Below, piece by piece: positions 1 through 64,000 of a stretch of 64,000 nt of DNA. The stretch is from assembly GCA_016929095.1 (NCBI GenBank), contig JAFGJM010000002.1, positions 233,580 through 297,579 of the forward strand, in the 5' to 3' direction. Made by a program: the position numbers and the translations under genes. Every line of letters begins with the position of its first letter. Position 1 is the stretch's first letter. The stretch comes from Anaerolineales bacterium. Its GTDB lineage: Bacteria > Chloroflexota > Anaerolineae > Anaerolineales > UBA4823. The notes beneath the pieces were generated by a model. It did no database searches and had not been told where the DNA came from. It saw only the letters and a program-made list of their open reading frames with translations.

Positions 1-386
1 CGCGTGTCGTGGCGCGAATTTTCGATCCTAAAAGAGCAGAAATATATCGTCGCCTGGGTCTTCTAACCATTTCGCCGACCATTTGGGGCGCCGAAAGGAT
101 TCGCGAACTCATTTTACATTCCGAATTAGACCCCCGCTTAAGTTTCGGCAGTGGCGATGTGAGCATCTTCTCGATAGAAGTGCCAATGCATTTGATCAAC
201 CGGCAAGTAAGAGATCTCTCTGTGCCAGGAGAAGTCAATGTCATCGCTATCACACGGAAATCCAGGGCTTTTCTTCCTGCATCAGGGACAGAATTTCAAA
301 AAGGGGATATCATTCACCTGGTTGCTTCAGCAGAAGCTATGGAAAGAACAAAAACCCTGTTAGGGATGAGTGAAGGAGGCCTGTAA
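1..386 (+). CDS. TrkA/KtrA-family K+ uptake regulatory protein, 3' part (gene starts upstream of the window)
   Basis: The reading frame is open from the window edge. The translated C-terminus (VNVIAITR...GTEFQKGDIIHLVAS) looks like a TrkA-C/RCK_C domain. Its stop overlaps the next start (TAATG). Confidence 0.7.
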   Translation, partial: RVVARIFDPKRAEIYRRLGLLTISPTIWGAERIRELILHSELDPRLSFGSGDVSIFSIEVPMHLINRQVRDLSVPGEVNVIAITRKSRAFLPASGTEFQKGDIIHLVASAEAMERTKTLLGMSEGGL

Positions 387-1075
387 TGTTCGTCATCGTG
401 GTTGGTGGTGGAAAAACAGGGTCGCAACTGAGCACCCTCTTACGCAATGAAGGGCATACCGTAAAAATAATCGAAAATCGCGATTCGGTCCTTGAACGGC
501 TGCGCATGGAGCTGCCAGAGGAGAGTATTGTCGCGGGAGATGGAAGTTCTCCTAAAACCCTGGAGGCTGCAGGAATAGAATCTGCCCATGTATTAGCGGC
601 AGTTACAGGAGAGGACGAAGCGAATTTAGTGGTGACCTCTTTGGCGCGCTTTGAATACAAAGTACCTCGCACTATTGCACGGGTGAACAATCCCAAAAAT
701 GCCTGGTTATTCGATCAGGATATGGGCGTGGATGTTGCCCTCAGCCAACCGGATATTCTTGCCAAACTCATCGTCGAAGAGATGTCATTGGGTGATATGA
801 TGACCTTGTTGAAAATGAGGCGGGGCGAGTATTCGGTAGTCGAAGAAAAAGTTCATCCTACATCCGTTGCTGCCGGAAAAGCTGTTCGGGATATCGATCT
901 TCCTCCGGAATGTGTACTGGTAGCCATTCTTCGCTCCGGACGCTTGATCATCCCACGTGGCGATACGGAGATAAAAGAAGTAGATGAAGTCATCGCATTG
1001 GTGCATTCCTCTCAAGTAACAAAATTAGCTCAAATTTTAAGTGGCGAAACCTTTTCTAAAAATATCAAAGTATAA
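386..1075 (+). CDS. trkA: TrkA/KtrA-family potassium uptake protein (RCK N + C domains)
   Basis: N-terminal Rossmann motif VVGGGKTGSQL and a C-terminal TrkA-C-like segment (VAILRSGRLIIPRGDTEIKEVDEVIALV). 229 aa. Confidence 0.85.
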   Translation: MFVIVVGGGKTGSQLSTLLRNEGHTVKIIENRDSVLERLRMELPEESIVAGDGSSPKTLEAAGIESAHVLAAVTGEDEANLVVTSLARFEYKVPRTIARVNNPKNAWLFDQDMGVDVALSQPDILAKLIVEEMSLGDMMTLLKMRRGEYSVVEEKVHPTSVAAGKAVRDIDLPPECVLVAILRSGRLIIPRGDTEIKEVDEVIALVHSSQVTKLAQILSGETFSKNIKV

Positions 1076-1080
1076 TTAGT

Positions 1081-1109
1081 TTGACGAACTCAACTCGATA
1101 AGGTATAAT
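1081..1109 (+). promoter_or_regulatory. Sigma70-type promoter candidate for the rpmH-rnpA operon
   Basis: TTGACG (1081-1086), a 17-nt spacer, then TATAAT (1104-1109), about 60 nt upstream of the rpmH ATG. Confidence 0.45.
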
Positions 1110-1168
1110 CGCATTTCGTCTGTTTTATTGTGAAATAGATAGAAATCAAGATGAAACAGGAATTATAA

Positions 1169-1345
1169 ATGGTCAAACGTACTTATCAACCGAAAATCCG
1201 CCGCCGGGTTCGCGTGCATGGCTTTCGCTCCCGAATGTCATCCGCCGGTGGGCGAAAAGTATTAAAAAGCCGTCGCCTCAAAGGCAGGTATCGCTTAAGC
1301 GTTACCAAAAACGAACACGTTAAACATGTTAATTGGAAAAGCTAA
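1169..1345 (+). CDS. rpmH: 50S ribosomal protein L34 (58 aa, below the ORF-track length cut-off)
   Basis: Manual translation gives [45 protein letters not shown]..., the classic L34 sequence. It sits directly upstream of rnpA, as in most bacteria. Confidence 0.9.
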
Positions 1346-1411
1346 GTCTTCCGGCAATTAAAAGTCGGGGATTATAGACTTGTGATTCCATGAGTTTTTA
1401 TAATATACAAG

Positions 1412-1780
1412 GTGAAACGCAAGTTTCGACTGACAAAATCAGCCGATTACAAGCGGGTGAGGCGGACCGGAAAATCATTTGCCCACCCGCTTATCGTGTT
1501 GATTATTCTTCCCAACGATTTGGACTATCCTCAGATAGCCGTATCTGTAAGTCGTTCGATGGGAAATGCCGTAATACGCAATCGTGCCAAACGACGCATA
1601 AGAGCTTGTTTACAATCAATAATGAACCGAATAAAACCCGGTTGGAATCTGGTTTTTATTGCCAGACGCCCCATCAGATATTCAAATTTTCGGCAGTTGA
1701 ACGATGCAATTATGGAACTATTAATCAAAACAGATCTCCTTTCAGAACTTGATGGCAACCAACGAATACTTAATGAATGA
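1412..1780 (+). CDS. rnpA: Ribonuclease P protein component
   Basis: GTG start. Basic 122-aa protein ([16 protein letters not shown]...[12 protein letters not shown]) in the conserved position after rpmH. Confidence 0.9.
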
Positions 1781-2060
1781 TCACTTAATTCTGGAACAAC
1801 CTGTTGAGCCACGTCTGCGTGATTTGCCTTTTGCATGGCAAAATATTCCTCGTTATCCAGTTTTAGCACTCATTCGTTTATATCAAATGACCATCTCCCG
1901 TGGTCTACCATCTAATACCTGCCGCTTTTATCCATCCTGCTCCCATTATGGATACCAGGCGATTTATAAATATGGATTGTTCAAAGGCGGGTTAATGGCT
2001 GCCTGGCGGGTGCTCAGGTGTAACCCTTTTAATCCTGGGGGGTATGACCCCGTTCCCTGA
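1752..2060 (+). CDS. yidD: Membrane protein insertion efficiency factor YidD
   Basis: Carries the YidD signature [46 protein letters not shown]. The start is uncertain (TTG 1749, ATG 1752 or ATG 1773) and overlaps the rnpA end. Confidence 0.85.
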
Positions 2061-2103
2061 TTATGCTTGATGTATACATAAATCTCAATCAAAGAAAAAA
2101 ACG

Positions 2104-3183
2104 ATGAAACTCAGAAATCTCTCTTGGCTTGCTCTTTTCCTCATTATGTCAACAGGAATATTAAGCGGATGTACGGGTTCTACCACGGTAGCATCCAGTT
2201 GGCCAGGTCTATTTGTAGATCAAGACACTGCCTACGTGGCATACAACACACAAGTGTATGCCGTCAACACCATGAATGGTAATGAAATCTGGCGTTTTCC
2301 TGAGGAAGCAAATGCGAAAACCACCTTCTATGCGCCACCGGTATTAACATCCGACAATCAATTAATCGCCGGAAGCTATAATTTTGAGCTTTACAGTTTA
2401 AATCCATCCAATGGAACGGAAAAATGGTCGTTCACAAACCCCAAAAATCGCTTCATTGGAAGCCCCCTGCTAACCGAAGCTGGAATTTTCGCATCCAATT
2501 CCGATAACACACTCTATGCTTTGGATCTTCAGGGCAATTTATTATGGTCGTATGAAGTAGGGGGAGAAATTTGGGCACAACCGGTAATGGATCCCGATGG
2601 CACCAAACTGTATCTCTCATCCTTGGACCATTATTTATACGCCGTCTCCTCCGATGGGCAATTAATATGGAAAACAAAACAAAGTTTAGGAGGCGCAATC
2701 GTCGGCTCCCCCGCGATTGGATCAAATAACACTTTATATGTAGGCTCTTTTGGGAGTAAGATGTTTGCCATTAATGCGGACAACGGTGAAATTCTCTGGA
2801 GCTTCCCCACCGAAGCCTGGGTTTGGTCAGGCCCCGTATGTAAAGATAACGTATTATATTTTGGCGATCTAAACAATGCTTTCTACGCGTTAGATGCAGA
2901 AAATGGCAAATCCCTTTGGCAATACCCTACCGACGGACCCGTTGTCGGCACCCCTCTCGTTACAGAAGATACTATTTATTTTGGAACAGAAATCGGTACA
3001 TTATATTCTTTAGATTTCCAGGGAAATCTTAATTGGAAGAAAACGATTGATGCCAAAATTTATCAGTCACCAGTTCGGTCTGGCGACTTATTACTATTAG
3101 CGCCTGTAGCTAAAGAAAATATTCTCATAGCTTTTGACCTGAATGGCAATCAAAAATGGGTTTTTACACCAGCCAAGAAATAA
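2104..3183 (+). CDS. PQQ-like (BamB/YfgL-type) beta-propeller repeat lipoprotein
   Basis: Lipobox LSGC after an N-terminal hydrophobic segment. Repeated motifs of the type 'LYALDxxGNLLW', 'LYAVSSDGQLIW', 'FYALDAENGKSLW' and 'LYSLDFQGNLNW' are typical of PQQ-like propeller blades. Confidence 0.75.
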   Translation: MKLRNLSWLALFLIMSTGILSGCTGSTTVASSWPGLFVDQDTAYVAYNTQVYAVNTMNGNEIWRFPEEANAKTTFYAPPVLTSDNQLIAGSYNFELYSLNPSNGTEKWSFTNPKNRFIGSPLLTEAGIFASNSDNTLYALDLQGNLLWSYEVGGEIWAQPVMDPDGTKLYLSSLDHYLYAVSSDGQLIWKTKQSLGGAIVGSPAIGSNNTLYVGSFGSKMFAINADNGEILWSFPTEAWVWSGPVCKDNVLYFGDLNNAFYALDAENGKSLWQYPTDGPVVGTPLVTEDTIYFGTEIGTLYSLDFQGNLNWKKTIDAKIYQSPVRSGDLLLLAPVAKENILIAFDLNGNQKWVFTPAKK

Positions 3184-3201
3184 AAGAATTGGAATAATCG
3201 C

Positions 3202-3963
3202 ATGTGGAATACGTTCATTTTAGATCCGATGATCAATGTCCTGTTTTGGATATATAGCGTTTTGGGAAATTTCGGCGTGGCTATTATCTTATTTACAATA
3301 TTAATTAAACTGATTACCCACCCGCTGATGGCACAACAAATCAAGGGAACGCAAGCGATGCAGGAAATGCAGAAATCGAAACAATTCCAGGACATCCAAA
3401 AGAAGTATAAAAACGATCGAGAAAAATTATCTCAGGAGCAAATGAAACTCTATAAGGAATTAGGTATCAATCCTTTCGCTTCCTGCTTACCCACCTTAAT
3501 CCAATTTCCGATAATTATTGGCTTGTATCAAGCCATCATCCGCGCCCTGGCGGTTACACCGACACAATTATTGGATTTATCTTCACATATCTACCCTTTT
3601 ATCAACGGCTCAGCCCTTGTCCCGGTTAATAAATATTTCCTATGGATGGACCTCAGCCAACCCGAACGCTTGAACATACTTGGGGTCGGCATCCCCACTT
3701 TAGCGATTTTTGTAGTGATCACGACTTATTTACAGAGCAAATTAATGACTCCCCCCTCGCAACCCGGAGACCAAAGTACCCAAATGACAGCCGCGATGAA
3801 TTTATATATGCCGTTTTTCATGGGTTACCTAGCCTGGTCTTTCGCTTCTGGGCTGGCAATCTACTTCGTGGTGAGTAATATTACGACTGTTGTTCAATAT
3901 GCCGCATTAGGTAGAATAAATTGGAAAAATATAATTCCTTCTTTTTCCAAGCAAAAATCATGA
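3202..3963 (+). CDS. yidC: Membrane protein insertase YidC (short, Oxa1-like form)
   Basis: 253-aa polytopic protein with YidC-like segments (ILFTILIKLITHPL, MKLYKELGINPFASCLPTLIQFPI). Sits in the rnpA-yidD-yidC-jag context. Confidence 0.9.
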   Translation: MWNTFILDPMINVLFWIYSVLGNFGVAIILFTILIKLITHPLMAQQIKGTQAMQEMQKSKQFQDIQKKYKNDREKLSQEQMKLYKELGINPFASCLPTLIQFPIIIGLYQAIIRALAVTPTQLLDLSSHIYPFINGSALVPVNKYFLWMDLSQPERLNILGVGIPTLAIFVVITTYLQSKLMTPPSQPGDQSTQMTAAMNLYMPFFMGYLAWSFASGLAIYFVVSNITTVVQYAALGRINWKNIIPSFSKQKS

Positions 3964-3984
3964 AATATCACCCAGGAGGTGTTC

Positions 3985-4761
3985 ATGGATAATCAACGCA
4001 CCAGTTTGGAAATCATCGCCCCCTCAATACAAGAAGCCATTGCTAAAGGGCTTGAAGAATTAGGGGTTCCTGAAGAAGCAGTGCGTGTTGAAATTCTCGA
4101 CGAAGGCAGTCGTGGATTTTTAGGTTTAGGAACCCGACAAGCACGTATTCGGCTAAGCCTGGAAAATCGACAAAAATCTAAGCAGGCAGTCGAACCAATA
4201 TCCACTAAAGAAGTGGAATTACCAGAAAAAGAAGATACGACCTCTCAAACCATTACCAAGGATGAACAACAAGAACCATCTCCGGAAACATCTGATCTGA
4301 CTCTGGAAATCACCCGGCTCACCGTTCAAGAGTTATTAGAAAAAATGAAGGTAAAAGCTGAAGTCACTGCTGAATTCAATTCATCAGAAGATGAGTCAGC
4401 CAAACAATCAATTCAAGTAAATATTCATGGCAATGATTTGAGTATCTTAATTGGCAGACAAGCCGAAACGCTGAATGCTCTTCAATACATAACCGGTTTG
4501 ATCGTTTGCAAAGAAATGGGAAAATCCGTCCATATCTCGATCGATGTAGAGGGATATCGACACCGACGTGAACAACAAATCCGTCAAATAGCGCAACGCA
4601 TGGCAGACCAGGCGGTTAAAACCGGAAGACGACAGGTTTTAGAACCTATGCCGGCAAATGAACGCCGCTTGATCCATCTTGAATTGCGCAACCACCCACA
4701 AGTTTCCACGGAAAGTATCGGTGAGGAACCCCGCCGAAAAGTAACGATCATTCCAAAGTAA
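3985..4761 (+). CDS. jag: RNA-binding protein Jag/KhpB (Jag_N, KH, R3H)
   Basis: AGGAGG at 3974-3979 precedes the ATG at 3985. The C-terminal R3H-like region reads MPANERRLIHLEL. Position after yidC is conserved. Confidence 0.85.
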   Translation: MDNQRTSLEIIAPSIQEAIAKGLEELGVPEEAVRVEILDEGSRGFLGLGTRQARIRLSLENRQKSKQAVEPISTKEVELPEKEDTTSQTITKDEQQEPSPETSDLTLEITRLTVQELLEKMKVKAEVTAEFNSSEDESAKQSIQVNIHGNDLSILIGRQAETLNALQYITGLIVCKEMGKSVHISIDVEGYRHRREQQIRQIAQRMADQAVKTGRRQVLEPMPANERRLIHLELRNHPQVSTESIGEEPRRKVTIIPK

Positions 4762-4861
4762 TTTTTCGTTTGTTATCAATATATATCAACAAGGGTTCGG
4801 AGGTTGTTATTCAGCCAATGTACCCTTGTTTTTTTGAATATCTAGTTTCGGGTATAATTTA

Positions 4862-5716
4862 ATGGCGATGTTACAGCCTTTTTTTGTTGACCCAATTGAT
4901 TATCTGGTGATCGGGCACATATCTCAAGATATTACTCCCCAGGGCATCCAAACGGGTGGTACCGCTGCCTATTCAGCTTTAACCGCCAGAGCTTTAGGTT
5001 TACGCGTGGGTATTGTAACTTCATTTGCAGTGGATACCCCGCCTCCAGCAATAGCGAACATCCCGATAAGCAATTTTCCTTCTGATGTGAGTACCACCTT
5101 CGAAAACATCGTTACACCTGAAGGTCGTATTCAATATGTTTATCAAGTTGCTTCTGATCTAAGTTACAATCACATTCCCGATATCTGGCGAAACACGCCC
5201 ATCGTTCATCTTGGACCAATTGCGCAAGAAGTGGATCCTACATTAGTACGAAACTTTCCATCTTCATTAATAGGTGTAACCCCCCAGGGATGGCTACGAA
5301 CCTGGGATAAACAGGGGCGAATTTCATGCTCTGAATGGCCAGAAGGTTCCTTTGTTTTACAAGGCGCCAGCGCAGTTGTTTTAAGCCTGGAAGATGTGGA
5401 TAACCAGGAAGAAAGAATAGAAGAAATGGCAGCTTCCTGCCATATATTGGCTGTCACTGAAGGCTTCGCAGGCTCTCGTATATACTGGAATGGGGATGTG
5501 CGGCGTTTTTCACCACCCAAAGTCCAAGAGGTGGACCCTATCGGCGCAGGCGATATATATGCCACTGCGTTTTTTATCCGTCTTCAAACGACACGCGACC
5601 CCTGGGAAGCCGCCCGTTTCGCCACACAACTGGCTGCTTATTCTGTCACCCGCAGTGGTTTAGATGGTATTCCATCCCCCGAAGAAATTCAAGAATGTAT
5701 GGTCGAGGTCTTCTAA
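4862..5716 (+). CDS. PfkB-family carbohydrate/nucleoside kinase
   Basis: C-terminal PfkB signature DPIGAGDIYATAFF and an N-terminal GGTAAY segment. 284 aa. Confidence 0.75.
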   Translation: MAMLQPFFVDPIDYLVIGHISQDITPQGIQTGGTAAYSALTARALGLRVGIVTSFAVDTPPPAIANIPISNFPSDVSTTFENIVTPEGRIQYVYQVASDLSYNHIPDIWRNTPIVHLGPIAQEVDPTLVRNFPSSLIGVTPQGWLRTWDKQGRISCSEWPEGSFVLQGASAVVLSLEDVDNQEERIEEMAASCHILAVTEGFAGSRIYWNGDVRRFSPPKVQEVDPIGAGDIYATAFFIRLQTTRDPWEAARFATQLAAYSVTRSGLDGIPSPEEIQECMVEVF

Positions 5717-5720
5717 CACA

Positions 5721-6539
5721 ATGGGGCGAATATATACCTTAGTCAATCAAAAAGGCGGCGTCGGAAAAACCACTACCGCAATCAACCTTGGAGCGTATCT
5801 TGCGATGTTTGGGTTACGCGTGCTACTGGTTGACCTGGACCCTCAAGCAAATGCCACTTCCTGCCTGAAAATTGATAAACATGCGGTTAAAGGCGGCACT
5901 TACGAAACGCTACTGGGGTCTAATCAACCGGAGAATTTCATATTACACAGCCCGCGTTTGAAATTATCACTCTTACCCTCATCCCCTGCTTTAGCCGGCG
6001 CAGAAATTGAATTGGTAAACGAACTTTCACGGGAAACTCGCTTAAAACAAGCGCTAAAATCTGTTGTCTCCCGTTACGATTATATATTGATCGATTGTCC
6101 GCCTTCTTTGGGTTTATTGACTTTGAACGGTTTGGTGGCAGCAGAGAATGGCATATTAATCCCTGTCCAATGTGAATACCTGGCTTTGGAAGGTTTGGGT
6201 GAACTCACCAAAACAGTGAACCGTGTGCGCTCAGCGCTTTTCCCTGGACTAAACATTCGCGGCGTCATTTTAACCATGTACGATGGACGAACAAACCTGG
6301 CAAACGATGTCGTTAGGGAAGTACAGCGGTATTTCCCACAGCAAGTGTTTAAAGCCATCATCCCGCGAAGTATTCGCCTGGCTGAAGCGCCTTCTTACGG
6401 ATTGCCGATATCCGTTTATGCACCGGGTTCTAGCGGCGCCATTGCTTATACTTCTTTATCTCGTGAGTTATTATCCGGAGATGGTATCGTCATACCGGAA
6501 TTGGAAAATCATCTTGAGATCAATTCGATTTTCACATAA
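5721..6539 (+). CDS. parA: Chromosome partitioning ATPase ParA/Soj
   Basis: Deviant Walker A NQKGGVGKTTTAINL. The start was moved to ATG 5721 (MGRIYTLVNQKGG) because the ORF-track N-terminal extension overlaps the pfkB gene. Confidence 0.9.
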   Translation: MGRIYTLVNQKGGVGKTTTAINLGAYLAMFGLRVLLVDLDPQANATSCLKIDKHAVKGGTYETLLGSNQPENFILHSPRLKLSLLPSSPALAGAEIELVNELSRETRLKQALKSVVSRYDYILIDCPPSLGLLTLNGLVAAENGILIPVQCEYLALEGLGELTKTVNRVRSALFPGLNIRGVILTMYDGRTNLANDVVREVQRYFPQQVFKAIIPRSIRLAEAPSYGLPISVYAPGSSGAIAYTSLSRELLSGDGIVIPELENHLEINSIFT

Positions 6540-6542
6540 AAT

Positions 6543-7400
6543 ATGCCTATGAGCAAAAAATCGGGACTTGGAAGAGGATTGGATGCCTTGATCCCTGGCG
6601 GCGAGGAACAGCCCGCCGGGAATGTCATATTCATACCAATTGAGGATATTTCGCCTAATCCGCGTCAACCGCGGATATCATTCGACCCTGAAGAAATCAA
6701 TGAACTGGCAGCTTCCATCAGTGCTCATGGGGTACTACAACCCCTCATTGTGACCCAATCCGATCAATTTGGAGGCTACCAACTGATCGCCGGGCAACGC
6801 CGCTGGATGGCATCCCGGCAGGCAGGTTTACTCACCGTCCCTGCTATCATCCGCCCGGTGACCGAACAAGAACGCCTGGAAATTGCATTAATAGAAAATG
6901 TCCAACGCACCGACTTAAACCCCCTTGAAGCGGCAGAAGCTTTTCGTCAATTATCTGAAGACTTTTCCCTTTCACATGAGGAAATCGCCTTCAGAGTAGG
7001 AAAAAACCGGGCAACCATCACCAATACCCTCCGGTTATTAAAGCTGCCCGATGAAGCAAAAAATTGTCTGCTCCAAAACCAGATCAGTGAAGGGCATGCC
7101 CGGGTTTTATTATCTTTACCCACTCCTCAGGCACAATCCGCCCTGCTAAAAACAATTCTGGATCGAAATTTGAACGTCCGTCAGGCGGAAGAATTAGCGC
7201 GGAAATTAATTGGAGAACGGCCTAAATCGAAAACCAGCCATACGCCTACGCCGGAAATGACCGATCTCGAAAAACAGTTGCGCTCACGTCTTGGCACAAA
7301 AGTCAACCTTACCAGGCGCGGCAAAGGCGGGACGATTACCATTCACTTTTATTCTGATGAAGAGTTAGATTCTCTTATTAACATCATGCTTTCGGAGTAA
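6543..7400 (+). CDS. parB: Chromosome partitioning protein ParB/Spo0J
   Basis: ParB box motifs GLGRGLDALI, PNPRQPR and LIAGQRRWMASRQAG. Directly follows parA. Confidence 0.9.
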   Translation: MPMSKKSGLGRGLDALIPGGEEQPAGNVIFIPIEDISPNPRQPRISFDPEEINELAASISAHGVLQPLIVTQSDQFGGYQLIAGQRRWMASRQAGLLTVPAIIRPVTEQERLEIALIENVQRTDLNPLEAAEAFRQLSEDFSLSHEEIAFRVGKNRATITNTLRLLKLPDEAKNCLLQNQISEGHARVLLSLPTPQAQSALLKTILDRNLNVRQAEELARKLIGERPKSKTSHTPTPEMTDLEKQLRSRLGTKVNLTRRGKGGTITIHFYSDEELDSLINIMLSE

Positions 7401-7431
7401 ATTAATATCCCTAATATCTAATAAAAATACT

Positions 7432-7462
7432 AACGGGTTTCACCATGTAAGTGAAACCCGTT
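7432..7462. terminator. Perfect 12-bp stem hairpin between convergent transcription units
   Basis: AACGGGTTTCAC-catgtaa-GTGAAACCCGTT. On the minus strand it is followed by AGTATTTTTATT. It lies 32 nt after the parB stop and about 80 nt after the small minus-strand ORF. Confidence 0.5.
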
Positions 7463-7543
7463 CAAGTATGATAATCGGCAGACCCCTGGGTGGGAGCTAC
7501 CCCAAACCGCTTATCATTCCACCAATAAGCTAACTCCGCAATG

Positions 7544-7699
7544 TCACCATTGAGGCTCTATCAAATTCAAAGGATCCTCTTCCATACCCAACGGTGAACC
7601 AGCGCGTGTTTCTAAGTCAATTTCATAGACGATCATCGGCTGGCTGTAGGACTTCTTCGGTTCCGGCAGTTTTTCTGTGGATTTTTCATGTGTATTCAT
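7544..7699 (-). CDS. Untracked 51-aa ORF, candidate small secreted/RiPP-like peptide
   Basis: Manual translation gives MNTHEKSTEKLPEPKKSYSQPMIVYEIDLETRAGSPLGMEEDPLNLIEPQW. A GGAG lies 8-11 nt upstream of the ATG. The ORF is 32 nt downstream of, and co-oriented with, the GEVED-domain gene. Confidence 0.4.
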   Translation of the reverse strand: MNTHEKSTEKLPEPKKSYSQPMIVYEIDLETRAGSPLGMEEDPLNLIEPQW

Positions 7700-7731
7700 A
7701 GCTCATCTCCTCATAGACTATACAAATCGCC

Positions 7732-9057
7732 TTAATGCGACCGCCGGGAACGGAAGAAAAGACCCAGCATACCAACCCCGAGGATAGCAGGCAGACCGAA
7801 AGTTGTACCGGCTTGAATTGGAGATGCCGTGAAGCTTTGCAGCGTTACCGCAGTTGAATTGAAATCGAAAACATAATCCTCTACTTCACCATCGATTACC
7901 AATCCGGTCAATCCGGGCGCTTCGCCAGTACTGGTCGCTAAACCGGTTATACCTTGCCCACTGCAATCTCCATCTTGACCGATATCGGGAGATACCCGGA
8001 AGCGAGCGTAGACCGGATAGGTCGCTGCGTCCATCGGCAGTGTAAAATCAATGATATTTGCACCGGGATCTAGAGGATAATTGCTGATAACATTCTCACT
8101 CCAACCCGTGCCAATATCGGAAAAATCGCCATCAGAACCCACCCAACCGGTATATTCGTTTGTTATTGGGTTCAATCCGGTAGAATTCCAAACATCCATC
8201 CATGCGTTCAAGCAAGCTTTTCCGCCGGTTATTGTCACTTCAACAGAACCTTGTCCCATTGCCCAGTATTCCGGTGGGTTTGCAATGCGAACGCCGCCAT
8301 CTTCATCATCGCTGCCATTATTATCATCACCGGTAGCCAATTGATTGGGCTGCCCGTCGTGTTCCATATCGATACTGGCGCCAAGGAAAATATTGCCGGG
8401 GATGTGCCGGGCGCCATCATAAGCATAGGTTGTGATGTTATATGCAGGTGTTGAAGGATCTTCCGGTAGGTCTCCATAATCATAGCAAACCATCGAGATG
8501 GGGATAGAACGACCACTCACTGCCGAAGTTTGACTGCCTCCGTCGTATACCTGTGTGTGAACATTCAAATCAGTGTAATCGCCTACATAAACATGTGCCG
8601 CCGCTTCCCAGCCGTCTGCCACCCAGGCGCCCAGGTCGGAATTATAGACTTTATTGATCCATTCAAAATCGGGGAGAATGCCATCCGCAGGCGTGTCAGT
8701 TGCGTTTACTAATAAAGTGCTGGTTCCCCATTTAACAAATGTATCACTATCATTTGCGAGTATGTATATTCCCGGTTCTGGAAGCACCAATACATACAGA
8801 GTTTCCGTATAGCAATCATAGCGCACATAGAGCTTGGATTCGACTTGCTTATCAGGGTCTCCAGCACGATACATATTGGCATAAAAATCTGCTGTCAAGT
8901 CCCATTCGCTTGGATCACCATCTACTACAGCAACATTGTAAGCCGGTTCCGTGATGGCAACGGCTTGAACGCTGCCAAAAGGCATGAAGCTTAAGACAAA
9001 CAACATGCTGATCACGAATGTTTGTATGGCTCTGGCTTTTGTTCCTTTGATTCTCAT
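7732..9057 (-). CDS. Secreted GEVED-domain protein with C-terminal hydrophobic helix and Arg-rich tail
   Basis: Preferred start is ATG 9057, with GGAGGG upstream and a signal peptide (MRIKGTKARAIQTFVISMLFVLSFMPFGSVQA). The GEVED-domain hallmarks YDYGDLPE...ARH...DGQP...DDEDGG...AWMDVWN...GEVEDYVF are present. The C-terminus reads AVTLQSFTASPIQAGTTFGLPAILGVGMLGLFFRSRRSH. Confidence 0.75.
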   Translation of the reverse strand: MRIKGTKARAIQTFVISMLFVLSFMPFGSVQAVAITEPAYNVAVVDGDPSEWDLTADFYANMYRAGDPDKQVESKLYVRYDCYTETLYVLVLPEPGIYILANDSDTFVKWGTSTLLVNATDTPADGILPDFEWINKVYNSDLGAWVADGWEAAAHVYVGDYTDLNVHTQVYDGGSQTSAVSGRSIPISMVCYDYGDLPEDPSTPAYNITTYAYDGARHIPGNIFLGASIDMEHDGQPNQLATGDDNNGSDDEDGGVRIANPPEYWAMGQGSVEVTITGGKACLNAWMDVWNSTGLNPITNEYTGWVGSDGDFSDIGTGWSENVISNYPLDPGANIIDFTLPMDAATYPVYARFRVSPDIGQDGDCSGQGITGLATSTGEAPGLTGLVIDGEVEDYVFDFNSTAVTLQSFTASPIQAGTTFGLPAILGVGMLGLFFRSRRSH

Positions 9058-9432
9058 TGATACTGCCCTCCATCCTTTATGATTATTCGAAGCCATTAAA
9101 ATAAAAGCTGCCGAAACATTGTTTCTGTTTTCGGCAGCCAGGCTATCTGAAGTTTCAGACCCTAAACTTTGCGTCCCCACCTCACGATGGGTTTGCCTTT
9201 TCGTAACAAAATCATACAAATATTAAAACGATGTTAAACGACACCACTTCTAAAGGTCTCATAACAAAAAACGCAGAGTTTTAGTATTTGTTACAAAATT
9301 AGTACTTTTAGGCTATAGTTCTCAGAAATCCATTTCCACCCCGAGTGAATCGCCCCCTGAGTATAAATAAGGGTATGGTTTGTAGAAAACCCTCAAGTTT
9401 TTTCGATGGCAGTATATGAGAGCAATTCGCTT

Positions 9433-12400
9433 TTAATTACCGCTTACACTGCTGGCGATTGGAACAGTGGTATCAAGATCGGCAAAAACAATAAAGCGTT
9501 TTATATAGGCGCCTAATTCTTTATCCCAATCAGTACAAGTGATCAAAGTGATACTTGATTGTATTGTAGGGTTTAATACGGATAGGTCGGATGTATTAAC
9601 CACTTTCCAATCCCGAACTTTATACGTATATATATTCTTCTCTGTGAAAAGGGTAATCAAACTTCCTTTATTTAGCTGGTCTAGGTAACGGAACGGTCCA
9701 TCTTCACCCGAGTTTAATGTGACATGTCCTGCTAAACCGGTATTTCCGCCTAACCCAGGCCAGGAAGTATCTCCCAACCAGGCAACCTCTTGCTTTAAAC
9801 CAGATATTAACCAGGTATCGCCCTCATAGGGCACATATTTAATAACCGCGTCAACACCCAAATCGGGAATAAATAAACGAACCGGAGAGGTGTCATCCGG
9901 TGGTTGTTCCGTATTTTGAGGAGTAGGCATAAACGAAGGTGTTGGCACCGGGTAATCAGGTAAAAACTCTAACTCATCATCCGACAAAGGAATATCAATA
10001 GGGCGTAAATTAGTAATTAATTCCTCTTTCATTACACCAATTTGCGTTGGTTCTGGCGCTTGGGAAACCGGTTGTTTGGAAAAGCTGGCTAATCCCCAGG
10101 CAGCAAAGGCAAAGCCAATCGCCACTATCAACATTACAGGTCCCATCCGCAAACACCACCCAGCCCACTCGGATTGTTGAGTTTTTAACCGTCTGCCAAA
10201 AAACAGTAAGACAATCCCCAACCCAAACAGTAATACGCTGCACACAATCGCCATAACCACACCGGCGGATATCCCCGAAGCAAGAATGGCACTACCAGGG
10301 ATGATTATTTCCCCAGTTGAGGGTAACGAAGATGAACTGCTGGAAATCCGGTAAGCGGTACTGGCGGTTTTGGATAAAGTACTTCCTCCATAATAATAGG
10401 TTAGATATGCATAGTTGGTAAGATATGTGACAGTCGTTGCTGCGTTGACCACCTTACACGAAATTGTGATGGTTGCTGTATACCCTGCGCTGAGTGTGCC
10501 GATGGAAACTGTGACGACATTGGTAGAACTATTATATGAAGCGCTGCCACGGGTTGTGGAGACACTGGAAATATCTAAATAGGTGGTATTAAATGTGTCT
10601 TTTACTACCACGCTTGAAATCGAAACAGTACTATTATTGGTGACATAAATATAAAACGTAATGTACCCGTTTAATGCTTGTTGGACAGGTGACACCGATT
10701 TCGAAAAACTGACGCTGGGGGTGTAAGAAATCGTGTTTGAATCGGTGGCGGAATTATTGGAGGTATTGCCTTCATCGGTATCTGTACTCACACTTATTGA
10801 ATTCACTTGCGTTGTACCTACCATCGATGAAGCGGCGACAACGCCTAATTCATAGGTCAATACGTCTCCGGCTTCGATATCGAACGGATAATCCCAACGA
10901 TATGTCTTGGCAGCCGGCAGGGTGTAAGTGATTCCCAGGGTTTGCAAAGTATCCGTGACATAAGACAAATAGGTGGGTAATACATCGGTGATCACAATCC
11001 CGGTCGCATCTTCAGAGCCGGCATTGGTAATGAAAATCGTATATGTAAATTCATCGCTGGGTGATAGAGTCGTTTGATAATCCGTTTTACGTATTTGCAA
11101 ATCGGGTGCACCTTCAACTGTGAAGTCTACCGAATCGGAGTTATTCGTTGTATCGTAATCGACAAAATCCGAAGTCAATCCGCTGGCAGTGTTGACTATG
11201 GTATCTTCATCAGTGCCCAAATTAATCCTGCCGACCAGTTTTAATGTCGCCGACATCCCATCCCCCAAAGTGCCAATGGTCCACAAACCGGTAGCATAAG
11301 CATAAGACTGCCCGGAAGGCGAAGACGAAACGCTGTATGACGAATAGGTTATTCCACTGGGCATAAGATCTGTCAGTTTAACATTCGTAGCGGTGATTGG
11401 TCCGTTATTGATAACCACGACATCATACGTAACCAAACCACCTTCCAACGGCGCAGATGGTGAAAAAGATTTGGTTACCTCCAGATCGACCGCCAAAACC
11501 GCATCGGTATCGGTGGCAGTGTTGTTGGTCGTGTTTCCTTCTTCATCCTCTGTGCTCACACTGACTACATTTGCCAATGATGAAATTGAAGATAATGATG
11601 AAGCAGCTTTTACAACCAGATCGAAAGAAATCGTTCCTCCAACACCAAGCGATGATGGATATGCCCATGAATACGTATTACCGGAAATTGCGGGTGTAAT
11701 GCCTGATGTATCAGAAACATACGATAAATTCGCTGGCAATACATCGTTTATAACGATCCCTGAAGCTGACGCCGAACCGGCATTATTAATAGTGATCGTA
11801 TACGCGAATTCATCACCGGGAGTAACCGAGGTTTGGTTATCGGTCTTAAATATCTCCAAATCCGGGGCTGCTTCTACAGTAACAGTTACCGTATCCGTAT
11901 TATTAGTAGTATCGTAATCAGGGTAATTTGAAGTTAATCCACTGGCAACATTATAGATTTCTTTCCCCCCACTTCCAGATTTTATCCTGCCGGTTAATGT
12001 TAATGTTGCGAAATCACCGTCACCTAATGTGCCTATATTCCATAAACCGGAAGCAGTATCATAGGTTTGACCGGTAGGGGTTGAAGAGAAATTATGAGAT
12101 AAATAAGTTATACTAACAGGAAGAGTATCGGTAAGTTTAACCCCGTTGGTAGAATCTGGTCCATTATTCGTGGCAATTACTGTGTAAGTGACTATCTCAC
12201 CATCTAATGGTTCGGTAGAGTTTACAGATTTTGATACATCCAAATCTATGCCGATAATTTTAGTATCAACACTTGCTTCATTATTATTAGGATCTGAATC
12301 TTCCGTCATTTCTAAAAAGGCGATATTTGTCACCTCAATGGATTCAACAAATGGGACGTTTACTGTAATAATAATTTCAGGTATTGAATCTGGTAGTACA

Positions 12401-12804
12401 GATGTTATTGTATAAACGCCTTCAAATTTGTTACTATCTTGTGTAATAACCCACTCACCCCCCCCATCCACATCTTCTAATTCTAGTGGTGATGTGATTT
12501 CATCAGTAACAGTAATAATTTGGCCTTCTGAAAAATCACCACTTTCCTTAGTAATTGTTATGGTATATATGCCTTTACTTCCAGCTAAAAAATCCCCACT
12601 ATGGCTCTTTGCAATACTCAAATCAATATCATCTGTCGCCTGAACGCTCATCGCCTGCGCCGGTTTGACAAATTCCAATGCCGCCAGCCCCAGCAGCACA
12701 GCCGTTATCCCCATTGCACATATCAGGCTCAATCCAACTAACCCCGCCTTCTTGAGCCGCTTTACGGATCCATTTTCGTCATGTGTGTCCATCATTTTTC
12801 CCAT
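9433..12804 (-). CDS. Surface protein: signal peptide, DUF11-type repeats, LPSTG sorting signal, fused in frame to a second TM helix and a C-terminal sortase domain
   Basis: One uninterrupted 1123-aa ORF. Repeated motifs (VTYTVIATNNGPDSTNGVKLTDTLP and similar) fit DUF11/TIGR01451-type repeats. LPSTG lies at aa 827-831, followed by a TM helix and GRRLK, then a second TM helix, then sortase motifs LAGH, TLITC and KRF. Confidence 0.8.
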   Translation of the reverse strand: MGKMMDTHDENGSVKRLKKAGLVGLSLICAMGITAVLLGLAALEFVKPAQAMSVQATDDIDLSIAKSHSGDFLAGSKGIYTITITKESGDFSEGQIITVTDEITSPLELEDVDGGGEWVITQDSNKFEGVYTITSVLPDSIPEIIITVNVPFVESIEVTNIAFLEMTEDSDPNNNEASVDTKIIGIDLDVSKSVNSTEPLDGEIVTYTVIATNNGPDSTNGVKLTDTLPVSITYLSHNFSSTPTGQTYDTASGLWNIGTLGDGDFATLTLTGRIKSGSGGKEIYNVASGLTSNYPDYDTTNNTDTVTVTVEAAPDLEIFKTDNQTSVTPGDEFAYTITINNAGSASASGIVINDVLPANLSYVSDTSGITPAISGNTYSWAYPSSLGVGGTISFDLVVKAASSLSSISSLANVVSVSTEDEEGNTTNNTATDTDAVLAVDLEVTKSFSPSAPLEGGLVTYDVVVINNGPITATNVKLTDLMPSGITYSSYSVSSSPSGQSYAYATGLWTIGTLGDGMSATLKLVGRINLGTDEDTIVNTASGLTSDFVDYDTTNNSDSVDFTVEGAPDLQIRKTDYQTTLSPSDEFTYTIFITNAGSEDATGIVITDVLPTYLSYVTDTLQTLGITYTLPAAKTYRWDYPFDIEAGDVLTYELGVVAASSMVGTTQVNSISVSTDTDEGNTSNNSATDSNTISYTPSVSFSKSVSPVQQALNGYITFYIYVTNNSTVSISSVVVKDTFNTTYLDISSVSTTRGSASYNSSTNVVTVSIGTLSAGYTATITISCKVVNAATTVTYLTNYAYLTYYYGGSTLSKTASTAYRISSSSSSLPSTGEIIIPGSAILASGISAGVVMAIVCSVLLFGLGIVLLFFGRRLKTQQSEWAGWCLRMGPVMLIVAIGFAFAAWGLASFSKQPVSQAPEPTQIGVMKEELITNLRPIDIPLSDDELEFLPDYPVPTPSFMPTPQNTEQPPDDTSPVRLFIPDLGVDAVIKYVPYEGDTWLISGLKQEVAWLGDTSWPGLGGNTGLAGHVTLNSGEDGPFRYLDQLNKGSLITLFTEKNIYTYKVRDWKVVNTSDLSVLNPTIQSSITLITCTDWDKELGAYIKRFIVFADLDTTVPIASSVSGN
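9475..9885 (-). other. Sortase catalytic domain region inside the 1123-aa ORF
   Basis: RLFIPDLGVDAVIKYVPYEG...NTGLAGHVTLNSG (His codon 9724-9726)...ITLITCTDW (Cys codon 9535-9537)...IKRFIVFADL (Arg codon 9496-9498). Confidence 0.75.
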
Positions 12805-12930
12805 GCCAGTTAATTCACCGGTTACAAGAACAGTACCTTATTCTCTAATCGATTTATCGCTCAATTCCCAATCCTTGTATCCCTGATCGTCTAATCACCT
12901 GTTCACTTAATCACATTAATTATAACTGAA

Positions 12931-14835
12931 TTAACCCTTCAACTGCCTTTCATCCCCGCGCCGTACGGTGATGCCTTGTGCATCCATATTTTCCAATAAT
13001 GCCAGGGCATATTTACGGCTGGTGTTGAAATGATCGCGCACCCCGGCGGCTGATATTGAGCCTTTGGATTGAATTAGATTTTTTATGTCTTCGACCATAT
13101 TGATATATGTTTCTGGCAAAAATACGACTTCGGGCGACACTTGAACCAGCGCCTCCTGATCCACCAAGGCGGAATAAACCAGCTCCCCCACCTCATTTTG
13201 GCAGTCTTTCACCGAAGGTGTGAGGTATGGATTACTTTTGAATTTGGCTAACAGTCCGTCGATAGCCGCCTGCTGCTGAGCGTTGAATTTCACAGAGAAA
13301 TCGGCGCTTTTGAGATTGACGCCAATCTCCGCCAGCTTTTGGCAAGCCAACAATTCATCGATGGCTGCATTGAATAAACGCAGCGATATTTTCGTGCGGC
13401 TTCTCAACGCTTCGCGCGGCATCCCCTGTTTCAACGGATTGACCTGGTGAAAATGAGATACCTCATCCATGATCTGCAGCAATAACGTTTCCCAATATGC
13501 GAGGGTGGTCGCCAGGTTATCTTTCACGAGCGCGGCGCTTTTTTCCCTTCGTTTTTCCGGGTCGATCAATTCGCCATTTTGTAATAATTGGGATAAAGCC
13601 TGTTTTGCCGTTTCCTGGTTCAGGTTGGCGCGGGCAAGAATATCGCCAATCGTTCCTGCCCCCACTTCCAACACCGCCTGTAAAAGAATTTCCTCAGGTG
13701 AACCTTGGGCTAAAGCGTTCAGTTTATCGATAACCGGTTTCGCAAAGCGTTTGTGCCTTCTTTTGGGTAATGCATCCACCACCATGCCCCCGCCGATGGT
13801 TTCGCCGGGAGAAGGGCGGCGCAGAATAAACCGATCTCCCCGTACAGCCACAATCGGTTGATCGGTTTCCAATTGCAGCCAGCCCTCTTCGCCCGGATTC
13901 AGATTTTCTGCCCCCAACAACCGTACTCGCGCCGGCGTTTCACTGGCGCCGATGAATAATTTCACGCCATGATCGTGTTTGATCGGTTGGCTGGCATCGG
14001 TTAGTAATCGAAAGCTGACATCCAACAAACGGGTGGATTTATAGGTTGATGGCTTAGCCACCACCTCGCCGCGCGCGATCTGGTTGACATCCACACCAGA
14101 AATATTGATCGCTGTACGGCTTCCGGGGAAAACAATATCAACTTTTCTCTGATGATTCTGAAGCCCCCTTATCCGCCCTTTGACGCCCGACGGCAAAATC
14201 TCCACTTCATCACCAATTTTGAATGAACCATTCTGCAATGTCCCTGTTACCACCGTCCCAAAACCGGAAATTGAAAAAATCCGGTCGATGGGCAGCCTGG
14301 GCTTTCCCAGGTCGGCATGTAAGGGGTATTCACTTAGTAAACTTTCCAATCCTGATACCAGAGCATCGATACCCTCTTTTGTCTTACTGGATACGCGATA
14401 GATGTTTACATTTTCCAAAGAAGTACCAATCAACGCATTTCTTACATCGCTCTCTACCAAATCTAACCATTCCATATCGTCGATCAGATCGATTTTCGTC
14501 AACGCAACCAAACCTGACTGCACCTGTAAAAGATCGAGAATAGCCAGATGCTCACGCGTTTGCGGCATGACGCCCTCGTCTGCGGCGACCACCAATATGA
14601 CAGCATCAATGCCCCCCACACCCGCCAGCATATTTTCGATAAAATCGCGGTGTCCAGGGACATCTACAATTCCGACGTCATCTTCCCCGGGCATGGTAAA
14701 CCAGGCAAACCCCAGGTCGATCGTCATTTCGCGCTCGCGCTCTTCTTTAAGACGGTCCGGGTGAACTCCGGTTAATGCCTGCACCAATGCAGATTTACCG
14801 TGATCAACGTGACCTGCTGTACCGATTACATGCAC
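12931..14835 (-). CDS. selB: Selenocysteine-specific translation elongation factor SelB
   Basis: N-terminus [42 protein letters not shown], then DVPGH and a long C-terminal extension. Total length 634 aa, typical of bacterial SelB rather than EF-Tu. Confidence 0.9.
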
Positions 14836-14856
14836 CTCTATACCCTCTTTTATATC

Positions 14857-16035
14857 TCATCTGGATTTATGGATACTTTCTTCAAAAGTGGATGCCCATT
14901 CATGCGCCAATGCCTGTAATGCCTGCAAACGATTTTCGGTTTGTTCACAAATTTGTTGCAGCAAATCCCGGCTTTCTTGAACGGTATCATCGATTTGGGT
15001 CACCCGTTCAGAAAGCTTATCGTAATGGCGTGAGCTTTCGTTACGCTGCTCTTCCTGTATCAGCGTATAGTTCGTCCAACGTTTTTGATCATCCGCTTTG
15101 AACGTTGCCCATTCCTGGCGAAAACGCTCTTCAGCTAATTTTTGCATTTCGGTCATTTCCGTAACGCGCCGGTCGACCTTTTGAGACAACTCTTCCAGGG
15201 ATTGCTGGGCTCGTTTTACTGCTCGATGTGTTGAATCTAAACCCTGCAAGTGCGTTTCGACCTCGTCGCTTCTCTTTTCGATGCTGTCAAACTTCACCTG
15301 CCATTCTTTCCAAACTTTTTCCCTCTCTACTTGAAGTAAGGCTTGATTTTCAAGGAACACATCCATTGCCTGACGGCGTTCATTTTCAATAGTGATCAAT
15401 TCATTTAATCGTGATTCAGCTTTACGTAAATTTGCGGATGCCACCTCCATTTGTCCGCGCTGGTCATCCACCCGTTTTCTAATAGCGGCGACTTCACCCT
15501 GTACATCGACTGTTCGTTTGGCATCCTGGCGACGGCTATCTTCCAAAATCCGGTAGGAGCGGGAGAATTCCTCTTCATTCCGCCGGACTACTTCGATTTT
15601 TTCCCGAGTTTCATCAATCAACTTGGAAAGCCTGAGTTCTTCATCGATCCTGGATTGCAGGCTCCGTTTCACTTCCGTGATAATGCCTAATTCCTTGCGT
15701 ATCTCCGCAATATTATTATCCAACGCCCTCATTTCGATGCGGTGAACTTTTTCATTTTCTTCTTCCCGTTTTTTACTTGCTTTTTCAAGCTCATCCACGC
15801 TTTGTTTTGTTTCGATACGATGTTGTAATAACGTTTCATCGAATTGGTTCATGCGGGTCAAAACAGCCGAAACGCGAGTTAATTCTCCACTTAAATCCTT
15901 GATTTGTTTGATGGTCGTAGAAAGATTACCCTCAATCGCCGTCATTCTTTCTTCCAGCTTTACTAATATCGTTTTATCTTTGCGATGTTCCTCATCCAAC
16001 CAATCAACCGTTTTTTGAATTCGTTCGACATCCAT
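14857..16035 (-). CDS. Coiled-coil protein of unknown function
   Basis: 392 aa, almost entirely heptad-like and rich in charged residues (E/K/R/Q/L). AAGGAG lies upstream of the ATG. No enzymatic motif was recognised. Confidence 0.6.
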   Translation of the reverse strand: MDVERIQKTVDWLDEEHRKDKTILVKLEERMTAIEGNLSTTIKQIKDLSGELTRVSAVLTRMNQFDETLLQHRIETKQSVDELEKASKKREEENEKVHRIEMRALDNNIAEIRKELGIITEVKRSLQSRIDEELRLSKLIDETREKIEVVRRNEEEFSRSYRILEDSRRQDAKRTVDVQGEVAAIRKRVDDQRGQMEVASANLRKAESRLNELITIENERRQAMDVFLENQALLQVEREKVWKEWQVKFDSIEKRSDEVETHLQGLDSTHRAVKRAQQSLEELSQKVDRRVTEMTEMQKLAEERFRQEWATFKADDQKRWTNYTLIQEEQRNESSRHYDKLSERVTQIDDTVQESRDLLQQICEQTENRLQALQALAHEWASTFEESIHKSR

Positions 16036-16132
16036 CGGTTAATCTCCTTGGCTATTATCATTGTAGGGATAAACGCGCACCCGGGTGTGATTATAGCATG
16101 GGCAATTCCATACCCATCACCTATTAGTAATT

Positions 16133-17548
16133 CTATGGGACTAAATTCAGAAATGTTAATCCCATGTTTAATAATTGAGTGGTGTACAACTGTGGAAAAA
16201 TACCTAATATAATTAAACTGACGCTTGCTACGATTAATAAAATCCGTTCTCCCACATTTTCCTGCACTTTCCAATTCATTTCTTCCGATCTTTCCAATAA
16301 GGCTGATAACCCTCGTAAATAACCAATGATCAAACCAATACTGCCCAACACACTGATTTTTGCTGCCAGAGAAAATTGTTGGGATAAATATTGCCATAAA
16401 CTGGTGCTGCTGCTAAAGCCGGCGGTTAAAGGAAATCCAATTAGCGATAAAACAGCAATACTCAACCCGGTTACTGCAATGGGATACTGATACCCCGCTC
16501 CACGAATTTTCTGATATTCCAAACTTTTACGATCATTTTGAATAATTGCCAGGGATATTGCCCATAAACCATAACTGAGAGCGCGAGGCAAAAGTATTGT
16601 GAAATAAGTTCCCAGAAGTGGGCGGTTTTGAATTTCTCCCAAACCCAACGACAGGGTCAATAACGAAAGTCCGATTTCTGAGACCACTGCAAAACCCATC
16701 AATCGCGCCAGATTGTTCTGGAAAATTGCCCAAACGGAGCCTAATATCACCATTAAAACACCGGATAAACGTAAGTAAACATATAGCCAGGATGTGGTGT
16801 ACAACCAGGAAAACCTTTCAGCGAAATTTATCCCAAACAAACCGATCACCATTGGAAAGATAAAAAATACAAAGCTGGCTGGGATGGGATGTGATTCTTC
16901 AGCGATTAAGGGAATCCAGGAATGAAAAGGGAATATTGAAAATAATAAACCAAAACCGATTGCCATGAATATCGCGGCTTGAGGCACTAACGCAGAATCC
17001 TCAGGGTTCACTTCAACACCTGCTAAAAGCCAACCAGTAAACAAAATAAACGGCATAGCCAGAGTTTGAAATGTCAGTAACCGAACGACCCCGCGATTAC
17101 GCTGATTTCCAGGTGTAATTAACAACGGTATGCTTACAAGTACAACCATTTCCAGGATTACCGCCGCATATAAAAAGGGGTCAATGGCTAACGCTGCCAC
17201 TAATAAAACCGAAACATCCAGACATAAAGGCGTGAATATGCGCTCCTTTTGAAAAACCGCCGAGCCGATAATCCAAAAAGCAGTAGCAAGATAAATAATA
17301 ATCAGGATTGGGCGGTCGTTTGATGTGAGGATCAAACGCCTTCCTAATACATAAAATGTGTCAGAAATTTCAATGTTCCAAAACAACAATTTGAATTTTT
17401 CACTGATGGGCGCGATCCATGCCAATAATGCCAGGGCTATCGTCAAAATCGAACCAATAACCGATCCTATTCGTCGCCATCGCTGAAAAACAATGAGAAA
17501 AACGGATATTATCCCAGGAAAAATGATCCAGATTTCTGGCGCACTCAT
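16133..17548 (-). CDS. Polytopic membrane protein, NuoN/MrpD (proton-antiporter-like, PF00361-type) family, divergent
   Basis: 471 aa with about 14 hydrophobic segments. The motif FGLLFSIFPFHSWIPLIAEESHPIPASFVF resembles the Kxxx-PFHxWLPxA...P-S core of NuoL/M/N, but has no Lys in the preceding stretch. Confidence 0.6.
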   Translation of the reverse strand: MSAPEIWIIFPGIISVFLIVFQRWRRIGSVIGSILTIALALLAWIAPISEKFKLLFWNIEISDTFYVLGRRLILTSNDRPILIIIYLATAFWIIGSAVFQKERIFTPLCLDVSVLLVAALAIDPFLYAAVILEMVVLVSIPLLITPGNQRNRGVVRLLTFQTLAMPFILFTGWLLAGVEVNPEDSALVPQAAIFMAIGFGLLFSIFPFHSWIPLIAEESHPIPASFVFFIFPMVIGLFGINFAERFSWLYTTSWLYVYLRLSGVLMVILGSVWAIFQNNLARLMGFAVVSEIGLSLLTLSLGLGEIQNRPLLGTYFTILLPRALSYGLWAISLAIIQNDRKSLEYQKIRGAGYQYPIAVTGLSIAVLSLIGFPLTAGFSSSTSLWQYLSQQFSLAAKISVLGSIGLIIGYLRGLSALLERSEEMNWKVQENVGERILLIVASVSLIILGIFPQLYTTQLLNMGLTFLNLVP

Positions 17549-18162
17549 TCAGCTCTCCCAAGGGTGGGGGATACAATCAGGTAAGCGCCCGCTAATGCCA
17601 ATCCCAGATCTACCACTGCTAACAAACCGATCACCAAAGCAGATGTTTCGACCACCGAATATAAAATTTCAAATCCCGACAATAAGAGTAACAACCCCAC
17701 CACCGTATCAAAAGGATGTGAAATTAAACTCATTTGAACTAAACTCAATCCGATCAACAACACCGTTGCATAAGATTGTTCCTGGCTTATACCCGGAACG
17801 AAATTGTTTATAGCGCTTATGATTGAGAGGACCACCAATACCACTATGCCAGCCATGAATAATCGAAATAACCGGCGGGAATCAAATATTCTGCGTTTGT
17901 TGTTCTGAGTATATCCTTGAGCACGGCTTTCTTCTGGCGATAATCCTGCCATTGCCATCCCTAATAACACACCCGCAATTAAACCTGCTATGAGTTTTGA
18001 AGCAGCCAACACCATGGGGAGTGATTTCAGCAATAATAAAAAGCATCCAAAATATTGAAAAGATAAAAATAATACTTTCCAACGCCAATTATCGCTGGTT
18101 AATACAGCAATGAGTGAAAAAACAATGAATGCCAATCCAATAACCGGTAATAACTCAAGCAT
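17545..18162 (-). CDS. Hypothetical polytopic membrane protein
   Basis: 205 aa with 5-6 hydrophobic helices. Its stop overlaps the start of the downstream NuoN-like gene (4-nt overlap), suggesting translational coupling. Confidence 0.5.
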   Translation of the reverse strand: MLELLPVIGLAFIVFSLIAVLTSDNWRWKVLFLSFQYFGCFLLLLKSLPMVLAASKLIAGLIAGVLLGMAMAGLSPEESRAQGYTQNNKRRIFDSRRLFRLFMAGIVVLVVLSIISAINNFVPGISQEQSYATVLLIGLSLVQMSLISHPFDTVVGLLLLLSGFEILYSVVETSALVIGLLAVVDLGLALAGAYLIVSPTLGRAE

Positions 18163-18180
18163 TATTGGTAATGATCCTCA

Positions 18181-19728
18181 TCAGCTTCCCTGTAAAAAGA
18201 ATGTAATTAATAGCGCCAGTAATAATAAAGTTAATAAAATACCGCTTTCACCTTCAACAACAGCGCTTAAACCATAGGTAAATCTGCCGAACAGCCGGAA
18301 AATTCGATGACCGCTTTTAGTCAACCAATCACTGAATGCCCAGTTAATTTTAATATGTTTGATCCAACTCGGAAATCGATGCTGGTTTCTCCATGACAAA
18401 TATATGACCAGACCCGCTGCGCCAATGATAAATCCAACGAAATAGTCGATAATATTTTTATGGAGTAACCAGGGCGTGCTATTAAGCAATAGAACACCAT
18501 CTCTCCAATACAAGAACGCAAGCAGCCAATAAACGCCAACGATGATAACCAATCGTAAAGGGTTTAGCAATAAAACCCACCTCTCAGAAGTTTCTATCTG
18601 AGAACGGCTTTTACTCGTATGTTTTAAATATCCACCGACAAGCAAGGATTGGACCAGAATCAATATCACCATGGATATGCCAGGTTCCGTAGAATAGAGG
18701 CTGGCGCCATCCCAGGTAGGCGTGAAAGGGATCGAGGTGATGGCAAGTAATCCTACATACAAAAATATGGGTTTGCGGATGAATTTTTCTTCAAAGAACA
18801 ATATTCCGCCAGACAATATCATAGCAAACCCCCAAACAGCGCTGGCAATCACCAATCCTCGCATTGCAGCTAAAATAACAAAAGAACTGAGTATAAATAC
18901 CCAATATCGTCTGCCTTCAAATTCATTCCTGGCAGTAAACCAGGCAAGCCCTGCAATCACGCCGATACTTACAACGGCGATGAATAAAAATATGTTCAAG
19001 GCAGTTATATCGATGGTCACAGCAATGCGTGAAAACACGATGAGGGCAGAAAGAGGCGAAATGAGTGTTAAGAAATAAATCATGCAGCGGGGTAAATTCA
19101 ACGTGTCTTCAGAAAGAGACCCTGCTGGTATCACGAAAAGTCTGATCCCGGCTGCCAATAACAATACATTGGTATCACTCGTGCCCCATAGGAACAATAT
19201 GATCCCAATTAGTCTCAATGCAAAAGCAGAGAGCAGGCTGTTTATTCGATGTCGATCACGGATACGAGCGAACAATAACGAAAACTCTACAATATCTATG
19301 ACTGCCCAACTGGTTCGAATGGTTGTCGCATCCCGGGCATGGATCGCCAGCAACCCAAAAGCGGTTAACACCAATCCCCCGCCAAGCGATAACCAATCCA
19401 TTTGTGAGGCATTCACAACCAAGGATAAATACACAACCATCGCTAAAGTAATCAAAACCAGAGCGTAAGGCCACGATAAGCCATCAATGAGCAAGCTCGG
19501 CAGTCCGATTTTTTCAGCGCCCGGCAGCAATCCGGCAGGATTCTGTACATACGGCAATCCGCTGCGAGAAAAAAGAATCAATACCCAGCCAACCAAAATT
19601 CCAAAAGTAGACAGCAGCCAATAATATGCAAATTTTTCCCGTATCAAACGGATCAATAATATGATCGATGCTGTGATCAAAAGCCAGAATATCGCCAGTA
19701 ATGGAAATAAATTCAATAGTGAATTCAT
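18181..19728 (-). CDS. Hypothetical polytopic membrane protein, possibly a degenerate antiporter-like subunit
   Basis: 515 aa and highly hydrophobic. The segment SLLIDGLSWPYALVLITLAMVVYL resembles the conserved 'xDxLS' N-terminal helix of NuoL/M/N. The gene starts 10 nt after the hydantoinase stop. Confidence 0.5.
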   Translation of the reverse strand: MNSLLNLFPLLAIFWLLITASIILLIRLIREKFAYYWLLSTFGILVGWVLILFSRSGLPYVQNPAGLLPGAEKIGLPSLLIDGLSWPYALVLITLAMVVYLSLVVNASQMDWLSLGGGLVLTAFGLLAIHARDATTIRTSWAVIDIVEFSLLFARIRDRHRINSLLSAFALRLIGIILFLWGTSDTNVLLLAAGIRLFVIPAGSLSEDTLNLPRCMIYFLTLISPLSALIVFSRIAVTIDITALNIFLFIAVVSIGVIAGLAWFTARNEFEGRRYWVFILSSFVILAAMRGLVIASAVWGFAMILSGGILFFEEKFIRKPIFLYVGLLAITSIPFTPTWDGASLYSTEPGISMVILILVQSLLVGGYLKHTSKSRSQIETSERWVLLLNPLRLVIIVGVYWLLAFLYWRDGVLLLNSTPWLLHKNIIDYFVGFIIGAAGLVIYLSWRNQHRFPSWIKHIKINWAFSDWLTKSGHRIFRLFGRFTYGLSAVVEGESGILLTLLLLALLITFFLQGS

Positions 19729-19738
19729 GGGTACATAT

Positions 19739-21160
19739 TTATATTAACGGTGCATTAGGATTGCGATGGAGAAATTTACCCATCCCTGCATTTCCCATCC
19801 ATTTCTCCCCATCCACTATCAGGTGTCCTCTGAGGAATACCTTTTCCGGAAAACCCACCAACTCCCAGTTTTCGTACAAATTATAATCTGTACGATGTTT
19901 CGCTTTTGATACCCCATATTTTATTTTTACATCAGGATCCCAAATGACAATATCCGCATCGCTCCCAGGGGTTAATGTCCCTTTTCGAGGGTACAACCCA
20001 AAGATTTTGGCTGGATTGGTGCTGGTTAATGCCACAAATTGATTGGGGGTTATTCGACCAGCTCTTACGCCATAAGTCCACATGATGGGTAATCGATCCC
20101 CCACTCCGGGTAACCCGTTGGGGATTTTGGAGAAATCATCTGCCCCCAATTCTTTTCCAGGAATAGCCACCAGTTTACCTTCATACTCGATCGGCTGGCT
20201 GCCATTAAAAAAGAATGAACAATGATCGGTGCCTAATGATTGGATAATTCCCCCACTCAACCCTTCCCAAAGGCGCCGGTTATCGCGTTCGGTGCGCATG
20301 GGTGGTGAACACACCCATTTTGCCCCATCCGGACGCCTCAGGTGATCCTCAGTGAAGAATAGATATGGGGTGCAAGTCTCACCCATCACCGGTACCCCTT
20401 GTTCCCTCATATATTTTAGTTGATCCACTTCACCCGCCGTATTCATATGGACAATATAAATTGGTGCTTCGGCTTGCGCGGCTAAAGTTGCGGCGCGTAA
20501 AGTTGCATCCACAGCTCCCCAGGCGGGTCGTGTGAGGGCGTGATAGATTGGAGTAGTGTTTCCAGCTGCCAACGCTTCATTTACCAGCACTTCGATCACA
20601 TCGCCATTTTCAGCGTGCAAGAGGGTTAAAAACCCATTTGCCCTGGCTATCCGTAACACCTTGAAGATATCCCCATCCTGCAGGCGCAACCGGTCATTAT
20701 AGGCTGTAAACACTTTCAAGGAAGTGATTCCCATTTCTAATAATGATGGAATTTCGTCCGCCACTTCATCATCATAATGGGAAATGTTCATATGAAAACC
20801 AAAATCAATCGTCGCTTTGACATTTGCTTTTTGGCGCCATAAGTCTGTGCTGTATCGAAGGCTATTACTCTCTTGTGGCACAAAATCCAATGCAGTGGTG
20901 GTGCCTCCAAAAGCTGCCGCCTTATGCCCGGTATAATGATCATCGGCAGTGACTGTATCAAACATGGGGAGATCAAAATGCGTATGAGGGTCTACCCCGC
21001 CTGGCATGACCAATTTCCCTTGTGCATTAATTATCTCGGCATCACCTTCTGGTAAATCTTTTCCAATCATGGCAATCTTTTCATCAATGATTAAAATATC
21101 CGCAGAGAATGTATCTGAAGCTGTGATCAATGTGCCTGATTTTATGATCGTCTTTTTCAT
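19739..21160 (-). CDS. D-hydantoinase / dihydropyrimidinase (cyclic amidohydrolase)
   Basis: PGGVDPHTHFDLP (HxH metal site), SLKVFTAYND (carboxylated-Lys region) and overall 473-aa amidohydrolase architecture. Confidence 0.85.
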   Translation of the reverse strand: MKKTIIKSGTLITASDTFSADILIIDEKIAMIGKDLPEGDAEIINAQGKLVMPGGVDPHTHFDLPMFDTVTADDHYTGHKAAAFGGTTTALDFVPQESNSLRYSTDLWRQKANVKATIDFGFHMNISHYDDEVADEIPSLLEMGITSLKVFTAYNDRLRLQDGDIFKVLRIARANGFLTLLHAENGDVIEVLVNEALAAGNTTPIYHALTRPAWGAVDATLRAATLAAQAEAPIYIVHMNTAGEVDQLKYMREQGVPVMGETCTPYLFFTEDHLRRPDGAKWVCSPPMRTERDNRRLWEGLSGGIIQSLGTDHCSFFFNGSQPIEYEGKLVAIPGKELGADDFSKIPNGLPGVGDRLPIMWTYGVRAGRITPNQFVALTSTNPAKIFGLYPRKGTLTPGSDADIVIWDPDVKIKYGVSKAKHRTDYNLYENWELVGFPEKVFLRGHLIVDGEKWMGNAGMGKFLHRNPNAPLI

Positions 21161-21405
21161 AGACTTACCTTGTCAAATCTATTATTTCAACGTCCACCAT
21201 TATACAACCCTTTAACACAGGGATGAGTGAGTAGTTGATGAGTTATCATTTGCGATATTAACCTGAAGTAAGGTGTAATGATGGGTTTTTTTACTTGCTG
21301 GTGAAGTGTATTCTCTTACCGAACTATAAAGTCTCCATTGCTGGTTTGTAAAATGGGAGGCCAGGAGGATGAGACGTCCTCGAAATTTCGAGATTTTTAC
21401 GTGGA

Positions 21406-21957
21406 TTAGTGAAGATGATCAAAGCCCAACAAGGCTTCTAATAACTTCTCATCGAGAATTTCATGTCCCAATTGCGGCGCATACGCTTGAGATTGATTGG
21501 CTCTCTCTCGCAACGCCTGCCAAAGAACCTGTCTTTCTTCGCCAGGCACAACCAGATCTTTTAGTGTCTCCGCCTGATTGAGATATTCCCCCGTGGTGTA
21601 GAGAAAGGTGATCCTTTTCCAATTATTTGCCATAATGGGATGAGGCAATTCAATCAACTCACCAATTTGTATTTTGTAATACTCCATGTGCGATGAAGGA
21701 TGATGCGGTTCGTCCCTGAATAATTCCGCGCGTGTGGCCAATTCATGTCCTAAAACTTGCGCTGCAAATTTAACCTGCCATTTATCATCGCCAAATACAC
21801 CCGTTTGATAAAAAGCCAGATAATCGACGGCAATGACCTTAGGCGCACTGCGCAACGGAATGCGGTACCACCCCAACATTCTGGCGATCTCCAGATCGCG
21901 CACCTCTTTTAAAATTGCTATCAGCACTAAAGCCGTGGATGGAATGCTGTCGTTCAT
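21406..21957 (-). CDS. Hypothetical protein
   Basis: Start moved to ATG 21957 (MNDSIPST...) to avoid overlap with the upstream gene. No family was recognised. Confidence 0.5.
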   Translation of the reverse strand: MNDSIPSTALVLIAILKEVRDLEIARMLGWYRIPLRSAPKVIAVDYLAFYQTGVFGDDKWQVKFAAQVLGHELATRAELFRDEPHHPSSHMEYYKIQIGELIELPHPIMANNWKRITFLYTTGEYLNQAETLKDLVVPGEERQVLWQALRERANQSQAYAPQLGHEILDEKLLEALLGFDHLH

Positions 21958-22009
21958 TCGGTTAGATTTGCCAGGATGGCAAAATATCTTGCCATCCTGG
22001 CGTGAAATA

Positions 22010-23476
22010 TCAGAGTAAACCCACTTTTCCGTTGAATTCTTCAATCAAATCGTCGATTTCATCTACCTGGTCACGTATATCCTGCCAATAATTACGTGTG
22101 TACCATTGTTCTTGAATTTCTTCATAAGTCTTGCCTTGTTGTTCAACCCAGGTATAGTATTTCAAGTTATGCACTCTACGGCGCTCAGCATAGGTTAATT
22201 CCACTAAATTATCTGTGCTAATCCCTTTAAGGTAATGCGCGAAATGCGCCGAAGCGTCATATTCACTGTATTCGCCATACTCTTCATGCATCTCTCTGAG
22301 CCGGCTTTGATAAAGTTCCATTGAATCGGTGAGCATGGTCATGACAATGTCGTTTTCACCAAGCTCATAGTATTTCGCCGCCTTTATGGCAGAAACAACA
22401 TTAGATATACTGGAAAATCCCAGGAGGTCTAGTTGGGAAACAAATTTTTCCGGAACACCCTTCTTTACCAAATATCGCCTGCCAACATCTTCATTGAAAA
22501 GCCGGGATAAATTAACGACAGCTTCATCATCGATAGCCACAACCATATCTGTATTTTTTACATTATGCACCCACGGTACATGCTTATCGCCAATCCCCTC
22601 GATACGATGAGCGCCAAATCCATTCTCCGACAAAGTGGGACATTGGAGCGCCTCGCTGGCAACTACCTTACTGGCTGGGAATAATTGTTTCATGTAATCA
22701 CCGCTGGCAATGGTACCCGCAGAACCGGTGGCAGAGACCAATCCACGATAATTATCTAATGGTCCCATAACTTCCGCCAGCACTTCTTCCATAGCATGAC
22801 CGGTAATCTCATAATGCCATAGATAATTACCGAATTCATCGAATTGGTTAAAGATCATCAAATCTTCGCCAGATTTGCGTAATTCCCAACATTTATCGAA
22901 AATTTCTTTTACATTCGATTCGCTGCCTGGTGTAGCAATCACTTCACCAGCGATATTCGATAACCACTCGAAACGTTCCTTACTCATACCTTCTGGTAGT
23001 ATAGCGATGGACGGACAACTTAATAATGCCGAATCATAAGCCCCTCCCCGGCAATAATTGCCGGTTGAAGGCCATACGGCTTTCTGTAATGTGGGATCGA
23101 ATTGTCCGGTCACCAATCGTGGCACTAAACAGCCAAACGCTGCGCCGACTTTATGAGATCCGGTGGGGAACCATTTTCCAACCAGGGCAATAATGCGCGC
23201 TGAAGTTCCGGTAAATTCTTTAGGGAATTCCATGTAATTTACTTTACCAAATGCCCCGCCATTCGCTATCGGTTCGTTTTTCCACGTAATTCGGTAAAGA
23301 TTCCTGGGATTTAAATCCCACAACCCAATGCCTCGTAATTCTTCTACAATTTTGTCTGGGATCAACTGTGGATTTTTCATCTGCGCGAACGTAGGGATGA
23401 TAATATTGCGTTCCCGCACCCGTTTAATCGTACGCTCTTGTCTATCCTTCAGGACTGTTAAATCAATCGTAGCCAT
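22010..23476 (-). CDS. PLP-dependent enzyme, tryptophan-synthase-beta-like (fold type II), long 488-aa form
   Basis: FPTGSHKVGAAFG contains the putative PLP lysine, and a GSAGT-like loop (ATGSAGTIASG) is present. Substrate unknown. Confidence 0.7.
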   Translation of the reverse strand: MATIDLTVLKDRQERTIKRVRERNIIIPTFAQMKNPQLIPDKIVEELRGIGLWDLNPRNLYRITWKNEPIANGGAFGKVNYMEFPKEFTGTSARIIALVGKWFPTGSHKVGAAFGCLVPRLVTGQFDPTLQKAVWPSTGNYCRGGAYDSALLSCPSIAILPEGMSKERFEWLSNIAGEVIATPGSESNVKEIFDKCWELRKSGEDLMIFNQFDEFGNYLWHYEITGHAMEEVLAEVMGPLDNYRGLVSATGSAGTIASGDYMKQLFPASKVVASEALQCPTLSENGFGAHRIEGIGDKHVPWVHNVKNTDMVVAIDDEAVVNLSRLFNEDVGRRYLVKKGVPEKFVSQLDLLGFSSISNVVSAIKAAKYYELGENDIVMTMLTDSMELYQSRLREMHEEYGEYSEYDASAHFAHYLKGISTDNLVELTYAERRRVHNLKYYTWVEQQGKTYEEIQEQWYTRNYWQDIRDQVDEIDDLIEEFNGKVGLL

Positions 23477-23506
23477 TTCTTAATATTACTCCTCAGTAAA
23501 AATTTT

Positions 23507-24448
23507 TTAATCAGGATAATCTTCCGGCGATTCCCTCACAATGTAAAGAGGTCTACCCTTGGCTTCGTCAAATAATCTACCGATATACTCGCCAAGGATA
23601 CCAAGTGAAATCAACTGAACACCGCCTAAAAATAGTACGGCGATTAATGTGGTTGCCTGTCCAAAAAAAGCCTGGGAACCGGACTGCCGTAATATAACAA
23701 CTACCGGAATTGCCAGAATAGCAAGCCCGGCAGACACGAACCCTAAATAAGTTGCCAATTGCAACGGTAAATATGAAAAACTGGTAATAGCGTCTTTGGC
23801 AAATTTGAACATCTTTTTGAAGGGGTATTTCGTTTCGCCGGCATATCGGGCTGAACGCTCGTATTCCACGCCTGTTTGACGGAAACCCACCCACACTGAC
23901 ATACCGCGTAAAAACCGATGCTGTTCGCGCATGTTTTTTAACACATCGACTACTTTTCGATCCAGTAACCGAAAATCGCCGGTATCCAAAGGTATTTTCA
24001 CATCGGTAATGCGGTAAATGATGCGGTAAAACAATGATGCCGTGAATAATTTAAACCAGGATTCTCCCTCCCTTTTCGAGCGGATGGCATACACGACTTC
24101 AAAACCCTCCCGCCATTTTTTCAACATATCAATGATCACTTCTGGAGGATCTTGTAAATCGGCATCGATGATCACCACCGCATTTCCCCGTGCATAATCC
24201 AACCCGGCTGTAACGGCTAACTGGTGCCCAAAATTCCGGGCAAAAATAACCGGTTTGATGTGATGGTCTTCTTGTGCGAACTGTTGGATAATCTCCGTAG
24301 ACCCGTCCGTAGAGCCATCATCGATCAATAGCAGCTCCCAGTTTTCGCCGGTAGAACGCATAACGTCAGAAACCCTGCGGTAGAGTTCCGGCAAAGTTTC
24401 TTTTTCGTTGAATATCGGCGCAATGATTGAAATCACCGTTTCAGTCAT
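23507..24448 (-). CDS. Family 2 glycosyltransferase (polyprenol-phosphate sugar transferase-like, with C-terminal TM helices)
   Basis: SIIAPIFNE...LLIDDGSTDGS...VVIIDADLQDPPE (DxD region). The ATG at 24448 overlaps the upstream stop (ATGACTGA). Confidence 0.85.
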   Translation of the reverse strand: MTETVISIIAPIFNEKETLPELYRRVSDVMRSTGENWELLLIDDGSTDGSTEIIQQFAQEDHHIKPVIFARNFGHQLAVTAGLDYARGNAVVIIDADLQDPPEVIIDMLKKWREGFEVVYAIRSKREGESWFKLFTASLFYRIIYRITDVKIPLDTGDFRLLDRKVVDVLKNMREQHRFLRGMSVWVGFRQTGVEYERSARYAGETKYPFKKMFKFAKDAITSFSYLPLQLATYLGFVSAGLAILAIPVVVILRQSGSQAFFGQATTLIAVLFLGGVQLISLGILGEYIGRLFDEAKGRPLYIVRESPEDYPD

Positions 24449-25697
24449 TGATGTTTCCAACCTCTTTTTTCACGCTATCCAAATTCGGTGTAATAACTGT
24501 CGCCTCTCCGGCAGCCTGCATGGCTGCTTTCACATCTTTTAAACCGTTCCCTGTATTGATCACCAACACGGCATCGTTGTCCTTTATAATTCCCGATTGC
24601 CTGGCTTTAACTAATCCGGCATACGCTGTCGCGCCAGCCGGTTCAGCAAAAATCCCGGCTTTTCCCAACGAACTGATCGCTTTCAAGATTTCCTCATCAG
24701 TCACTAAGATATATGAACCACCGCTTTCTTTTGCTGCGCGTACTGCACGCACACCGTCTCGCGGCAAATCTACCGATATGCTGTCCGCCAGGGTGTTGGC
24801 AGAAACTGGTGTAATAGTGTCCACACCGGCATTAAACGCATTGGCAATGGCAGCCGATCCTTCAGCCTGAATACCGTATAGCGCGGGAATGGCATCGATC
24901 CAACCCAATTCGAACAAATCCTTAAATCCTTTATGGATTCCAGAAATGATATTGCCATCGCCAACAGAGACAAACACTTTCAATGGCATGCTTGAATAAA
25001 CAGCCTGCATGCCTGTCCACCATTCCCAAATTTCAAAAGCTGCGGTTTTCTTACCTTCAGCCGTGAATGGGTTAAAACCGGTGTTACGGCAATACCATCC
25101 AAATTCCTGCGACGCTTGAATGGTCAGGTCAAAGGCGTCATCATAAGTACCATCCACCAATAGGACTTTCGCGCCATAGATCAATAATTGCGCAACCTTT
25201 GCCGGAGGCGCCGTTTTGGGGGCAAAAATCACTGCTTTTTGCCCTACTGCAGCCGACATCCCCGCTAAAGCGGCACCGGCATTTCCGGTTGAGGCAGTCA
25301 CAACCACCTTGGCTTCGATTTCTCGGGCGCGTGCTACGACGACCGCGCTGGCTCTATCTTTAAATGATGCCGTTGGATTCCGGCTTTCATCTTTTATCCA
25401 TAAGTTTTTTAATCCCAATGCAGCGGATAATAACGGCGGCGAGAAAATGGGCGTTCCACCAGCTACCCGCAATGGTGTACCTTGATATCCGGGATCGGAA
25501 ACAGGCAAGATGGGTAGATACCGCCATAATGAAACTTCCGGATTACCTAATATTTTCTGCCGAGCATCCCCCATTTTTATGGCTGCATAATCCAATATCA
25601 CATCCAAATTACCCCCATCCTTCGGGCAGGTGTATGTCACCTGGTTGGCAAGATATTCCTGATTACATAACGAACATCGATATCCTAAAAAATTCAT
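24441..25697 (-). CDS. Threonine-synthase-family PLP enzyme
   Basis: N-terminal Cys-rich zinc-ribbon-like segment (YRCSLCNQEY...YTCPKDGG), then NPTASFKDRAS (PLP lysine) and ASTGNAGAALA. Confidence 0.8.
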   Translation of the reverse strand: MNFLGYRCSLCNQEYLANQVTYTCPKDGGNLDVILDYAAIKMGDARQKILGNPEVSLWRYLPILPVSDPGYQGTPLRVAGGTPIFSPPLLSAALGLKNLWIKDESRNPTASFKDRASAVVVARAREIEAKVVVTASTGNAGAALAGMSAAVGQKAVIFAPKTAPPAKVAQLLIYGAKVLLVDGTYDDAFDLTIQASQEFGWYCRNTGFNPFTAEGKKTAAFEIWEWWTGMQAVYSSMPLKVFVSVGDGNIISGIHKGFKDLFELGWIDAIPALYGIQAEGSAAIANAFNAGVDTITPVSANTLADSISVDLPRDGVRAVRAAKESGGSYILVTDEEILKAISSLGKAGIFAEPAGATAYAGLVKARQSGIIKDNDAVLVINTGNGLKDVKAAMQAAGEATVITPNLDSVKKEVGNIND

Positions 25698-25706
25698 GGT
25701 TTCTCC

Positions 25707-26705
25707 CTATTCACTCTCAAATGGCACTCCCAAAGCTGCAGGAGGCGAGGCGCGTAAGGCGCGCAACAGACGTGAAATGGCTTTTCGTGACGGCTCGGGA
25801 ATAGCTGCCAGGGTCCTTTCAACCCATTCGGCATTACCGATATTGACAAATAATAAAGTCAGGATCATCAATGGGAATGGCGCCACTTGCAACACTTGCG
25901 ATGGAATATTTGGTAATGCCGGTTGCAGCACCAGGCCAAGCCATTGCAGCAAGGAAAATAGATAGCAGCCAAAGGCGGCTCGGATTGGATCCCATCCACC
26001 AAAAATGGTGATCGAAAGCGCTATCCAACCAATGCCATCCAATCCTGAAATCGTGCCCTTCCACCCATATTTCACACTTAGCGAATAAGTGACTCCGGCT
26101 AATCCAATTAATGCCCCCCCCAATACTGTGTAGATATAACGCAATCGATTAACGTTTGCCCCTCTCACAAAAGCTGAAGCCGGTCGCTCTCCTATGCCTT
26201 GCAAAATCAATCCCGGGCGGGTTTTATAAATCCATACCCATACAATGATTATGCCAAGGTAACTTATATATGTCAGGTAATCCTGGCGGAATAAAAGTGC
26301 TCCAAAGATCGGAATATCTTTTAGCACGGGTATCGACCAGGATGAAAGCCTTGGCCCTGTCAATCCCATATACGGATTGCCCAAGAAATAAGACAGGTCA
26401 CGGCAGACCATTGTCAATACAAATCCCACCGCTACCTGGGATTGTTTTAAAGTAATGCTCGAAAAAGCCAACACCAAGGCTACCAAACCACCAATGATCA
26501 TACCCGTGATGAAGCCCCAAAAAAGACTCCCGGTACTTACTGAAACAGCAAAGCCTCCCATGGCAGCCAATAAAATCGTGCCGTTCATGGAAAGGTTAAT
26601 AACACCCGCTCTTTCAGAGATTGTTTCTCCAAGTACGGCAAAAAGAACCGGCGCTGCCGAGGCAAGTACCCCTGCTAATCCAATTATCAATGTGTCTGTG
26701 GTCAT
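25707..26705 (-). CDS. ABC transporter permease (BMP/nucleoside-type, second permease)
   Basis: 332-aa polytopic protein in an SBP-ATPase-permease-permease operon. Confidence 0.85.
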   Translation of the reverse strand: MTTDTLIIGLAGVLASAAPVLFAVLGETISERAGVINLSMNGTILLAAMGGFAVSVSTGSLFWGFITGMIIGGLVALVLAFSSITLKQSQVAVGFVLTMVCRDLSYFLGNPYMGLTGPRLSSWSIPVLKDIPIFGALLFRQDYLTYISYLGIIIVWVWIYKTRPGLILQGIGERPASAFVRGANVNRLRYIYTVLGGALIGLAGVTYSLSVKYGWKGTISGLDGIGWIALSITIFGGWDPIRAAFGCYLFSLLQWLGLVLQPALPNIPSQVLQVAPFPLMILTLLFVNIGNAEWVERTLAAIPEPSRKAISRLLRALRASPPAALGVPFESE

Positions 26706-26717
26706 TATTTATTTACC

Positions 26718-27758
26718 TCATGTGCGCCGTAAATAACGCTGACGGATTCCCTCAACCATGAGAACGAATAAAACAAGCATCCCTTGTAAAACGCCAGAAA
26801 GAGAAGAATCCATTTTCAGCACAATGGGCAATTGAATGCTGCCAATATTCAATGCCGCATAAAACAAAGCTACAGGCGCAGCCCAAATTGCCTGGTAATT
26901 TACCAGCATGGCTACCAGTAACCCCAGGTAACCATAGCCGCTGGAAATTGAAGGGATCAGGCGGTGATAAACTGCCGTAACTTGCATGGCGCCTGCCGCA
27001 CCTGCAAATATGCCGCACAGAAAAAACGCAGCCATCATGTGCTGCCAGGTGGGGATACCTAAAAGATGGGCTGCTCTGAAATTTTTCCCTACTGCTTTTA
27101 AACGCAAACCAAAATATGTCCCTTGCAGTAAGAAATAAACCGCTACAATCGATGCAATGGCTAATCCTAGCGCCCAATAGCTCAGATCATAATCAGGGAT
27201 TTGTGGCAGCCACAATTCTTCGGGGAAGGGCTGGGTTCCACTCATGGAGCCTACTCCAGGACGTTTCCAGGGACCAAAGATCAACCATAAAGTCAATGCT
27301 GTTGCCACAAAATTCAACCCAAGCCCGCCAAAAATTTCATTTACTCCGCCAAATGTTTTTAATGCGCCTGCTAAAGACGCCCATATTGCCCCGCCAATCA
27401 TCCCTGCCAGAATACTCAAAAAAATGATCCATCCTGGCGCTATTGCGCTATCCTGAAAAAGCCGTAATACCCAGGTTGTGGCAATCGCTCCCAATACAAT
27501 CTGACCTTCTACACCGATGTTCCATAATCCAGTAGAAAAGGTGATTAAAAGCCCGGCAGTTGTCAATAATAGCGGGATCCAGGAAAGCAATACTTTTGAA
27601 ATGCGATCCAAAGAGCCAAAAGAGCCCTTGATGATGTTCGCATAAGCTTCCAATGGGGGGGCATCGGCTGCCAGCATGATCAATGTGGTCAATAACAGGG
27701 CCATCAAAACAGCCGCTAATTGAATAAGCAGATTCGCCCAGCGGGTATTCTTAAGCAT
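26718..27758 (-). CDS. ABC transporter permease (BMP/nucleoside-type, first permease)
   Basis: Start set at ATG 27758, with AAGGAG upstream and an ATGCTTAA overlap with the ATPase stop. Polytopic. Confidence 0.85.
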   Translation of the reverse strand: MLKNTRWANLLIQLAAVLMALLLTTLIMLAADAPPLEAYANIIKGSFGSLDRISKVLLSWIPLLLTTAGLLITFSTGLWNIGVEGQIVLGAIATTWVLRLFQDSAIAPGWIIFLSILAGMIGGAIWASLAGALKTFGGVNEIFGGLGLNFVATALTLWLIFGPWKRPGVGSMSGTQPFPEELWLPQIPDYDLSYWALGLAIASIVAVYFLLQGTYFGLRLKAVGKNFRAAHLLGIPTWQHMMAAFFLCGIFAGAAGAMQVTAVYHRLIPSISSGYGYLGLLVAMLVNYQAIWAAPVALFYAALNIGSIQLPIVLKMDSSLSGVLQGMLVLFVLMVEGIRQRYLRRT

Positions 27759-29250
27759 AGACGTCTCCTTGTTGTTCGAATTTCTCTGCCCATCCTTTTC
27801 CACCAATCAATTGACCAAGTTGCTCCACACTGGTTGCAGATGCATCCAGTGGCGGTGATACCCGTCCGCTAAAGAAGACCAATACCCTGTCGCTGTACTG
27901 CAAAATCTCTTCCAGGTCGGCTGATACAAAAATAATGGCAGTTCCTTGACGGCAGCGTTCTTTTAGTTTTCCCCAAATATATATAACCGATTCGATATCC
28001 AAACCCCGTGTGGGATGTTCTAATAGAATTAAGGACAGGGGTGAATTAAGTAATGCCAGCAACGCTCGCTGCTGGTTACCCCCAGAAAGCGCTTCAACAG
28101 GACTTAGAGGTGTTCCTCGAATATTGAATGAAGTGATGCGCTCTTTTGTCTCACGTTCCCACCTCTCACGATCGATGAACATCCCTTGCCCTTTTTCTGC
28201 GAGGATAAAATGCTCGGTTAGCGATAATCCTGGAATTAACCCCTCCTCCAGGCGAGAAGCAGGTAAAAACCCCACGCCATGATTTTTGTATGCCAGGTAA
28301 GGTTTTCCGGTCAGGTCTTTCTCGCCAACAATCACCTTGCCTTGAGTGGGTCGTAATAAACCGGCACACGCTCGTAAGAATGGGCGTTGCCCGGAACCTT
28401 CCATGCCCGCCAACCCAATGACTTCGCCGGCGCGTAATGTGAGATCAACACTCTCGAGCCGCAGACGGTAATCTTCAACGACAAAATTATGCAAGGATAA
28501 TGCCGAATTTCCGAAAGGGCAGGGTTGTTTGGCTTCCACAGAGATGACCTTACTGAACATCATCTCTACAAGTTTATCGATTTCAAACGGTGCATCGGCT
28601 TCTCCCACCAAGATCCCTTGGCGTAATACAGCCACTTGATTGCATAATTGTTCAACATCCTCCAATTTATGCGAAACGAAAATGATGGTCTTCCCTTGCT
28701 TTGCCAATGTTTTTAATGTGGCAAAGAGTTTCTCTTTTTGCAGGGCGCTAATACCAGTGGTTGGTTCGTCCAGGATCAACACCCGTACCCCCAACCAAAG
28801 CAGTCGTAAAATTTCTAATTGCTGCCGTTCGCCGACAGTCAGTGAATCAACATAGGATTCGGGATCTAAGGCGAAATCAAATTCATTCGCCAGTTTGATA
28901 AAATCTTTACGGGCTTCTTTTTTATTAGGAAATACTCCCCCTTCTCGACCGACGATAAAATTGTCGATGATACGCATGGGAGGAAAATCCAGCGGATCTT
29001 GGTGCAACATTCCTATACCATGTTGAATAGCATCTGCCGGAGAACGAACGCTGATCGGTTTACCGTCTAATAGAATTTTTCCCTCATCCTCCTGGATGAA
29101 CCCCGAAAGGACTTTCATCAATGTGCTCTTCCCGGCGCCATTTTCCCCCAGAATACCTTGAATCGTACCAGCTTGTATGGCAAGATTGATATTGTTATTC
29201 GCGTGAACTGTGCCAAACGATTTGTGAATTGCTTTTAATTCAACCTTCAT
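27751..29250 (-). CDS. ABC transporter ATP-binding protein with duplicated NBDs
   Basis: Walker A GENGAGKST, signature-like LSGGNQQR, Walker B LILDEPT and LILLEHPT. 499 aa. Confidence 0.9.
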   Translation of the reverse strand: MKVELKAIHKSFGTVHANNNINLAIQAGTIQGILGENGAGKSTLMKVLSGFIQEDEGKILLDGKPISVRSPADAIQHGIGMLHQDPLDFPPMRIIDNFIVGREGGVFPNKKEARKDFIKLANEFDFALDPESYVDSLTVGERQQLEILRLLWLGVRVLILDEPTTGISALQKEKLFATLKTLAKQGKTIIFVSHKLEDVEQLCNQVAVLRQGILVGEADAPFEIDKLVEMMFSKVISVEAKQPCPFGNSALSLHNFVVEDYRLRLESVDLTLRAGEVIGLAGMEGSGQRPFLRACAGLLRPTQGKVIVGEKDLTGKPYLAYKNHGVGFLPASRLEEGLIPGLSLTEHFILAEKGQGMFIDRERWERETKERITSFNIRGTPLSPVEALSGGNQQRALLALLNSPLSLILLEHPTRGLDIESVIYIWGKLKERCRQGTAIIFVSADLEEILQYSDRVLVFFSGRVSPPLDASATSVEQLGQLIGGKGWAEKFEQQGDVYA

Positions 29251-29310
29251 GAGTTATCCTGTTGGAAAATGACGCAATCACCCCAATGGAGGTGAACGAT
29301 AAAAAATACT

Positions 29311-29446
29311 GAGGGCTGCTCAAAAAGTTTGCGCCTTCCTGAGTGAAGCGAAGGAGTCTGGAATATTGCATTCAGGAACATATCTGCGTATTCGCATCAC
29401 TCAGGAGAGATCGCGTTGATGCTTTTCCACTTTTTAAACAGCCCTG
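29311..29446. other. Nested imperfect inverted repeat (long intercistronic stem-loop) between the SBP and ATPase genes
   Basis: Outer arms are 29311-29328 and 29429-29446 (15/18 complementary). Inner arms are 29338-29352 and 29391-29405 (14/15 complementary). Confidence 0.5.
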
Positions 29447-29461
29447 ATAAAAATAAAGGTT

Positions 29462-30790
29462 TTACTCAGAAACGCTTTGGCCTTCCATGCCCTCCAGAAG
29501 CTGCGGCAGATACCAAACTTGCAAATCGGTAGCGACTTCGCCTTCTGCCAGGAAAGGTGTGCCATCCTGTAAGTTCAAGGGGCCAGTCCACAGCTCCAGC
29601 CCGCCAGCTAACTCGGCGATGAATTCATCCATCTTTGCGGTGGATTCTTCGCTGAGTGCTGCACCCTTCACAAACCCGACGGCAGTTGTGTCCGGGTTAT
29701 TGATGTCTGCCCAATCCGGACCATTCCATTGGAAATTCGAAGTCCACGTACCATCCACGGCTGTGGTAACTGTCTCAAGGAACGCGGGACCCCAGTTGAA
29801 ATAGGGAACACCCAGGCAAACTGATGCGCCTTCCTCGCAGGCACCAACATAATCATAGGCAATACCCCAAACATTTTTCCCAGAATCAGAGAACTTCTTG
29901 GCTTCTGTTAATGCTTCAGTGGTATCGATACCTGAGATGACAACATCATAGTCACTGTTTATGAAATCATCGGCAACTTGTGTCGGGTCAGAAGTGACAC
30001 CCGGGATATTGAACCAAAAGCCAATCCAGGTAACCTTTAACGACAAATCAGCAGGGTCGTTGCCAAGGTAATTGGTCCAACAATATTTCGCGCCCAGGTA
30101 TACCGAGGCTGCCAGGCGGCGGGTTTCATCATTGATCAATGGTCCAAGATAACCAATCTTCCCGGTCTGAGTGGTAAGCGCAGCCGCACAGCCAGCCATC
30201 ATCTTGCCATATTCCATGCGCCCCATGATATTTACCAAATTGGGAAGCTCTACATAGGCTTTTCCCTCTGGCCAGACCTGATCACCCGAAGCCATGATGA
30301 CATTGACATCGGGATGCGCCTGAGCAAATTCTGTAGCGCTATCCTTCATATCATCCGAGTTAAAAATGACCAGCTTGGCGCCTTGGGCAACCAGTTCTTC
30401 ACCCAATGAAGCAGGGGTTGTCCCGGGGCGGTCCGCCGTGTTGACTTTATCGATGTAAACCAGCTTTGTGCCGGGGAGCTTCTCCTCGACATATAATGCG
30501 CCTTCATAGGTAGCCTGGCTCCAGCCATGATCGTTATATGGACCTACCATTAATAAGCCAAAAACAAACTCTTCAGGCTCTGCGGGGGCTTCGGTCGCCT
30601 CTGGCTCGGCAGGGGCTTCGGTCACCTCTGGTTCGGCAGGAGCTTCGGTGGCGACAGGTTCGGCTGGCGCTTCAGTAGCCGCTGGTTCAGCCGGCGCTTC
30701 CGTGGGAGCAGCGGCAGGCGTGCATGCGCCTAAAACCATCGAAAATACAATCAACAAGGCAAAAATTGGTACAAACTTTTTTGTAAACAT
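29462..30790 (-). CDS. BMP-family (Med/PnrA-like) ABC substrate-binding lipoprotein, probable nucleoside/purine binding
   Basis: Lipobox LGAC, a Pro/Glu/Ala/Thr-rich tether, then a BMP-like body (GLLMVGPYNDHGWSQA...). It heads the ABC operon. Confidence 0.85.
   Translation of the reverse strand: MFTKKFVPIFALLIVFSMVLGACTPAAAPTEAPAEPAATEAPAEPVATEAPAEPEVTEAPAEPEATEAPAEPEEFVFGLLMVGPYNDHGWSQATYEGALYVEEKLPGTKLVYIDKVNTADRPGTTPASLGEELVAQGAKLVIFNSDDMKDSATEFAQAHPDVNVIMASGDQVWPEGKAYVELPNLVNIMGRMEYGKMMAGCAAALTTQTGKIGYLGPLINDETRRLAASVYLGAKYCWTNYLGNDPADLSLKVTWIGFWFNIPGVTSDPTQVADDFINSDYDVVISGIDTTEALTEAKKFSDSGKNVWGIAYDYVGACEEGASVCLGVPYFNWGPAFLETVTTAVDGTWTSNFQWNGPDWADINNPDTTAVGFVKGAALSEESTAKMDEFIAELAGGLELWTGPLNLQDGTPFLAEGEVATDLQVWYLPQLLEGMEGQSVSE
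30572..30703 (-). repeat. Coding tandem repeat (about 24-nt unit, about 5 copies) encoding a TEAPAEPxx linker
   Basis: The protein reads PTEAPAEPAATEAPAEPVATEAPAEPEVTEAPAEPEATEAPAEPEE. The DNA shows the matching periodicity. Confidence 0.8.
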
Positions 30791-31317
30791 TTTGTTATTC
30801 TTCTCCTCTTAGAAAAATTTTATCCAATTTGGTTATTTTCGAGATATTATTCTTTTTCAGCCGATTAACCTCCTCTCTTATAGTTGTCCAGACATTAGCA
30901 CCTGATTATAAATGATATTCTAAAATCCATAAATTTTTTTCTTGTGTATCAGATACTTTCAGACATAATTTTGTTACTTTCGTTAAAATAACCCTATTCT
31001 ATTTGAAGGTTCGGCTTTTTCTCGATTTTCCAAATCCCATTATATTACGTTTAATTGCAGGCACACTGAAATTAATAAAACTTTTTAAAGCAGCATTCAA
31101 AACGATGAATAATAACAAATTTATATGGGTAAAGCCTTCGCCCTATATAAACCAGGTATAAACAATAAAATCAATACCCTTATACTGCTCCACCTCGCCC
31201 TTGTTTCCTCCTCATACTTTCTGTGTGAAAGTACAAGGAGGAATGGGGTTAGATTACATATGGGTAAGGTAAAACTACTTCTCTCTTTGATCCTTTAGAT
31301 CAATCTATTTTTTTTAA

Positions 31318-32289
31318 TCATTCTCTGACAATTAATGTGCCGGTTTCACCTTTCAACGCTCGGCCGATATTTTCCGGATTGGTAATAATGGCTTGTTTGC
31401 CGCCCGATTCCAAAAACCAGATGATAGCCTGGATTTTGGGAGCCATGGATCCTTTGGCAAAATGAATACCTTCATCCAGGTATTGTTTAGCTTCTGCCAT
31501 GGTCATCCGATCGAGCCACTTTTGATTTGGTTTACCAAAATTGATAGCAACTTTTTCTATCGCTGTTGAAATCAAGAAGAGGTCGGCATGGATATTCTGA
31601 GCGAGTAAGCTGCTGGCATAATCTTTATCGATGACAGCCGCGGTACCTTGATAAACGCCCTCGCCTACATCGATCACCGGAATGCCGCCACCACCCACGG
31701 TGATAACTACCACTCCGGCATCGACCAGGGTTTGGACTGTTTCAAGCTCAACCACTTCCTTGGGCAAGGGCGAAGCCACAACCCGCCGCCAACCACGTCC
31801 GGCATCTTCTACCACACTCCAACCCATTTCAGCTTTTCGTTTCATGGCTTCGGATTCATCTAAAAATCCACCGATAGGTTTACTTGGATTTTGAAATGCC
31901 GGATCATCAATGTCTACCAATACTTGTGTGATCACCGTGGCAACCGGTTTCGCAATGCGGCGCTTATACAACTCATTCTGCAAATTTTGTTGGAGGGCGT
32001 ATCCAATCGCGCCCTGGCTGTCTGCACCGCAAACATCCAAAGGCACTTCATGCATGCCTTCAACTTTAGCAGCGATTTCAGAACGGCGTAATATAAAACC
32101 AACTTGCGGGCCATTGCCGTGTCCGATAGCCACATCCCATCCGGCTTCAATCATATCGGCGATGTGTAATGTGGTCTCTTTAGCAGCCAGATATTGATCT
32201 TCTACGGTTTGGTGTTGTTTATCCTTGATCAGCGAATTACCGCCAATCGCCACCACCGCAACTTTTTTGGTTTCCTTGGATATTGTCAT
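31318..32289 (-). CDS. arcC: Carbamate kinase
   Basis: VVAIGGNSL and GHGNGPQVG motifs. 323 aa. Confidence 0.9.
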   Translation of the reverse strand: MTISKETKKVAVVAIGGNSLIKDKQHQTVEDQYLAAKETTLHIADMIEAGWDVAIGHGNGPQVGFILRRSEIAAKVEGMHEVPLDVCGADSQGAIGYALQQNLQNELYKRRIAKPVATVITQVLVDIDDPAFQNPSKPIGGFLDESEAMKRKAEMGWSVVEDAGRGWRRVVASPLPKEVVELETVQTLVDAGVVVITVGGGGIPVIDVGEGVYQGTAAVIDKDYASSLLAQNIHADLFLISTAIEKVAINFGKPNQKWLDRMTMAEAKQYLDEGIHFAKGSMAPKIQAIIWFLESGGKQAIITNPENIGRALKGETGTLIVRE

Positions 32290-32293
32290 ACAC

Positions 32294-33274
32294 TTACCTC
32301 ATTGTTAAAGCCATCACCGCTTTTTGAGCATGCAAACGGTTTTCTGCCTCATCAAATACAACCGACTGTGCGCTGTCAATGACGCCATCAGTGACTTCAA
32401 TATTGCGATCAGCCGGTAAAGGATGCATGTAAATAGCATCGTCTTTAGCTAATGCCATCTTTCGCTCATCGGTGATCCAATGTTCATATTTCTTGATGAT
32501 TTTCGCGCCTTCATCGGGATCGGCTGTATGCACCATCGCTCCCCAAGATTTCGCGTATATGATATCCGCATCTTTAAAAGCGGCTTCCATATCATCCACG
32601 ACTTCAAAACCGGTGTGGAATTTTCTGGCTTGTTCGCGTGCCTGGTCCATGATATCCGGCATTAATTTGAATTCTGGGGGATGCGCTAAAACAACATCCA
32701 GGCCAAAGCGCGGCATTTGCAAGATCAGTGATTGCGGTACCGACATCGGTTTTTGATATGAAGCAGCATAAGCCCAGGATACGACCATTTTCTTGCGGCG
32801 TAAATCTCTGCCTTTCTTTTCAATAATGGTCATCAAATCTGCTAATATCTGAAAAGGATGGTAGATCTCACATTGCATATTAAGCACCGGTGAGCGAGAA
32901 AACTTCGCCACATCGTTGATGTACCGGTTGCCTAATCCCCAATCACAATGGCGGATGGCGATACCATCGTAATATCTGCCAAAGATTTCCCCGATTTCAT
33001 GGGGTGTATCACCGTGAGCGATCTGAGTAGTTTTACTTTCGATAAATGCCGCATGACCGCCTAATTGCGCCATGCCCGCTTCGAATGAACCGCGCGTGCG
33101 CGTGCTTGAAAAGAAGAAAAGCATAGCCAGCGTCTTATCACGCAAGATTGGGTGCAGTTCTCCCAGAGCGCGCTTTCGTTTTAAATCAAACGCCACATCT
33201 AATACGGTTTCTACTTCTTCTTTGCTGAAATCCAGGTCGCCAATTAAATCTCTTCGTGTAAGATCGGTTTGCAT
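32294..33274 (-). CDS. YgeW-like carbamoyltransferase (OTC/ATC superfamily)
   Basis: Start is ATG 33274 with GGAGG upstream. Motifs SSTRTRGSFE, TQIAHGDT, NMQCEIYHPFQ, SWAYAASYQKPMSVPQS, FKDADIIYAKSW and YMHPLPAD closely parallel E. coli YgeW as I recall it. Confidence 0.8.
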   Translation of the reverse strand: MQTDLTRRDLIGDLDFSKEEVETVLDVAFDLKRKRALGELHPILRDKTLAMLFFFSSTRTRGSFEAGMAQLGGHAAFIESKTTQIAHGDTPHEIGEIFGRYYDGIAIRHCDWGLGNRYINDVAKFSRSPVLNMQCEIYHPFQILADLMTIIEKKGRDLRRKKMVVSWAYAASYQKPMSVPQSLILQMPRFGLDVVLAHPPEFKLMPDIMDQAREQARKFHTGFEVVDDMEAAFKDADIIYAKSWGAMVHTADPDEGAKIIKKYEHWITDERKMALAKDDAIYMHPLPADRNIEVTDGVIDSAQSVVFDEAENRLHAQKAVMALTMR

Positions 33275-33282
33275 ATTACCTC

Positions 33283-34236
33283 CTATTCCATCGCCCCTAA
33301 TACCAAAGCAATAATTGCCATGCGCATCACCACACCATTGAATGCTTCCTGCCAATAACGTGACCAGCGTGTAATATCAACATCAGACGGAACCTCATCC
33401 ATGCGCGGCAGAGAGTGCAACAAGATAGCATCCGGTTTGGCTTTCTTCTCTAGAAGCTCACGGGTGATCTTGTAATTTGCTGGAGTTAAGTCAACGCTTC
33501 CGGTGCGTTCATCGCGTGATTTAGTATAGTCGGGCTGTACCACCGGCTCGACCAAAATCACATCTGCATCTTTAATCGCCTGCTCCACGTGTTCAGCTTC
33601 TTTGAAGTCCAGGCTGTATTGTTTAAGTTCTTCTTTAAATTCTTTGGTCAATGACATCTCGGGGGGTGCAACAAAAGTGATCGGGCAATCGAATTGGGTA
33701 AGTGCATACCCCAATGAATGCATGGTGCGCATCCGCATATCGCCCACAGCCAGCCACTTCAAACCATCAATGCGCCCCTTTTCCCGCAATACGGTATACA
33801 GGTCTGTCAGGATTTGAGTGGGGTGCTCTCCCCAGCCATCACCGCCATTGATAATGGGAATCGAAGCCCATTTCGCAGCTTCGTGAGGAGCGCCTTGTTG
33901 AAAATGCCGCATCACGATGACATCGCCGTAGAATTCCAGCATTTTCACGGTATCTTTGATCGATTCCTGGTAGAAGTCACCGGCACGGGTCATCTTGGCG
34001 TCTGCAAAACCGGTCACATGCCCGCCCAGGCGGTGCATAGCTGCTTCATGCGCCAAGCGGGTGCGTGTGCTGGGTTGATAGAAAGCCGTTACCAGGGTTT
34101 TTTCAGCCAGCATGTCACTATTGCGTCGACTCCGTGGGATCGATTCCAATTCTCGAGCAACATCAAATATGTGCATAAATTCATTGCGCTCGAATTCCTT
34201 TAAAGATAATATATCTCGACCTAAAAAACTACGCAT
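33283..34236 (-). CDS. Aspartate-carbamoyltransferase-family protein (PyrB-like paralogue)
   Basis: PSTRTR, GDGWGEHPTQ and LHSLPR..EV..DVD motifs. 317 aa. It is embedded in a catabolic-looking operon with no pyrI or pyrC nearby. Confidence 0.8.
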   Translation of the reverse strand: MRSFLGRDILSLKEFERNEFMHIFDVARELESIPRSRRNSDMLAEKTLVTAFYQPSTRTRLAHEAAMHRLGGHVTGFADAKMTRAGDFYQESIKDTVKMLEFYGDVIVMRHFQQGAPHEAAKWASIPIINGGDGWGEHPTQILTDLYTVLREKGRIDGLKWLAVGDMRMRTMHSLGYALTQFDCPITFVAPPEMSLTKEFKEELKQYSLDFKEAEHVEQAIKDADVILVEPVVQPDYTKSRDERTGSVDLTPANYKITRELLEKKAKPDAILLHSLPRMDEVPSDVDITRWSRYWQEAFNGVVMRMAIIALVLGAME

Positions 34237-34266
34237 GGGAACTCTCCTTTATATTATTAAGAATTT

Positions 34267-35004
34267 TTATTGGTTTTTTTTTATATTTCCAACCCGGCGA
34301 ACAACATGAAACCGAAAGTAACCGGGAATAAAATAACTATAGGAATAATCTACTACCATTCCGTCGTTCGTATACAACCAGGCAATCAAACGCAAGAGAA
34401 CATCACCGCGTTGAATACCGAAAGCTTTTGCCAATTCAACTGAAGCTGGTACTGCATTGATTTCGCAGCGAGACGAAGTATAGGTTGATGGTTCTTTCCT
34501 TTGCAAAAGATCTAACACTGAGCCAGTAAAAGTTTCATCTAAATCTTCTGCCTGGATGATGCCTTGGGGTAATGTATCTATAAGAAACGCAATCGGCCTC
34601 CCTTCAGATAATATTAACCTGGAAAATTGCACAACTTCTTCTTCTTTAGAAATATTTAGTGCAATCGCCTCTTCCTCATCACATAGACGATGGTCAATTT
34701 TTAATCTCCCCAAGGATACTTCCAAACCACATCGTTTCGCCAGGGTTTCAATACTTTCCAGCACTTCGAGACCGGTCTCAATCACCGGTGAAATGGGTAA
34801 AACATAAGTACCAGAACCTTGCCGGCGTGTGATGATTCCTTGGATTTCAAAAGTGCGCATGGCTTCCCTAAGCGATGCCCGAGATACTCCCAGGCGGCGC
34901 GCCAGTTGCGGTTCAGCCAATAATTTTTCCCCCGGCTTTTTCTCTTTGATGATCTCACTCAGAACTTCGTGTAAACGTTGAGAGATGGTGTATCCTTCAC
35001 TCAT
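34267..35004 (-). CDS. GntR-family transcriptional regulator (HutC-like, wHTH + UTRA)
   Basis: LAEPQLARRLGVSRASLREAMRTFEIQGIITRRQGSGTYV (GntR wHTH) and a 245-aa length typical of the UTRA-containing subfamily. Confidence 0.85.
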   Translation of the reverse strand: MSEGYTISQRLHEVLSEIIKEKKPGEKLLAEPQLARRLGVSRASLREAMRTFEIQGIITRRQGSGTYVLPISPVIETGLEVLESIETLAKRCGLEVSLGRLKIDHRLCDEEEAIALNISKEEEVVQFSRLILSEGRPIAFLIDTLPQGIIQAEDLDETFTGSVLDLLQRKEPSTYTSSRCEINAVPASVELAKAFGIQRGDVLLRLIAWLYTNDGMVVDYSYSYFIPGYFRFHVVRRVGNIKKNQ

Positions 35005-35014
35005 TTGTACTCGT

Positions 35015-36811
35015 TCACGCCTCTAAAACTGGGATGAATTCAAATTTTGTGACATCTACTAATCCTTTATCCGAAAGGCGTAATTCGGGGATAACGACTA
35101 ATGCTAATAAACTCAGTTGCATATTGGGGTTATTAAGGTTACAACCGCATGCGTGAAAACCATCCAAGACGGATTTCGCTTTTTCTGCCACCACCTTCGC
35201 ATGTTGGTTGGACATTAACCCCGCAATTGGCAATTCCACTTTACCAATCACGTTTCCTTCGAGAACAACGACCTGACCGCCTTCCATGCGCACCAGTTCA
35301 TTGGCAGCCAATGCCATTTGAGTATCATCCGTTCCGACTACAATCATTTGATGACAATCATGCGCTACGGTGGAAGCAATGGCGCATTTCTTGTTGAATC
35401 CAAAACCATGTACCAACCCGATTTGTATACCGCCATCTCCTTTGTGACGTTCCACGACCGCGATTTTGGCGATATCATTCTCAATATCCATTGGAACTTC
35501 GCCATCAATCACCGGCACCGTCATCCGTAAATGTTGGGTAGGCGCCTGATTCTCGATCACCCCAATTACATTTGCCCATACTTGTGTTATCAATGCATCT
35601 GTTGTTTTCAGAGCAAAATCATCTGCTCTCAATGACCTTTTAATATGTATGGAATGAATGGCCCAATCCGGATAGGTATAGCCAGGAATATCGATAACCA
35701 CCTGATTCTGGCGAGATATCACCTTCCCTTTTGCGATCACAGTATCGATTTTTATCTCAGACAGGTTATCGAGAATAAGAATGTCCGCAAATCGACCCGG
35801 GGCAATCATTCCCACCTTTCGGGAAACGCCAAAATGCTCGGCCGTGTTTATGGTTGCCATCTGGATTGCCTGCATGGGTGAAGCGCCTTGAGCGATCGCA
35901 CGTTTAACTGCCCGGTTCACATGACCATCATTCACTAATGTTTCGCAGTGGGAATCATCGGTGCACAATATGAAATGCCTGGTATCCATACCCAATTCAG
36001 TGACAGCTTTAATTTGAGCATCCACGTCATGCCAGGCAGAACCAAAACGCAGCATGGCTTTCATGCCTTGACGTATACGAGCTACTGCATCTTCAAGACG
36101 TGTACCTTCATGGTCGTCTTCCGGTCCACCAGCCACATAACCATGGAAAGGCAATCCTAAATCGGGAGAAGCGTAATGTCCGCCAATTACTTTACCAGCC
36201 AATCGCGTTTCTGCCATTTCGGCGTGCATTTTTTCATCACTAAAATATACACCCGGGAAATTCATCATTTCACCCAGGCCAATCACGCCCTCAAGCTGCA
36301 TCGCCTTGGCAACATCCGCCGGGCCAATGCTTGCCCCTGGCGTCTCCAATCCGGGCGCTGAAGGAACACATGAAGGCATTTGCACCCATACATGAATCGG
36401 CTGGTTAGCAGCTTCATCTACCATTAATTGGACGCCCTTCAACCCAAAAACATTGGCAATTTCATGAGGATCAATAAAAATCCCGGTAGTTCCATGTGGA
36501 ATAATGGCGCGCACGAACTCCGTGATTGTGATCATCCCCGATTCGATGTGCATATGCCCATCTAAAAGACCCGGGCACAGATACTGCCCATTTGCATTAA
36601 TGATTTGCGTATTATCACCAATCGTATGCGCCGCATCTTCTCCCACAAAAGCGATGCGTTGGTCTTTAATGGCGATATCCGTATTTGGGATTATCTCGCC
36701 AGACTGTACACAAACCCATTGCCCGTTGCGGATCACCATATCGGCAGGAGTACGCCCCATTGCTACATCGACAAGAGTTTGCGAAATTTTCATGATTTCG
36801 TTTGAATTCAT
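35015..36811 (-). CDS. ade: Adenine deaminase
   Basis: LCPGLLDGHMHIES metal site and a roughly 600-aa two-domain architecture. Start ATG 36811 is preceded by GGAGAG. Confidence 0.85.
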   Translation of the reverse strand: MNSNEIMKISQTLVDVAMGRTPADMVIRNGQWVCVQSGEIIPNTDIAIKDQRIAFVGEDAAHTIGDNTQIINANGQYLCPGLLDGHMHIESGMITITEFVRAIIPHGTTGIFIDPHEIANVFGLKGVQLMVDEAANQPIHVWVQMPSCVPSAPGLETPGASIGPADVAKAMQLEGVIGLGEMMNFPGVYFSDEKMHAEMAETRLAGKVIGGHYASPDLGLPFHGYVAGGPEDDHEGTRLEDAVARIRQGMKAMLRFGSAWHDVDAQIKAVTELGMDTRHFILCTDDSHCETLVNDGHVNRAVKRAIAQGASPMQAIQMATINTAEHFGVSRKVGMIAPGRFADILILDNLSEIKIDTVIAKGKVISRQNQVVIDIPGYTYPDWAIHSIHIKRSLRADDFALKTTDALITQVWANVIGVIENQAPTQHLRMTVPVIDGEVPMDIENDIAKIAVVERHKGDGGIQIGLVHGFGFNKKCAIASTVAHDCHQMIVVGTDDTQMALAANELVRMEGGQVVVLEGNVIGKVELPIAGLMSNQHAKVVAEKAKSVLDGFHACGCNLNNPNMQLSLLALVVIPELRLSDKGLVDVTKFEFIPVLEA

Positions 36812-36856
36812 TTTCTCTCCGAAAAATTTTGTGAACAAAATTTCGTTGAATACGAA

Positions 36857-38239
36857 TTATCCATCAATTAATATTTTTGCGGCTCGATTATGTTTATAGA
36901 TCAAATCCTCGATATCTATATTGGCCATTTGCCCGTTTTTTACCACGTAATCCCCACCTACCACTGTATAATCGACACGCACCGGTGCACAGAAAACAAT
37001 CGCAGCGACCGGATCGTGGATTGCGCCGGTAAATTCTATGCGGTTAAGATTTACGGCAAAGAAATCTGCGCATTTCCCCGGTTCAAGGGAACCAATATCC
37101 TTGCGCCCCAGAACAGAAGCGCTGCCTCGGGTAGCCATTTCTAAAGCCTGGCGGGCAGTCATGAGCGGCATTTCTCCGCCAGACAGAGAAGCGCCCTGCA
37201 ATCCTGCTTTCAATCGGGCAACCATCATCGCCAGGCGGATTTCTTCAATCAAGTTGGAGCCGTCATTGCTGGCGGAGCCATCCACACCAATGCCTACCTT
37301 GACACCGGCATGTAACATATCCATGATTGGCGCAATCCCCGAAGCCAGGCGCATATTCGAAGCCGGGCAATGCGCCACACCGCATCCTGTACGTTTGTAT
37401 ACATCGATCTCTGCCTTAGTTACATGCACCGAATGCGCAAACCAGACATCGTCGCCCACCCAATCCAGGCTTTCCATATAAGCTACCGGGCGGTAGCCAA
37501 ATTTTTGCAGGCAAAATTGCTCTTCGTCCTGTGTCTCTGCCAGGTGTGTGTGCAAACGAACGCCATAGGTACGCGCCATTGCTGCACTTTGCTTCATCAA
37601 TTCCCCGGTTACACTAAAAGGTGAGCAGGGCGCCAATGCAATTTGTATCATCGAACCTGGCGCGGGATCATGGTAAGTCTCGATCACCCGCTGCGTATCT
37701 TTAAGAATAAAATCTTCACTCTCAACGACGCTATCCGGAGGCAAACCCCCTTTGGACTCCCCCAAACTCATCGAGCCGCGCGTGGCGTGCAGCCGTAATC
37801 CCACTTTTCTGGCTGATATGATTTCATCATCCAGGCGGGAACCGTTGGGAAATATATACAGATGATCGGAAGCTGTGGTGCAGCCGGACAAAGCCATCTC
37901 CGTAAGGGCGGTTTGGGTGGATATTCGAATATGTTCCGGCGTCATTTTTGCCCAAATTGGGTAAAGCGTCTTCAACCAATGGAAAAGATTGGCATTTTGT
38001 GCTTTTACCACCACCCGCGTCAGGGTCTGATAAAAATGATGGTGGGTGTTTATCAAACCTGGGGCTACCAGGCAGCCAGTAAGATCCAGGACTTCATCGG
38101 CTGTATTCGGTAAATCTTTGGAAAATCCAACTTGTTCGATGAAACCGTCCCGAACAAAAAGACCACCGTCAGGAATTTCCTGGCGGAGGTCATCCATTGT
38201 AACTAATACAGCAGCATGTTTTACTAATAGCGTCGACAT
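36857..38239 (-). CDS. COG0402 amidohydrolase (8-oxoguanine/guanine deaminase, SsnA-like family)
   Basis: PGLINTHHHFYQTL, LHTHLAETQDEE and GVDGSASND motifs. Start set at ATG 38239 (MSTLLVKHAAV...). Confidence 0.8.
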   Translation of the reverse strand: MSTLLVKHAAVLVTMDDLRQEIPDGGLFVRDGFIEQVGFSKDLPNTADEVLDLTGCLVAPGLINTHHHFYQTLTRVVVKAQNANLFHWLKTLYPIWAKMTPEHIRISTQTALTEMALSGCTTASDHLYIFPNGSRLDDEIISARKVGLRLHATRGSMSLGESKGGLPPDSVVESEDFILKDTQRVIETYHDPAPGSMIQIALAPCSPFSVTGELMKQSAAMARTYGVRLHTHLAETQDEEQFCLQKFGYRPVAYMESLDWVGDDVWFAHSVHVTKAEIDVYKRTGCGVAHCPASNMRLASGIAPIMDMLHAGVKVGIGVDGSASNDGSNLIEEIRLAMMVARLKAGLQGASLSGGEMPLMTARQALEMATRGSASVLGRKDIGSLEPGKCADFFAVNLNRIEFTGAIHDPVAAIVFCAPVRVDYTVVGGDYVVKNGQMANIDIEDLIYKHNRAAKILIDG

Positions 38240-38263
38240 CTCTTCTCTCACTAATAAGTATCG

Positions 38264-38322
38264 AATTGTCTGACAACAATAGTCTATCAAAAAAAAGTCT
38301 CTTTGTCAATTGTCAGACAATT
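38264..38322 (-). promoter_or_regulatory. Promoter of the deaminase-to-carbamate-kinase operon, flanked by two palindromic operator candidates
   Basis: Read on the minus strand: TTGACA (38304-38309), a 17-nt spacer, then TAGACT (38281-38286). A perfect 15-bp palindrome AATTGTCAGACAATT (38308-38322) abuts the -35. A second copy, AATTGTCTGACAAC (38264-38277), lies just downstream of the -10. Confidence 0.45.
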
Positions 38323-38323
38323 A

Positions 38324-38360
38324 AAAACCTCCTCACCCAATCTGAAGGTCAGGAGGTTTT
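38324..38360 (-). terminator. Candidate terminator of folD
   Basis: AAAACCTCCT...AGGAGGTTTT is a 10-bp stem with a 17-nt loop. On the minus strand the stem runs into a T tract. It lies about 50 nt after the folD stop. Confidence 0.45.
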
Positions 38361-38407
38361 ATTTTCAAAGTCAAATAACAGTTATTGATTCTCAATAATC
38401 CTTAGAT

Positions 38408-39295
38408 TTACTCTTTCACACCCTGAGTCATCTTTGCAGAATGTACCGTATTTCTCATCAGCATGGCGATGGTCATGGGGCCTACGCCACCGGGAACCGG
38501 GGTGATGGCGCTGGCGACTTCTTTCACCTCATCAAACATCACATCACCAACCAGGCGAGAACCTTTTGGATGGGTTGGGTCTTCGATGCGGTTGATACCC
38601 ACATCGATCACGACGGCGCCGGGTTTCACCCAGTCGCCGCGCACCATCTGCGCCCGTCCGACTGCCGCGATCAATACATCCGCCCCGCGGCATATTCCGG
38701 GCAGGTCTTTACTGCGCGAGTGGCAGATAGTAACAGTGGCGTTCTCACGCACTAACAACAAGGCAACCGGCATACCCACGATATTCGAACGTCCCAACAC
38801 CACGGCATTACAGCCTTCCAGCTTGGTACCTATGAGCTTCAGCATGTAAACACAACCATAGGGGGTGCAGGGGACAAACAAGGGATCGCGACCTTTCTGC
38901 GCCAACCGACCGATATTGATTGGATGAAAGCCGTCCACGTCTTTCTCAATGCTGATCGATTTGAGTACAGCCTCTTCATCCAGGGGACTGGGCAAAGGTA
39001 ATTGCACCAAAATACCGTCCACTCGTGGATCAGCATTTAATTCTCTAACTAATCCTTCCACTTCTTCCTGAGATGCCGTGGCTGGAAGTGTGTGCCCAAA
39101 GGATTCGATGCCAGCTTCGGCGCAAGCCTTTTGTTTCGAGCTGACGTACACTTTTGAAGCCGGGTTATCCCCCACCAATACCGTTGCCAATCCCGGAACG
39201 CGTAAACCCGCTTCTTTTAATTTTGTGACATCCTTGCCAGCTTGTTCACGGACCTGTAGCGCAAGCGCTTTTCCATCAATTATTGTTGCAGTCAT
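38408..39295 (-). CDS. folD: Bifunctional methylenetetrahydrofolate dehydrogenase/methenyl-THF cyclohydrolase
   Basis: GRSNIVGMPVALLL and PGGVGPMT motifs. 295 aa. Confidence 0.9.
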   Translation of the reverse strand: MTATIIDGKALALQVREQAGKDVTKLKEAGLRVPGLATVLVGDNPASKVYVSSKQKACAEAGIESFGHTLPATASQEEVEGLVRELNADPRVDGILVQLPLPSPLDEEAVLKSISIEKDVDGFHPINIGRLAQKGRDPLFVPCTPYGCVYMLKLIGTKLEGCNAVVLGRSNIVGMPVALLLVRENATVTICHSRSKDLPGICRGADVLIAAVGRAQMVRGDWVKPGAVVIDVGINRIEDPTHPKGSRLVGDVMFDEVKEVASAITPVPGGVGPMTIAMLMRNTVHSAKMTQGVKE

Positions 39296-39420
39296 AAATC
39301 ACTCCTTTTATAAAATAAGGCAACTCCTCAAAAACATATCAAGGTTTTTTGTTATGTTCACCCCGATGTATTGCCTGTCTGTTGTGCAGCAAACTCATAT
39401 GTCCCGCTACACTATGAATC

Positions 39421-39449
39421 ATTATGCACAAATTTGTCGTTCTTTGCAA
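39421..39449 (-). promoter_or_regulatory. Candidate folD promoter
   Basis: Read on the minus strand: TTGCAA (39444-39449), a 17-nt spacer, then CATAAT (39421-39426). Confidence 0.35.
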
Positions 39450-39469
39450 TTGACATTTGTCACCACCTA

Positions 39470-39498
39470 TTGATAAATCATTCCTGGTATTTTATAAT
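39470..39498 (+). promoter_or_regulatory. Candidate glnS promoter (a second overlapping one at 39450-39478)
   Basis: TTGATA (39470-39475), a 17-nt spacer, then TATAAT (39493-39498). Also TTGACA (39450-39455), 17 nt, ATAAAT (39473-39478). An AT-rich leader of about 165 nt follows. Confidence 0.4.
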
Positions 39499-39671
39499 CA
39501 TTTTATCCCTATGTACCATCAGATAAATCCAGGTTAATAATCTTATTTTATTATAACGAAAATGGAATATTCTTTGTATCCATTCTCTAAAATAAACGAA
39601 AAAGGATACAATAATGGTAAGGTATTATAATTATTACTCACAAAAAAATATTTTCAAGCTGGTAAAAAAAA

Positions 39672-41381
39672 ATGGATAACAATAATCTACCTGCCTCCCC
39701 GAAAGATTTTATTCGCGAGATCATCGACCAACATATGGTATCGAAACAATTTGATGGTAAAGTGCATACTCGCTTTCCACCGGAACCCAACGGCTATCTG
39801 CACATCGGTCACGCGAAATCTATTGCCCTCAATTCGGGAATTGCTGCCGAATATGGCGGAAAATTCAATCTGCGCTTTGATGATACCAACCCCAGCAAGG
39901 AAGAAGTGGAATATGTGGAATCGATCATCGAAGACGTACGCTGGTTAGGCGCAGATTGGGAAGACCGGTTGTTTTATGCTTCCGATTACTTCGATCAGCT
40001 ATATGATTACGCCATTCAGCTCATTCAAAAAGGAAAAGCCTATGTGGACGATCTGAGCGCCGAAGAGATGCGTGAATACCGCGGCACGCTTACTCAATCC
40101 GGGAAAGAAAGCCCGTATCGCAATCGCAGCATTGAAGAGAACCTGGATCTGTTCAAACGCATGCGCGCCGGCGAGTTCCCTGATGGGGCAAAAGTGCTGC
40201 GAGCCAAAATTGATATGGCTTCCCCGAATCTCAATCTACGAGATCCGGTCATTTACCGCATCAAACACGAAGACCATCATCGCACGGGGGATAAATGGTG
40301 TATTTACCCGATGTATGACTATACGCATTGTCTATCCGATTCAATCGAGGGTATCACCCATTCCATTTGTACACTGGAATTCGAAGATCACCGCCCGCTT
40401 TATGACTGGGTGCTGGATGAGTTGGAGGTATTTCACCCACAACAAATCGAGTTTGCCCGTCTCAACCTTAATTACACAGTCTTGAGTAAACGCAAATTAT
40501 TGCAACTGGTCAATGAAAAGCACGTTAGCGGATGGGACGATCCACGGATGCCCACCATATCGGGGTTTCGCCGCCGGGGTTACACAACCGAAGCGATCCG
40601 TAATTTTTGCGAACGTATCGGCGTGGCGAAGAATGACAGCGTGGTGGATATGGCTTTATTAGAATACTGTATTCGGGAAGACCTTAACAAACGCGCCCAA
40701 CGCGCCATGACAGTGCTGCGCCCATTAAAATTAGTATTGGACAATTATCCCGAAAATCAGGTCGAATATATGGAATGCATCAACAATCCAGAAGACCCAG
40801 CCATGGGCACCCGGAAAGTACCGTTTTCAAAAGTACTGTATATTGAAAAGGATGATTTCCGCGAAACACCTCCCAAGGGATATTTCCGCTTATTCCCTGG
40901 TAATGAGGTGCGCTTGCGCTATGCCTATGTCGTCAAGTGCGTTAGTTGTGTAAAGGATGATGATACCGGCGAAGTGGTCGAAGTACACTGCACCTATGAT
41001 CCGGCTACCCAGGGCGGCACCACTCCCGACGGGCGCAAGATCAAAAGCACCATCCATTGGGTGTCCGCCGACCATGCCTTCGATGCCGAAGTACGCCTTT
41101 ACGATCGTCTCTTTATCAAAGCCAATCCATCCGATTCTAAAGACGGCAAAGATTTCAAACACTACCTTAACCCCAATTCATTGGAAGTGCTGAAAGACTG
41201 CAAACTAGAGCCCTTCATGAAAGATGCCGCATCCGGTGAACGTTTCCAATTTGAGCGCCAGGGCTACTTTTGTGTGGATACTGTTGATTCGCAACCCGGT
41301 AAACCGGTATTCAACCAGACGGTATCTTTAAGAGACACCTGGGCAAAAATCGAACAGGCGCAGAAGAAATCGAAAAAATGA
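39672..41381 (+). CDS. glnS: Glutaminyl-tRNA synthetase
   Basis: [17 protein letters not shown] (HIGH motif), VLSKRKL (KMSKS-like) and a C-terminal anticodon-binding beta-barrel region. 569 aa. Confidence 0.9.
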
Positions 41382-41473
41382 AAATGCTTATAAGGAAGGC
41401 AGGAAAGCAGGAAATTATTTACTTGCGAAGTAATAAGCAAGCATTCCATAGTCGGCTATAGCGAAAAAAAAAT

Positions 41474-41501
41474 AAAAACACCCCTTCTCAGGGGTGTTTT
41501 T
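41474..41501. terminator. Bidirectional rho-independent terminator (glnS on + strand, tRNA-Gln on - strand)
   Basis: AAAAACACCCC-ttctca-GGGGTGTTTTT, flanked by A and T runs on both sides. Confidence 0.7.
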
Positions 41502-41507
41502 ATCAGG

Positions 41508-41578
41508 CTGGGGGTCGAGGATTCGAACCTCGGCATACGGATTCAGAGTCCGCTGTCCTACCACTAGACGAACCCCCA
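41508..41578 (-). tRNA. tRNA-Gln (anticodon CUG)
   Basis: Manual fold of the reverse complement gives acceptor TGGGGGT/ACCCCCA, D stem GTCT/GGAC, anticodon stem GCGGA/TCCGT with loop CTCTGAA, T arm CGAGG-TTCGAAT-CCTCG, and discriminator G. No CCA is encoded. Confidence 0.9.
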
Positions 41579-41625
41579 ACGAGTCCATATTGAGATTTTA
41601 CCATGTTGAGAGTTGATAGTCAATT

Positions 41626-43122
41626 TTATGTCGCCATTTTTTCCAACATCTTTATCCCATAAATAATCCTCTCCAACACCTTCTCTTTTCCGATGATTGC
41701 CATGCTCTCGATCAGTGGCGGGCTGACCGTCCTGCCTGTTACCGCCACTCTTAAGATGCCAAAAAACTGCCCCGCTTTCAAATGCAATTGATCTGCTAAA
41801 ACGCGTAAAGGGATCTCGGCTGTATCGATGTTAATGACCGGCAATTTGGAGAGAAGATCATACGCCACTTGCAATGCATCTGCAGATTCTTTAGCCGTCA
41901 TTTTTGCACCAATCAATTCCTCCGTTTTGGGATGTACTGTGTCCTCAAAGAAAAAGCCTCCCACAACAGGTGCATCATCCAATGTGGTAATCCTTTGTTG
42001 AATGATCGGGATAATTTCCAATAATATTTTCTCATCTACTTGATATCCGGCAGATTTAAAGAAAGGTAGCACTCGCTTACACAAATCCTGGGTGGATAAA
42101 TTCCGGATGTGCAGCCCATTGAAATGGTCGAACTTAGTGAAGTTGATGGCTGCCGGCGCCGGGTTTAACCGCTCCAAACTGAATTTCTCGATCATATCAT
42201 CCAACGAAAACATTTCCGTATGATCGTCATAACTCCATCCCATCAATGCGATCCAATTTACCACCGCTTCAGGAATATAACCCAACCCCTCTAAATCATT
42301 GACAAAGATCGAATAGCCATCTTTAATCAACTCTGCCGATTCACGCTTGCTCATTTTTCCTTTACCGCTGGGTTTCAAGAATATCGAAAGGTGCACCCAA
42401 ACCGGCTCTTGCCATCCAAAAGCGCGCACAATATGCGCATGCAAAGGAAATGTGGAAAGCCACTCGGAACCGCGGATCACATGTGAAATATCCATCAAAT
42501 GATCATCGACCATGGCTGCCAGGTGATACAGGGCGAACCCATCCGATCGAATGAGAATATAGTCATCGATCGAGCGGTTTTCTACCGTAATATCGCCCCT
42601 TAAATGATCTCGCACGGTGATACTGCCTTCTTTAGGCGTTTTAAATCGGATGACATGCGGTTCTCCGGCAGCGACCCGTTTCGCTGCTTCAACGGGATCC
42701 AGCTTGCGGCAAGTGCCATCGTATTTTTGCGGTGATTTCGAACGCTGTTGTTCTTGGCGTACTTTTGAAAGGCGTTCGGGGGTGCAAAAACAATAATACG
42801 CTTTATCCCGGGCAATTAATTGTTGTGCATGATCGAGATAGATTTCCTTCCGTTCCGATTGGCGATACGGTCCGCATGAACCTCCAATATCGGGGCCTTC
42901 ATCCCACTCCAAACCCAGCCAGCGCAATCCCTGCATTAACTCCTCTTCTGCCCCTGGGACAAATCGCTTAAGATCGATATCTTCGATACGTAAAATAAAC
43001 TTACCCCCCATTTGACGAGCCAACAAATAATCATATAAAGCAGTTCTTGCGCCCCCCAGATGCAAACGTCCTGTTGGAGATGGCGCAAAACGCACCCGGA
43101 TGGGTTGGTTAGATGGTTTCAT
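41626..43122 (-). CDS. gltX: Glutamyl-tRNA synthetase
   Basis: RFAPSPTGRLHLGGARTALY and KMSKRES motifs. 498 aa. Confidence 0.9.
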   Translation of the reverse strand: MKPSNQPIRVRFAPSPTGRLHLGGARTALYDYLLARQMGGKFILRIEDIDLKRFVPGAEEELMQGLRWLGLEWDEGPDIGGSCGPYRQSERKEIYLDHAQQLIARDKAYYCFCTPERLSKVRQEQQRSKSPQKYDGTCRKLDPVEAAKRVAAGEPHVIRFKTPKEGSITVRDHLRGDITVENRSIDDYILIRSDGFALYHLAAMVDDHLMDISHVIRGSEWLSTFPLHAHIVRAFGWQEPVWVHLSIFLKPSGKGKMSKRESAELIKDGYSIFVNDLEGLGYIPEAVVNWIALMGWSYDDHTEMFSLDDMIEKFSLERLNPAPAAINFTKFDHFNGLHIRNLSTQDLCKRVLPFFKSAGYQVDEKILLEIIPIIQQRITTLDDAPVVGGFFFEDTVHPKTEELIGAKMTAKESADALQVAYDLLSKLPVINIDTAEIPLRVLADQLHLKAGQFFGILRVAVTGRTVSPPLIESMAIIGKEKVLERIIYGIKMLEKMAT

Positions 43123-43133
43123 AATGCTCCTAA

Positions 43134-44237
43134 TTAAAATTCCAGGGTTTTATAGCGTAATACAACGCTTTCCACCAGACCGATGCCTAATAAGGTGGAA
43201 AGCAATGAACTACCACCATAACTGACGAACGGCATTGTCAATCCGGTGGCAGGCAATAGATTTAAATTCACGCCAATATTCACGATCGTTTGAAAGGCTA
43301 ATAGAGTTGCGACGCCAAAAGCAATAAGTGCGCCAAAGCTATCTTTGGCTATGCGGGCAGCGCGCAAACAACGCATGATCACGAACAGAAGCAAAGCCAG
43401 CACAATCACCGTTCCAATAAAACCGAATTCTTCCGCCATAGCTGAAAAAATGAAATCCGAGTGGCGCACTTTTAGAAAACGTAATTGCACCTGGGTGCCA
43501 TGACCATAACCTTGACCAAACCATCCTCCGGAACCGATACTGATCAAAGCCTGTTGCACATTGTAAATGTCACCATGGCGCGCCTCCGGGTCGGGAAAAA
43601 GAAAGTTAATAATGCGCCTCTGTTGATATTCCTCCAGGAATGGGTAGCTTACCACAGGGGCTAAAACGCCCAGTCCGATAAACATCATCAAATGCTTGAG
43701 CTGTAATCCAGCCGCCCATAATAAGGCAAACCATAAAACCAAAATCACGATCGAAGTACTTAGGTTAGGCTGCAATATAATCCAAATCACAATTCCCAGG
43801 GTAAGCAAGAAACTCCTCCCCACTAATTTCAGATCGAGAATTTCCGATTTGTGCACACTAAAAAAATGCGCCAGAACCAGGATGATAACGATTTTTGCCA
43901 GCTCAGAAGGTTGGATCAAGATCACCCCCGTATCGAACCAGCGGGCAGAACCAAAAAAAACGGCGCCAGCGGTGAATAAAACCGCCAGAAAAACAGCCAT
44001 TCCGATATACAGCGTTCGACTGATGGAAGACCAAAAATGGTAATCGATCATCGAGGTAATAATGATGACAATAAACCCGGCTATGGCAAAGATCGTTTGG
44101 CGTCCTACCAGATTCAACTCCAATAGTTCGATATTGCCTGCGACAGCCGAGCGGATCATAGTGATGCCAAAAATGGTCAACACCGCGACCGCCCCTAATA
44201 GCAGGAAATCGAAATTACGCCAATTGACAGTTTTCAT
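43134..44237 (-). CDS. rodA: SEDS-family peptidoglycan polymerase RodA (FtsW/RodA/SpoVE)
   Basis: 367-aa polytopic protein with SEDS-like segments (QPSELAKI, SDFIFSAMAEEFGFIG). Sits in a context of mrdA and mreBCD. Confidence 0.8.
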   Translation of the reverse strand: MKTVNWRNFDFLLLGAVAVLTIFGITMIRSAVAGNIELLELNLVGRQTIFAIAGFIVIIITSMIDYHFWSSISRTLYIGMAVFLAVLFTAGAVFFGSARWFDTGVILIQPSELAKIVIILVLAHFFSVHKSEILDLKLVGRSFLLTLGIVIWIILQPNLSTSIVILVLWFALLWAAGLQLKHLMMFIGLGVLAPVVSYPFLEEYQQRRIINFLFPDPEARHGDIYNVQQALISIGSGGWFGQGYGHGTQVQLRFLKVRHSDFIFSAMAEEFGFIGTVIVLALLLFVIMRCLRAARIAKDSFGALIAFGVATLLAFQTIVNIGVNLNLLPATGLTMPFVSYGGSSLLSTLLGIGLVESVVLRYKTLEF

Positions 44238-44242
44238 GACGT

Positions 44243-44512
44243 CTACCCGGAACCTCTTCGGCGAGAGGGCTTTAAAGGAATATCAGCAATCAATCGCTGC
44301 TGTCTTCCTTCTTGCGTCATTTCGATGCGAACAGAATCGGAGTCAATATCCACATGACGTGAGATCACGCCAATGATCTCATTTTTTAAATTTTCCAGCG
44401 TGTTTGTATTCATATTAACGCGATCATGGATTAATACCATTCGCATGCGCTCCTTGGCTTGATAAGCGCTTTTAGAATCTCTATTCAGCAGTCGATCGAG
44501 AAAACCACCCAT
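44243..44512 (-). CDS. minE: Cell division topological specificity factor MinE
   Basis: 89 aa. N-terminal amphipathic segment followed by AKERMRMVLIHDR, directly after minD. Confidence 0.85.
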   Translation of the reverse strand: MGGFLDRLLNRDSKSAYQAKERMRMVLIHDRVNMNTNTLENLKNEIIGVISRHVDIDSDSVRIEMTQEGRQQRLIADIPLKPSRRRGSG

Positions 44513-45316
44513 CTATCTCCCTCCTGTCCGGATCATTCTTGTCAGTTTTCCTAAGAAGCCGCCATTTTCGTCGAGCGCCAAAAAAGGAACTTTTTCACCC
44601 CTTAACCTTTGGGCAATATTACGAAAAGCCTGCCCGGCTCGACTCTTCCCATTCAATACAACCGGTGCGCCGCGGTTCGTCCCAGTGAGGACATTCTCAT
44701 CTTCTGGCACCAACCCGATCAATTCAATAGCCAGTAATTCTATGACATCTTCTGGTGAAAGCATCTCGCCGCGTTTTACCATATTCGGTTTAATACGGTT
44801 TATCAGTAAACGCGCCGGCCCTTTTTCTTCCGCTTCGATGAGTCCGATAATTCGATCGGCGTCTCTCACGGCAGCTACTTCAGGATTGGTAACCACCAAC
44901 GCCATATCGGTCGGAGCGATGGCATTCCTGAAACCCCGTTCAATCCCGGCTGGTGAATCGATGATCACCCAATCGAATTCTCCTCTCAACTCATCGCATA
45001 ACTTAATCATATCGCTGGGAGAAACAGCGCTTTTATCGCGAGTTTGGGCAGCAGGGATCAAATAAAGCTCAGGGAGCCGTTTATCGCGGATCAATGCCTG
45101 GCGAGTTCGGCAGCGCCCTTCAATTAAATCCACCAAATCATATACAATGCGGTTTTCCAAACCCAATACCACATCCAAATTGCGTAATCCAATATCGGCA
45201 TCAATGCAAACAACTTTTAAACCATCGGAAGCCAATGCGGCGCCCAGGTTTGCACAGGCAGTGGTTTTCCCTACCCCTCCTTTTCCCGATGTAATCGTTA
45301 TAACTTTTCCTGGCAT
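44513..45316 (-). CDS. minD: Septum site-determining ATPase MinD
   Basis: Deviant Walker A SGKGGVGKTT. 267 aa. Confidence 0.9.
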   Translation of the reverse strand: MPGKVITITSGKGGVGKTTACANLGAALASDGLKVVCIDADIGLRNLDVVLGLENRIVYDLVDLIEGRCRTRQALIRDKRLPELYLIPAAQTRDKSAVSPSDMIKLCDELRGEFDWVIIDSPAGIERGFRNAIAPTDMALVVTNPEVAAVRDADRIIGLIEAEEKGPARLLINRIKPNMVKRGEMLSPEDVIELLAIELIGLVPEDENVLTGTNRGAPVVLNGKSRAGQAFRNIAQRLRGEKVPFLALDENGGFLGKLTRMIRTGGR

Positions 45317-45341
45317 AATTCCATCCTGTGATTTTTAGTAT

Positions 45342-46073
45342 TTATTTCGGATTCCATAGCTCTGCGATCACACTCCCATCTCTTAAACGCACAATTTCTG
45401 GTTGTGCTTTTTTGCGTTGTTGGGGCGTGATAGATATCTGATCGGCAATACGTAGTTGAGTGGGCATTACATCCAAAGCACAAATTATCGCTTCCTTATT
45501 ACCTTCTGCCCCGGCGTGCGCCATTCCTCTTAACCGTCCCCATATGACAATATTACCACCTGCGATGATTTCTGCCCCCGGATTCACATCACCAATGACA
45601 ACCACATGCCCGGGAAATTGAATACTAAAACCCGATCTCAAGGTGCGGTGAAGTAATATCGCCTGCTCACCGCTTTGAATGCCCGGAGATATTGATTGTT
45701 CGGTTTGTTCCGGTTTGGCTTTGGTGAGTTGGATTTCCATGCCAAGTGTCTGCGCGGTTTGCTGGGTCGTTGGCGAGTCGCTGATCACCGCCCACAGGGT
45801 TATCTTTCGATCTGAAAGTTGATTGCGTAACTGACCGAGATCGGCAGCTTTTAATACCTGGCTGCCCACATCCAATGCCACACGCGCGCCGCATAGAAAT
45901 TCGGCCTGCTGGTCAATCTGTTCCAATAGAAAATCATGAACTTTCTGCCAATCACCGTCTTCCAGGATAATCAACAACCCCTCACGGATACCCTTTATTT
46001 GAATTTTTGGTTTCTCGGCAATACCAATATCACTTTCCACCGGTAACACACTCCACAATAATGAAATAAACAA
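45342..46073 (-). CDS. minC: Septum site-determining protein MinC
   Basis: C-terminal beta-helix motif VVIGDVNPGAEIIAGGNIVIWGRLRGMAHAG. The start is uncertain: the ORF track uses TTG 46073, and GTG 46040 is an alternative. Confidence 0.8.
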   Translation of the reverse strand: MFISLLWSVLPVESDIGIAEKPKIQIKGIREGLLIILEDGDWQKVHDFLLEQIDQQAEFLCGARVALDVGSQVLKAADLGQLRNQLSDRKITLWAVISDSPTTQQTAQTLGMEIQLTKAKPEQTEQSISPGIQSGEQAILLHRTLRSGFSIQFPGHVVVIGDVNPGAEIIAGGNIVIWGRLRGMAHAGAEGNKEAIICALDVMPTQLRIADQISITPQQRKKAQPEIVRLRDGSVIAELWNPK

Positions 46074-46100
46074 GTATTCGGAAAATTATAGCATGAACAT

Positions 46101-48179
46101 CTATGGCGCTTCTATACTTGTATCGATCTGTTTTAATTCAAAATACGCCTGGATGACCTGTCGGACGATTGGCCCCGCAACGCTGGCTCCCTCACCTCCG
46201 TTGTATACAAAGGCTACCACCGCAATTTCAGGGTCCTCATAGGGTGCATATGCAATTGTCCAGGCATGAGAAGGCCAATTTCCGGGAATGCACAAGCCTT
46301 TGGCATTGGCATATTGGTCGCAATACTCTGCCGTACCGGTTTTTCCTGCTGCCGCAATGTCAAGCACCGAAAACTCTTTTTTTAATGTGCCAACCAGCAC
46401 AGCCTGACGCATCCCTTCCTGGACTTTCTTAATCACCCATTCCTCCACGTTTTTCGTTTGTCCCTCAATCTCTTCACATCCGCGTATCGTCGTATCGTAA
46501 TATTCCTGGATCACATTATCTTTGGTAATATCCCATTTCATTGTCGTGGTAAAAGGCTGAGTAACATTGCCTTCCGCATCCAAAATTTCATAAATCAATT
46601 TAGGCTGCATTAATTTCCCATCGTTGGCAACTGTTGCCGCAGACATTAATACCTGTAACGGTGTAGCCAAGACATAGCCTTGACCCACGCTGGAAATGTA
46701 GGTATCTCCTGTCGACCAGCCTTCGCCATGCGTAATTCGTTTCCATTTGGGATCGGGTATGAGCCCCTCCTCCTCGTCCGGAAGCCCAATATCCGGGTAA
46801 TCGCCGTAGCCCAAAGCCCGAGCGTATGTCCCCAGACGGCATACACCCAAACCTTCCGGGACTTCATCTTTATACCCACCACCCAGCTTATAAAAATAAA
46901 CATTGCTCGAATTAGCAATCCCGCCCAAAAAATCAAGATGCCCAAAACCCGCTTCATTCCAATCGGGAAATTCACGCTCTTTCCCAGGATCGTTGGCATA
47001 ATATTTCTCGGTAATGACGATTTTTGGCGGGGTGGATATTACCTGATCGGGAGTGACCACACCTTCGTTTAACGCCCCTACGGCTGTGGATAATTTAAAT
47101 ACAGAGCCAGCCGGTAAAGTATCGCCGACGGCATGGTTGAGCAACGGATTTGCCGGATCTTTGATCAATTGTTCGTAGTAATAAGCCGGGATCAGGCGCG
47201 CCATCCGATTGTTTTCATAAGTGGGATAAGATACCATGGCTAAAATTTCCCCCGTTTTAGGATTCATGGCAATCGTCACTCCGCTGGTAGAACGAATCGT
47301 TCCCAGATAAGCGTTCCAAAATTTTATCTCACGGTCGAGGATAGCGGTTGCCGCCTCCTGCAATCGTGTGTCGATAGTGAGTTTTAAGCTGCTACCAGCC
47401 ACGGCTGCTACGGGAGGCTCCAGATCACGCTGGGTTTCTCCAGCCACATCTACTTCCACTTTACGAATCCCGTTTGTACCCCCTAAGAGTTCTTGATATT
47501 GTAACTCCAGGCCTGCATAACCTACTTTATCCCGGTTTGCCACTAATCCCTGTTCTTCATAATATTCTTCCTGGTTTGCAGGGATAGGCCCCAAAAAACC
47601 AATAAACGCGGCTGTCAGAGACCCGGTAGGGTAATCTCGAATAAATGATGTTTCAATCGAGATTCCCGGCATATCTACCGATTTTTCTTGTACGCGCATG
47701 GCTGTTTCTTTAACCACATCGCATTTGATACGCACCGGTTGATATGGGGTAGATTGCTCACCATAGGTAGCGATCTGCATAATGCCATGCTCTGAAGTAC
47801 AGGGCACATAGGGTGTCTCAGCCGTGATTTCTCCCAGGTCTACCGGAACATCGATCAGCTTGGATAAGCGGCGATAAATCTCTTGTTTTTCGCCCTCGTC
47901 ATCCGGCAGTTCTGATGCAGTGATCACAACATTATATTGAGCTACATTGCGCGCCAGGATGACACCCCGCCGGTCATAGATAATGCCGCGTGTGGCTGCT
48001 GTGTTAACGATCAAGGTACGGTTTTCCTCGGCTTGAGCGGTCCAGGTGGACCATTGCAGTACTTGTAAAGCAAAAAGTCTGATCAAGTACACGAAAAAAA
48101 CCACACCAATGGCAACCGCAGCGCCGATGATTCGCCAACGCTCCAGAGAGCTTTTATCGGTGGGAATAGAACCATTCAT
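46101..48179 (-). CDS. mrdA: Penicillin-binding protein 2 (elongation-specific transpeptidase)
   Basis: SVFK (SxxK), SSN (SxN) and KTGTA motifs with an N-terminal TM anchor. Lies between mreD and minC. Confidence 0.85.
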   Translation of the reverse strand: MNGSIPTDKSSLERWRIIGAAVAIGVVFFVYLIRLFALQVLQWSTWTAQAEENRTLIVNTAATRGIIYDRRGVILARNVAQYNVVITASELPDDEGEKQEIYRRLSKLIDVPVDLGEITAETPYVPCTSEHGIMQIATYGEQSTPYQPVRIKCDVVKETAMRVQEKSVDMPGISIETSFIRDYPTGSLTAAFIGFLGPIPANQEEYYEEQGLVANRDKVGYAGLELQYQELLGGTNGIRKVEVDVAGETQRDLEPPVAAVAGSSLKLTIDTRLQEAATAILDREIKFWNAYLGTIRSTSGVTIAMNPKTGEILAMVSYPTYENNRMARLIPAYYYEQLIKDPANPLLNHAVGDTLPAGSVFKLSTAVGALNEGVVTPDQVISTPPKIVITEKYYANDPGKEREFPDWNEAGFGHLDFLGGIANSSNVYFYKLGGGYKDEVPEGLGVCRLGTYARALGYGDYPDIGLPDEEEGLIPDPKWKRITHGEGWSTGDTYISSVGQGYVLATPLQVLMSAATVANDGKLMQPKLIYEILDAEGNVTQPFTTTMKWDITKDNVIQEYYDTTIRGCEEIEGQTKNVEEWVIKKVQEGMRQAVLVGTLKKEFSVLDIAAAGKTGTAEYCDQYANAKGLCIPGNWPSHAWTIAYAPYEDPEIAVVAFVYNGGEGASVAGPIVRQVIQAYFELKQIDTSIEAP

Positions 48180-48679
48180 ACTTCAATTTCCTCAGGGTAT
48201 ACCCAATTTGCCAGGTCAGAGATAATCGCATAGATAGGGATGGCGAATATTATATTTAATATAACGCTGGGTAAAATAATCAAACCAATCGCATCCATAA
48301 CCGGAATAGGGTTGCCCGAAATTTTTACTCCAAGCAAACATATTCCTTGGAAAAGTATTGTGCCAATAAAGCTTAAGATCAACATGATCAATAACGGCAC
48401 CTGCCAGGTATGTCTGCGTAAAAAAAGTGTGACACCAGTAATCATAATAAAACCGATCAAAGCGACACCAAAAGGCAATGATGAAGCGATCGTATAGACC
48501 AATCCGCCAATGATACACCAATGCCAGGGAGTTCGCACTCGTTTATGTAAAGCCCAGGCAACAACGGTTAATAATAATACATTCGGAGTACCTTGCAGCA
48601 ATGCCATCCGATTGATAATCGTGGATTGTAAAATAATCAAAATACCAAATACGGGTATAGCAATTATTGTCGCTAACAT
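48176..48679 (-). CDS. mreD: Rod shape-determining protein MreD
   Basis: 167-aa polytopic membrane protein between mreC and mrdA. It shares a 4-nt overlap with the mrdA start. Confidence 0.7.
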   Translation of the reverse strand: MLATIIAIPVFGILIILQSTIINRMALLQGTPNVLLLTVVAWALHKRVRTPWHWCIIGGLVYTIASSLPFGVALIGFIMITGVTLFLRRHTWQVPLLIMLILSFIGTILFQGICLLGVKISGNPIPVMDAIGLIILPSVILNIIFAIPIYAIISDLANWVYPEEIEV

Positions 48680-48707
48680 AAGGTTGATTTTCCTACAAAC
48701 GCTGCCC

Positions 48708-49547
48708 TTATTCTGGGGGAATCAGAGGTTCATAATCGATCGGTTCAAAATTGGTGATCACCAGCACAATAGACAATTGAGAAAAATCAACTACCGGTTG
48801 CACCGAGGCGCGCTGGAAAAGATCTTGATCACGTTTTCGTACTCCGCTAACTTGTCCGATCAAAATATTGGCAGGATACCCCCCTCCCAATCCCGAGGTT
48901 AATACCAGATCACCGGCTTTCACATCCGCCTCCTGGGGAATCATTTCTAAAGTAATGTCCCCTGTTATTTGACCAGCGATCATGGCCTGAGCCCCCGATG
49001 GTTCCAGGCGGATATTTACACTGGAAGCCGGATCTATGATCAATTGCACACGCGCCGCGCCGGCAGTCACCCCGGAAATTCTCCCCACCAAACCTTGCTG
49101 GGTAACCACAGGCATGCCGCGTCGCAATCCATTATCGGAACCGCTATTGATGATCACATATTGAAGGAATGGACTTGGATCGGTTGCCACAACTGTAGCA
49201 GCCTGATATTCGTATTCGGGATTGGCGCGTGCAAAATCAACCAGCGCCGATAATATCTTTGTATCTGCTATTTGTTGCTGCAGTTCAATGATTTGTACCT
49301 GCAACCGGGAGACTTCTGCTTCCAATTCTACGTTGCGTTGTCGCAACACTGTTGTATCCTCCGAGGCGTGAAGGATACTCTGTACTGCCTGATAACGACT
49401 GGTTATCCAGCCTTGAGCGCTTGTGACAGGATTGATGAAAAGGCGGGAGAGTGAAGATAAGTATCCCCCTAAAGCCAGTCCGATCAAACCAAGCGCTATC
49501 AAAACCAGTACGATCGTTTGTATAGATCGAGACGTGGAGGTATTCAT
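48708..49547 (-). CDS. mreC: Rod shape-determining protein MreC
   Basis: N-terminal TM helix, a coiled coil (LEAEVSRLQVQIIELQQQ) and beta-barrel repeats (GMPVVTQQGLVGRI, GDLVLTSGLGGGYP). Confidence 0.85.
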   Translation of the reverse strand: MNTSTSRSIQTIVLVLIALGLIGLALGGYLSSLSRLFINPVTSAQGWITSRYQAVQSILHASEDTTVLRQRNVELEAEVSRLQVQIIELQQQIADTKILSALVDFARANPEYEYQAATVVATDPSPFLQYVIINSGSDNGLRRGMPVVTQQGLVGRISGVTAGAARVQLIIDPASSVNIRLEPSGAQAMIAGQITGDITLEMIPQEADVKAGDLVLTSGLGGGYPANILIGQVSGVRKRDQDLFQRASVQPVVDFSQLSIVLVITNFEPIDYEPLIPPE

Positions 49548-49559
49548 AGGGTATACAGG

Positions 49560-50627
49560 TTAATTATGTTTCGTACTTCCTCGTTCAAGCCCGACTAAAA
49601 GACGGTCGAATTGGTCGAGATTCTCGAGCACCATGCCCGCCCCCCGCGCGACACTGCTCATAGGATCGTCAGCCAGCCAGGCGCGAATACGCAATTCATC
49701 TGTCAAACGGCGGTCAAATCCCAATAACTGGGAGCCGCCTCCGGAAAGACAAATGCCGGTATCCATCAAATCGGCAATGATTTCTGGCGGTGCTTCATCC
49801 AATGCATCTTTGATCGTATCGATGATGGTTTGCACTGATCCCGAAATGGCTTCTCGAATTTCTACAGAAGACACTTCGATTTCTTCAGGCAATCCGGTGA
49901 CGAGGTTGCGCCCGCGCAGTGATATGGTTTTCTCCTCCGGGAGATGGTACGCCGAGCCAATTTGGATTTTTGCGATCTCCGCCATGCGTTCACCGATAAG
50001 CAGGTTGTATTTGTTGCGCATATATTGGACAATATCTGTATCCATTTCATCGCCAGCCACACGCAAAGAACGCGAAACCACAATCCCACCCATTGAAAGA
50101 ATAGCAACCTCTGAGGTGCCGCCGCCGATATCCACGATCATGCTGCCGCGTATCTCTGATATCGGCAACCCTGCCCCCAGTGCTGCCGCGACCGGCTCTT
50201 CGATCAAATAGGTCTCACGCGCGCCAGCCGACATTGCGGCATCATAAACAGCTCGCTTTTCCACTTCGGTCACCCCGCAGGGAATGCCAATCACCACTCT
50301 GGGTCGAGGCATGGGAACAATACCTTGTTCATGAGCTTTACCAATAAAATAAATCAACATTTCTTGGGTAATTTCATACTCAGCAATCACACCATCCCGC
50401 ACCGGGCGTACAGCAATGATATTTGCCGGAGTGCGACCGACCATTTGTTTTGCCTCTGCACCAACCGCCAATGGTTTTCGTGATTTTTTGTCAATAGCGA
50501 CCCAAGAAGGTTCGTGGATAACAATACCTTTGCCACGCACATTGACCAGGGTGTTAGCCGTGCCCAGGTCGATGCCTATGTCGAGTGAAAAGAACCCCAA
50601 AAACCAGTTAAGGGGATTAAATGCCAA
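49560..50627 (-). CDS. mreB: Actin-like rod shape-determining protein MreB
   Basis: IGIDLGTANTLV and DIGGGTSEVA motifs. 355 aa. Confidence 0.9.
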   Translation of the reverse strand: MAFNPLNWFLGFFSLDIGIDLGTANTLVNVRGKGIVIHEPSWVAIDKKSRKPLAVGAEAKQMVGRTPANIIAVRPVRDGVIAEYEITQEMLIYFIGKAHEQGIVPMPRPRVVIGIPCGVTEVEKRAVYDAAMSAGARETYLIEEPVAAALGAGLPISEIRGSMIVDIGGGTSEVAILSMGGIVVSRSLRVAGDEMDTDIVQYMRNKYNLLIGERMAEIAKIQIGSAYHLPEEKTISLRGRNLVTGLPEEIEVSSVEIREAISGSVQTIIDTIKDALDEAPPEIIADLMDTGICLSGGGSQLLGFDRRLTDELRIRAWLADDPMSSVARGAGMVLENLDQFDRLLVGLERGSTKHN

Positions 50628-50987
50628 AATATGCTCCTCAGTCCGTTGCGTAATAAATTATGATCTCTTGGTGTGTACCTGCTCGTGATGCTAAGGGGCA
50701 GTTTGGCAGGTCCGCCCACGACACATCGTCGCAGATTATACCATCGAACATCTGTAGCATAGTATCCCACACGTCAGAATAAAATTAGACCTCTTTAATC
50801 TTACTATTACTTGCTTATTAATATTAAGTTAAACACACCCCAATTGTATGGATATTCTCAAATATTTGGATTAATATTTACTAATCATCTGGATGATAAA
50901 TTCTGTTCTACAAGCCTGGGTAATAAGATATAATCGAGCAGTATCATAAAATATGGAGGTGACGCGAATACAAAAAAATAACGGGAA

Positions 50988-51192
50988 AGACAGCGCATGG
51001 CTCAATTGGGGGTTTATGAGTGACGAGGATGAGGGTTCCTGTTTGCGAAAACAGGTTAACCGGGGAACCGGGAAAATCGAAAGATCAGCGGATGCCCTCC
51101 GGGTGCTCCACCACCCGATACCTTTCCCTCCAAAGTGAGACTATCTGTTCAACACTACCCGGGTAACCGGACAGACAAACGCGGATAGAGTG
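50988..51192 (+). promoter_or_regulatory. glmS ribozyme (GlcN6P-activated self-cleaving riboswitch)
   Basis: A|GCGC cleavage-site-like start at 50992/50993, followed by the conserved core GACGAGGATGAGGGTT...ATCGAAAGATCAGCGGATGCCCTCCGGGTG and a P4-like distal hairpin (CTATCTGT...ACAGA...GATAG). It lies directly upstream of glmS. Confidence 0.8.
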
Positions 51193-51322
51193 GTTTTGAA
51201 AGTGAGAAGTGAATTGAAAATAGTGAGTGGTTATTTACGTACAAATCTCATTAAATTACTCCCACTCACTCTTCACCAGTCACACCTCGCAAATTGACGA
51301 ATAACTCTAATTGGAGGATCCT

Positions 51323-53164
51323 ATGTGCGGCATAGTTGGATATATTGGCGATCGTGATGCAACGCTGGTCATTTTAAATGGCTTGAAACGGTTGGAATAC
51401 CGCGGTTATGATTCCGCAGGTTTGGCAGTTCTGGAAAACGGTCATATAGAAATCCGTAGAGACGCAGGGAAGCTCTCCCGCCTTTCTCTGCTGGTGGATG
51501 AAACCCCTGTGCACGGCAAGCTGGGCATTGGACACACCCGCTGGGCAACCCATGGCGAACCCAGCGCCCGAAACGCCCACCCCCATTTAGGCAACACTGG
51601 TGATGTAGTCCTGGTGCATAATGGTATCGTCGAAAACTTCCTGGAGTTAAAAGATGAACTCACCGCTATGGGAGCAATATTCAACTCCGAAACTGATTCG
51701 GAAGTGATAGTACACTTGATCGAACGTTATTACTCCACGGGAAAAAACCTGGTCGAAGCCACTCGATTAGCCTTGGGATTCATTCGCGGCGCCCACAGCA
51801 TCGTGGTCATTTCATCTCGCGAACCCGACAAAATCGTTGCCGCGCGCATCGGAAACGCCGGCGGGGTGGTGGTTGGTTTGGGAGAAAATGAAAATTTCGT
51901 CGCTTCGGATATCCCCGCTATCCTGGAATACACCCGTCAGATGGTATTTCTAGAATCCAGCCAAATGGCAGTTGTATCCAAAAAGGATATAAAAGTTCTC
52001 TCCCTGGACGGTAAAGAAATTGAACCCCAGGTACATACCATTAGCTGGGATGCCGCCGCGGCAGAAAAAGGTGAATACCGTCATTTTATGCAAAAAGAAA
52101 TCCATGAGCAGGTACGCTCCCTCACCGATACCCTGGCTGGCAGGGTGGACTTCAAAACCAGTCGTATCCGCCTGCCCGAATTAAACCTCACCGAGTCATT
52201 TGCAAAGCAAATTCAAAAAATCGTCATCATTGCCTGCGGTACTGCCTCGCATGCCGGCATGGTTGGTAAAACGTTGATCGAACGTATTGCCCGCCTCCCG
52301 GTAGAAGTGGATATTGCCTCCGAATTTCGCTATCGCGATCCCATCCTGGATGATAAAACGGTTGTCCTGGCTATCAGCCAATCCGGCGAGACCGCCGATA
52401 CTTTGGCAGCAATGGAAGAAGCCCGCTCAAAAGGCGCGGCGCTTTGGTCGATTGTTAATGTTGTCGGTTCTCAGGCGATGCGCCTGGCAAACGGTCACAT
52501 CGCCATGCAAAGCGGACCCGAGATCGGCGTGGCTTCGACCAAAGCCTACACAGCTCCCCTGGTTGATCTATACATGCTGGCAGTGCTGTTGGGAGATTTG
52601 CGGGGCGCGATTAAACCAACGGAGCGGGAAAAACTGATTGCCGACTTGCGTCTCATCCCCGATCTGGTCGGGCAATGTCTGGAAAGGGAACCACAAACGG
52701 AAGCGGTAGCGCGTGCGCTAATGAATACCAGCCATTGTTTGTATTTAGGCAGAGGCGTGAATATGCCCACCGCTTACGAAGGCGCTTTAAAATTGAAAGA
52801 GATATCATACATTCACGCCGAGGGCTACCCGGCTGGCGAGATGAAACACGGTCCTATCGCGCTTATCGATCGTCAAATGCCGGTTATTGCCATCGCCCCC
52901 CGCGATCCCTGGTATGAAAAAATGCTCAGCCAGGTAGAGCAAGCCAAAGCGCGTGGCGGTATCGTGATTGCCCTGGCAACGGATGGCGACGAACGCCTGC
53001 CCGATATTGCCGACCATATCCTCTGGCTGCCGGAAACACCCTGGCTGCTTTCACCGGTGACAGCAGTCATCCCATTACAATTATTGGCATATCACATCGC
53101 CGCCAGTCGCGGCCTGGATGTCGATCAGCCGCGTAATCTGGCAAAAAGTGTCACGGTGGAATGA
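51323..53164 (+). CDS. glmS: Glutamine--fructose-6-phosphate aminotransferase
   Basis: The obligatory MCGIVGY N-terminus (ATG 51323) is preceded by GGAGGA. The C-terminal SIS domains end in KSVTVE. Confidence 0.95.
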   Translation: MCGIVGYIGDRDATLVILNGLKRLEYRGYDSAGLAVLENGHIEIRRDAGKLSRLSLLVDETPVHGKLGIGHTRWATHGEPSARNAHPHLGNTGDVVLVHNGIVENFLELKDELTAMGAIFNSETDSEVIVHLIERYYSTGKNLVEATRLALGFIRGAHSIVVISSREPDKIVAARIGNAGGVVVGLGENENFVASDIPAILEYTRQMVFLESSQMAVVSKKDIKVLSLDGKEIEPQVHTISWDAAAAEKGEYRHFMQKEIHEQVRSLTDTLAGRVDFKTSRIRLPELNLTESFAKQIQKIVIIACGTASHAGMVGKTLIERIARLPVEVDIASEFRYRDPILDDKTVVLAISQSGETADTLAAMEEARSKGAALWSIVNVVGSQAMRLANGHIAMQSGPEIGVASTKAYTAPLVDLYMLAVLLGDLRGAIKPTEREKLIADLRLIPDLVGQCLEREPQTEAVARALMNTSHCLYLGRGVNMPTAYEGALKLKEISYIHAEGYPAGEMKHGPIALIDRQMPVIAIAPRDPWYEKMLSQVEQAKARGGIVIALATDGDERLPDIADHILWLPETPWLLSPVTAVIPLQLLAYHIAASRGLDVDQPRNLAKSVTVE

Positions 53165-53170
53165 AAAATC

Positions 53171-53365
53171 ATGATAAAGTGGAAATCGATTAAACCAATA
53201 GCCATCATTTTAGGTTTATTCGGTGCAGGCATGCTTCCCTGTCCGGATTGCGGCGCGCCGATGATCGTGCATTTTTGGCCAGTCGCTGTGATTTTATTCA
53301 TAACCAATGCCCTAAAGAAAAAGCGCCGGAAAGAAGAAAAAACGGAAAAATCGATCTCTGAATAA
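53171..53365 (+). CDS. Hypothetical small membrane protein (64 aa)
   Basis: Two hydrophobic segments flank a CPDCG motif, and the C-terminal tail is Lys/Glu-rich. It starts 7 nt after the glmS stop. No family was recognised. Confidence 0.35.
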   Translation: MIKWKSIKPIAIILGLFGAGMLPCPDCGAPMIVHFWPVAVILFITNALKKKRRKEEKTEKSISE

Positions 53366-53422
53366 AAAGCCCCAGAAGGCTATTAAATAGATCATATTAA
53401 ATACCTGAATTTTTTTCAGTCG

Positions 53423-53472
53423 AAACACAAAGACACAAAGTTATATCAATGGAACTTTGTGTCTTTGTGTTT
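53423..53472. terminator. Perfect 20-bp inverted repeat hairpin (possible terminator or processing site)
   Basis: AAACACAAAGACACAAAGTT, a 10-nt loop, then AACTTTGTGTCTTTGTGTTT. The stem ends in GTGTTT but no long T tract follows. Confidence 0.45.
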
Positions 53473-53576
53473 AACCCATTCTCGCCAATTCAATCCTGAT
53501 TACGCGTATTGATATATCCCAAAAGCTCGATCTTATGACAACGGTATATAAGACGGCTTAACACTTTGGTTTTTTC

Positions 53577-53619
53577 TTGACAGTTTGAGGAAAAGTATTA
53601 TAATAAAATGATTATTATA
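53577..53619 (+). promoter_or_regulatory. Near-consensus promoter with a palindrome overlapping the -10 (candidate metal-regulator operator) upstream of the ZIP transporter
   Basis: TTGACA (53577-53582), a 16-nt spacer, then TATAAT (53599-53604). The palindrome TATAATAA-aatga-TTATTATA spans 53599-53619. Confidence 0.45.
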
Positions 53620-53786
53620 TACTAATATAAATTATTATTATGTTCTAATTAGTGGCACAAAATAAATACCTGCAGTAGTTCGTCGATATCTCCATAGAAA
53701 ATCGGGGATAGAAAAACTTATGATCAATAATTACTGACACATTATTTATCTTAAATATTGTGACTAACTTAAAAAGGGAAAACATA

Positions 53787-54599
53787 ATGCAAAACTTATC
53801 CACACTAAACCCAATCTTATTAGCGTTATTAGCCACGTTATTTACCTGGGGTGTAACTGCCTTAGGCTCCGGAATGGTATTTTTCTTTAAAAGCATCGAC
53901 CGAAAAATATTAAACACCATGCTAGGATTTGCTGCCGGCGTTATGATCGCGGCAAGCTTCTGGTCTCTTCTTCTTCCGGCCATCGAAATGACCGACGCGG
54001 ATGGGGGGATATCATGGCTCCCGGCTTTGGTCGGATTTCTATCGGGTGGCGCGTTTTTATTGCTGGTTGACCGCATTCTTCCCCACCTCCATTTGGGGCT
54101 TTCGATAGATAAAGCAGAGGGAATGAAAACATCCTGGCGCAGAAGTATTCTTCTTGTGCTGGCAATCACGCTCCACAATATTCCCGAAGGTCTGGCTGTA
54201 GGTGTTGCATTTGGGGCCATTGCAGCATCTTTGCCCGCCGCCTCATTTGCGGGAGCTGTGGCTTTGGCGTTGGGGATTGGCTTACAAAATTTCCCCGAAG
54301 GCGCTGCCGTTTCTATACCTTTGCGCCGTGAAGGACTGACCAGGTTTAAAAGCTTTTGGTATGGCCAGCTCTCTGGCGTGGTAGAACCCATCGCCGGAGT
54401 ACTGGGCGCAGCTTTGGTAATCTTAGTACAACCATTGCTTCCCTATGCCTTATCATTTGCAGCCGGCGCCATGATCTTTGTCGTCGTTGAGGAACTCATT
54501 CCGGAGGCACAGCGCGAGAACTGGGATACAAACCTTTCCACAATTGGTGCCATGTTAGGCTTCGCGGTCATGATGGTGCTGGACGTCGCTTTGGGTTAA
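53787..54599 (+). CDS. ZIP-family divalent metal transporter (ZupT/GufA-like)
   Basis: [14 protein letters not shown] and [12 protein letters not shown] motifs. Polytopic. ATG 53787 is preferred over the GTG at 53760. Confidence 0.85.
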
Positions 54600-54608
54600 A
54601 ATGGCTTT

Positions 54609-55433
54609 ATGCCTACAAACCAAAAACATCAAATTACCCTTACACAAGCACAAGAAACCCTCTTGATCCCTTTATACGCCAAAGCCGTAGAGAGCCGCCA
54701 GCCCCATCCCATTTTCTTCGATCAAAAAACGCTGGATATCCTGGACCAGGTGAAATATGATTTTTCGCACCTCAACGTTCCTCGAAAAACAACGCTCATG
54801 GTTTGCATGCGTGCCAGCAAACTAGACGACTATACGAATAATTTTTTAGCAGAACAACCCGATACGGTTGTTCTGCATTTAGGCTGTGGATTGGACAGCC
54901 GTTATTTAAGGATAAACAATTCCCGGGTGAAATGGTACGACCTGGACATGCCGAATGTCATAGACCTGCGCAGGAAGTTCTATCAGGAAACAGACAAGTA
55001 TCATATGATCGCGTCTTCTGTGACAGACCATGCCTGGCTAGACTCGCTTTCCCCCATCAACCGCCCGGTATTGGTGGTCGCAGAAGGTTTATTAATGTAT
55101 CTCAGGGAAGAAGATGTCAAAGCGTTATTCTTAAAATTAAAACAAACATTTTCGCCATGTTCGATTGTATTCGATGCCTTCAGCACACTGACTGCAAAAA
55201 GTGTAAAACATCAACCGTCTATTAAAAAGACTGAAGCCGCTGTTCATTGGGGAATCGATAACCCTGCGGATATCGAAAAGTGGTCAGAAGGGATTAAATT
55301 TCGTGAAGAGTGGTTCTTTAGTCAATCTGAAATTATTCAGAAATTGGGAACAGGGTACCGGTTGATGTTCAAATTAGCCAATCTTTTCCCGCTTGCGAAT
55401 AAAGCTCACCGGATTCTATATTTCACCCTTTGA
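54609..55433 (+). CDS. Class I SAM-dependent methyltransferase (TcmP / leucine carboxyl methyltransferase-like)
   Basis: VVLHLGCGLDSRYLRI (motif I), VVAEGLLMYL and 274 aa are typical of this O-methyltransferase family. Confidence 0.75.
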   Translation: MPTNQKHQITLTQAQETLLIPLYAKAVESRQPHPIFFDQKTLDILDQVKYDFSHLNVPRKTTLMVCMRASKLDDYTNNFLAEQPDTVVLHLGCGLDSRYLRINNSRVKWYDLDMPNVIDLRRKFYQETDKYHMIASSVTDHAWLDSLSPINRPVLVVAEGLLMYLREEDVKALFLKLKQTFSPCSIVFDAFSTLTAKSVKHQPSIKKTEAAVHWGIDNPADIEKWSEGIKFREEWFFSQSEIIQKLGTGYRLMFKLANLFPLANKAHRILYFTL

Positions 55434-55849
55434 AAAAAAAGCATATGGATGCGCGAAATAAACCACCAATAATCACAGTAGTTTCCGGGCTGCCTCGTTC
55501 CGGGACTTCGATGATGATGAAAATTCTGGAAGCTGGCGGTATGGAACTACTCACCGATCATATTCGAAAAGCGGATAATTTCAATCCCCGGGGTTATTAT
55601 GAATTCGAACCCGTAAAATCTCTTCCAAAGGGACAAATCGACTGGTTACCTTCTGCTGCCGGCAAAGCTGTTAAAATCATTGCGCCATTGTTGCACTTCC
55701 TGCCTACAGACTATTTATATAAAATTATCTTTATGACTCGCGCCATGGATGAAATTCTACTATCGCAACGGAAAATGGTTTCCGCCTTTGGAAAACAAGA
55801 TAACTTTACTGATGACGAAATGATGAAGAAGATTTTTGACGATCAGTAA
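55430..55849 (+). CDS. Sulfotransferase-family-like protein, probably C-terminally truncated
   Basis: N-terminal PAPS-loop-like VVSGLPRSGTSMMMKILEAGG. The ORF is only 139 aa and ends abruptly (KKIFDDQ*). As far as I recall, homologues are about 190-200 aa. Confidence 0.5.
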   Translation: MKKKHMDARNKPPIITVVSGLPRSGTSMMMKILEAGGMELLTDHIRKADNFNPRGYYEFEPVKSLPKGQIDWLPSAAGKAVKIIAPLLHFLPTDYLYKIIFMTRAMDEILLSQRKMVSAFGKQDNFTDDEMMKKIFDDQ

Positions 55850-55863
55850 ATATATAATAAAAT

Positions 55864-56580
55864 ATGGCAACTATGAAAAATATAAAGAAAACAGCAGGCA
55901 TTATTGGCGGCATCGCGCCGGAATCGACCATCGCTTATTATCGCTTGATCATTTCCGGATTTCGCCAAATCGTAAAGGATGGCAGTTATCCATCGATCCT
56001 AATAAACAGCATTGATATGAAGAAGATGCTGGATTTAATCGGCGCAGACCGATTGGGAGATGTCACGCAATATCTATTGGATGAAATCAAAAAATTAGCC
56101 AAGGCCGGAGCCGATTTTGGTATTTTGGCTTCCAACACCCCCCATATCGTTTTCGATGATCTGCAACGGCAATCTCCCATTCCGTTAATCAGCATCGTTG
56201 ATGTTACCTATGAAGCCTGTCATCATCTGGGATTGAAAAAAGTTGGCTTATTCGGAACACGCTTCACCATGCAGGGACCATTTTATCCGCAAGTATTCAA
56301 TAAACGCGGCATCTCCATCATCGTTCCCGCCATAGAAAATCAGGATTATATCCACAATAAATACATGGGCGAACTTGTGAATGGTGTGTTCTTACCCGAA
56401 ACCCGCCAAATGTTGTTATCCATTGTCGAGCAGTTGCAAACCCGAGAAGACATTCAAGGCTTGATCCTGGGCGGTACGGAATTGCCCCTGATATTAACCG
56501 AGGATACATACGGCGGAATTCCGTTTTTTGATACCACAAAGTTGCATGTAGCTCAAATTATCGAGGAAATGCTGAAATGA
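55864..56580 (+). CDS. Aspartate/glutamate racemase family protein
   Basis: GIIGGIAPESTIAYY, ILASNTPH and LILGGTELPL segments match the Asp/Glu/hydantoin racemase family. 238 aa. Confidence 0.8.
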   Translation: MATMKNIKKTAGIIGGIAPESTIAYYRLIISGFRQIVKDGSYPSILINSIDMKKMLDLIGADRLGDVTQYLLDEIKKLAKAGADFGILASNTPHIVFDDLQRQSPIPLISIVDVTYEACHHLGLKKVGLFGTRFTMQGPFYPQVFNKRGISIIVPAIENQDYIHNKYMGELVNGVFLPETRQMLLSIVEQLQTREDIQGLILGGTELPLILTEDTYGGIPFFDTTKLHVAQIIEEMLK

Positions 56581-56739
56581 AAACCCCGGTGTATATTATC
56601 GGGTTCTTTATGATACCCAAAAGCTATATCGAGACGTGAATCATACACCGGTTTTTTTCAATATCAGGAGCAACGCCCATGATCGCTCCTGCGATACTAT
56701 GCTGTTTTTTTGAATGCCTCTTTCGCTGTTAAGTTGTCT

Positions 56740-57054
56740 TTATCCTTTCGCTTGTATTGCTAAGCGATCGACCTTGAAAGGCGCCAGGGAGACATCAGAT
56801 TCGTTTCCATCGATTAATTCCCCAACAATCTGCCCGGCTTTCGGACCAACGCAAAATCCTTGTCCATCGAAACCACAGGCGGTGTAATAACCCGTTACTC
56901 CGGGGACCTGCCCAATATAAGGCTCGCCATCCGGGGTATATTCCGTGATGCCAATTATGCCAACAGCTACGGATATACGGGAAAACCGGTTGCACTGTGT
57001 TTCCCTACCGAAAATACACATGGTTATGAAATCGTAAATCTTAAAGCCCTGCAA
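56740..57054 (-). pseudogene. Remnant (C-terminal about 75 aa) of an FAD-dependent oxidoreductase (DAO/DadA family)
   Basis: TPDGEPYIGQVPGVTGYYTACGFDGQGFCVGPKAGQIVGELIDG...FKVDRL is the conserved C-terminal end of DAO-family enzymes. No N-terminal FAD-binding part exists in the 250 nt upstream. Confidence 0.55.
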
Positions 57055-57519
57055 AATATGGTGGAGTTGTTAACCGTTTTTTTTACAAACCCATCCGAAA
57101 ACGATTGACCCGCAACCAATCCAAACGATATTCAACCCATCATCGCATTGATATAATTTTGCCAATCCACCTTATTTCTCTGCCGGACGAAAAAATCAAC
57201 ATATATACCCGATCACATCATTGGGTTTGTTTTTCCCCCGCGATTTTTGTTCAGAATGATATTCAGGTTGACACAATATCAATATGGAGGTAATATATTC
57301 ACTTAATAAATTTTGTTTTCATATATCAAATTTATTGATCCGGCTGGATATCTCATGAGCCCGTTGATCTGAAATCTGCTATTGATTTTTTTGTTTAAAA
57401 GTAATAAAACTACTCCTTGATTTGATTTATAAAAGGTTCCATATCCCAATACAACTTAATAAACAATTCACAATAAAAATATCCGTTATTCCCTGATTTT
57501 CAATTTTTGGAGGTTTAGG

Positions 57520-58737
57520 ATGAAAAATAATAAAGAGGAAAAAAATTCGAGTTCATTTAGCACAATGTCTATTTGGGCTGGCGAAGACAGTAAAGATTTT
57601 TGGCAGCGCTCCACCCAGGCACCAGTAGTTCATTCGGTCGCCTTCGGTTATCAGGACCTGGATGAGTGGTATGAGATCGCTATTCATCAGAAGCCAGGCC
57701 ATATATACAGCCGAAATACCAATCCAACAGTTGCCATTTTCGAAGAGAAATTACGCCTTTTAGAAGGCGCTGAAGCCGCAACAAGTTTCTCCACTGGTAT
57801 GGCAGCCATCAGCAACACCTTGTTTGCGCATCTTTCTCCCGGTGAGCGGGTTGTCTCTGTCAAAGATACATATGGCGGCACCAACGAAATCTTCCTGAAC
57901 TTTTTCCCCCGGTTTAAAATCGACGCCACACTTTGTGATACAACCGACCATGAAGCCATCGAGAAAGAGGTCGCTAAAGGCTGCAAAGTACTATATTTAG
58001 AGAGCCCAACCAATCCCACCCTCAAGGTTGTGGATTTGGAACGGTTAGCCAAAGCTGGCCATAAAGCCGGGGCTATTGTGGTCGTCGATAATACCTTCGC
58101 CACACCAATCAATACCAACCCTCTCCAATTGGGCGCCGACTTGGTCATTCACAGCGGTACTAAATTCTTGGGAGGGCACGCCGATGCATTGGCGGGGGTG
58201 GTATGTGGATCGAAAAAATTAGTTGAACCGATATTTCGCTATCGCGAGATAACCGGAGCCACGCTCCATCCCATGTCTGCCTACCTTATGATCCGTGGGA
58301 TGAAAACCCTGGCATTACGCATCCAGCAGCAAAATGAAAATGCCTTAACTATTGCCCGTTTCCTTAAAAGTCATCCATTCGTTCAGGACGTATATTACCC
58401 GGGTCTTGAAACCCATAAGAATCATGAGATTGCGAAAAAACAAATGCGCGGTTTTGGCGGAGTCTTGAGTTTCATTCTAGATTCCGATTTCGACGCGGTG
58501 CGCACATTCCTGCCCCGATTGCAATATGCCCACGTGGCAGCCAATTTGGGCTCCGTGGAAACCGTTGCCGGTCCCCCGCGTACAACCAGCCATGTTGAAG
58601 TAACCCCCGAGCAACGCGCGGCGATGGGAATTCCGGAAAGCCTGATCCGTTATTCGGTTGGCATCGAAGATGTAAATATGCTGATCGAAGATCTTACTCA
58701 GGCTTTGGATTACACATCGAAACAACACAAAAAATAA
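57520..58737 (+). CDS. Cys/Met-metabolism PLP enzyme (cystathionine gamma-synthase / beta-lyase / methionine gamma-lyase family)
   Basis: YSRNTNPT, DNTFATP and HSGTKFLGGH (PLP lysine) motifs. 405 aa. Confidence 0.85.
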   Translation: MKNNKEEKNSSSFSTMSIWAGEDSKDFWQRSTQAPVVHSVAFGYQDLDEWYEIAIHQKPGHIYSRNTNPTVAIFEEKLRLLEGAEAATSFSTGMAAISNTLFAHLSPGERVVSVKDTYGGTNEIFLNFFPRFKIDATLCDTTDHEAIEKEVAKGCKVLYLESPTNPTLKVVDLERLAKAGHKAGAIVVVDNTFATPINTNPLQLGADLVIHSGTKFLGGHADALAGVVCGSKKLVEPIFRYREITGATLHPMSAYLMIRGMKTLALRIQQQNENALTIARFLKSHPFVQDVYYPGLETHKNHEIAKKQMRGFGGVLSFILDSDFDAVRTFLPRLQYAHVAANLGSVETVAGPPRTTSHVEVTPEQRAAMGIPESLIRYSVGIEDVNMLIEDLTQALDYTSKQHKK

Positions 58738-58788
58738 AATATAATAGGGAATCAAAACATTTTACGTTCATGAAACAGGAGGTCCGTA

Positions 58789-59640
58789 ATGACAGAGCGA
58801 AAAAAAGTCACCCTACCATATTTGTTCAATAAAGTAGAAAATAATGAACCGATCACTTGGCTCACCTGCTACGACTATCCAACCGCATACTTGCAGGAGC
58901 AGGCTGGTATCGATATGATCCTGGTTGGCGATAGTCTGGCGATGACCATGCTCGGATACGAGAGCACATTGCCCGCCACCATGGACGATATGATTCGGCA
59001 CACAGCCGCTGTGCGGCGAGGCGCTCCAAATGTTTTCATTGTGGGTGATATGCCTTACATGAGTTATCAACCCAGCGTCGAAACAGCCATCCGTAATGCC
59101 GGGCGCTTTATGGCAGAGACCAGTTGTGACTCGATAAAATTGGAAGGCGGCGTCGAAATGGCGGACCGCATCAAAGGCATTGTGGATGCAGGCATTCCCG
59201 CAATGGGGCATCTGGGATTGACACCCCAAAGCGCAGCCTCTTTGGGTGGTTACAAAGTGCAGGGAAGAGCCGCCAAAACCGCCAAGAAAATTATCGATGC
59301 TGCGAAAGCACTGGAACAAGCCGGCGCGTTTGCTGTCCTGCTTGAGATGGTACCCGATCGGGTTTGCAAGATCATCACTGAACGGGCTGAAAACTGCATT
59401 ATTATGAGTCTGGGTTCCGGGCCAGATGCGCACGGTCAATTGTTGATATACCACGATTGTTTTGGGCTTTATCCTCGTTTTAAGCCTCGCATGGCAAAGG
59501 TGTTCGGTAATGCGGGCGAAGTAATCCTGAATGGTCTTCAACAGTACGTGAAAGAGGTTTCAGATAAATCTTTCCCGCAACCCGAAAACTGGTTCACCAT
59601 GAAAGATGAGGAATATGACGAGTTAATGGGGATGCTATGA
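58789..59640 (+). CDS. panB: 3-methyl-2-oxobutanoate hydroxymethyltransferase
   Basis: LTCYDYPTA, ILVGDSLAMTMLGY, VGDMPYMSYQ and KLEGG motifs. Confidence 0.9.
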   Translation: MTERKKVTLPYLFNKVENNEPITWLTCYDYPTAYLQEQAGIDMILVGDSLAMTMLGYESTLPATMDDMIRHTAAVRRGAPNVFIVGDMPYMSYQPSVETAIRNAGRFMAETSCDSIKLEGGVEMADRIKGIVDAGIPAMGHLGLTPQSAASLGGYKVQGRAAKTAKKIIDAAKALEQAGAFAVLLEMVPDRVCKIITERAENCIIMSLGSGPDAHGQLLIYHDCFGLYPRFKPRMAKVFGNAGEVILNGLQQYVKEVSDKSFPQPENWFTMKDEEYDELMGML

Positions 59641-60815
59641 GTTTCTCATTTGCGCAAAGAACCAAGCACTTACATCCCGAAGGGGCTTACCAGGTGCTGG
59701 CGCGTGCACAGGCTTTAGAAGCCAGTGGGCGGAAGATCATCCATTTCGAAATTGGGCAACCCGATTTCGAGACTTTTGCCAACGTACGCCTCTCCGGGAT
59801 TCGGGCTATCTCCGAAGGAAAAACCCGTTATACGCCTCCCATTGGTATGACCCCCTTAAGGGAAGTGATTGCTCAGGATGCCGGTCACCGGCATGGTTTA
59901 GAAATCCATCCCGATCAGGTTGTTGTCAGCCCCGGAGCAAAACCCAATCTGTATTTTCCCGCCATGGCATTGATCGAACCCGGTGATGAAGTCATCTATC
60001 CTGATCCCGGATTTCCCACATACGAAGCCATGATCCGGGTAGCAGACGGCGTGCCGGTGCCGGTACCCCTTGTTGAGCAAAATAGTTTCTCGTTTGATAT
60101 GGGAGCCTTCCACCGTCTGGTCAATGAACGCACCAAATTGATCATCATCAATTCTCCCGGCAACCCAACGGGCGGCGTGATGCCGCTTTCTGATCTGGAG
60201 GATATCGCAAATACAGCCCAGCGCTTCAATTGCTGGGTGATGTCTGATGAGATATATATGCGGATCGTATATGACAATGGCACAGCGCCATCCATAGCAA
60301 CTCTGCCCGGTATGATGGAACGCACGATCATCGTGGACGGTTTCTCGAAAACATATGCTATGACTGGCTGGCGTTTAGGTTACGGCATCATGCCCAAAGA
60401 GCTCGCCAATATCGTGCAATTACTTCTCACCCATTCCGTGGGTTGCACGGCTCAATTTGTACAATGCGCCGGTATCGAGGCATTGACTGGACCGCAGGAA
60501 GAAGCCAATGCGGTTGTTGTAGAATACCAAAGGCGTAGAGACGCGATCGTCGATGGTTTAAATTCTTTGCCAGGGATAACCTGTCAGAAGCCTGAAGGCG
60601 CATTCTACGTTTTCCCAAATATCAAATCATTTGGCAAAACAGCGTCAGAAATCGCCGATCTCTTGCTCGAAAAGGCAGGTGTGGCGGTTTTGCCTGGTTC
60701 TTCGTTTGGCGATTATGGCGAAGGTTACTTGAGATTGTCGTATGCCACTTCAATCGATAATATCCAAAAAGGCATCGAACAAATGAGAACAGTTATTGAA
60801 ACTGAGATGGGATAA
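59637..60815 (+). CDS. Class I/II PLP-dependent aminotransferase (aspartate aminotransferase-like)
   Basis: NSPGNPTG and SKTYAMTGWRLGY (PLP lysine) motifs. It shares a 4-nt overlap with the panB stop. Confidence 0.85.
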   Translation: MSFSFAQRTKHLHPEGAYQVLARAQALEASGRKIIHFEIGQPDFETFANVRLSGIRAISEGKTRYTPPIGMTPLREVIAQDAGHRHGLEIHPDQVVVSPGAKPNLYFPAMALIEPGDEVIYPDPGFPTYEAMIRVADGVPVPVPLVEQNSFSFDMGAFHRLVNERTKLIIINSPGNPTGGVMPLSDLEDIANTAQRFNCWVMSDEIYMRIVYDNGTAPSIATLPGMMERTIIVDGFSKTYAMTGWRLGYGIMPKELANIVQLLLTHSVGCTAQFVQCAGIEALTGPQEEANAVVVEYQRRRDAIVDGLNSLPGITCQKPEGAFYVFPNIKSFGKTASEIADLLLEKAGVAVLPGSSFGDYGEGYLRLSYATSIDNIQKGIEQMRTVIETEMG

Positions 60816-61482
60816 ATCAGATTTGAAAAAAGAGACTCATTCGATAAAAGCACCGTCCTGCGCTTATTGCGGGATCGTTGCCTGCGAATATGAACCGGGA
60901 ACACATCGTCCCCCCAAGTTTTGTATTTCCGAAGAAGAGCCATCCCTATTAGCAGAAATCGAAAAGCATTACTTGGATCACGATGAAATCCAAAAGATCG
61001 CCGTAGCCGCGGCGCAAACCGAGGCTTCCGGATATATGCAACGAACGCGCATCGAAGATATCATGGATTTCGCCCGCCGTTTAGGGGCAAACCGTATCGG
61101 ACTAGCGCATTGTGTTGGGTTGATCCATGAAGCTCGTCTGGCAACTGAGGTATTTCTAGCCAACCAATTCGAAGTACTTAGTGTATGTTGTAAAACCGGT
61201 TCGATCCCAAAAGAGAAAATTGGTTTGCGAGATGATGAAAAAATCCGCCCGGGAGATTTTGAACCTTTATGCAATCCAATTGCTCAAGCCGCGATACTGG
61301 AAAAATATGGCTCTCAACTCAATGTGCTCATAGGCTTATGTGTTGGGCACGACAGCTTGTTTTTTATGCATTCCCATGTCCCGGTGACCGTACTGATAGC
61401 AAAAGATCGCGTCCTGGGCCATAATCCAGCCGCGGCTCTTTACACATCTTCTTCTTACTATAAACGTCTTAAACCTAAATAG
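60796..61482 (+). CDS. Cys-rich metal-binding protein, DUF1847-like
   Basis: CAYCGIVAC...PPKFC N-terminal cysteine cluster plus internal CC/C residues, about 220 aa. The family assignment is from memory. The start is uncertain (TTG 60796 or TTG 60823). Confidence 0.5.
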   Translation: MKLRWDKSDLKKETHSIKAPSCAYCGIVACEYEPGTHRPPKFCISEEEPSLLAEIEKHYLDHDEIQKIAVAAAQTEASGYMQRTRIEDIMDFARRLGANRIGLAHCVGLIHEARLATEVFLANQFEVLSVCCKTGSIPKEKIGLRDDEKIRPGDFEPLCNPIAQAAILEKYGSQLNVLIGLCVGHDSLFFMHSHVPVTVLIAKDRVLGHNPAAALYTSSSYYKRLKPK

Positions 61483-61497
61483 AGTATCTTAAAAAAA

Positions 61498-61532
61498 ATA
61501 TGCCTGGTTTTTTCTCCAGGCATATTTTTTTC
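61498..61532. terminator. Bidirectional rho-independent terminator between convergent genes
   Basis: ATATGCCTGG-ttttttct-CCAGGCATAT, preceded by A8 and followed by T7. Confidence 0.7.
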
Positions 61533-61550
61533 TTGCATACCATTAATATT

Positions 61551-63053
61551 TTAACCAGCAATCTTCTTCGCCACACCATTAAGATTATGATTGGCTGCTT
61601 CAAGGTCATTGAGTCGTTTTTGTAAGCGTGCATTCATGGCAGCCTGGTGTTCGTCCCGCACCTTCAGCATTCGTGCTACTTCCACGGGTGCTGGTCCACC
61701 AATAACGGTACGTATGCGGACGTTTTCAACCGGGTCTAAAGTGCGTTTCACCGCTTCGGCAGGAATATTCAAAGGTTTGTGGATCAGTTCTACCGCCACC
61801 TCGTCGATCATCTCGGTTGTAATTTGATTGGCTTTCAATCCTTTAGCAATGGTATTCGCTACCAGGCGGCTGACCACCACATAGGAAGCATGAAAAGAAA
61901 GGTCCGATTGACGCACAATTTCATCGGCAAGATCCGTCATCGTACTAAAACCTTCCCGCGCCTTATTCAACATAACATCCGGTTTTACATGAAGGGTAGC
62001 AATAATATCAGCCATCACCGGCGCCAGGAAAACAAATCGCTCTACGCAATTAAAAACCAAAGCCTCGATGTAGGTAGGTTCCCGTCCATTTGCAGTGGGA
62101 AGCGCTTTTAAGACGCCGAATGCGGCATTGACGATATTGTGAGCTTTCACCACTTCCACCTGGATAATTTCCAAACCAACCGGGTTTTTCTTTTGGGGCA
62201 TTACGCTGCTTATGGAACAATACTGATCAGCCAATTCCACCATACCAAAATCGACTGTGTTCCACAATAACAGACTCTCCACCAATCTGCCGATGGTCGA
62301 AAAAGCAATGGCTGTATTTGTACCGGTTTGCATCACAAAATCTCGCCCGCCTGTGGCAATCAAGGAGTTTTCAACAATTCCATCACAACCAATTAATTCA
62401 GCGACACGCTTGCGGTCGACAGGAAAACCCGTAGTACCAATTGCGCAGCCACCCATGGCGCTGAGATTTACAACCGCGTATGCCTGTTCTAAGCGTTCCA
62501 CATCCCGTGAAAAAGCATCATAATGCCCAAGCAAAAAATGCACTAAAGTGATAGGCTGCGCTGCCTGCGAATGGTGGGTCTACCCCGGCATGACGGTTTC
62601 GATGTGTTTGCGGGATAGCTCGAGGAGTGAATTCATCAATTCGAGCAAAGATTTGACTGATGCATTGATCAATTCACGGCACTGCAATCGTGTTTCTGTA
62701 AGATCGAAATCGTTTCGAGACATAGCAATATGAAGCCAGCCGCCTACATCCTCACCCAAGCGGTCGATTAATATCATATTCAAGTTCAGGTATAGATCAT
62801 TCAACTCGGGATTTAACGTAATAGATTCAAATCCAGCCTCATCAATACGCAGTAATTCTTTTAATATCGCTCTGGCGAATTCTTTTTTAATAATGCCCGT
62901 TTCTAACAGCATAACTGCGTGCGCTTTTAACAGTATTAAATTAATATGGAATATCTTTTTCGCTTCGGCTAATCGGGGCTTTACATAAAATTCCGTAATA
63001 GCATTTGCCGGGGACTGCGATAAACGTGCATTGTACGCTTTATCCGCAGACAT
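61551..63053 (-). pseudogene. Argininosuccinate-lyase-family (fumarate lyase superfamily) gene interrupted by a single in-frame TAG
   Basis: The two ORF-track pieces are in the same frame. The reverse complement reads ...E T V M P G * T H H S Q A A Q P I T L V H F L L G H Y D, with the stop (62580-62582) at the conserved Tyr of the PGYTH motif. Family motifs SRNDFDL and SSVMPQKKNP are present. Confidence 0.75.
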
Positions 63054-63055
63054 AA

Positions 63056-63982
63056 CTAATTCTCCCTTACTTCTAAAATATTACCCAAAATAAACAATGT
63101 CTCGCCAGGCGATACCGGACAGGGATAACGTAATTGAGTTAAGACACCATCCGTTGGCGCCTTCACATTATCGATCGTTCGACCGTGTAAATCCGTAATA
63201 ATTCCGACAAGTTCACCCTTTTTCACATCCTGACCCGATTTTGTAACCGGATGGAAAAAACCGCTGTTTTTCGCGTGAGTTTCATCGCCAGCCATGATCC
63301 TGTAGTGCTTCGCAATATCCGGTTGACCTGGCAGCATCTTTAGATATCGCATTACATTCTTGGTTACCCCCATATGGACGGCAACATTTTCCTCTTTACT
63401 CAGCATGCCCCCTCCAGCTTCCACGGAAATCGCAGGAATCCCGGCTTCAAGAGCTGAAATCCGTCCTGTGCCTCCCCATGACCCGCCCTTCCAAACCAGG
63501 TCAAACCCGGTCGAGAGAGCCAGGTCCCATGCCAGTTTTTCAAAACCTTTTTGTGCAATAACCATATTTTTGATGCTGGCATAACCGCCTCCGCCGTGAA
63601 GATCAACCATGGCGGCGCATTTTTTAACCACTTCATTTAAAAATACATGGGCTATTTGTTGCGATAAAGATCCCTCTGGATTGCCCGGGAAAATCCGGTT
63701 CATATTTAGATGATCATAATGATTAATACGTGATAAATCCTCTAAAGCCGGTACATTAACTACGGGTATTGCAACCAAAGTACCACATAGCTCATTGGTA
63801 TTTAGCTCATGGGCTATTCGAATAATGGGATGCATGCCAGCATATTCATCGCCATGAATACACTCATTTACGCAAAGTATTTGCCCTGGTTTTTTACCTC
63901 GCACCAAAATAACAGGAATACTGATATTACTACCATCAACCCTTTGAGTAACTACGACTTCGCCATACGAACGTTCTCCCAT
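63056..63982 (-). CDS. Succinylglutamate desuccinylase / aspartoacylase (AstE/AspA, M14-like) family zinc hydrolase
   Basis: ECIHGDEYAG (HxxE zinc site), DLHGGG and 308 aa. Its stop lies 2 nt before the start of the lyase-family gene. Confidence 0.75.
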   Translation of the reverse strand: MGERSYGEVVVTQRVDGSNISIPVILVRGKKPGQILCVNECIHGDEYAGMHPIIRIAHELNTNELCGTLVAIPVVNVPALEDLSRINHYDHLNMNRIFPGNPEGSLSQQIAHVFLNEVVKKCAAMVDLHGGGGYASIKNMVIAQKGFEKLAWDLALSTGFDLVWKGGSWGGTGRISALEAGIPAISVEAGGGMLSKEENVAVHMGVTKNVMRYLKMLPGQPDIAKHYRIMAGDETHAKNSGFFHPVTKSGQDVKKGELVGIITDLHGRTIDNVKAPTDGVLTQLRYPCPVSPGETLFILGNILEVREN

Positions 63983-64000
63983 AGCAGCTTGGGCGTTACC

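Follow-up and report, generated by a model that had tools for sequence, protein, structure and literature searches.

The window analysed here is a 64,000-nt stretch from an Anaerolineales bacterium. On its minus strand, where all features described below lie, an uninterrupted frame in the list of open reading frames (9433..12804) encodes a protein of 1123 aa. Read from the N-terminus, this protein consists of a hydrophobic signal, six DUF11/CLIPPER Ig-like domains, an LPSTG motif, a first transmembrane helix (TM1), a basic loop (GRRLK), a second transmembrane helix (TM2), a Pro-rich linker and a sortase domain with His1027, Cys1090 and Arg1103. The original prediction, that DUF11 repeats, a sorting motif, two membrane helices and a sortase are joined in one polypeptide, is thus upheld by the ORF list, by Pfam and by the AF2 model. 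The same 1123-aa protein is deposited at NCBI as MBN1535318.1, under the name 'sortase [Anaerolineales bacterium]'. Scans for promoters and terminators around the gene gave counts that did not exceed those in shuffled sequences. The downstream neighbour, which carries a GEVED domain, was considered as a second sortase substrate and rejected: its tail has no LPxTG and gave no NCBIfam match.

The N-terminal hydrophobic segment (aa 22-51, 12652..12741; Kyte-Doolittle core aa 22-40) is preceded by a basic stretch, KRLKK, and contains the sequence AQA/MS. It could be a signal peptide or an uncleaved signal anchor, the length of the hydrophobic region permitting the latter. The passenger that follows (aa ~62-826, 10327..12621) is a tandem row of six Ig-like stalk domains of the DUF11/CLIPPER type. 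The presence of DUF11-type repeats, also part of the original prediction, was confirmed by a PF01345 score of 341 bits over six stretches, above the Pfam cutoff, and TIGR01451 scores 154 bits. The last of these domains is modelled by AF2 with a pLDDT of at least 90. According to PMC12617251, DUF11 is an isopeptide stalk domain characteristic of adhesins that sortases anchor. In 49 of 50 long members of the family described below, the passenger is DUF11.

The passenger leads into a tripartite sorting signal, as had been predicted. The LPSTG motif (aa 827-831, 10312..10326), identified in the sequence and in the family alignment, is followed by TM1 (aa ~849-869, 10198..10260; Kyte-Doolittle value 2.97, helical in the AF2 model), which is the hydrophobic part of the signal, and by the basic cytoplasmic loop GRRLKTQQSEWAGWCLR (aa 870-886, 10147..10197) with its GRRLK. 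To judge from its sequence, this loop has two roles: it supplies the charged tail that completes the sorting signal, and it forms the N-in flank of the sortase anchor. TM2 (aa 887-908, 10081..10146) starts at Met887 and corresponds to the helix by which a stand-alone sortase is anchored in the membrane at its N-terminus. Both helices are apparent in the hydropathy profile, in which hydrophobic cores occupy aa 22-40, 849-867 and 884-902, and in the AF2 model, in which aa 847-875 and 881-908 form a helical hairpin with pLDDT values above 90; the predicted second hydrophobic helix is seen by both measures. Met887 had also been proposed as an internal start yielding a stand-alone sortase. This suggestion found no support, since a Met occupies that column in only 11 of 69 aligned sequences.

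In 164 family sequences, the loop between the two helices carries a net charge of +3 at the median, and in 96% of them the charge is positive. Because of this charge, the positive-inside rule supports a topology in which LPxTG and the catalytic domain both lie outside the membrane, in keeping with the original proposal. Across the family, LPxTG stands a median of 16 residues ahead of the TM1 core. The sorting signal is internal rather than C-terminal: beyond the motif the chain runs on for 292 residues, which take in TM2, the linker and the sortase domain, and no NCBIfam LPXTG-anchor model matched the protein at E <= 1. In the AF2 model the LPSTG segment is disordered (pLDDT below 50) and is not docked in the active site. 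As the segment is disordered, its failure to dock carries no information and is no argument against self-processing.

Between TM2 and the catalytic domain, alignment column counts reveal a linker motif that hardly varies, LPDYPVPTP (aa 948-956, 9937..9963). It lies some 28 residues ahead of the first strand of the barrel, and the AF2 block-mean pLDDT from motif to strand is 77-93. In the same model, about 70 flexible residues, 32 of them in one disordered stretch, tether the catalytic core of the window protein. The sortase catalytic domain itself (aa 978-1110, 9475..9873) matches PF04203 with 78.3 bits (cutoff 26.6) and TIGR01076 with 43.5 bits (cutoff 39.35), so that the predicted domain is recognised at significant scores. 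The three catalytic residues named in the original prediction, His1027 in LAGH (9724-9726), Cys1090 in TLITC (9535-9537) and Arg1103 in KRF (9496-9498), are all present and are invariant in 69 aligned relatives.

Structure prediction likewise returned a sortase fold. The AF2 barrel has block-mean pLDDT values mostly between 80 and 97, with two blocks near 70, and a Foldseek search against the PDB matched it to class A, D and E sortases with probability 1.00 and target-normalised TM-scores of up to 0.83; class C sortases were found as well. A phmmer search matched 4d70 at E = 5e-10. The nearest solved structures share only 20-29% identity with the window sortase domain. None of the NCBIfam models for sortase classes A-F and GN reached its cutoff, the best, class E, scoring 51 bits where 160 are required, and classes F, D, C and GN scoring lower still. 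Since the domain falls in no curated class, homology gives no guide to its specificity. Judged by sequence and model, this eight-stranded beta-barrel with TM2 as its N-terminal anchor is a genuine sortase, for which transpeptidase activity is predicted.

The layout resembles a substrate gene placed end to end with a sortase gene, and some relatives are listed in databases as short 'sortase-only' proteins. Either observation might suggest that the fusion is a sequencing or assembly error, or that a recent stop-codon loss joined two neighbouring genes, but the probability of this is negligible. A separate Logan assembly of run SRR13394437 yields a protein of 1119 aa (P0121) that is 100% identical to the window protein; the hidden stop or frameshift that the original prediction had allowed for is thus absent. 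Furthermore, the fusion is kept across 98 species. These two results rule out artefact and recent stop-codon loss alike. As to the short relatives, the single short form traced on a long contig reflects a mis-called start in a frameshifted assembly, and the short or broken loci of the species survey are due to frameshifts or to a contig end. Such relatives could also have represented a split ancestral state, an interpretation rejected for the cases checked: P0030 owes its short form to an internal start called wrongly in a contig rich in indels, P0247 is cut by its own contig end, and six short loci have LPxTG upstream, followed by frameshifts. Among 80 loci examined, none was cleanly split into two genes.

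At species level, 98 Chloroflexota genomes share this layout, most of them bearing the label Anaerolineae, and the family numbers 174 protein clusters at 50% identity (E <= 1e-30). What had been taken for an oddity of one gene is consequently a large family, while the fused architecture itself stands as predicted, orthologues being fused rather than split. The fusion is real and old. In 69 of 69 aligned sequences the L, P, T and G of LPxTG are invariant, the same degree of conservation as that of the catalytic His, Cys and Arg, and the flanking columns are variable. As the motif is as invariant as the catalytic residues amid varying neighbours, it is under selection, and its family-wide invariance alongside the triad argues that the motif is in use. 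Among 97 long representatives, 96 contain [LI][PA]xTG, and 91 have exactly two transmembrane helices after the motif. Degenerate motifs (QAGTG, LACTG, LVNTG, IPATG) occur in a few members.

We consider it probable, with moderate confidence, that the gene is a self-contained sortase system in which an LPxTG surface protein is fused end to end with a sortase anchor and domain. The N-terminal signal would export the DUF11 stalk, TM1 would halt transfer and TM2 would re-export the C-terminal part. Threaded in this way, LPSTG and the sortase domain would both face the outside of the cytoplasmic membrane, joined by the helical hairpin. Cys1090, from the same chain (cis) or from a neighbouring copy (trans), would then attack the Thr830-Gly831 bond, forming a thioester with the stalk. 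We infer that a cell-wall amine, in lipid II or peptidoglycan, resolves this thioester and leaves the stalk covalently attached to the wall. A remainder of about 32 kDa (Gly831 to the end, with the two TM helices, the linker and the sortase) would stay in the membrane, where the leftover two-TM sortase may process further copies. The geometry allows action in cis or in trans, and engineered sortase-LPXTG fusions do cleave themselves (PMC2901362). Self-processing in either mode, with release of a two-TM sortase, had been put forward in the original prediction, and we adopt it as the most likely mechanism. A more restrictive version is conceivable, although we regard it as rather unlikely: the protein might be a single-use module for self-anchoring or self-polymerisation, cleaving itself in cis, with LPD[YF]P[IV]PTP gating the active site until export of the stalk, in the manner of a lid or pseudo-substrate.

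Other readings separate the motif from the enzyme or assign the reaction a different product. The fusion might ensure no more than co-expression, a stand-alone housekeeping sortase cutting LPxTG and the fused domain serving other substrates elsewhere in the genome. A motif specificity not given by homology leaves room for such an arrangement, as do the tandem paralogues present at a few loci. However, about 0.97 Mb of flanking sequence contained no separate substrate with a canonical C-terminal LPxTG, and the only other sortase-like ORFs in these flanks were second copies, in three loci. Motif and enzyme are, moreover, strictly co-inherited (0 clean splits in 80 loci), and tethering implies a high local concentration at which cross-reaction would be hard to avoid. 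Co-expression as the sole role of the fusion is, we believe, improbable. Another reading is that the protein is never cleaved, its LPxTG serving as a tethered pseudo-substrate or structural element of an intact membrane-anchored surface protein. The undocked motif of the AF2 model, the internal position of the sorting signal and the missing match to LPXTG-anchor models would all fit this interpretation, which we nevertheless judge quite unlikely: invariance of both His/Cys/Arg and LPxTG is hard to explain unless catalysis takes place on the motif, and the hydrophobic helix with its basic tail exactly mimics a functional sorting signal.

Pilus-like self-polymerisation would instead link Thr830 of one stalk with a second stalk, at the latter's N-terminus or through a Lys side chain, producing covalent DUF11 fibres rather than wall anchoring. 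Class C pilus sortases carry a lid ahead of the barrel, and the conserved LPD[YF]P, which also precedes the barrel, may occupy the corresponding position; class C enzymes are also among the Foldseek matches. The passenger is composed solely of stalk-type domains with no recognisable tip, and DUF11 beads build filaments in another Chloroflexota species (PMC13319060). Against this, the membrane-proximal domain has no Lys column conserved at 90% or more, no pilin motif was identified, and in both sequence and fold the best matches come from classes A, D and E, not from class C. Fibre formation therefore seems to us an improbable outcome, and wall anchoring by the fused enzyme remains the reading that we prefer.

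With the Gram-positive sortase/LPXTG systems (S. aureus SrtA and protein A, or the class D and E enzymes with dedicated substrates nearby), the family shares the fold, the His-Cys-Arg triad, the tripartite signal, a predicted N-in/C-out orientation of the sortase anchor and an Ig-like stalk passenger. It differs from them in that enzyme and substrate are one polypeptide, that the sorting signal is internal, and that the enzyme would end up with two TM helices. In addition, its sortase domain lies outside classes A-F and GN, and its host is a member of the Chloroflexota rather than of the Bacillota or Actinomycetota. Passenger and placing machinery are united in one chain in the type V autotransporters, whose passenger is often cleaved off later; the parallel is purely conceptual, as folds, chemistry and envelope type are unrelated and no homology is involved. 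Engineered tag-removal fusions (BISOP) likewise hold sortase and LPXTG in one chain and cleave themselves intra- or intermolecularly, which shows that the chemistry is feasible (PMC2901362). Those constructs are artificial and soluble, in the order sortase-LPXTG-cargo, whereas the present proteins are natural and membrane-embedded, in the order cargo-LPxTG-TM-TM-sortase. The same tandem Ig-like surface beads recur in the stalks of CLIPPER adhesins (PMC12617251) and in the GhlA grappling-hook filament of Litorilinea aerophila (PMC13319060), in both cases without the fused sortase that distinguishes the family of the window. The CLIPPER survey would not have registered the fused architecture, because its search for sortase motifs was confined to the 50 C-terminal residues (PMC12617251).

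In the open-access full-text literature we found no natural substrate-sortase fusion, only engineered self-cleaving ones. The fused proteins are already in databases, labelled merely 'sortase', and the architecture is apparently undescribed in that literature. These proteins expose a blind spot in annotation, as pipelines and surveys that scan only the last ~50 residues for sorting signals miss them. Natural self-processing modules that recognise LPGTG or LPPTG could also serve as tools in protein engineering, and some may derive from thermophiles.

The envelope architecture of the Anaerolineae is still debated, and the papers on Chloroflexota envelopes that we found make no mention of sortases. 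The present data indicate that surface display by LPxTG and sortase is widespread and under selection in the Anaerolineae. Should the single-use reading hold, sortase-dependent surface assembly in these bacteria would proceed with one enzyme per substrate, a mode that, to our knowledge, has no precedent in any sortase system. The family thus offers a natural system in which to ask whether a sortase can work in cis on the chain that carries it, and what is gained when enzyme and substrate are locked in a 1:1 ratio.

The minus-strand ORF at 9433-12804 encodes 1123 amino acids in a single unbroken frame. Pfam assigns DUF11 to six stretches of the protein (341 bits) and a Sortase domain to residues 978-1110 (78.3 bits; gathering score 26.6), both significant; NCBIfam is in agreement, with 154 bits for its DUF11-type repeat and its generic sortase model over the cutoff. 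The junction DNA specifies LPSTG (nt 10312-10326, minus strand; aa 827-831), a hydrophobic helix followed by GRRLK (TM1, core aa 849-867) and, C-terminal to GRRLK, a second helix (TM2, core aa 884-902). A Pro-rich linker separates TM2 from the sortase core, in which His1027 of LAGH (nt 9724-9726), Cys1090 of TLITC (nt 9535-9537) and Arg1103 of KRF (nt 9496-9498) are all encoded on the minus strand. ORF, Pfam matches and junction DNA thus bear out the original prediction that substrate and sortase form one polypeptide, and the fusion is real. No further LPxTG-plus-TM signal or sortase-like ORF occurs elsewhere in the 64-kb window.

That the fusion is an assembly artefact can be dismissed with near certainty. 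A 13.7-kb contig in a separate Logan assembly of run SRR13394437 encodes an identical protein of 1119 residues, which speaks against a hidden stop or frameshift, and the architecture recurs throughout a family. The same 1123 residues are deposited at NCBI as MBN1535318.1 ("MAG: sortase [Anaerolineales bacterium]"), on a 304-kb contig.

With residues 800-1123 as query, 332 relatives were found, many of which measure 500-565 aa and combine a DUF11 with a Sortase domain. Among the 120 matches listed, LPxTG precedes the catalytic Cys in 101, with exactly two TM helices between the two in 95; the other 19, all short, have no LPxTG. One apparent motif-less short form, P0030 (406-kb contig), was rejected as such: the gene caller had picked an internal ATG in an indel-rich assembly, and the true ORF reaches further upstream, taking in LPGTG and a DUF11-like region. 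Among species-representative genomes, 98 were found to carry the family; every one belongs to Chloroflexota, and most bear the label Anaerolineae or Anaerolineales. Orthologues are fused, not split: a single frame spans the whole junction in 73 of the 80 loci kept from this survey, six (all long-read assemblies) have LP[GP]TG just upstream and then frameshifts, one is truncated by a contig end, and no locus is cleanly divided into two genes.

When the linker and sortase part alone served as query, an exhaustive HMMER search gave 174 clusters (50% identity) at E <= 1e-30. In nearly all of the best 150 of these the sortase domain closes the protein or stops just a few residues short of its end, P0177 being the clear exception; lengths reach 1466 aa. 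Within this unbiased set, 97 representatives measure 450 aa or more; [LI][PA]xTG is present in 96 of them, and in 91 exactly two TM helices come after it. The gene is not unique, and the fused architecture is, as these sequences indicate, a family trait. In its commonest form (about 550 aa) the protein has an N-terminal anchor, then a Thr/Pro-rich spacer and just one DUF11 domain; lengths of 800-1250 aa are likewise frequent, and the window protein is a long member with six DUF11 domains. Of 50 long members, 49 have a DUF11 passenger, and whatever accompanies it is likewise Ig-like or of the stalk type. DUF11, now called CLIPPER, is a CnaA-like domain that serves as a stalk in fibrillar adhesins and often contains an isopeptide bond (PMC12617251); in a further Chloroflexota species it makes up filaments with a bead-like appearance (PMC13319060).

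Several variants were also seen. The passenger of one long member (alignment A2) includes a YkuD L,D-transpeptidase domain. P0235, a minimal form of 350 aa, has only about 30 residues between its signal peptide and 'PLTG', after which come two TM helices and the sortase. P0230 shows five hydrophobic segments and no motif. At four loci (L036, L048, L060 and L069) a second sortase-like ORF or sortase-domain match, possibly a tandem copy, adjoins the fused gene.

In the AF2 model, built with the family alignment (mean pLDDT 82.9), an Ig-like sandwich comes first; the LPSTG segment after it is disordered, the helical hairpin (aa 847-875 and 881-908) is confidently predicted, and the linker, again disordered, leads to a sortase barrel. 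The barrel resembles solved class A, D and E sortases (Foldseek probability 1.00, target-normalised TM-score up to 0.83), and the top sequence match is Clostridium perfringens SrtD (4d70, E = 5e-10). None of the curated NCBIfam class models comes close to its cutoff, which sets the domain apart as a distinct sortase clade. The linker contains L-P-D-[YF]-P-[IV]-P-[TS]-P (aa 948-956), which hardly varies across the family alignment, and block-mean pLDDT is 77-93 from this motif to the first barrel strand; the place of the motif ahead of the barrel is reminiscent of the lid found in class C sortases.

Among 69 aligned members, the L, P, T and G of the sorting motif are invariant while neighbouring columns vary freely, and the sortase His, Cys and Arg are conserved to the same degree. 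Across 164 family sequences, the medians are 16 residues from LPxTG to the TM1 core and 118 from TM2 to the conserved WPGLG of the sortase core; the net charge of the inter-helix loop is +3 in the median and above zero in 96%. By the positive-inside rule this loop would be cytoplasmic, so that LPxTG and the catalytic domain would both lie outside the membrane, as had been proposed. The suggested internal start at Met887 fares less well: its column holds Met in only 11 of the 69 sequences and is not conserved, and 33 have a Met three columns upstream.

The protein has the domain, triad, fold and anchor of sortases but belongs to no curated class; it has the motif, helix and charged tail of LPXTG surface proteins but not their defining C-terminal position. 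It is functionally a sortase/LPXTG system. No description of a natural substrate-sortase fusion was found in open-access full texts, a sortase review and an evolutionary paper among them, though an earlier mention elsewhere is possible. The CLIPPER survey confined its search for sortase motifs to the last 50 residues (PMC12617251).

The polypeptide is exactly a substrate up to its charged tail joined to a sortase from its N-terminal anchor, with nothing added; a self-contained sorting unit is therefore the best-supported reading, and we hold with moderate confidence that it works by a tethered-sortase mechanism. What is observed is the architecture itself, a motif and triad that do not vary, the charge of the loop and the lack of split forms. 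From there we infer that, once the stalk is exported and TM1 and TM2 have formed a hairpin, the tethered sortase would cut between Thr830 and Gly831, in its own chain (cis) or a neighbouring copy (trans), and pass the stalk to an acceptor, a cell-wall amine, leaving a two-TM sortase of about 32 kDa in the membrane. Such self-cleavage is chemically plausible, since engineered sortase-LPXTG fusions cleave themselves (PMC2901362); that the LPxTG is never cleaved seems improbable. Cutting by a different sortase is also unlikely, only marginally less so; the flanks, about 0.97 Mb in all, contain no separate C-terminal LPxTG substrate, and no further sortase-like ORFs apart from second copies at three loci. 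Just as unlikely is a covalent polymer as product in place of a wall-anchored stalk.

Around the fused gene, selB (selenocysteine elongation factor; 12931-14835, minus) lies directly upstream on the same strand, an order found in 36 of 81 related loci that probably reflects conserved gene order and no functional link. In the gap between the stop of the fused gene and the next downstream gene sits a c-di-GMP-I (GGC variant) riboswitch (RF03167; 9129-9206, minus; 66.7 bits; gathering score 59). Since it lies between the two genes and recurs ahead of the homologous downstream gene in three related loci (L022, 8571-8648; L045, 8783-8860; L066, 3329-3406), c-di-GMP appears to control the neighbouring surface protein and not the fused sortase gene. 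This neighbour, a secreted protein listed at 7732-9219 (minus; weak GEVED-domain hit, 22.8 bits, just under cutoff), is probably shorter than listed, because the riboswitch and its TTG start overlap; translation probably begins at a Met near 9057. Its conserved C-terminal tail, 'GEVEDY..F..PTAV.L' followed by a TM helix and RR[RK], has no NCBIfam match and represents a predicted tripartite anchor without LPxTG.

Elsewhere the window holds a tRNA-Gln (CTG) gene (41506-41578, minus) and a glmS ribozyme (50981-51198, plus; 39.7 bits against a gathering score of 37). The ORF at 43134-44237 (minus) contains LPATGLTMPFVSYGGSS, which was rejected as a sorting signal, no TM-plus-basic tail following it. 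The stretch may correspond to the conserved motif of FtsW/RodA-type peptidoglycan polymerases; if this likeness is true, the organism would make peptidoglycan.

Follow-up and report, generated by a model that had tools for sequence, protein, structure and literature searches.

A candidate purine-fermentation operon with two carbamoyltransferases and one carbamate kinase in Anaerolineales and other environmental bacteria

In the 64-kb stretch of DNA from an uncultured Anaerolineales bacterium analysed here (the window), two different carbamoyltransferase genes precede a single carbamate kinase gene, which raises the question of what the two enzymes act on and what a second one would contribute. 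The reading preferred here, which we regard as reasonably probable, is that the operon serves the reductive urate (2,8-dioxopurine) route of purine fermentation, for which it would supply the steps that admit aminopurines and those that conserve energy. In this version of the route, which Anaerolineales share with other environmental bacteria, both ureido groups would be phosphorolysed, one by each carbamoyltransferase.

Six co-oriented ORFs at 31318–38239 on the minus strand, which carries all features described below, form one operon with its own promoter. In order they encode an 8-oxoguanine-deaminase-type amidohydrolase (g1), an adenine deaminase (g2), a GntR/HutC-type regulator (g3), a PyrB-like carbamoyltransferase (g4), a YgeW-clade carbamoyltransferase (g5), and carbamate kinase (g6), as the earlier note had described. 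Starts refined from the sequence place the ATG codons of g1, g2, and g5 at 38239, 36811, and 33274, each preceded by a GGAG-type ribosome-binding site, and leave gaps from g1 to g6 of 45, 10, 30, 8, and 4 nt, close to the 2–46 nt given before. The genes lie within the previously proposed extent of 31318–38322, but the upper end of that extent takes in the non-coding promoter and operator region (38265–38321; sequence reading and promoter scan), which is directly downstream of a terminator-like hairpin after folD. The scan indicates a promoter-like site, TTGACA-17-TAGACT, at 38309–38281, with one copy of the palindrome ATTGTCTGACAAT on either side (38309–38321 and 38265–38277). The motif has nine matches in the window versus 2.2 expected, and it also occurs 50–110 nt upstream of g1 in four related loci (L001, L006, L007, and L008). 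We infer that these copies are operators bound by g3 (34267–35004; PF00392 and PF07702), which combines a winged helix-turn-helix with a UTRA effector domain, keeps its position in relatives, and is presumed to be the repressor. Chance does not account for the arrangement; dozens of independent contigs, from genomes and metagenomes, share this gene order.

The first two genes encode deaminases. Protein g1 (36857–38239), a COG0402 amidohydrolase, scores 681 bits with the 8-oxoguanine deaminase model NCBIfam NF006055 (cut-off 532 bits) and probably supplies the oxopurine pool from an aminopurine. It was ruled out as SsnA by its scores of 154 and 139 bits with the SsnA models, for which the cut-offs are 444 and 455; its sequence identity is 23% with E. 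coli SsnA and 28% with GuaD. Protein g2 (35015–36811) is an adenine deaminase, converting adenine to hypoxanthine (TIGR01178, 514 bits versus 472; Adenine_deam_C domain).

At the far end of the operon, g6 (31318–32289) encodes carbamate kinase, which converts carbamoyl phosphate and ADP to ATP, NH3, and CO2; it scores 415 bits versus 266 with PRK12352 and 378 versus 358 with TIGR00746, and is 52% identical to E. coli YqeA. Its neighbour g5 (32294–33274; OTCace_N/OTCace domains) is a short form of 326 aa that shares 35% identity with E. coli YgeW and stays under every NCBIfam cut-off, including those of both curated YgeW models. The two proteins share the motifs WAYxxSYxKPxSVPQ, NMQC, and KSW, and g5 retains the predicted YTCase substrate residues Q160, S200, K203, and K270 (PMC4581275). 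DxxxSMG and HCLP are missing, with HPLP standing where YgeW has HCLP, and the AlphaFold model of g5 is of low confidence (pLDDT 69). In a neighbour-joining (NJ) tree g5 groups with E. coli YgeW at a bootstrap of 87.5%, within a wider urate-context clade at 79.5%, and apart from the OTC and AOTC clades, so that the refuting outcome named in the earlier note, clustering with anabolic OTCs, is not seen. Its relatives were sampled in 31 genome loci (L006–L036) from seven phyla. Across these loci the neighbours include XdhA/D-like, YgfK, SsnA, HyuA, YgeY, and carbamate kinase genes, an association seen in Chloroflexota, Actinomycetota, Gammaproteobacteria, Acidobacteriota, Atribacteria, Marinimicrobia, and Clostridia; sampled YgeY and SsnA proteins exceed the curated cut-offs (450–626 bits versus 321 and 490–532 versus 444), genes beside g5 relatives pass the D-hydantoinase model, and a partial gene in such a position has the YgfK model as its best match. 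Because this gene set is that of the reductive urate pathway, the assignment of g5 as the predicted YgeW equivalent of that pathway is supported, as is the fermentative purine route, with ureido phosphorolysis followed by carbamate kinase, that had been suggested for the locus.

Downstream on the same strand, a BMP/PnrA-type ABC transporter (25707–30790) and a D-hydantoinase (19739–21160), both named in the earlier note, have the corresponding family matches. The transporter comprises a binding protein (29462–30790), an ATPase (27751–29250), and two permeases (26718–27806 and 25707–26705); a gap of 527 nt separates it from g6 upstream, an operator-like site occurs at 31320–31332, its adjacency to the operon is kept in relatives, and it is probably a purine or nucleoside uptake system. 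Next is a threonine-synthase-like fold-type-II PLP enzyme (24441–25697; PALP domain 250 bits, TIGR00260 190 versus 167, PDB threonine synthases at about 1e-56), whose gene is a conserved neighbour of g5 and carbamate kinase, across phyla, at loci without ygeX. A second PLP enzyme, CysK/CBS-like and of 488 aa (22010–23476; PALP domain 47 bits, distant PDB cysteine synthase matches), occurs in 13 of the 31 g5-anchored loci (L006–L036) and in many g4-anchored ones. Between the two lies a GT2 glycosyltransferase (23507–24460; family matches), a position kept in Chloroflexota loci L006, L007, L010, L015, L019, and L112. The 488-aa gene is followed by a small protein in a conserved position (21406–22044) that matched nothing in Pfam or NCBIfam; homologues of 38–46% identity occur in L015, L019, and L112, and in L015 and L019 ssnA comes after this gene. 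The hydantoinase scores 517 bits versus 393 with TIGR02033 and is 38% identical to E. coli HyuA; hydantoinases also occur in the clusters of L018, L019, L022, L026, L027, and L033, and this one is probably the HyuA equivalent, opening the ureidomethyl-hydantoin ring to 2,3-diureidopropionate.

Among the closest characterized systems is the E. coli ygeW-ygeX-ygeY-hyuA-yqeA / xdhD-ygfK-ssnA cluster, whose route, solved in 2025, is the reductive urate pathway (PMC12507026; bioRxiv 10.1101/2025.04.24.650524). The likeness noted before holds for the succession of g5 and the YqeA-like g6, for the hydantoinase, for the association of g5 relatives with SsnA, YgfK, and Xdh-type genes, and for the predicted flow from ureido group to carbamoyl phosphate to ATP. 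It does not extend to ygeX, ygeY, or ssnA: a homologue search of the 64-kb window found no Mo-hydroxylase, ygfK-type reductase, SsnA, ygeX, or ygeY gene. The upper-pathway genes are not adjacent here, and the two PLP enzymes occupy the place of YgeX and the ATCase-derived g4 (mostly) that of YgeY. Also unlike E. coli, the adenine deaminase and 8-oxoguanine-deaminase-type genes lie inside the operon, and the regulator is of the GntR type rather than sigma-54/YgeV.

What remains to be explained is g4 (33283–34236; OTCace_N/OTCace domains, ATCase best match), a carbamoyltransferase of the pseudo-ATCase kind. Its identity to E. coli PyrB is 34%, and an alignment with P. abyssi ATCase covers the protein from end to end (E = 2.5e-67); like its relatives, g4 passes the ATCase model TIGR00670 (254–262 bits versus 237). 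Motif comparison shows the same carbamoyl-phosphate site as in PyrB (STRTR, R105, HPTQ) and the same alpha-carboxylate ligand, R167. In contrast, K83-K84 is replaced by GDFYQ, TRxQKER by EPVVQ[PA]DYT, and HPLP by HSLP, with a five-residue insertion in the 240s loop, so that K84, R229, Q231, and P266 are replaced and the aspartate-binding residues of PyrB are lost; the altered second-substrate site is invariant among g4 members, and pyrI or pyrC context is absent. To judge from these residues, g4 is very probably not an aspartate carbamoyltransferase, nor the housekeeping pyrB product that had been considered. Members of this separate, tight clade (NJ bootstrap 100%) are 65–90% identical across Chloroflexota, Actinomycetota, and Atribacteria, versus at most 38% to canonical ATCases. 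Pseudo-ATCases were described by Barba et al. (2013), who left open the function of a Nocardioides sp. JS614 gene, seen in that single organism beside a ygeW homologue, xdhABC, and hyuA (PMC4016543). By description g4 resembles it in keeping STRT and HPTQ, in having H[S/T]LP for HPLP, in having lost RxQ, and in adjoining a ygeW-like gene in a purine context; a Nocardioides-like arrangement occurs in actinobacterial loci L018, L020, L022, and L032.

The g4–g5 pair is widespread and invariably accompanied by carbamate kinase, and for the most part it alternates with YgeY. In the g4-anchored metagenome scan, g5 and carbamate kinase are next to g4 in 32 of 32 loci informative for linkage, those flanked on each side by 2.5 kb or more. 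Directly upstream of g5, in the slot that the hydrolase YgeY has in other clusters, stands g4 in 13 loci, YgeY in nine, and both in one (Fisher p = 1e-5, relatedness ignored). The two carbamoyltransferases also co-vary: AK[SA]W accompanies HPLP in g5 at 62 of 68 loci that contain g4 (another HPLP locus has no K[SNA]W match), whereas the g5 motifs are H[CA]LP and PKxW at 12 of 18 loci without g4, and the pairwise distances of g4 and g5 are correlated (r = 0.60, Mantel p about 0.001). On this basis g4 is proposed to be a second catabolic, phosphorolytic ureido-cleaving enzyme.

A less likely but plausible alternative is that the pathway is the reductive one and that g4 acts on a different ureido compound in a side branch feeding carbamate kinase, such as ureido-propionates of the opposite configuration, ureidomethyl-hydantoin or 5-ureido-dihydrouracil (at the side-chain ureido group), or pyrimidine-derived N-carbamoyl-beta-alanine. 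Five loci (L017, L140, L144, L163, and L165) contain YgeY and g4 in one operon, so g4 is not simply a YgeY substitute and may have a distinct substrate; in addition, the hydantoinase of the window also matches the dihydropyrimidinase model. Against this, YgeY was seen in only four of 55 informative g4 loci and not in the other 51, where g4 takes the usual place of YgeY by g5, and the active-site motifs of g5 shift with the presence of g4. A beta-amino-acid substrate is further argued against by the retained R167, and the window contains no PydA-like gene. Weighing against the preferred reading, besides these five loci, the lack of upper-pathway genes in the window, and the low similarity of g5 to YgeW, the published intermediates are (R)-configured, whereas the ATCase substrate is an L-amino acid.

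It is improbable that g4 is a ureidoglycine carbamoyltransferase in an allantoin or allantoate route like Rxyl_2847 of Rubrobacter xylanophilus, which converts allantoate and Pi to ureidoglycine and carbamoyl phosphate (PMC4016543; PMC4581275). Both belong to the ATCase branch and adjoin carbamate kinase, Rxyl_2847 is catabolic on a purine-derived ureido acid, and the H[S/T]LP motif described for UGTCase is present in g4 (PMC4016543; PMC4581275). However, the cluster around Rxyl_2847 is an oxidative one, with uricase and allantoinase, whereas g4 neighbours are Xdh, SsnA, YgfK, HyuA, and YgeY genes; no uricase, HIU hydrolase, allantoinase, or allantoate-related gene was found in the window or 111 related loci, and the hydantoinase of the window scores 224 bits with the allantoinase model (cut-off 358). 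Least credible is an ordinary or catabolic ATCase (g4) with an anabolic OTC/AOTC (g5), placed near carbamate kinase either fortuitously or for supply of carbamoyl phosphate: the TIGR00670 scores and the public records, which call such genes aspartate and ornithine carbamoyltransferase, agree with it, but g4 lacks the aspartate-site residues and HPLP, g5 is under every OTC and AOTC cut-off, sister genomes have the YgeY peptidase in place of g4, g4-bearing contig L104 has a canonical ATCase (TRIQKER, HPLP) 4 kb away, and no pyr or arg genes are adjacent.

In the preferred reading, that of a reductive urate pathway with two phosphorolytic steps, aminopurines would be deaminated by g1 and g2 under repression by g3 at the palindromic operators, and a Mo-hydroxylase, ring reductase, and SsnA encoded elsewhere would, with the nearby hydantoinase, convert purine to 2,3-diureidopropionate. 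In E. coli, YgeW with Pi and YqeA yields ATP from this compound, leaving the second ureido group to hydrolysis by YgeY (bioRxiv 10.1101/2025.04.24.650524; PMC12507026); the two published papers disagree on which group YgeW removes (PMC12990295). Here g5 would phosphorolyse one group to carbamoyl phosphate and g4, which retains the sites for the alpha-carboxylate and carbamoyl phosphate and has lost the residues for the beta-carboxylate of aspartate, would phosphorolyse the remaining one, most likely the 2-ureido (N-alpha-carbamoyl) group, on which E. coli uses YgeY. The role of YgeX on 2,3-diaminopropionate would probably fall to the two conserved PLP enzymes. The arginine and agmatine deiminase pathways likewise couple ureido phosphorolysis to substrate-level phosphorylation by carbamate kinase, but with one carbamoyltransferase (catabolic OTC or PTC) and one ATP per substrate, whereas this operon has two for one kinase and putatively purine-derived substrates. 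As g6 would turn over both carbamoyl phosphates, up to two ATP per purine rather than one may be gained. The reductive urate pathway is already known; what is new is its variant with g4, in which a second carbamoyltransferase, where most bacteria have a hydrolase, would probably allow ATP to be obtained from both ureido groups.

Six open reading frames were called on the minus strand within 31318–38290, and matches to Pfam and NCBIfam models, from which the gene identities are taken, bear out the six-gene operon and the gene families proposed for it in an earlier note. In order of transcription these are g1 (36857–38239), a COG0402 amidohydrolase that passes the 8-oxoguanine deaminase equivalog model (681 against a cut-off of 532); g2 (35015–36811), an adenine deaminase (514 against 472); g3 (34267–35004), a GntR regulator with a UTRA domain; g4 (33283–34236), a carbamoyltransferase whose top match is the aspartate carbamoyltransferase (ATCase) model TIGR00670; g5 (32294–33274), a second carbamoyltransferase, which scores under all curated cut-offs; and g6 (31318–32289), a carbamate kinase (NF009007, 415 bits against 266; TIGR00746, 378 against 358). 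The starts of g1, g2, and g5, re-read from the DNA, are ATG codons at 38239, 36811, and 33274, each behind a GGAG-type ribosome-binding site, and with these starts the intergenic gaps from g1 to g6 are 45, 10, 30, 8, and 4 nt. A protein of an NCBI 'Anaerolineales bacterium' MAG matches g4 at 100% identity. Relatives of g4 and g5 with 86–92% identity number in the hundreds for each gene in Anaerolineae/Chloroflexota metagenomes, where they are annotated as aspartate or ornithine/acetylornithine carbamoyltransferase.

The gene folD (38408–39295, minus strand) lies immediately upstream of g1, as it does in many Chloroflexota loci (L006, L007, L015, L019, L113, and others among the related loci compared here), and was left out of the operon because a terminator-like hairpin at its 3′ end and a promoter-like site (TTGACA-17-TAGACT) stand between it and g1. 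The promoter is flanked on both sides by the palindrome ATTGTCTGACAAT, in two copies. This motif has nine matches in the window against 2.2 expected, one of them at the g6 stop codon, and is also found 50–110 nt upstream of g1 in four relatives, a pattern that fits autoregulation of the operon by g3 through the palindromes as putative operators. Downstream of the operon on the same strand follow, in order, a BMP-type ABC transporter, a ThrC-like PLP enzyme, a GT2 glycosyltransferase, a 488-aa CysK-like PLP enzyme, a small protein without family match, and a D-hydantoinase, and synteny with one relative spans the entire block from folD through the PLP genes. A TATAAT box with ATGTCTGGACAAC, a relative of the operator palindrome of the operon, behind it (30890–30912, minus strand) precedes the BMP binding-protein gene by about 100 nt, and the regulon may include the transporter. 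An Rfam search of the 527 nt that separate g6 from the transporter gave no riboswitch, purine or other.

The genomic context of g5 was surveyed by scanning its alignment against one genome per GTDB species, which returned 80 loci, and by tblastn of the 31 closest with the window proteins and the proteins of the E. coli ygeW cluster. In these 31 loci g5 homologues (45–90% identity) occur in Chloroflexota, Actinomycetota, Gammaproteobacteria (Woeseiaceae), Acidobacteriota, Atribacteria, Marinimicrobia, and Clostridia, and their neighbours include XdhA/XdhD-like proteins, YgfK, SsnA, hydantoinases, YgeY, carbamate kinase, and the same two PLP enzymes; three loci (L012, L013, L016), truncated or with unrelated flanks, have no recognisable neighbours and are uninformative. 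Curated models identify among the sampled neighbours YgeY (450–626 bits against 321), SsnA (490–532 against 444), a YgfK fragment, and a D-hydantoinase, and a true diaminopropionate ammonia-lyase (YgeX) in L028 only. In the reductive urate pathway, XdhD, YgfK, SsnA, and HyuA act in turn to give 2,3-diureidopropionate (PMC12507026; bioRxiv 10.1101/2025.04.24.650524; commentary PMC12990295), after which YgeW with phosphate yields carbamoyl phosphate for ATP formation by YqeA, YgeY yields diaminopropionate, and YgeX yields pyruvate (PMC12507026; bioRxiv 10.1101/2025.04.24.650524). Judged by sequence matches, the gene set beside the g5 relatives is exactly that of this reductive urate, or 2,8-dioxopurine, pathway solved in 2025; the presence of SsnA clusters in Chloroflexota was already noted by Li et al.

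The lower-pathway genes for hydantoinase (HyuA), carbamoyltransferase, and carbamate kinase are all present in the window, and g6, 52% identical to YqeA, and the hydantoinase, 38% identical to HyuA, are taken to be the ATP-forming kinase and the ring-opening enzyme; the operon would work like the E. coli ygeW/yqeA module and catabolic pairs of ornithine carbamoyltransferase (OTC) and carbamate kinase. By tblastn with the E. coli proteins, none of the molybdenum hydroxylase XdhD/DOPDH, the ring reductase YgfK, and SsnA was found in the 64-kb window, and upper-pathway genes lie beside the g4–g5 pair in L015, L019, L021, L022, L108, L125, and L152. Neither YgeY nor YgeX was found in the window by tblastn, their positions being held by g4 and the two PALP enzymes. 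Equating g1 with SsnA is rejected, since the 8-oxoguanine deaminase model accepts g1 and the SsnA models do not (154 bits, with 444 required), and g1 and a true SsnA stand side by side in L015 and L019. Aminopurines would enter the pathway through conversion of adenine to hypoxanthine by g2 and of an 8-oxoguanine-type substrate to urate by g1, with the BMP transporter importing the pathway substrate.

Elsewhere in the window, a gene for SelB, the selenocysteine-specific elongation factor (12931–14835, minus strand), shows that selenoproteins are made by the organism; the published urate pathway has selenium dependence among its themes. At 55864–56580 (plus strand), ∼35 kb from the hydantoinase, lies a member of the Asp/Glu/hydantoin racemase family that could bear on the stereochemistry of hydantoin intermediates or be unrelated. 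A c-di-GMP-I-GGC riboswitch (9129–9206, minus strand), scoring 66.7 bits where the gathering score is 59, falls within the 5′ end of a mechanically called ORF without Pfam match (7732–9219), a short way downstream of a 1123-aa gene whose product has DUF11 repeats and a sortase domain (9433–12804). A glmS ribozyme (50981–51198, plus strand) precedes the glmS gene (51311–53164), and yidC, jag/khpB, a PfkB-like kinase gene, parA, and parB (3202–7400, plus strand) form a set typical of the vicinity of a chromosomal replication origin; the cumulative GC skew has no turning point within the window.

Assignment of g5 to a known carbamoyltransferase type by curated models fails on every side: it scores 256 against 306 and 249 against 281 for OTC, 252 against 288 for N-acetylornithine carbamoyltransferase (AOTC), and 190 against 453 bits (NF005538) and 182 against 500 bits (TIGR03316) for YgeW. 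The protein is 35% identical to E. coli YgeW and 29% to ArgI (MG1655 references). It lacks the OTC signatures DxxxSMG and HCLP, having AKSWGAM and HPLP instead, as well as the YgeW-specific insertions and C-terminal extension. Segments common to g5 and YgeW are WAYxxSYxKPxSVPQ, NMQC, and KSW. For the YgeW-type carbamoyltransferase (YTCase), Shi et al. (PMC4581275) predicted Q160, S200, K203, and K270 as second-substrate residues, together with an HCLP motif; these four residues are kept in g5 (in NMQC, SYQK, and KSW), D124 is not conserved, and HCLP is replaced by HPLP. A whole-library HMMER search indicates a narrow family, with full-length relatives at 40–55% identity; its nearest relatives all stay below the curated cut-offs, and true AOTCs are more distant.

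Phylogeny of the carbamoyltransferases was assessed by distance, in a neighbour-joining tree that takes in 133 sequences and a bootstrap analysis of 41 taxa. The clustering of g5 with anabolic OTCs that the earlier note had named as evidence against its reading is not seen, g5 standing apart from the OTC and AOTC clades in the neighbour-joining tree. Bootstrap values are 99% for the g5 core clade, 87.5% when the Woeseiaceae-type relatives (L023/P0244), E. coli YgeW, and the YgeW-like representative P0278 are joined to it, and 79.5% for the wider clade of all urate-context homologues, and every such clade is separate from AOTC and OTC. An AlphaFold2 model of g5 from a shallow alignment has a mean pLDDT of 69, with active-site loops below 50, and Foldseek searches with this poor model gave AOTC (3kzm) and Pyrococcus furiosus OTC as top matches at a TM score of 0.6–0.7 and rmsd of 6–7 Å, leaving the knotted AOTC/YgeW type and the OTC type unseparated. 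The context is a carbamate kinase gene adjoining g5 in the window, and SsnA, YgfK, YgeY, HyuA, and Xdh adjoining its relatives of 45–69% identity. In clade and context g5 thus agrees with the YgeW type, but it fails the curated models and the HCLP motif; because the genes neighbouring its relatives are the reductive urate set, it is taken to be the probable YgeW equivalent of the pathway.

The other carbamoyltransferase, g4, aligns end to end with ATCases (Pyrococcus abyssi, E = 2.5e-67; 34% identity to E. coli PyrB). It passes the TIGR00670 cut-off of 236.95 with 254.6 bits, as its relatives do with 261–262, which is why these carry the public name aspartate carbamoyltransferase, and it fails NF002032 (227 against 263). 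The TIGR00670 result is at odds with the residues of the active site. In ATCase structures R229 and Q231 hold the β-carboxylate of aspartate, and R167 holds the α-carboxylate. An alignment of 14 g4-family members reveals that the carbamoyl-phosphate ligands S52-T53-R54-T55, R105, H134, and Q137 (STRTR, MRH, HPTQ) are kept in all 14 and that R167 is kept in the family. In all members, however, the ATCase motif S-x-KKGE (K83/K84, with K84 from the neighbouring chain) is replaced by TRAGDFYQE, TRxQKER (containing R229 and Q231) by EPVVQ[PA]DYT with a five-residue insertion, and HPLP (or HPGP) by HSLP; DLKYGRT likewise becomes DMRM-RT in the family.

That g4 might be the housekeeping PyrB of the genome, which the earlier note had also allowed could overturn its proposal, is rejected despite the TIGR00670 score, because the aspartate site is rebuilt, the g4 clade is separate (bootstrap 100%, neighbour joining), and a canonical ATCase occurs on the same contig as g4 in L104. 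Members of the g4 family are 65–90% identical across three phyla; canonical pyrB genes, the only matches to g4 in a tblastn search of a plasmid collection, do not exceed 38% identity. The canonical gene of L104 (2221–3105; TRIQKER and HPLP; 43% to E. coli PyrB) lies ∼4 kb from g4, beside a YgfK-like gene. HSLP fits the motif H[T/S]LP of ureidoglycine carbamoyltransferase (UGTCase; PMC4581275); compared by motif and context, the likeness of g4 to UGTCase (Rxyl_2847) is limited to this motif and the carbamate kinase neighbour. No uricase, allantoinase, or allantoate-producing genes were found in the window or in 111 related loci (tblastn with window and E. coli queries, family scans of sampled ORFs). 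The substitutions of the g4 family are those that mark the pseudo-ATCases described by Barba et al. (2013; PMC4016543). In Nocardioides these authors reported a single example with a ygeW homologue, xdhABC, and hyuA as neighbours, and assigned it no function.

Linkage of g4 to g5 was assessed in a g4-anchored scan of metagenome contigs, comprising 80 loci. Both g5 and carbamate kinase are present in 32/32 g4 loci having at least 2.5 kb on both sides, in two architectures: a Chloroflexi type, with g1-g2-g3-g4-g5-g6 on a single strand, and an actinobacterial type, with g5 and a GntR gene divergent from g4, carbamate kinase, and the two PLP genes. Several of these loci have Xdh, SsnA, and YgfK genes near g4. 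Pairwise distances of g4 and g5 are correlated (r = 0.60, Mantel p about 0.001), and the presence of g4 is accompanied by a g5 subtype: 62 of 68 loci with g4 have HPLP and AK[SA]W in g5, a further one having HPLP without a K[SNA]W match, and 12 of 18 loci without g4 have H[CA]LP and PKxW. In some Chloroflexota relatives a gene of 526–699 aa lies between g4 and g5 (L006 7851–9950; L153 7967–10057; L141 6217–7797); the sole family match of the L006 product is to L-lactate permease (PF02652), weak and below threshold at 16.6 bits against a gathering score of 27, from which it may be a membrane protein.

The gene directly upstream of g5 in the g5-anchored set is g4 in 13 loci and YgeY in nine, with both in one (L017), an alternation giving a Fisher p of 1e-5 on loci that are not phylogenetically independent and among which those with neither gene are uninformative. 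YgeY is also present in only four of 55 informative g4-anchored loci. These four bring the loci with both genes to five in all, and strict replacement of YgeY by g4 is softened accordingly; g4 may therefore have a task outside that of YgeY, for instance on the opposite enantiomer or a different ureido intermediate. Clusters bearing YgeY and those bearing g4 are interleaved in the g5 tree, where L010 and L011 fall among g4 bearers. L026 (Atribacteria UBA6251, 10001–16252) encodes a g4 75% identical to that of the window with a g5 homologue of only 46% identity and HALP type, and its M20 gene codes for a deacylase of the ArgE/DapE type rather than for YgeY. The disparity in L026 suggests repeated exchange, and lateral transfer of g4 into a different cluster type.

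The ThrC-like (24441–25697) and CysK-like (22010–23476) PLP enzymes accompany g5 and carbamate kinase in at least six phyla, in clusters without ygeX (L006–L033, L087–L152), and L028, the sole locus with true diaminopropionate ammonia-lyase, is without both. Being present where YgeX is missing and absent where it occurs, the two enzymes may, on this co-occurrence, replace YgeX or change the end product. The GT2 glycosyltransferase gene between them (23507–24460; PgfS/ArnC-like), also found in the Chloroflexota purine clusters L006, L007, L010, L015, L019, and L112, has no obvious role in purine catabolism. The small unmatched protein directly after the CysK-like gene (21406–22044) is kept in L015 (15970–16356), L019 (16133–16507), and L112 (about 8014), and directly precedes ssnA in L015 and L019.

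A mechanism can be proposed in which g5, like YgeW, would phosphorolyse one ureido group of 2,3-diureidopropionate, g4 would phosphorolyse the other in place of hydrolysis by YgeY, and g6 would then make up to two ATP per purine. The gene identities, clades, linkage, and substitutions on which it is built are shown here from sequence. Retention of R167 in g4 with exchange of the β-carboxylate ligands for conserved E, D, Y, and Q residues fits as substrate an N-α-carbamoyl amino acid with an amino or ureido side chain, such as 3-amino-2-ureidopropionate or diureidopropionate. ATCase uses L-aspartate, and the (R)-configuration of the published pathway intermediates counts against this reading of g4. 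We advance only tentatively, at somewhat less than even confidence, the proposal that g4 has a new specificity, as an N-carbamoyl-2,3-diaminopropionate (2-ureido):phosphate carbamoyltransferase evolved from ATCase, and that with an HPLP-type YgeW homologue it yields two ATP per purine in Chloroflexota and Actinomycetota. The substrate proposed for g4 agrees with Liu et al., whose scheme has YgeY act on the 2-ureido compound. Two papers of 2025 disagree on the order of ureido cleavage, as flagged by Percudani (PMC12990295), and the 2-ureido reading of g4, if it holds, has a bearing on this dispute.

The operon is a real, conserved, and widespread two-carbamoyltransferase variant of a recently described pathway, and its analysis supplies a specific, testable hypothesis for the orphan pseudo-ATCase family. 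The searchable literature on the pathway, two primary papers and a commentary, has no mention of a two-carbamoyltransferase form. Surveys demanding at least 63% identity to YgeW (bioRxiv 10.1101/2025.04.24.650524) would miss it, and, if the proposal is true, thousands of database entries named aspartate or ornithine carbamoyltransferase are mis-named. Comparing the g4 and g5 enzymes provides a way to test which ureido group is removed first, the point in dispute (PMC12990295). The anaerobic urate pathway was solved only in 2025, in gut bacteria, with one ATP formed via YgeW and YqeA; the two-carbamoyltransferase version, if true, would double this yield, extend the transcarbamylase family by a new substrate specificity, and show how environmental fermenters of slow growth, among them Actinomycetota and the Anaerolineales of sediments and digesters, gain more energy from nucleobases.
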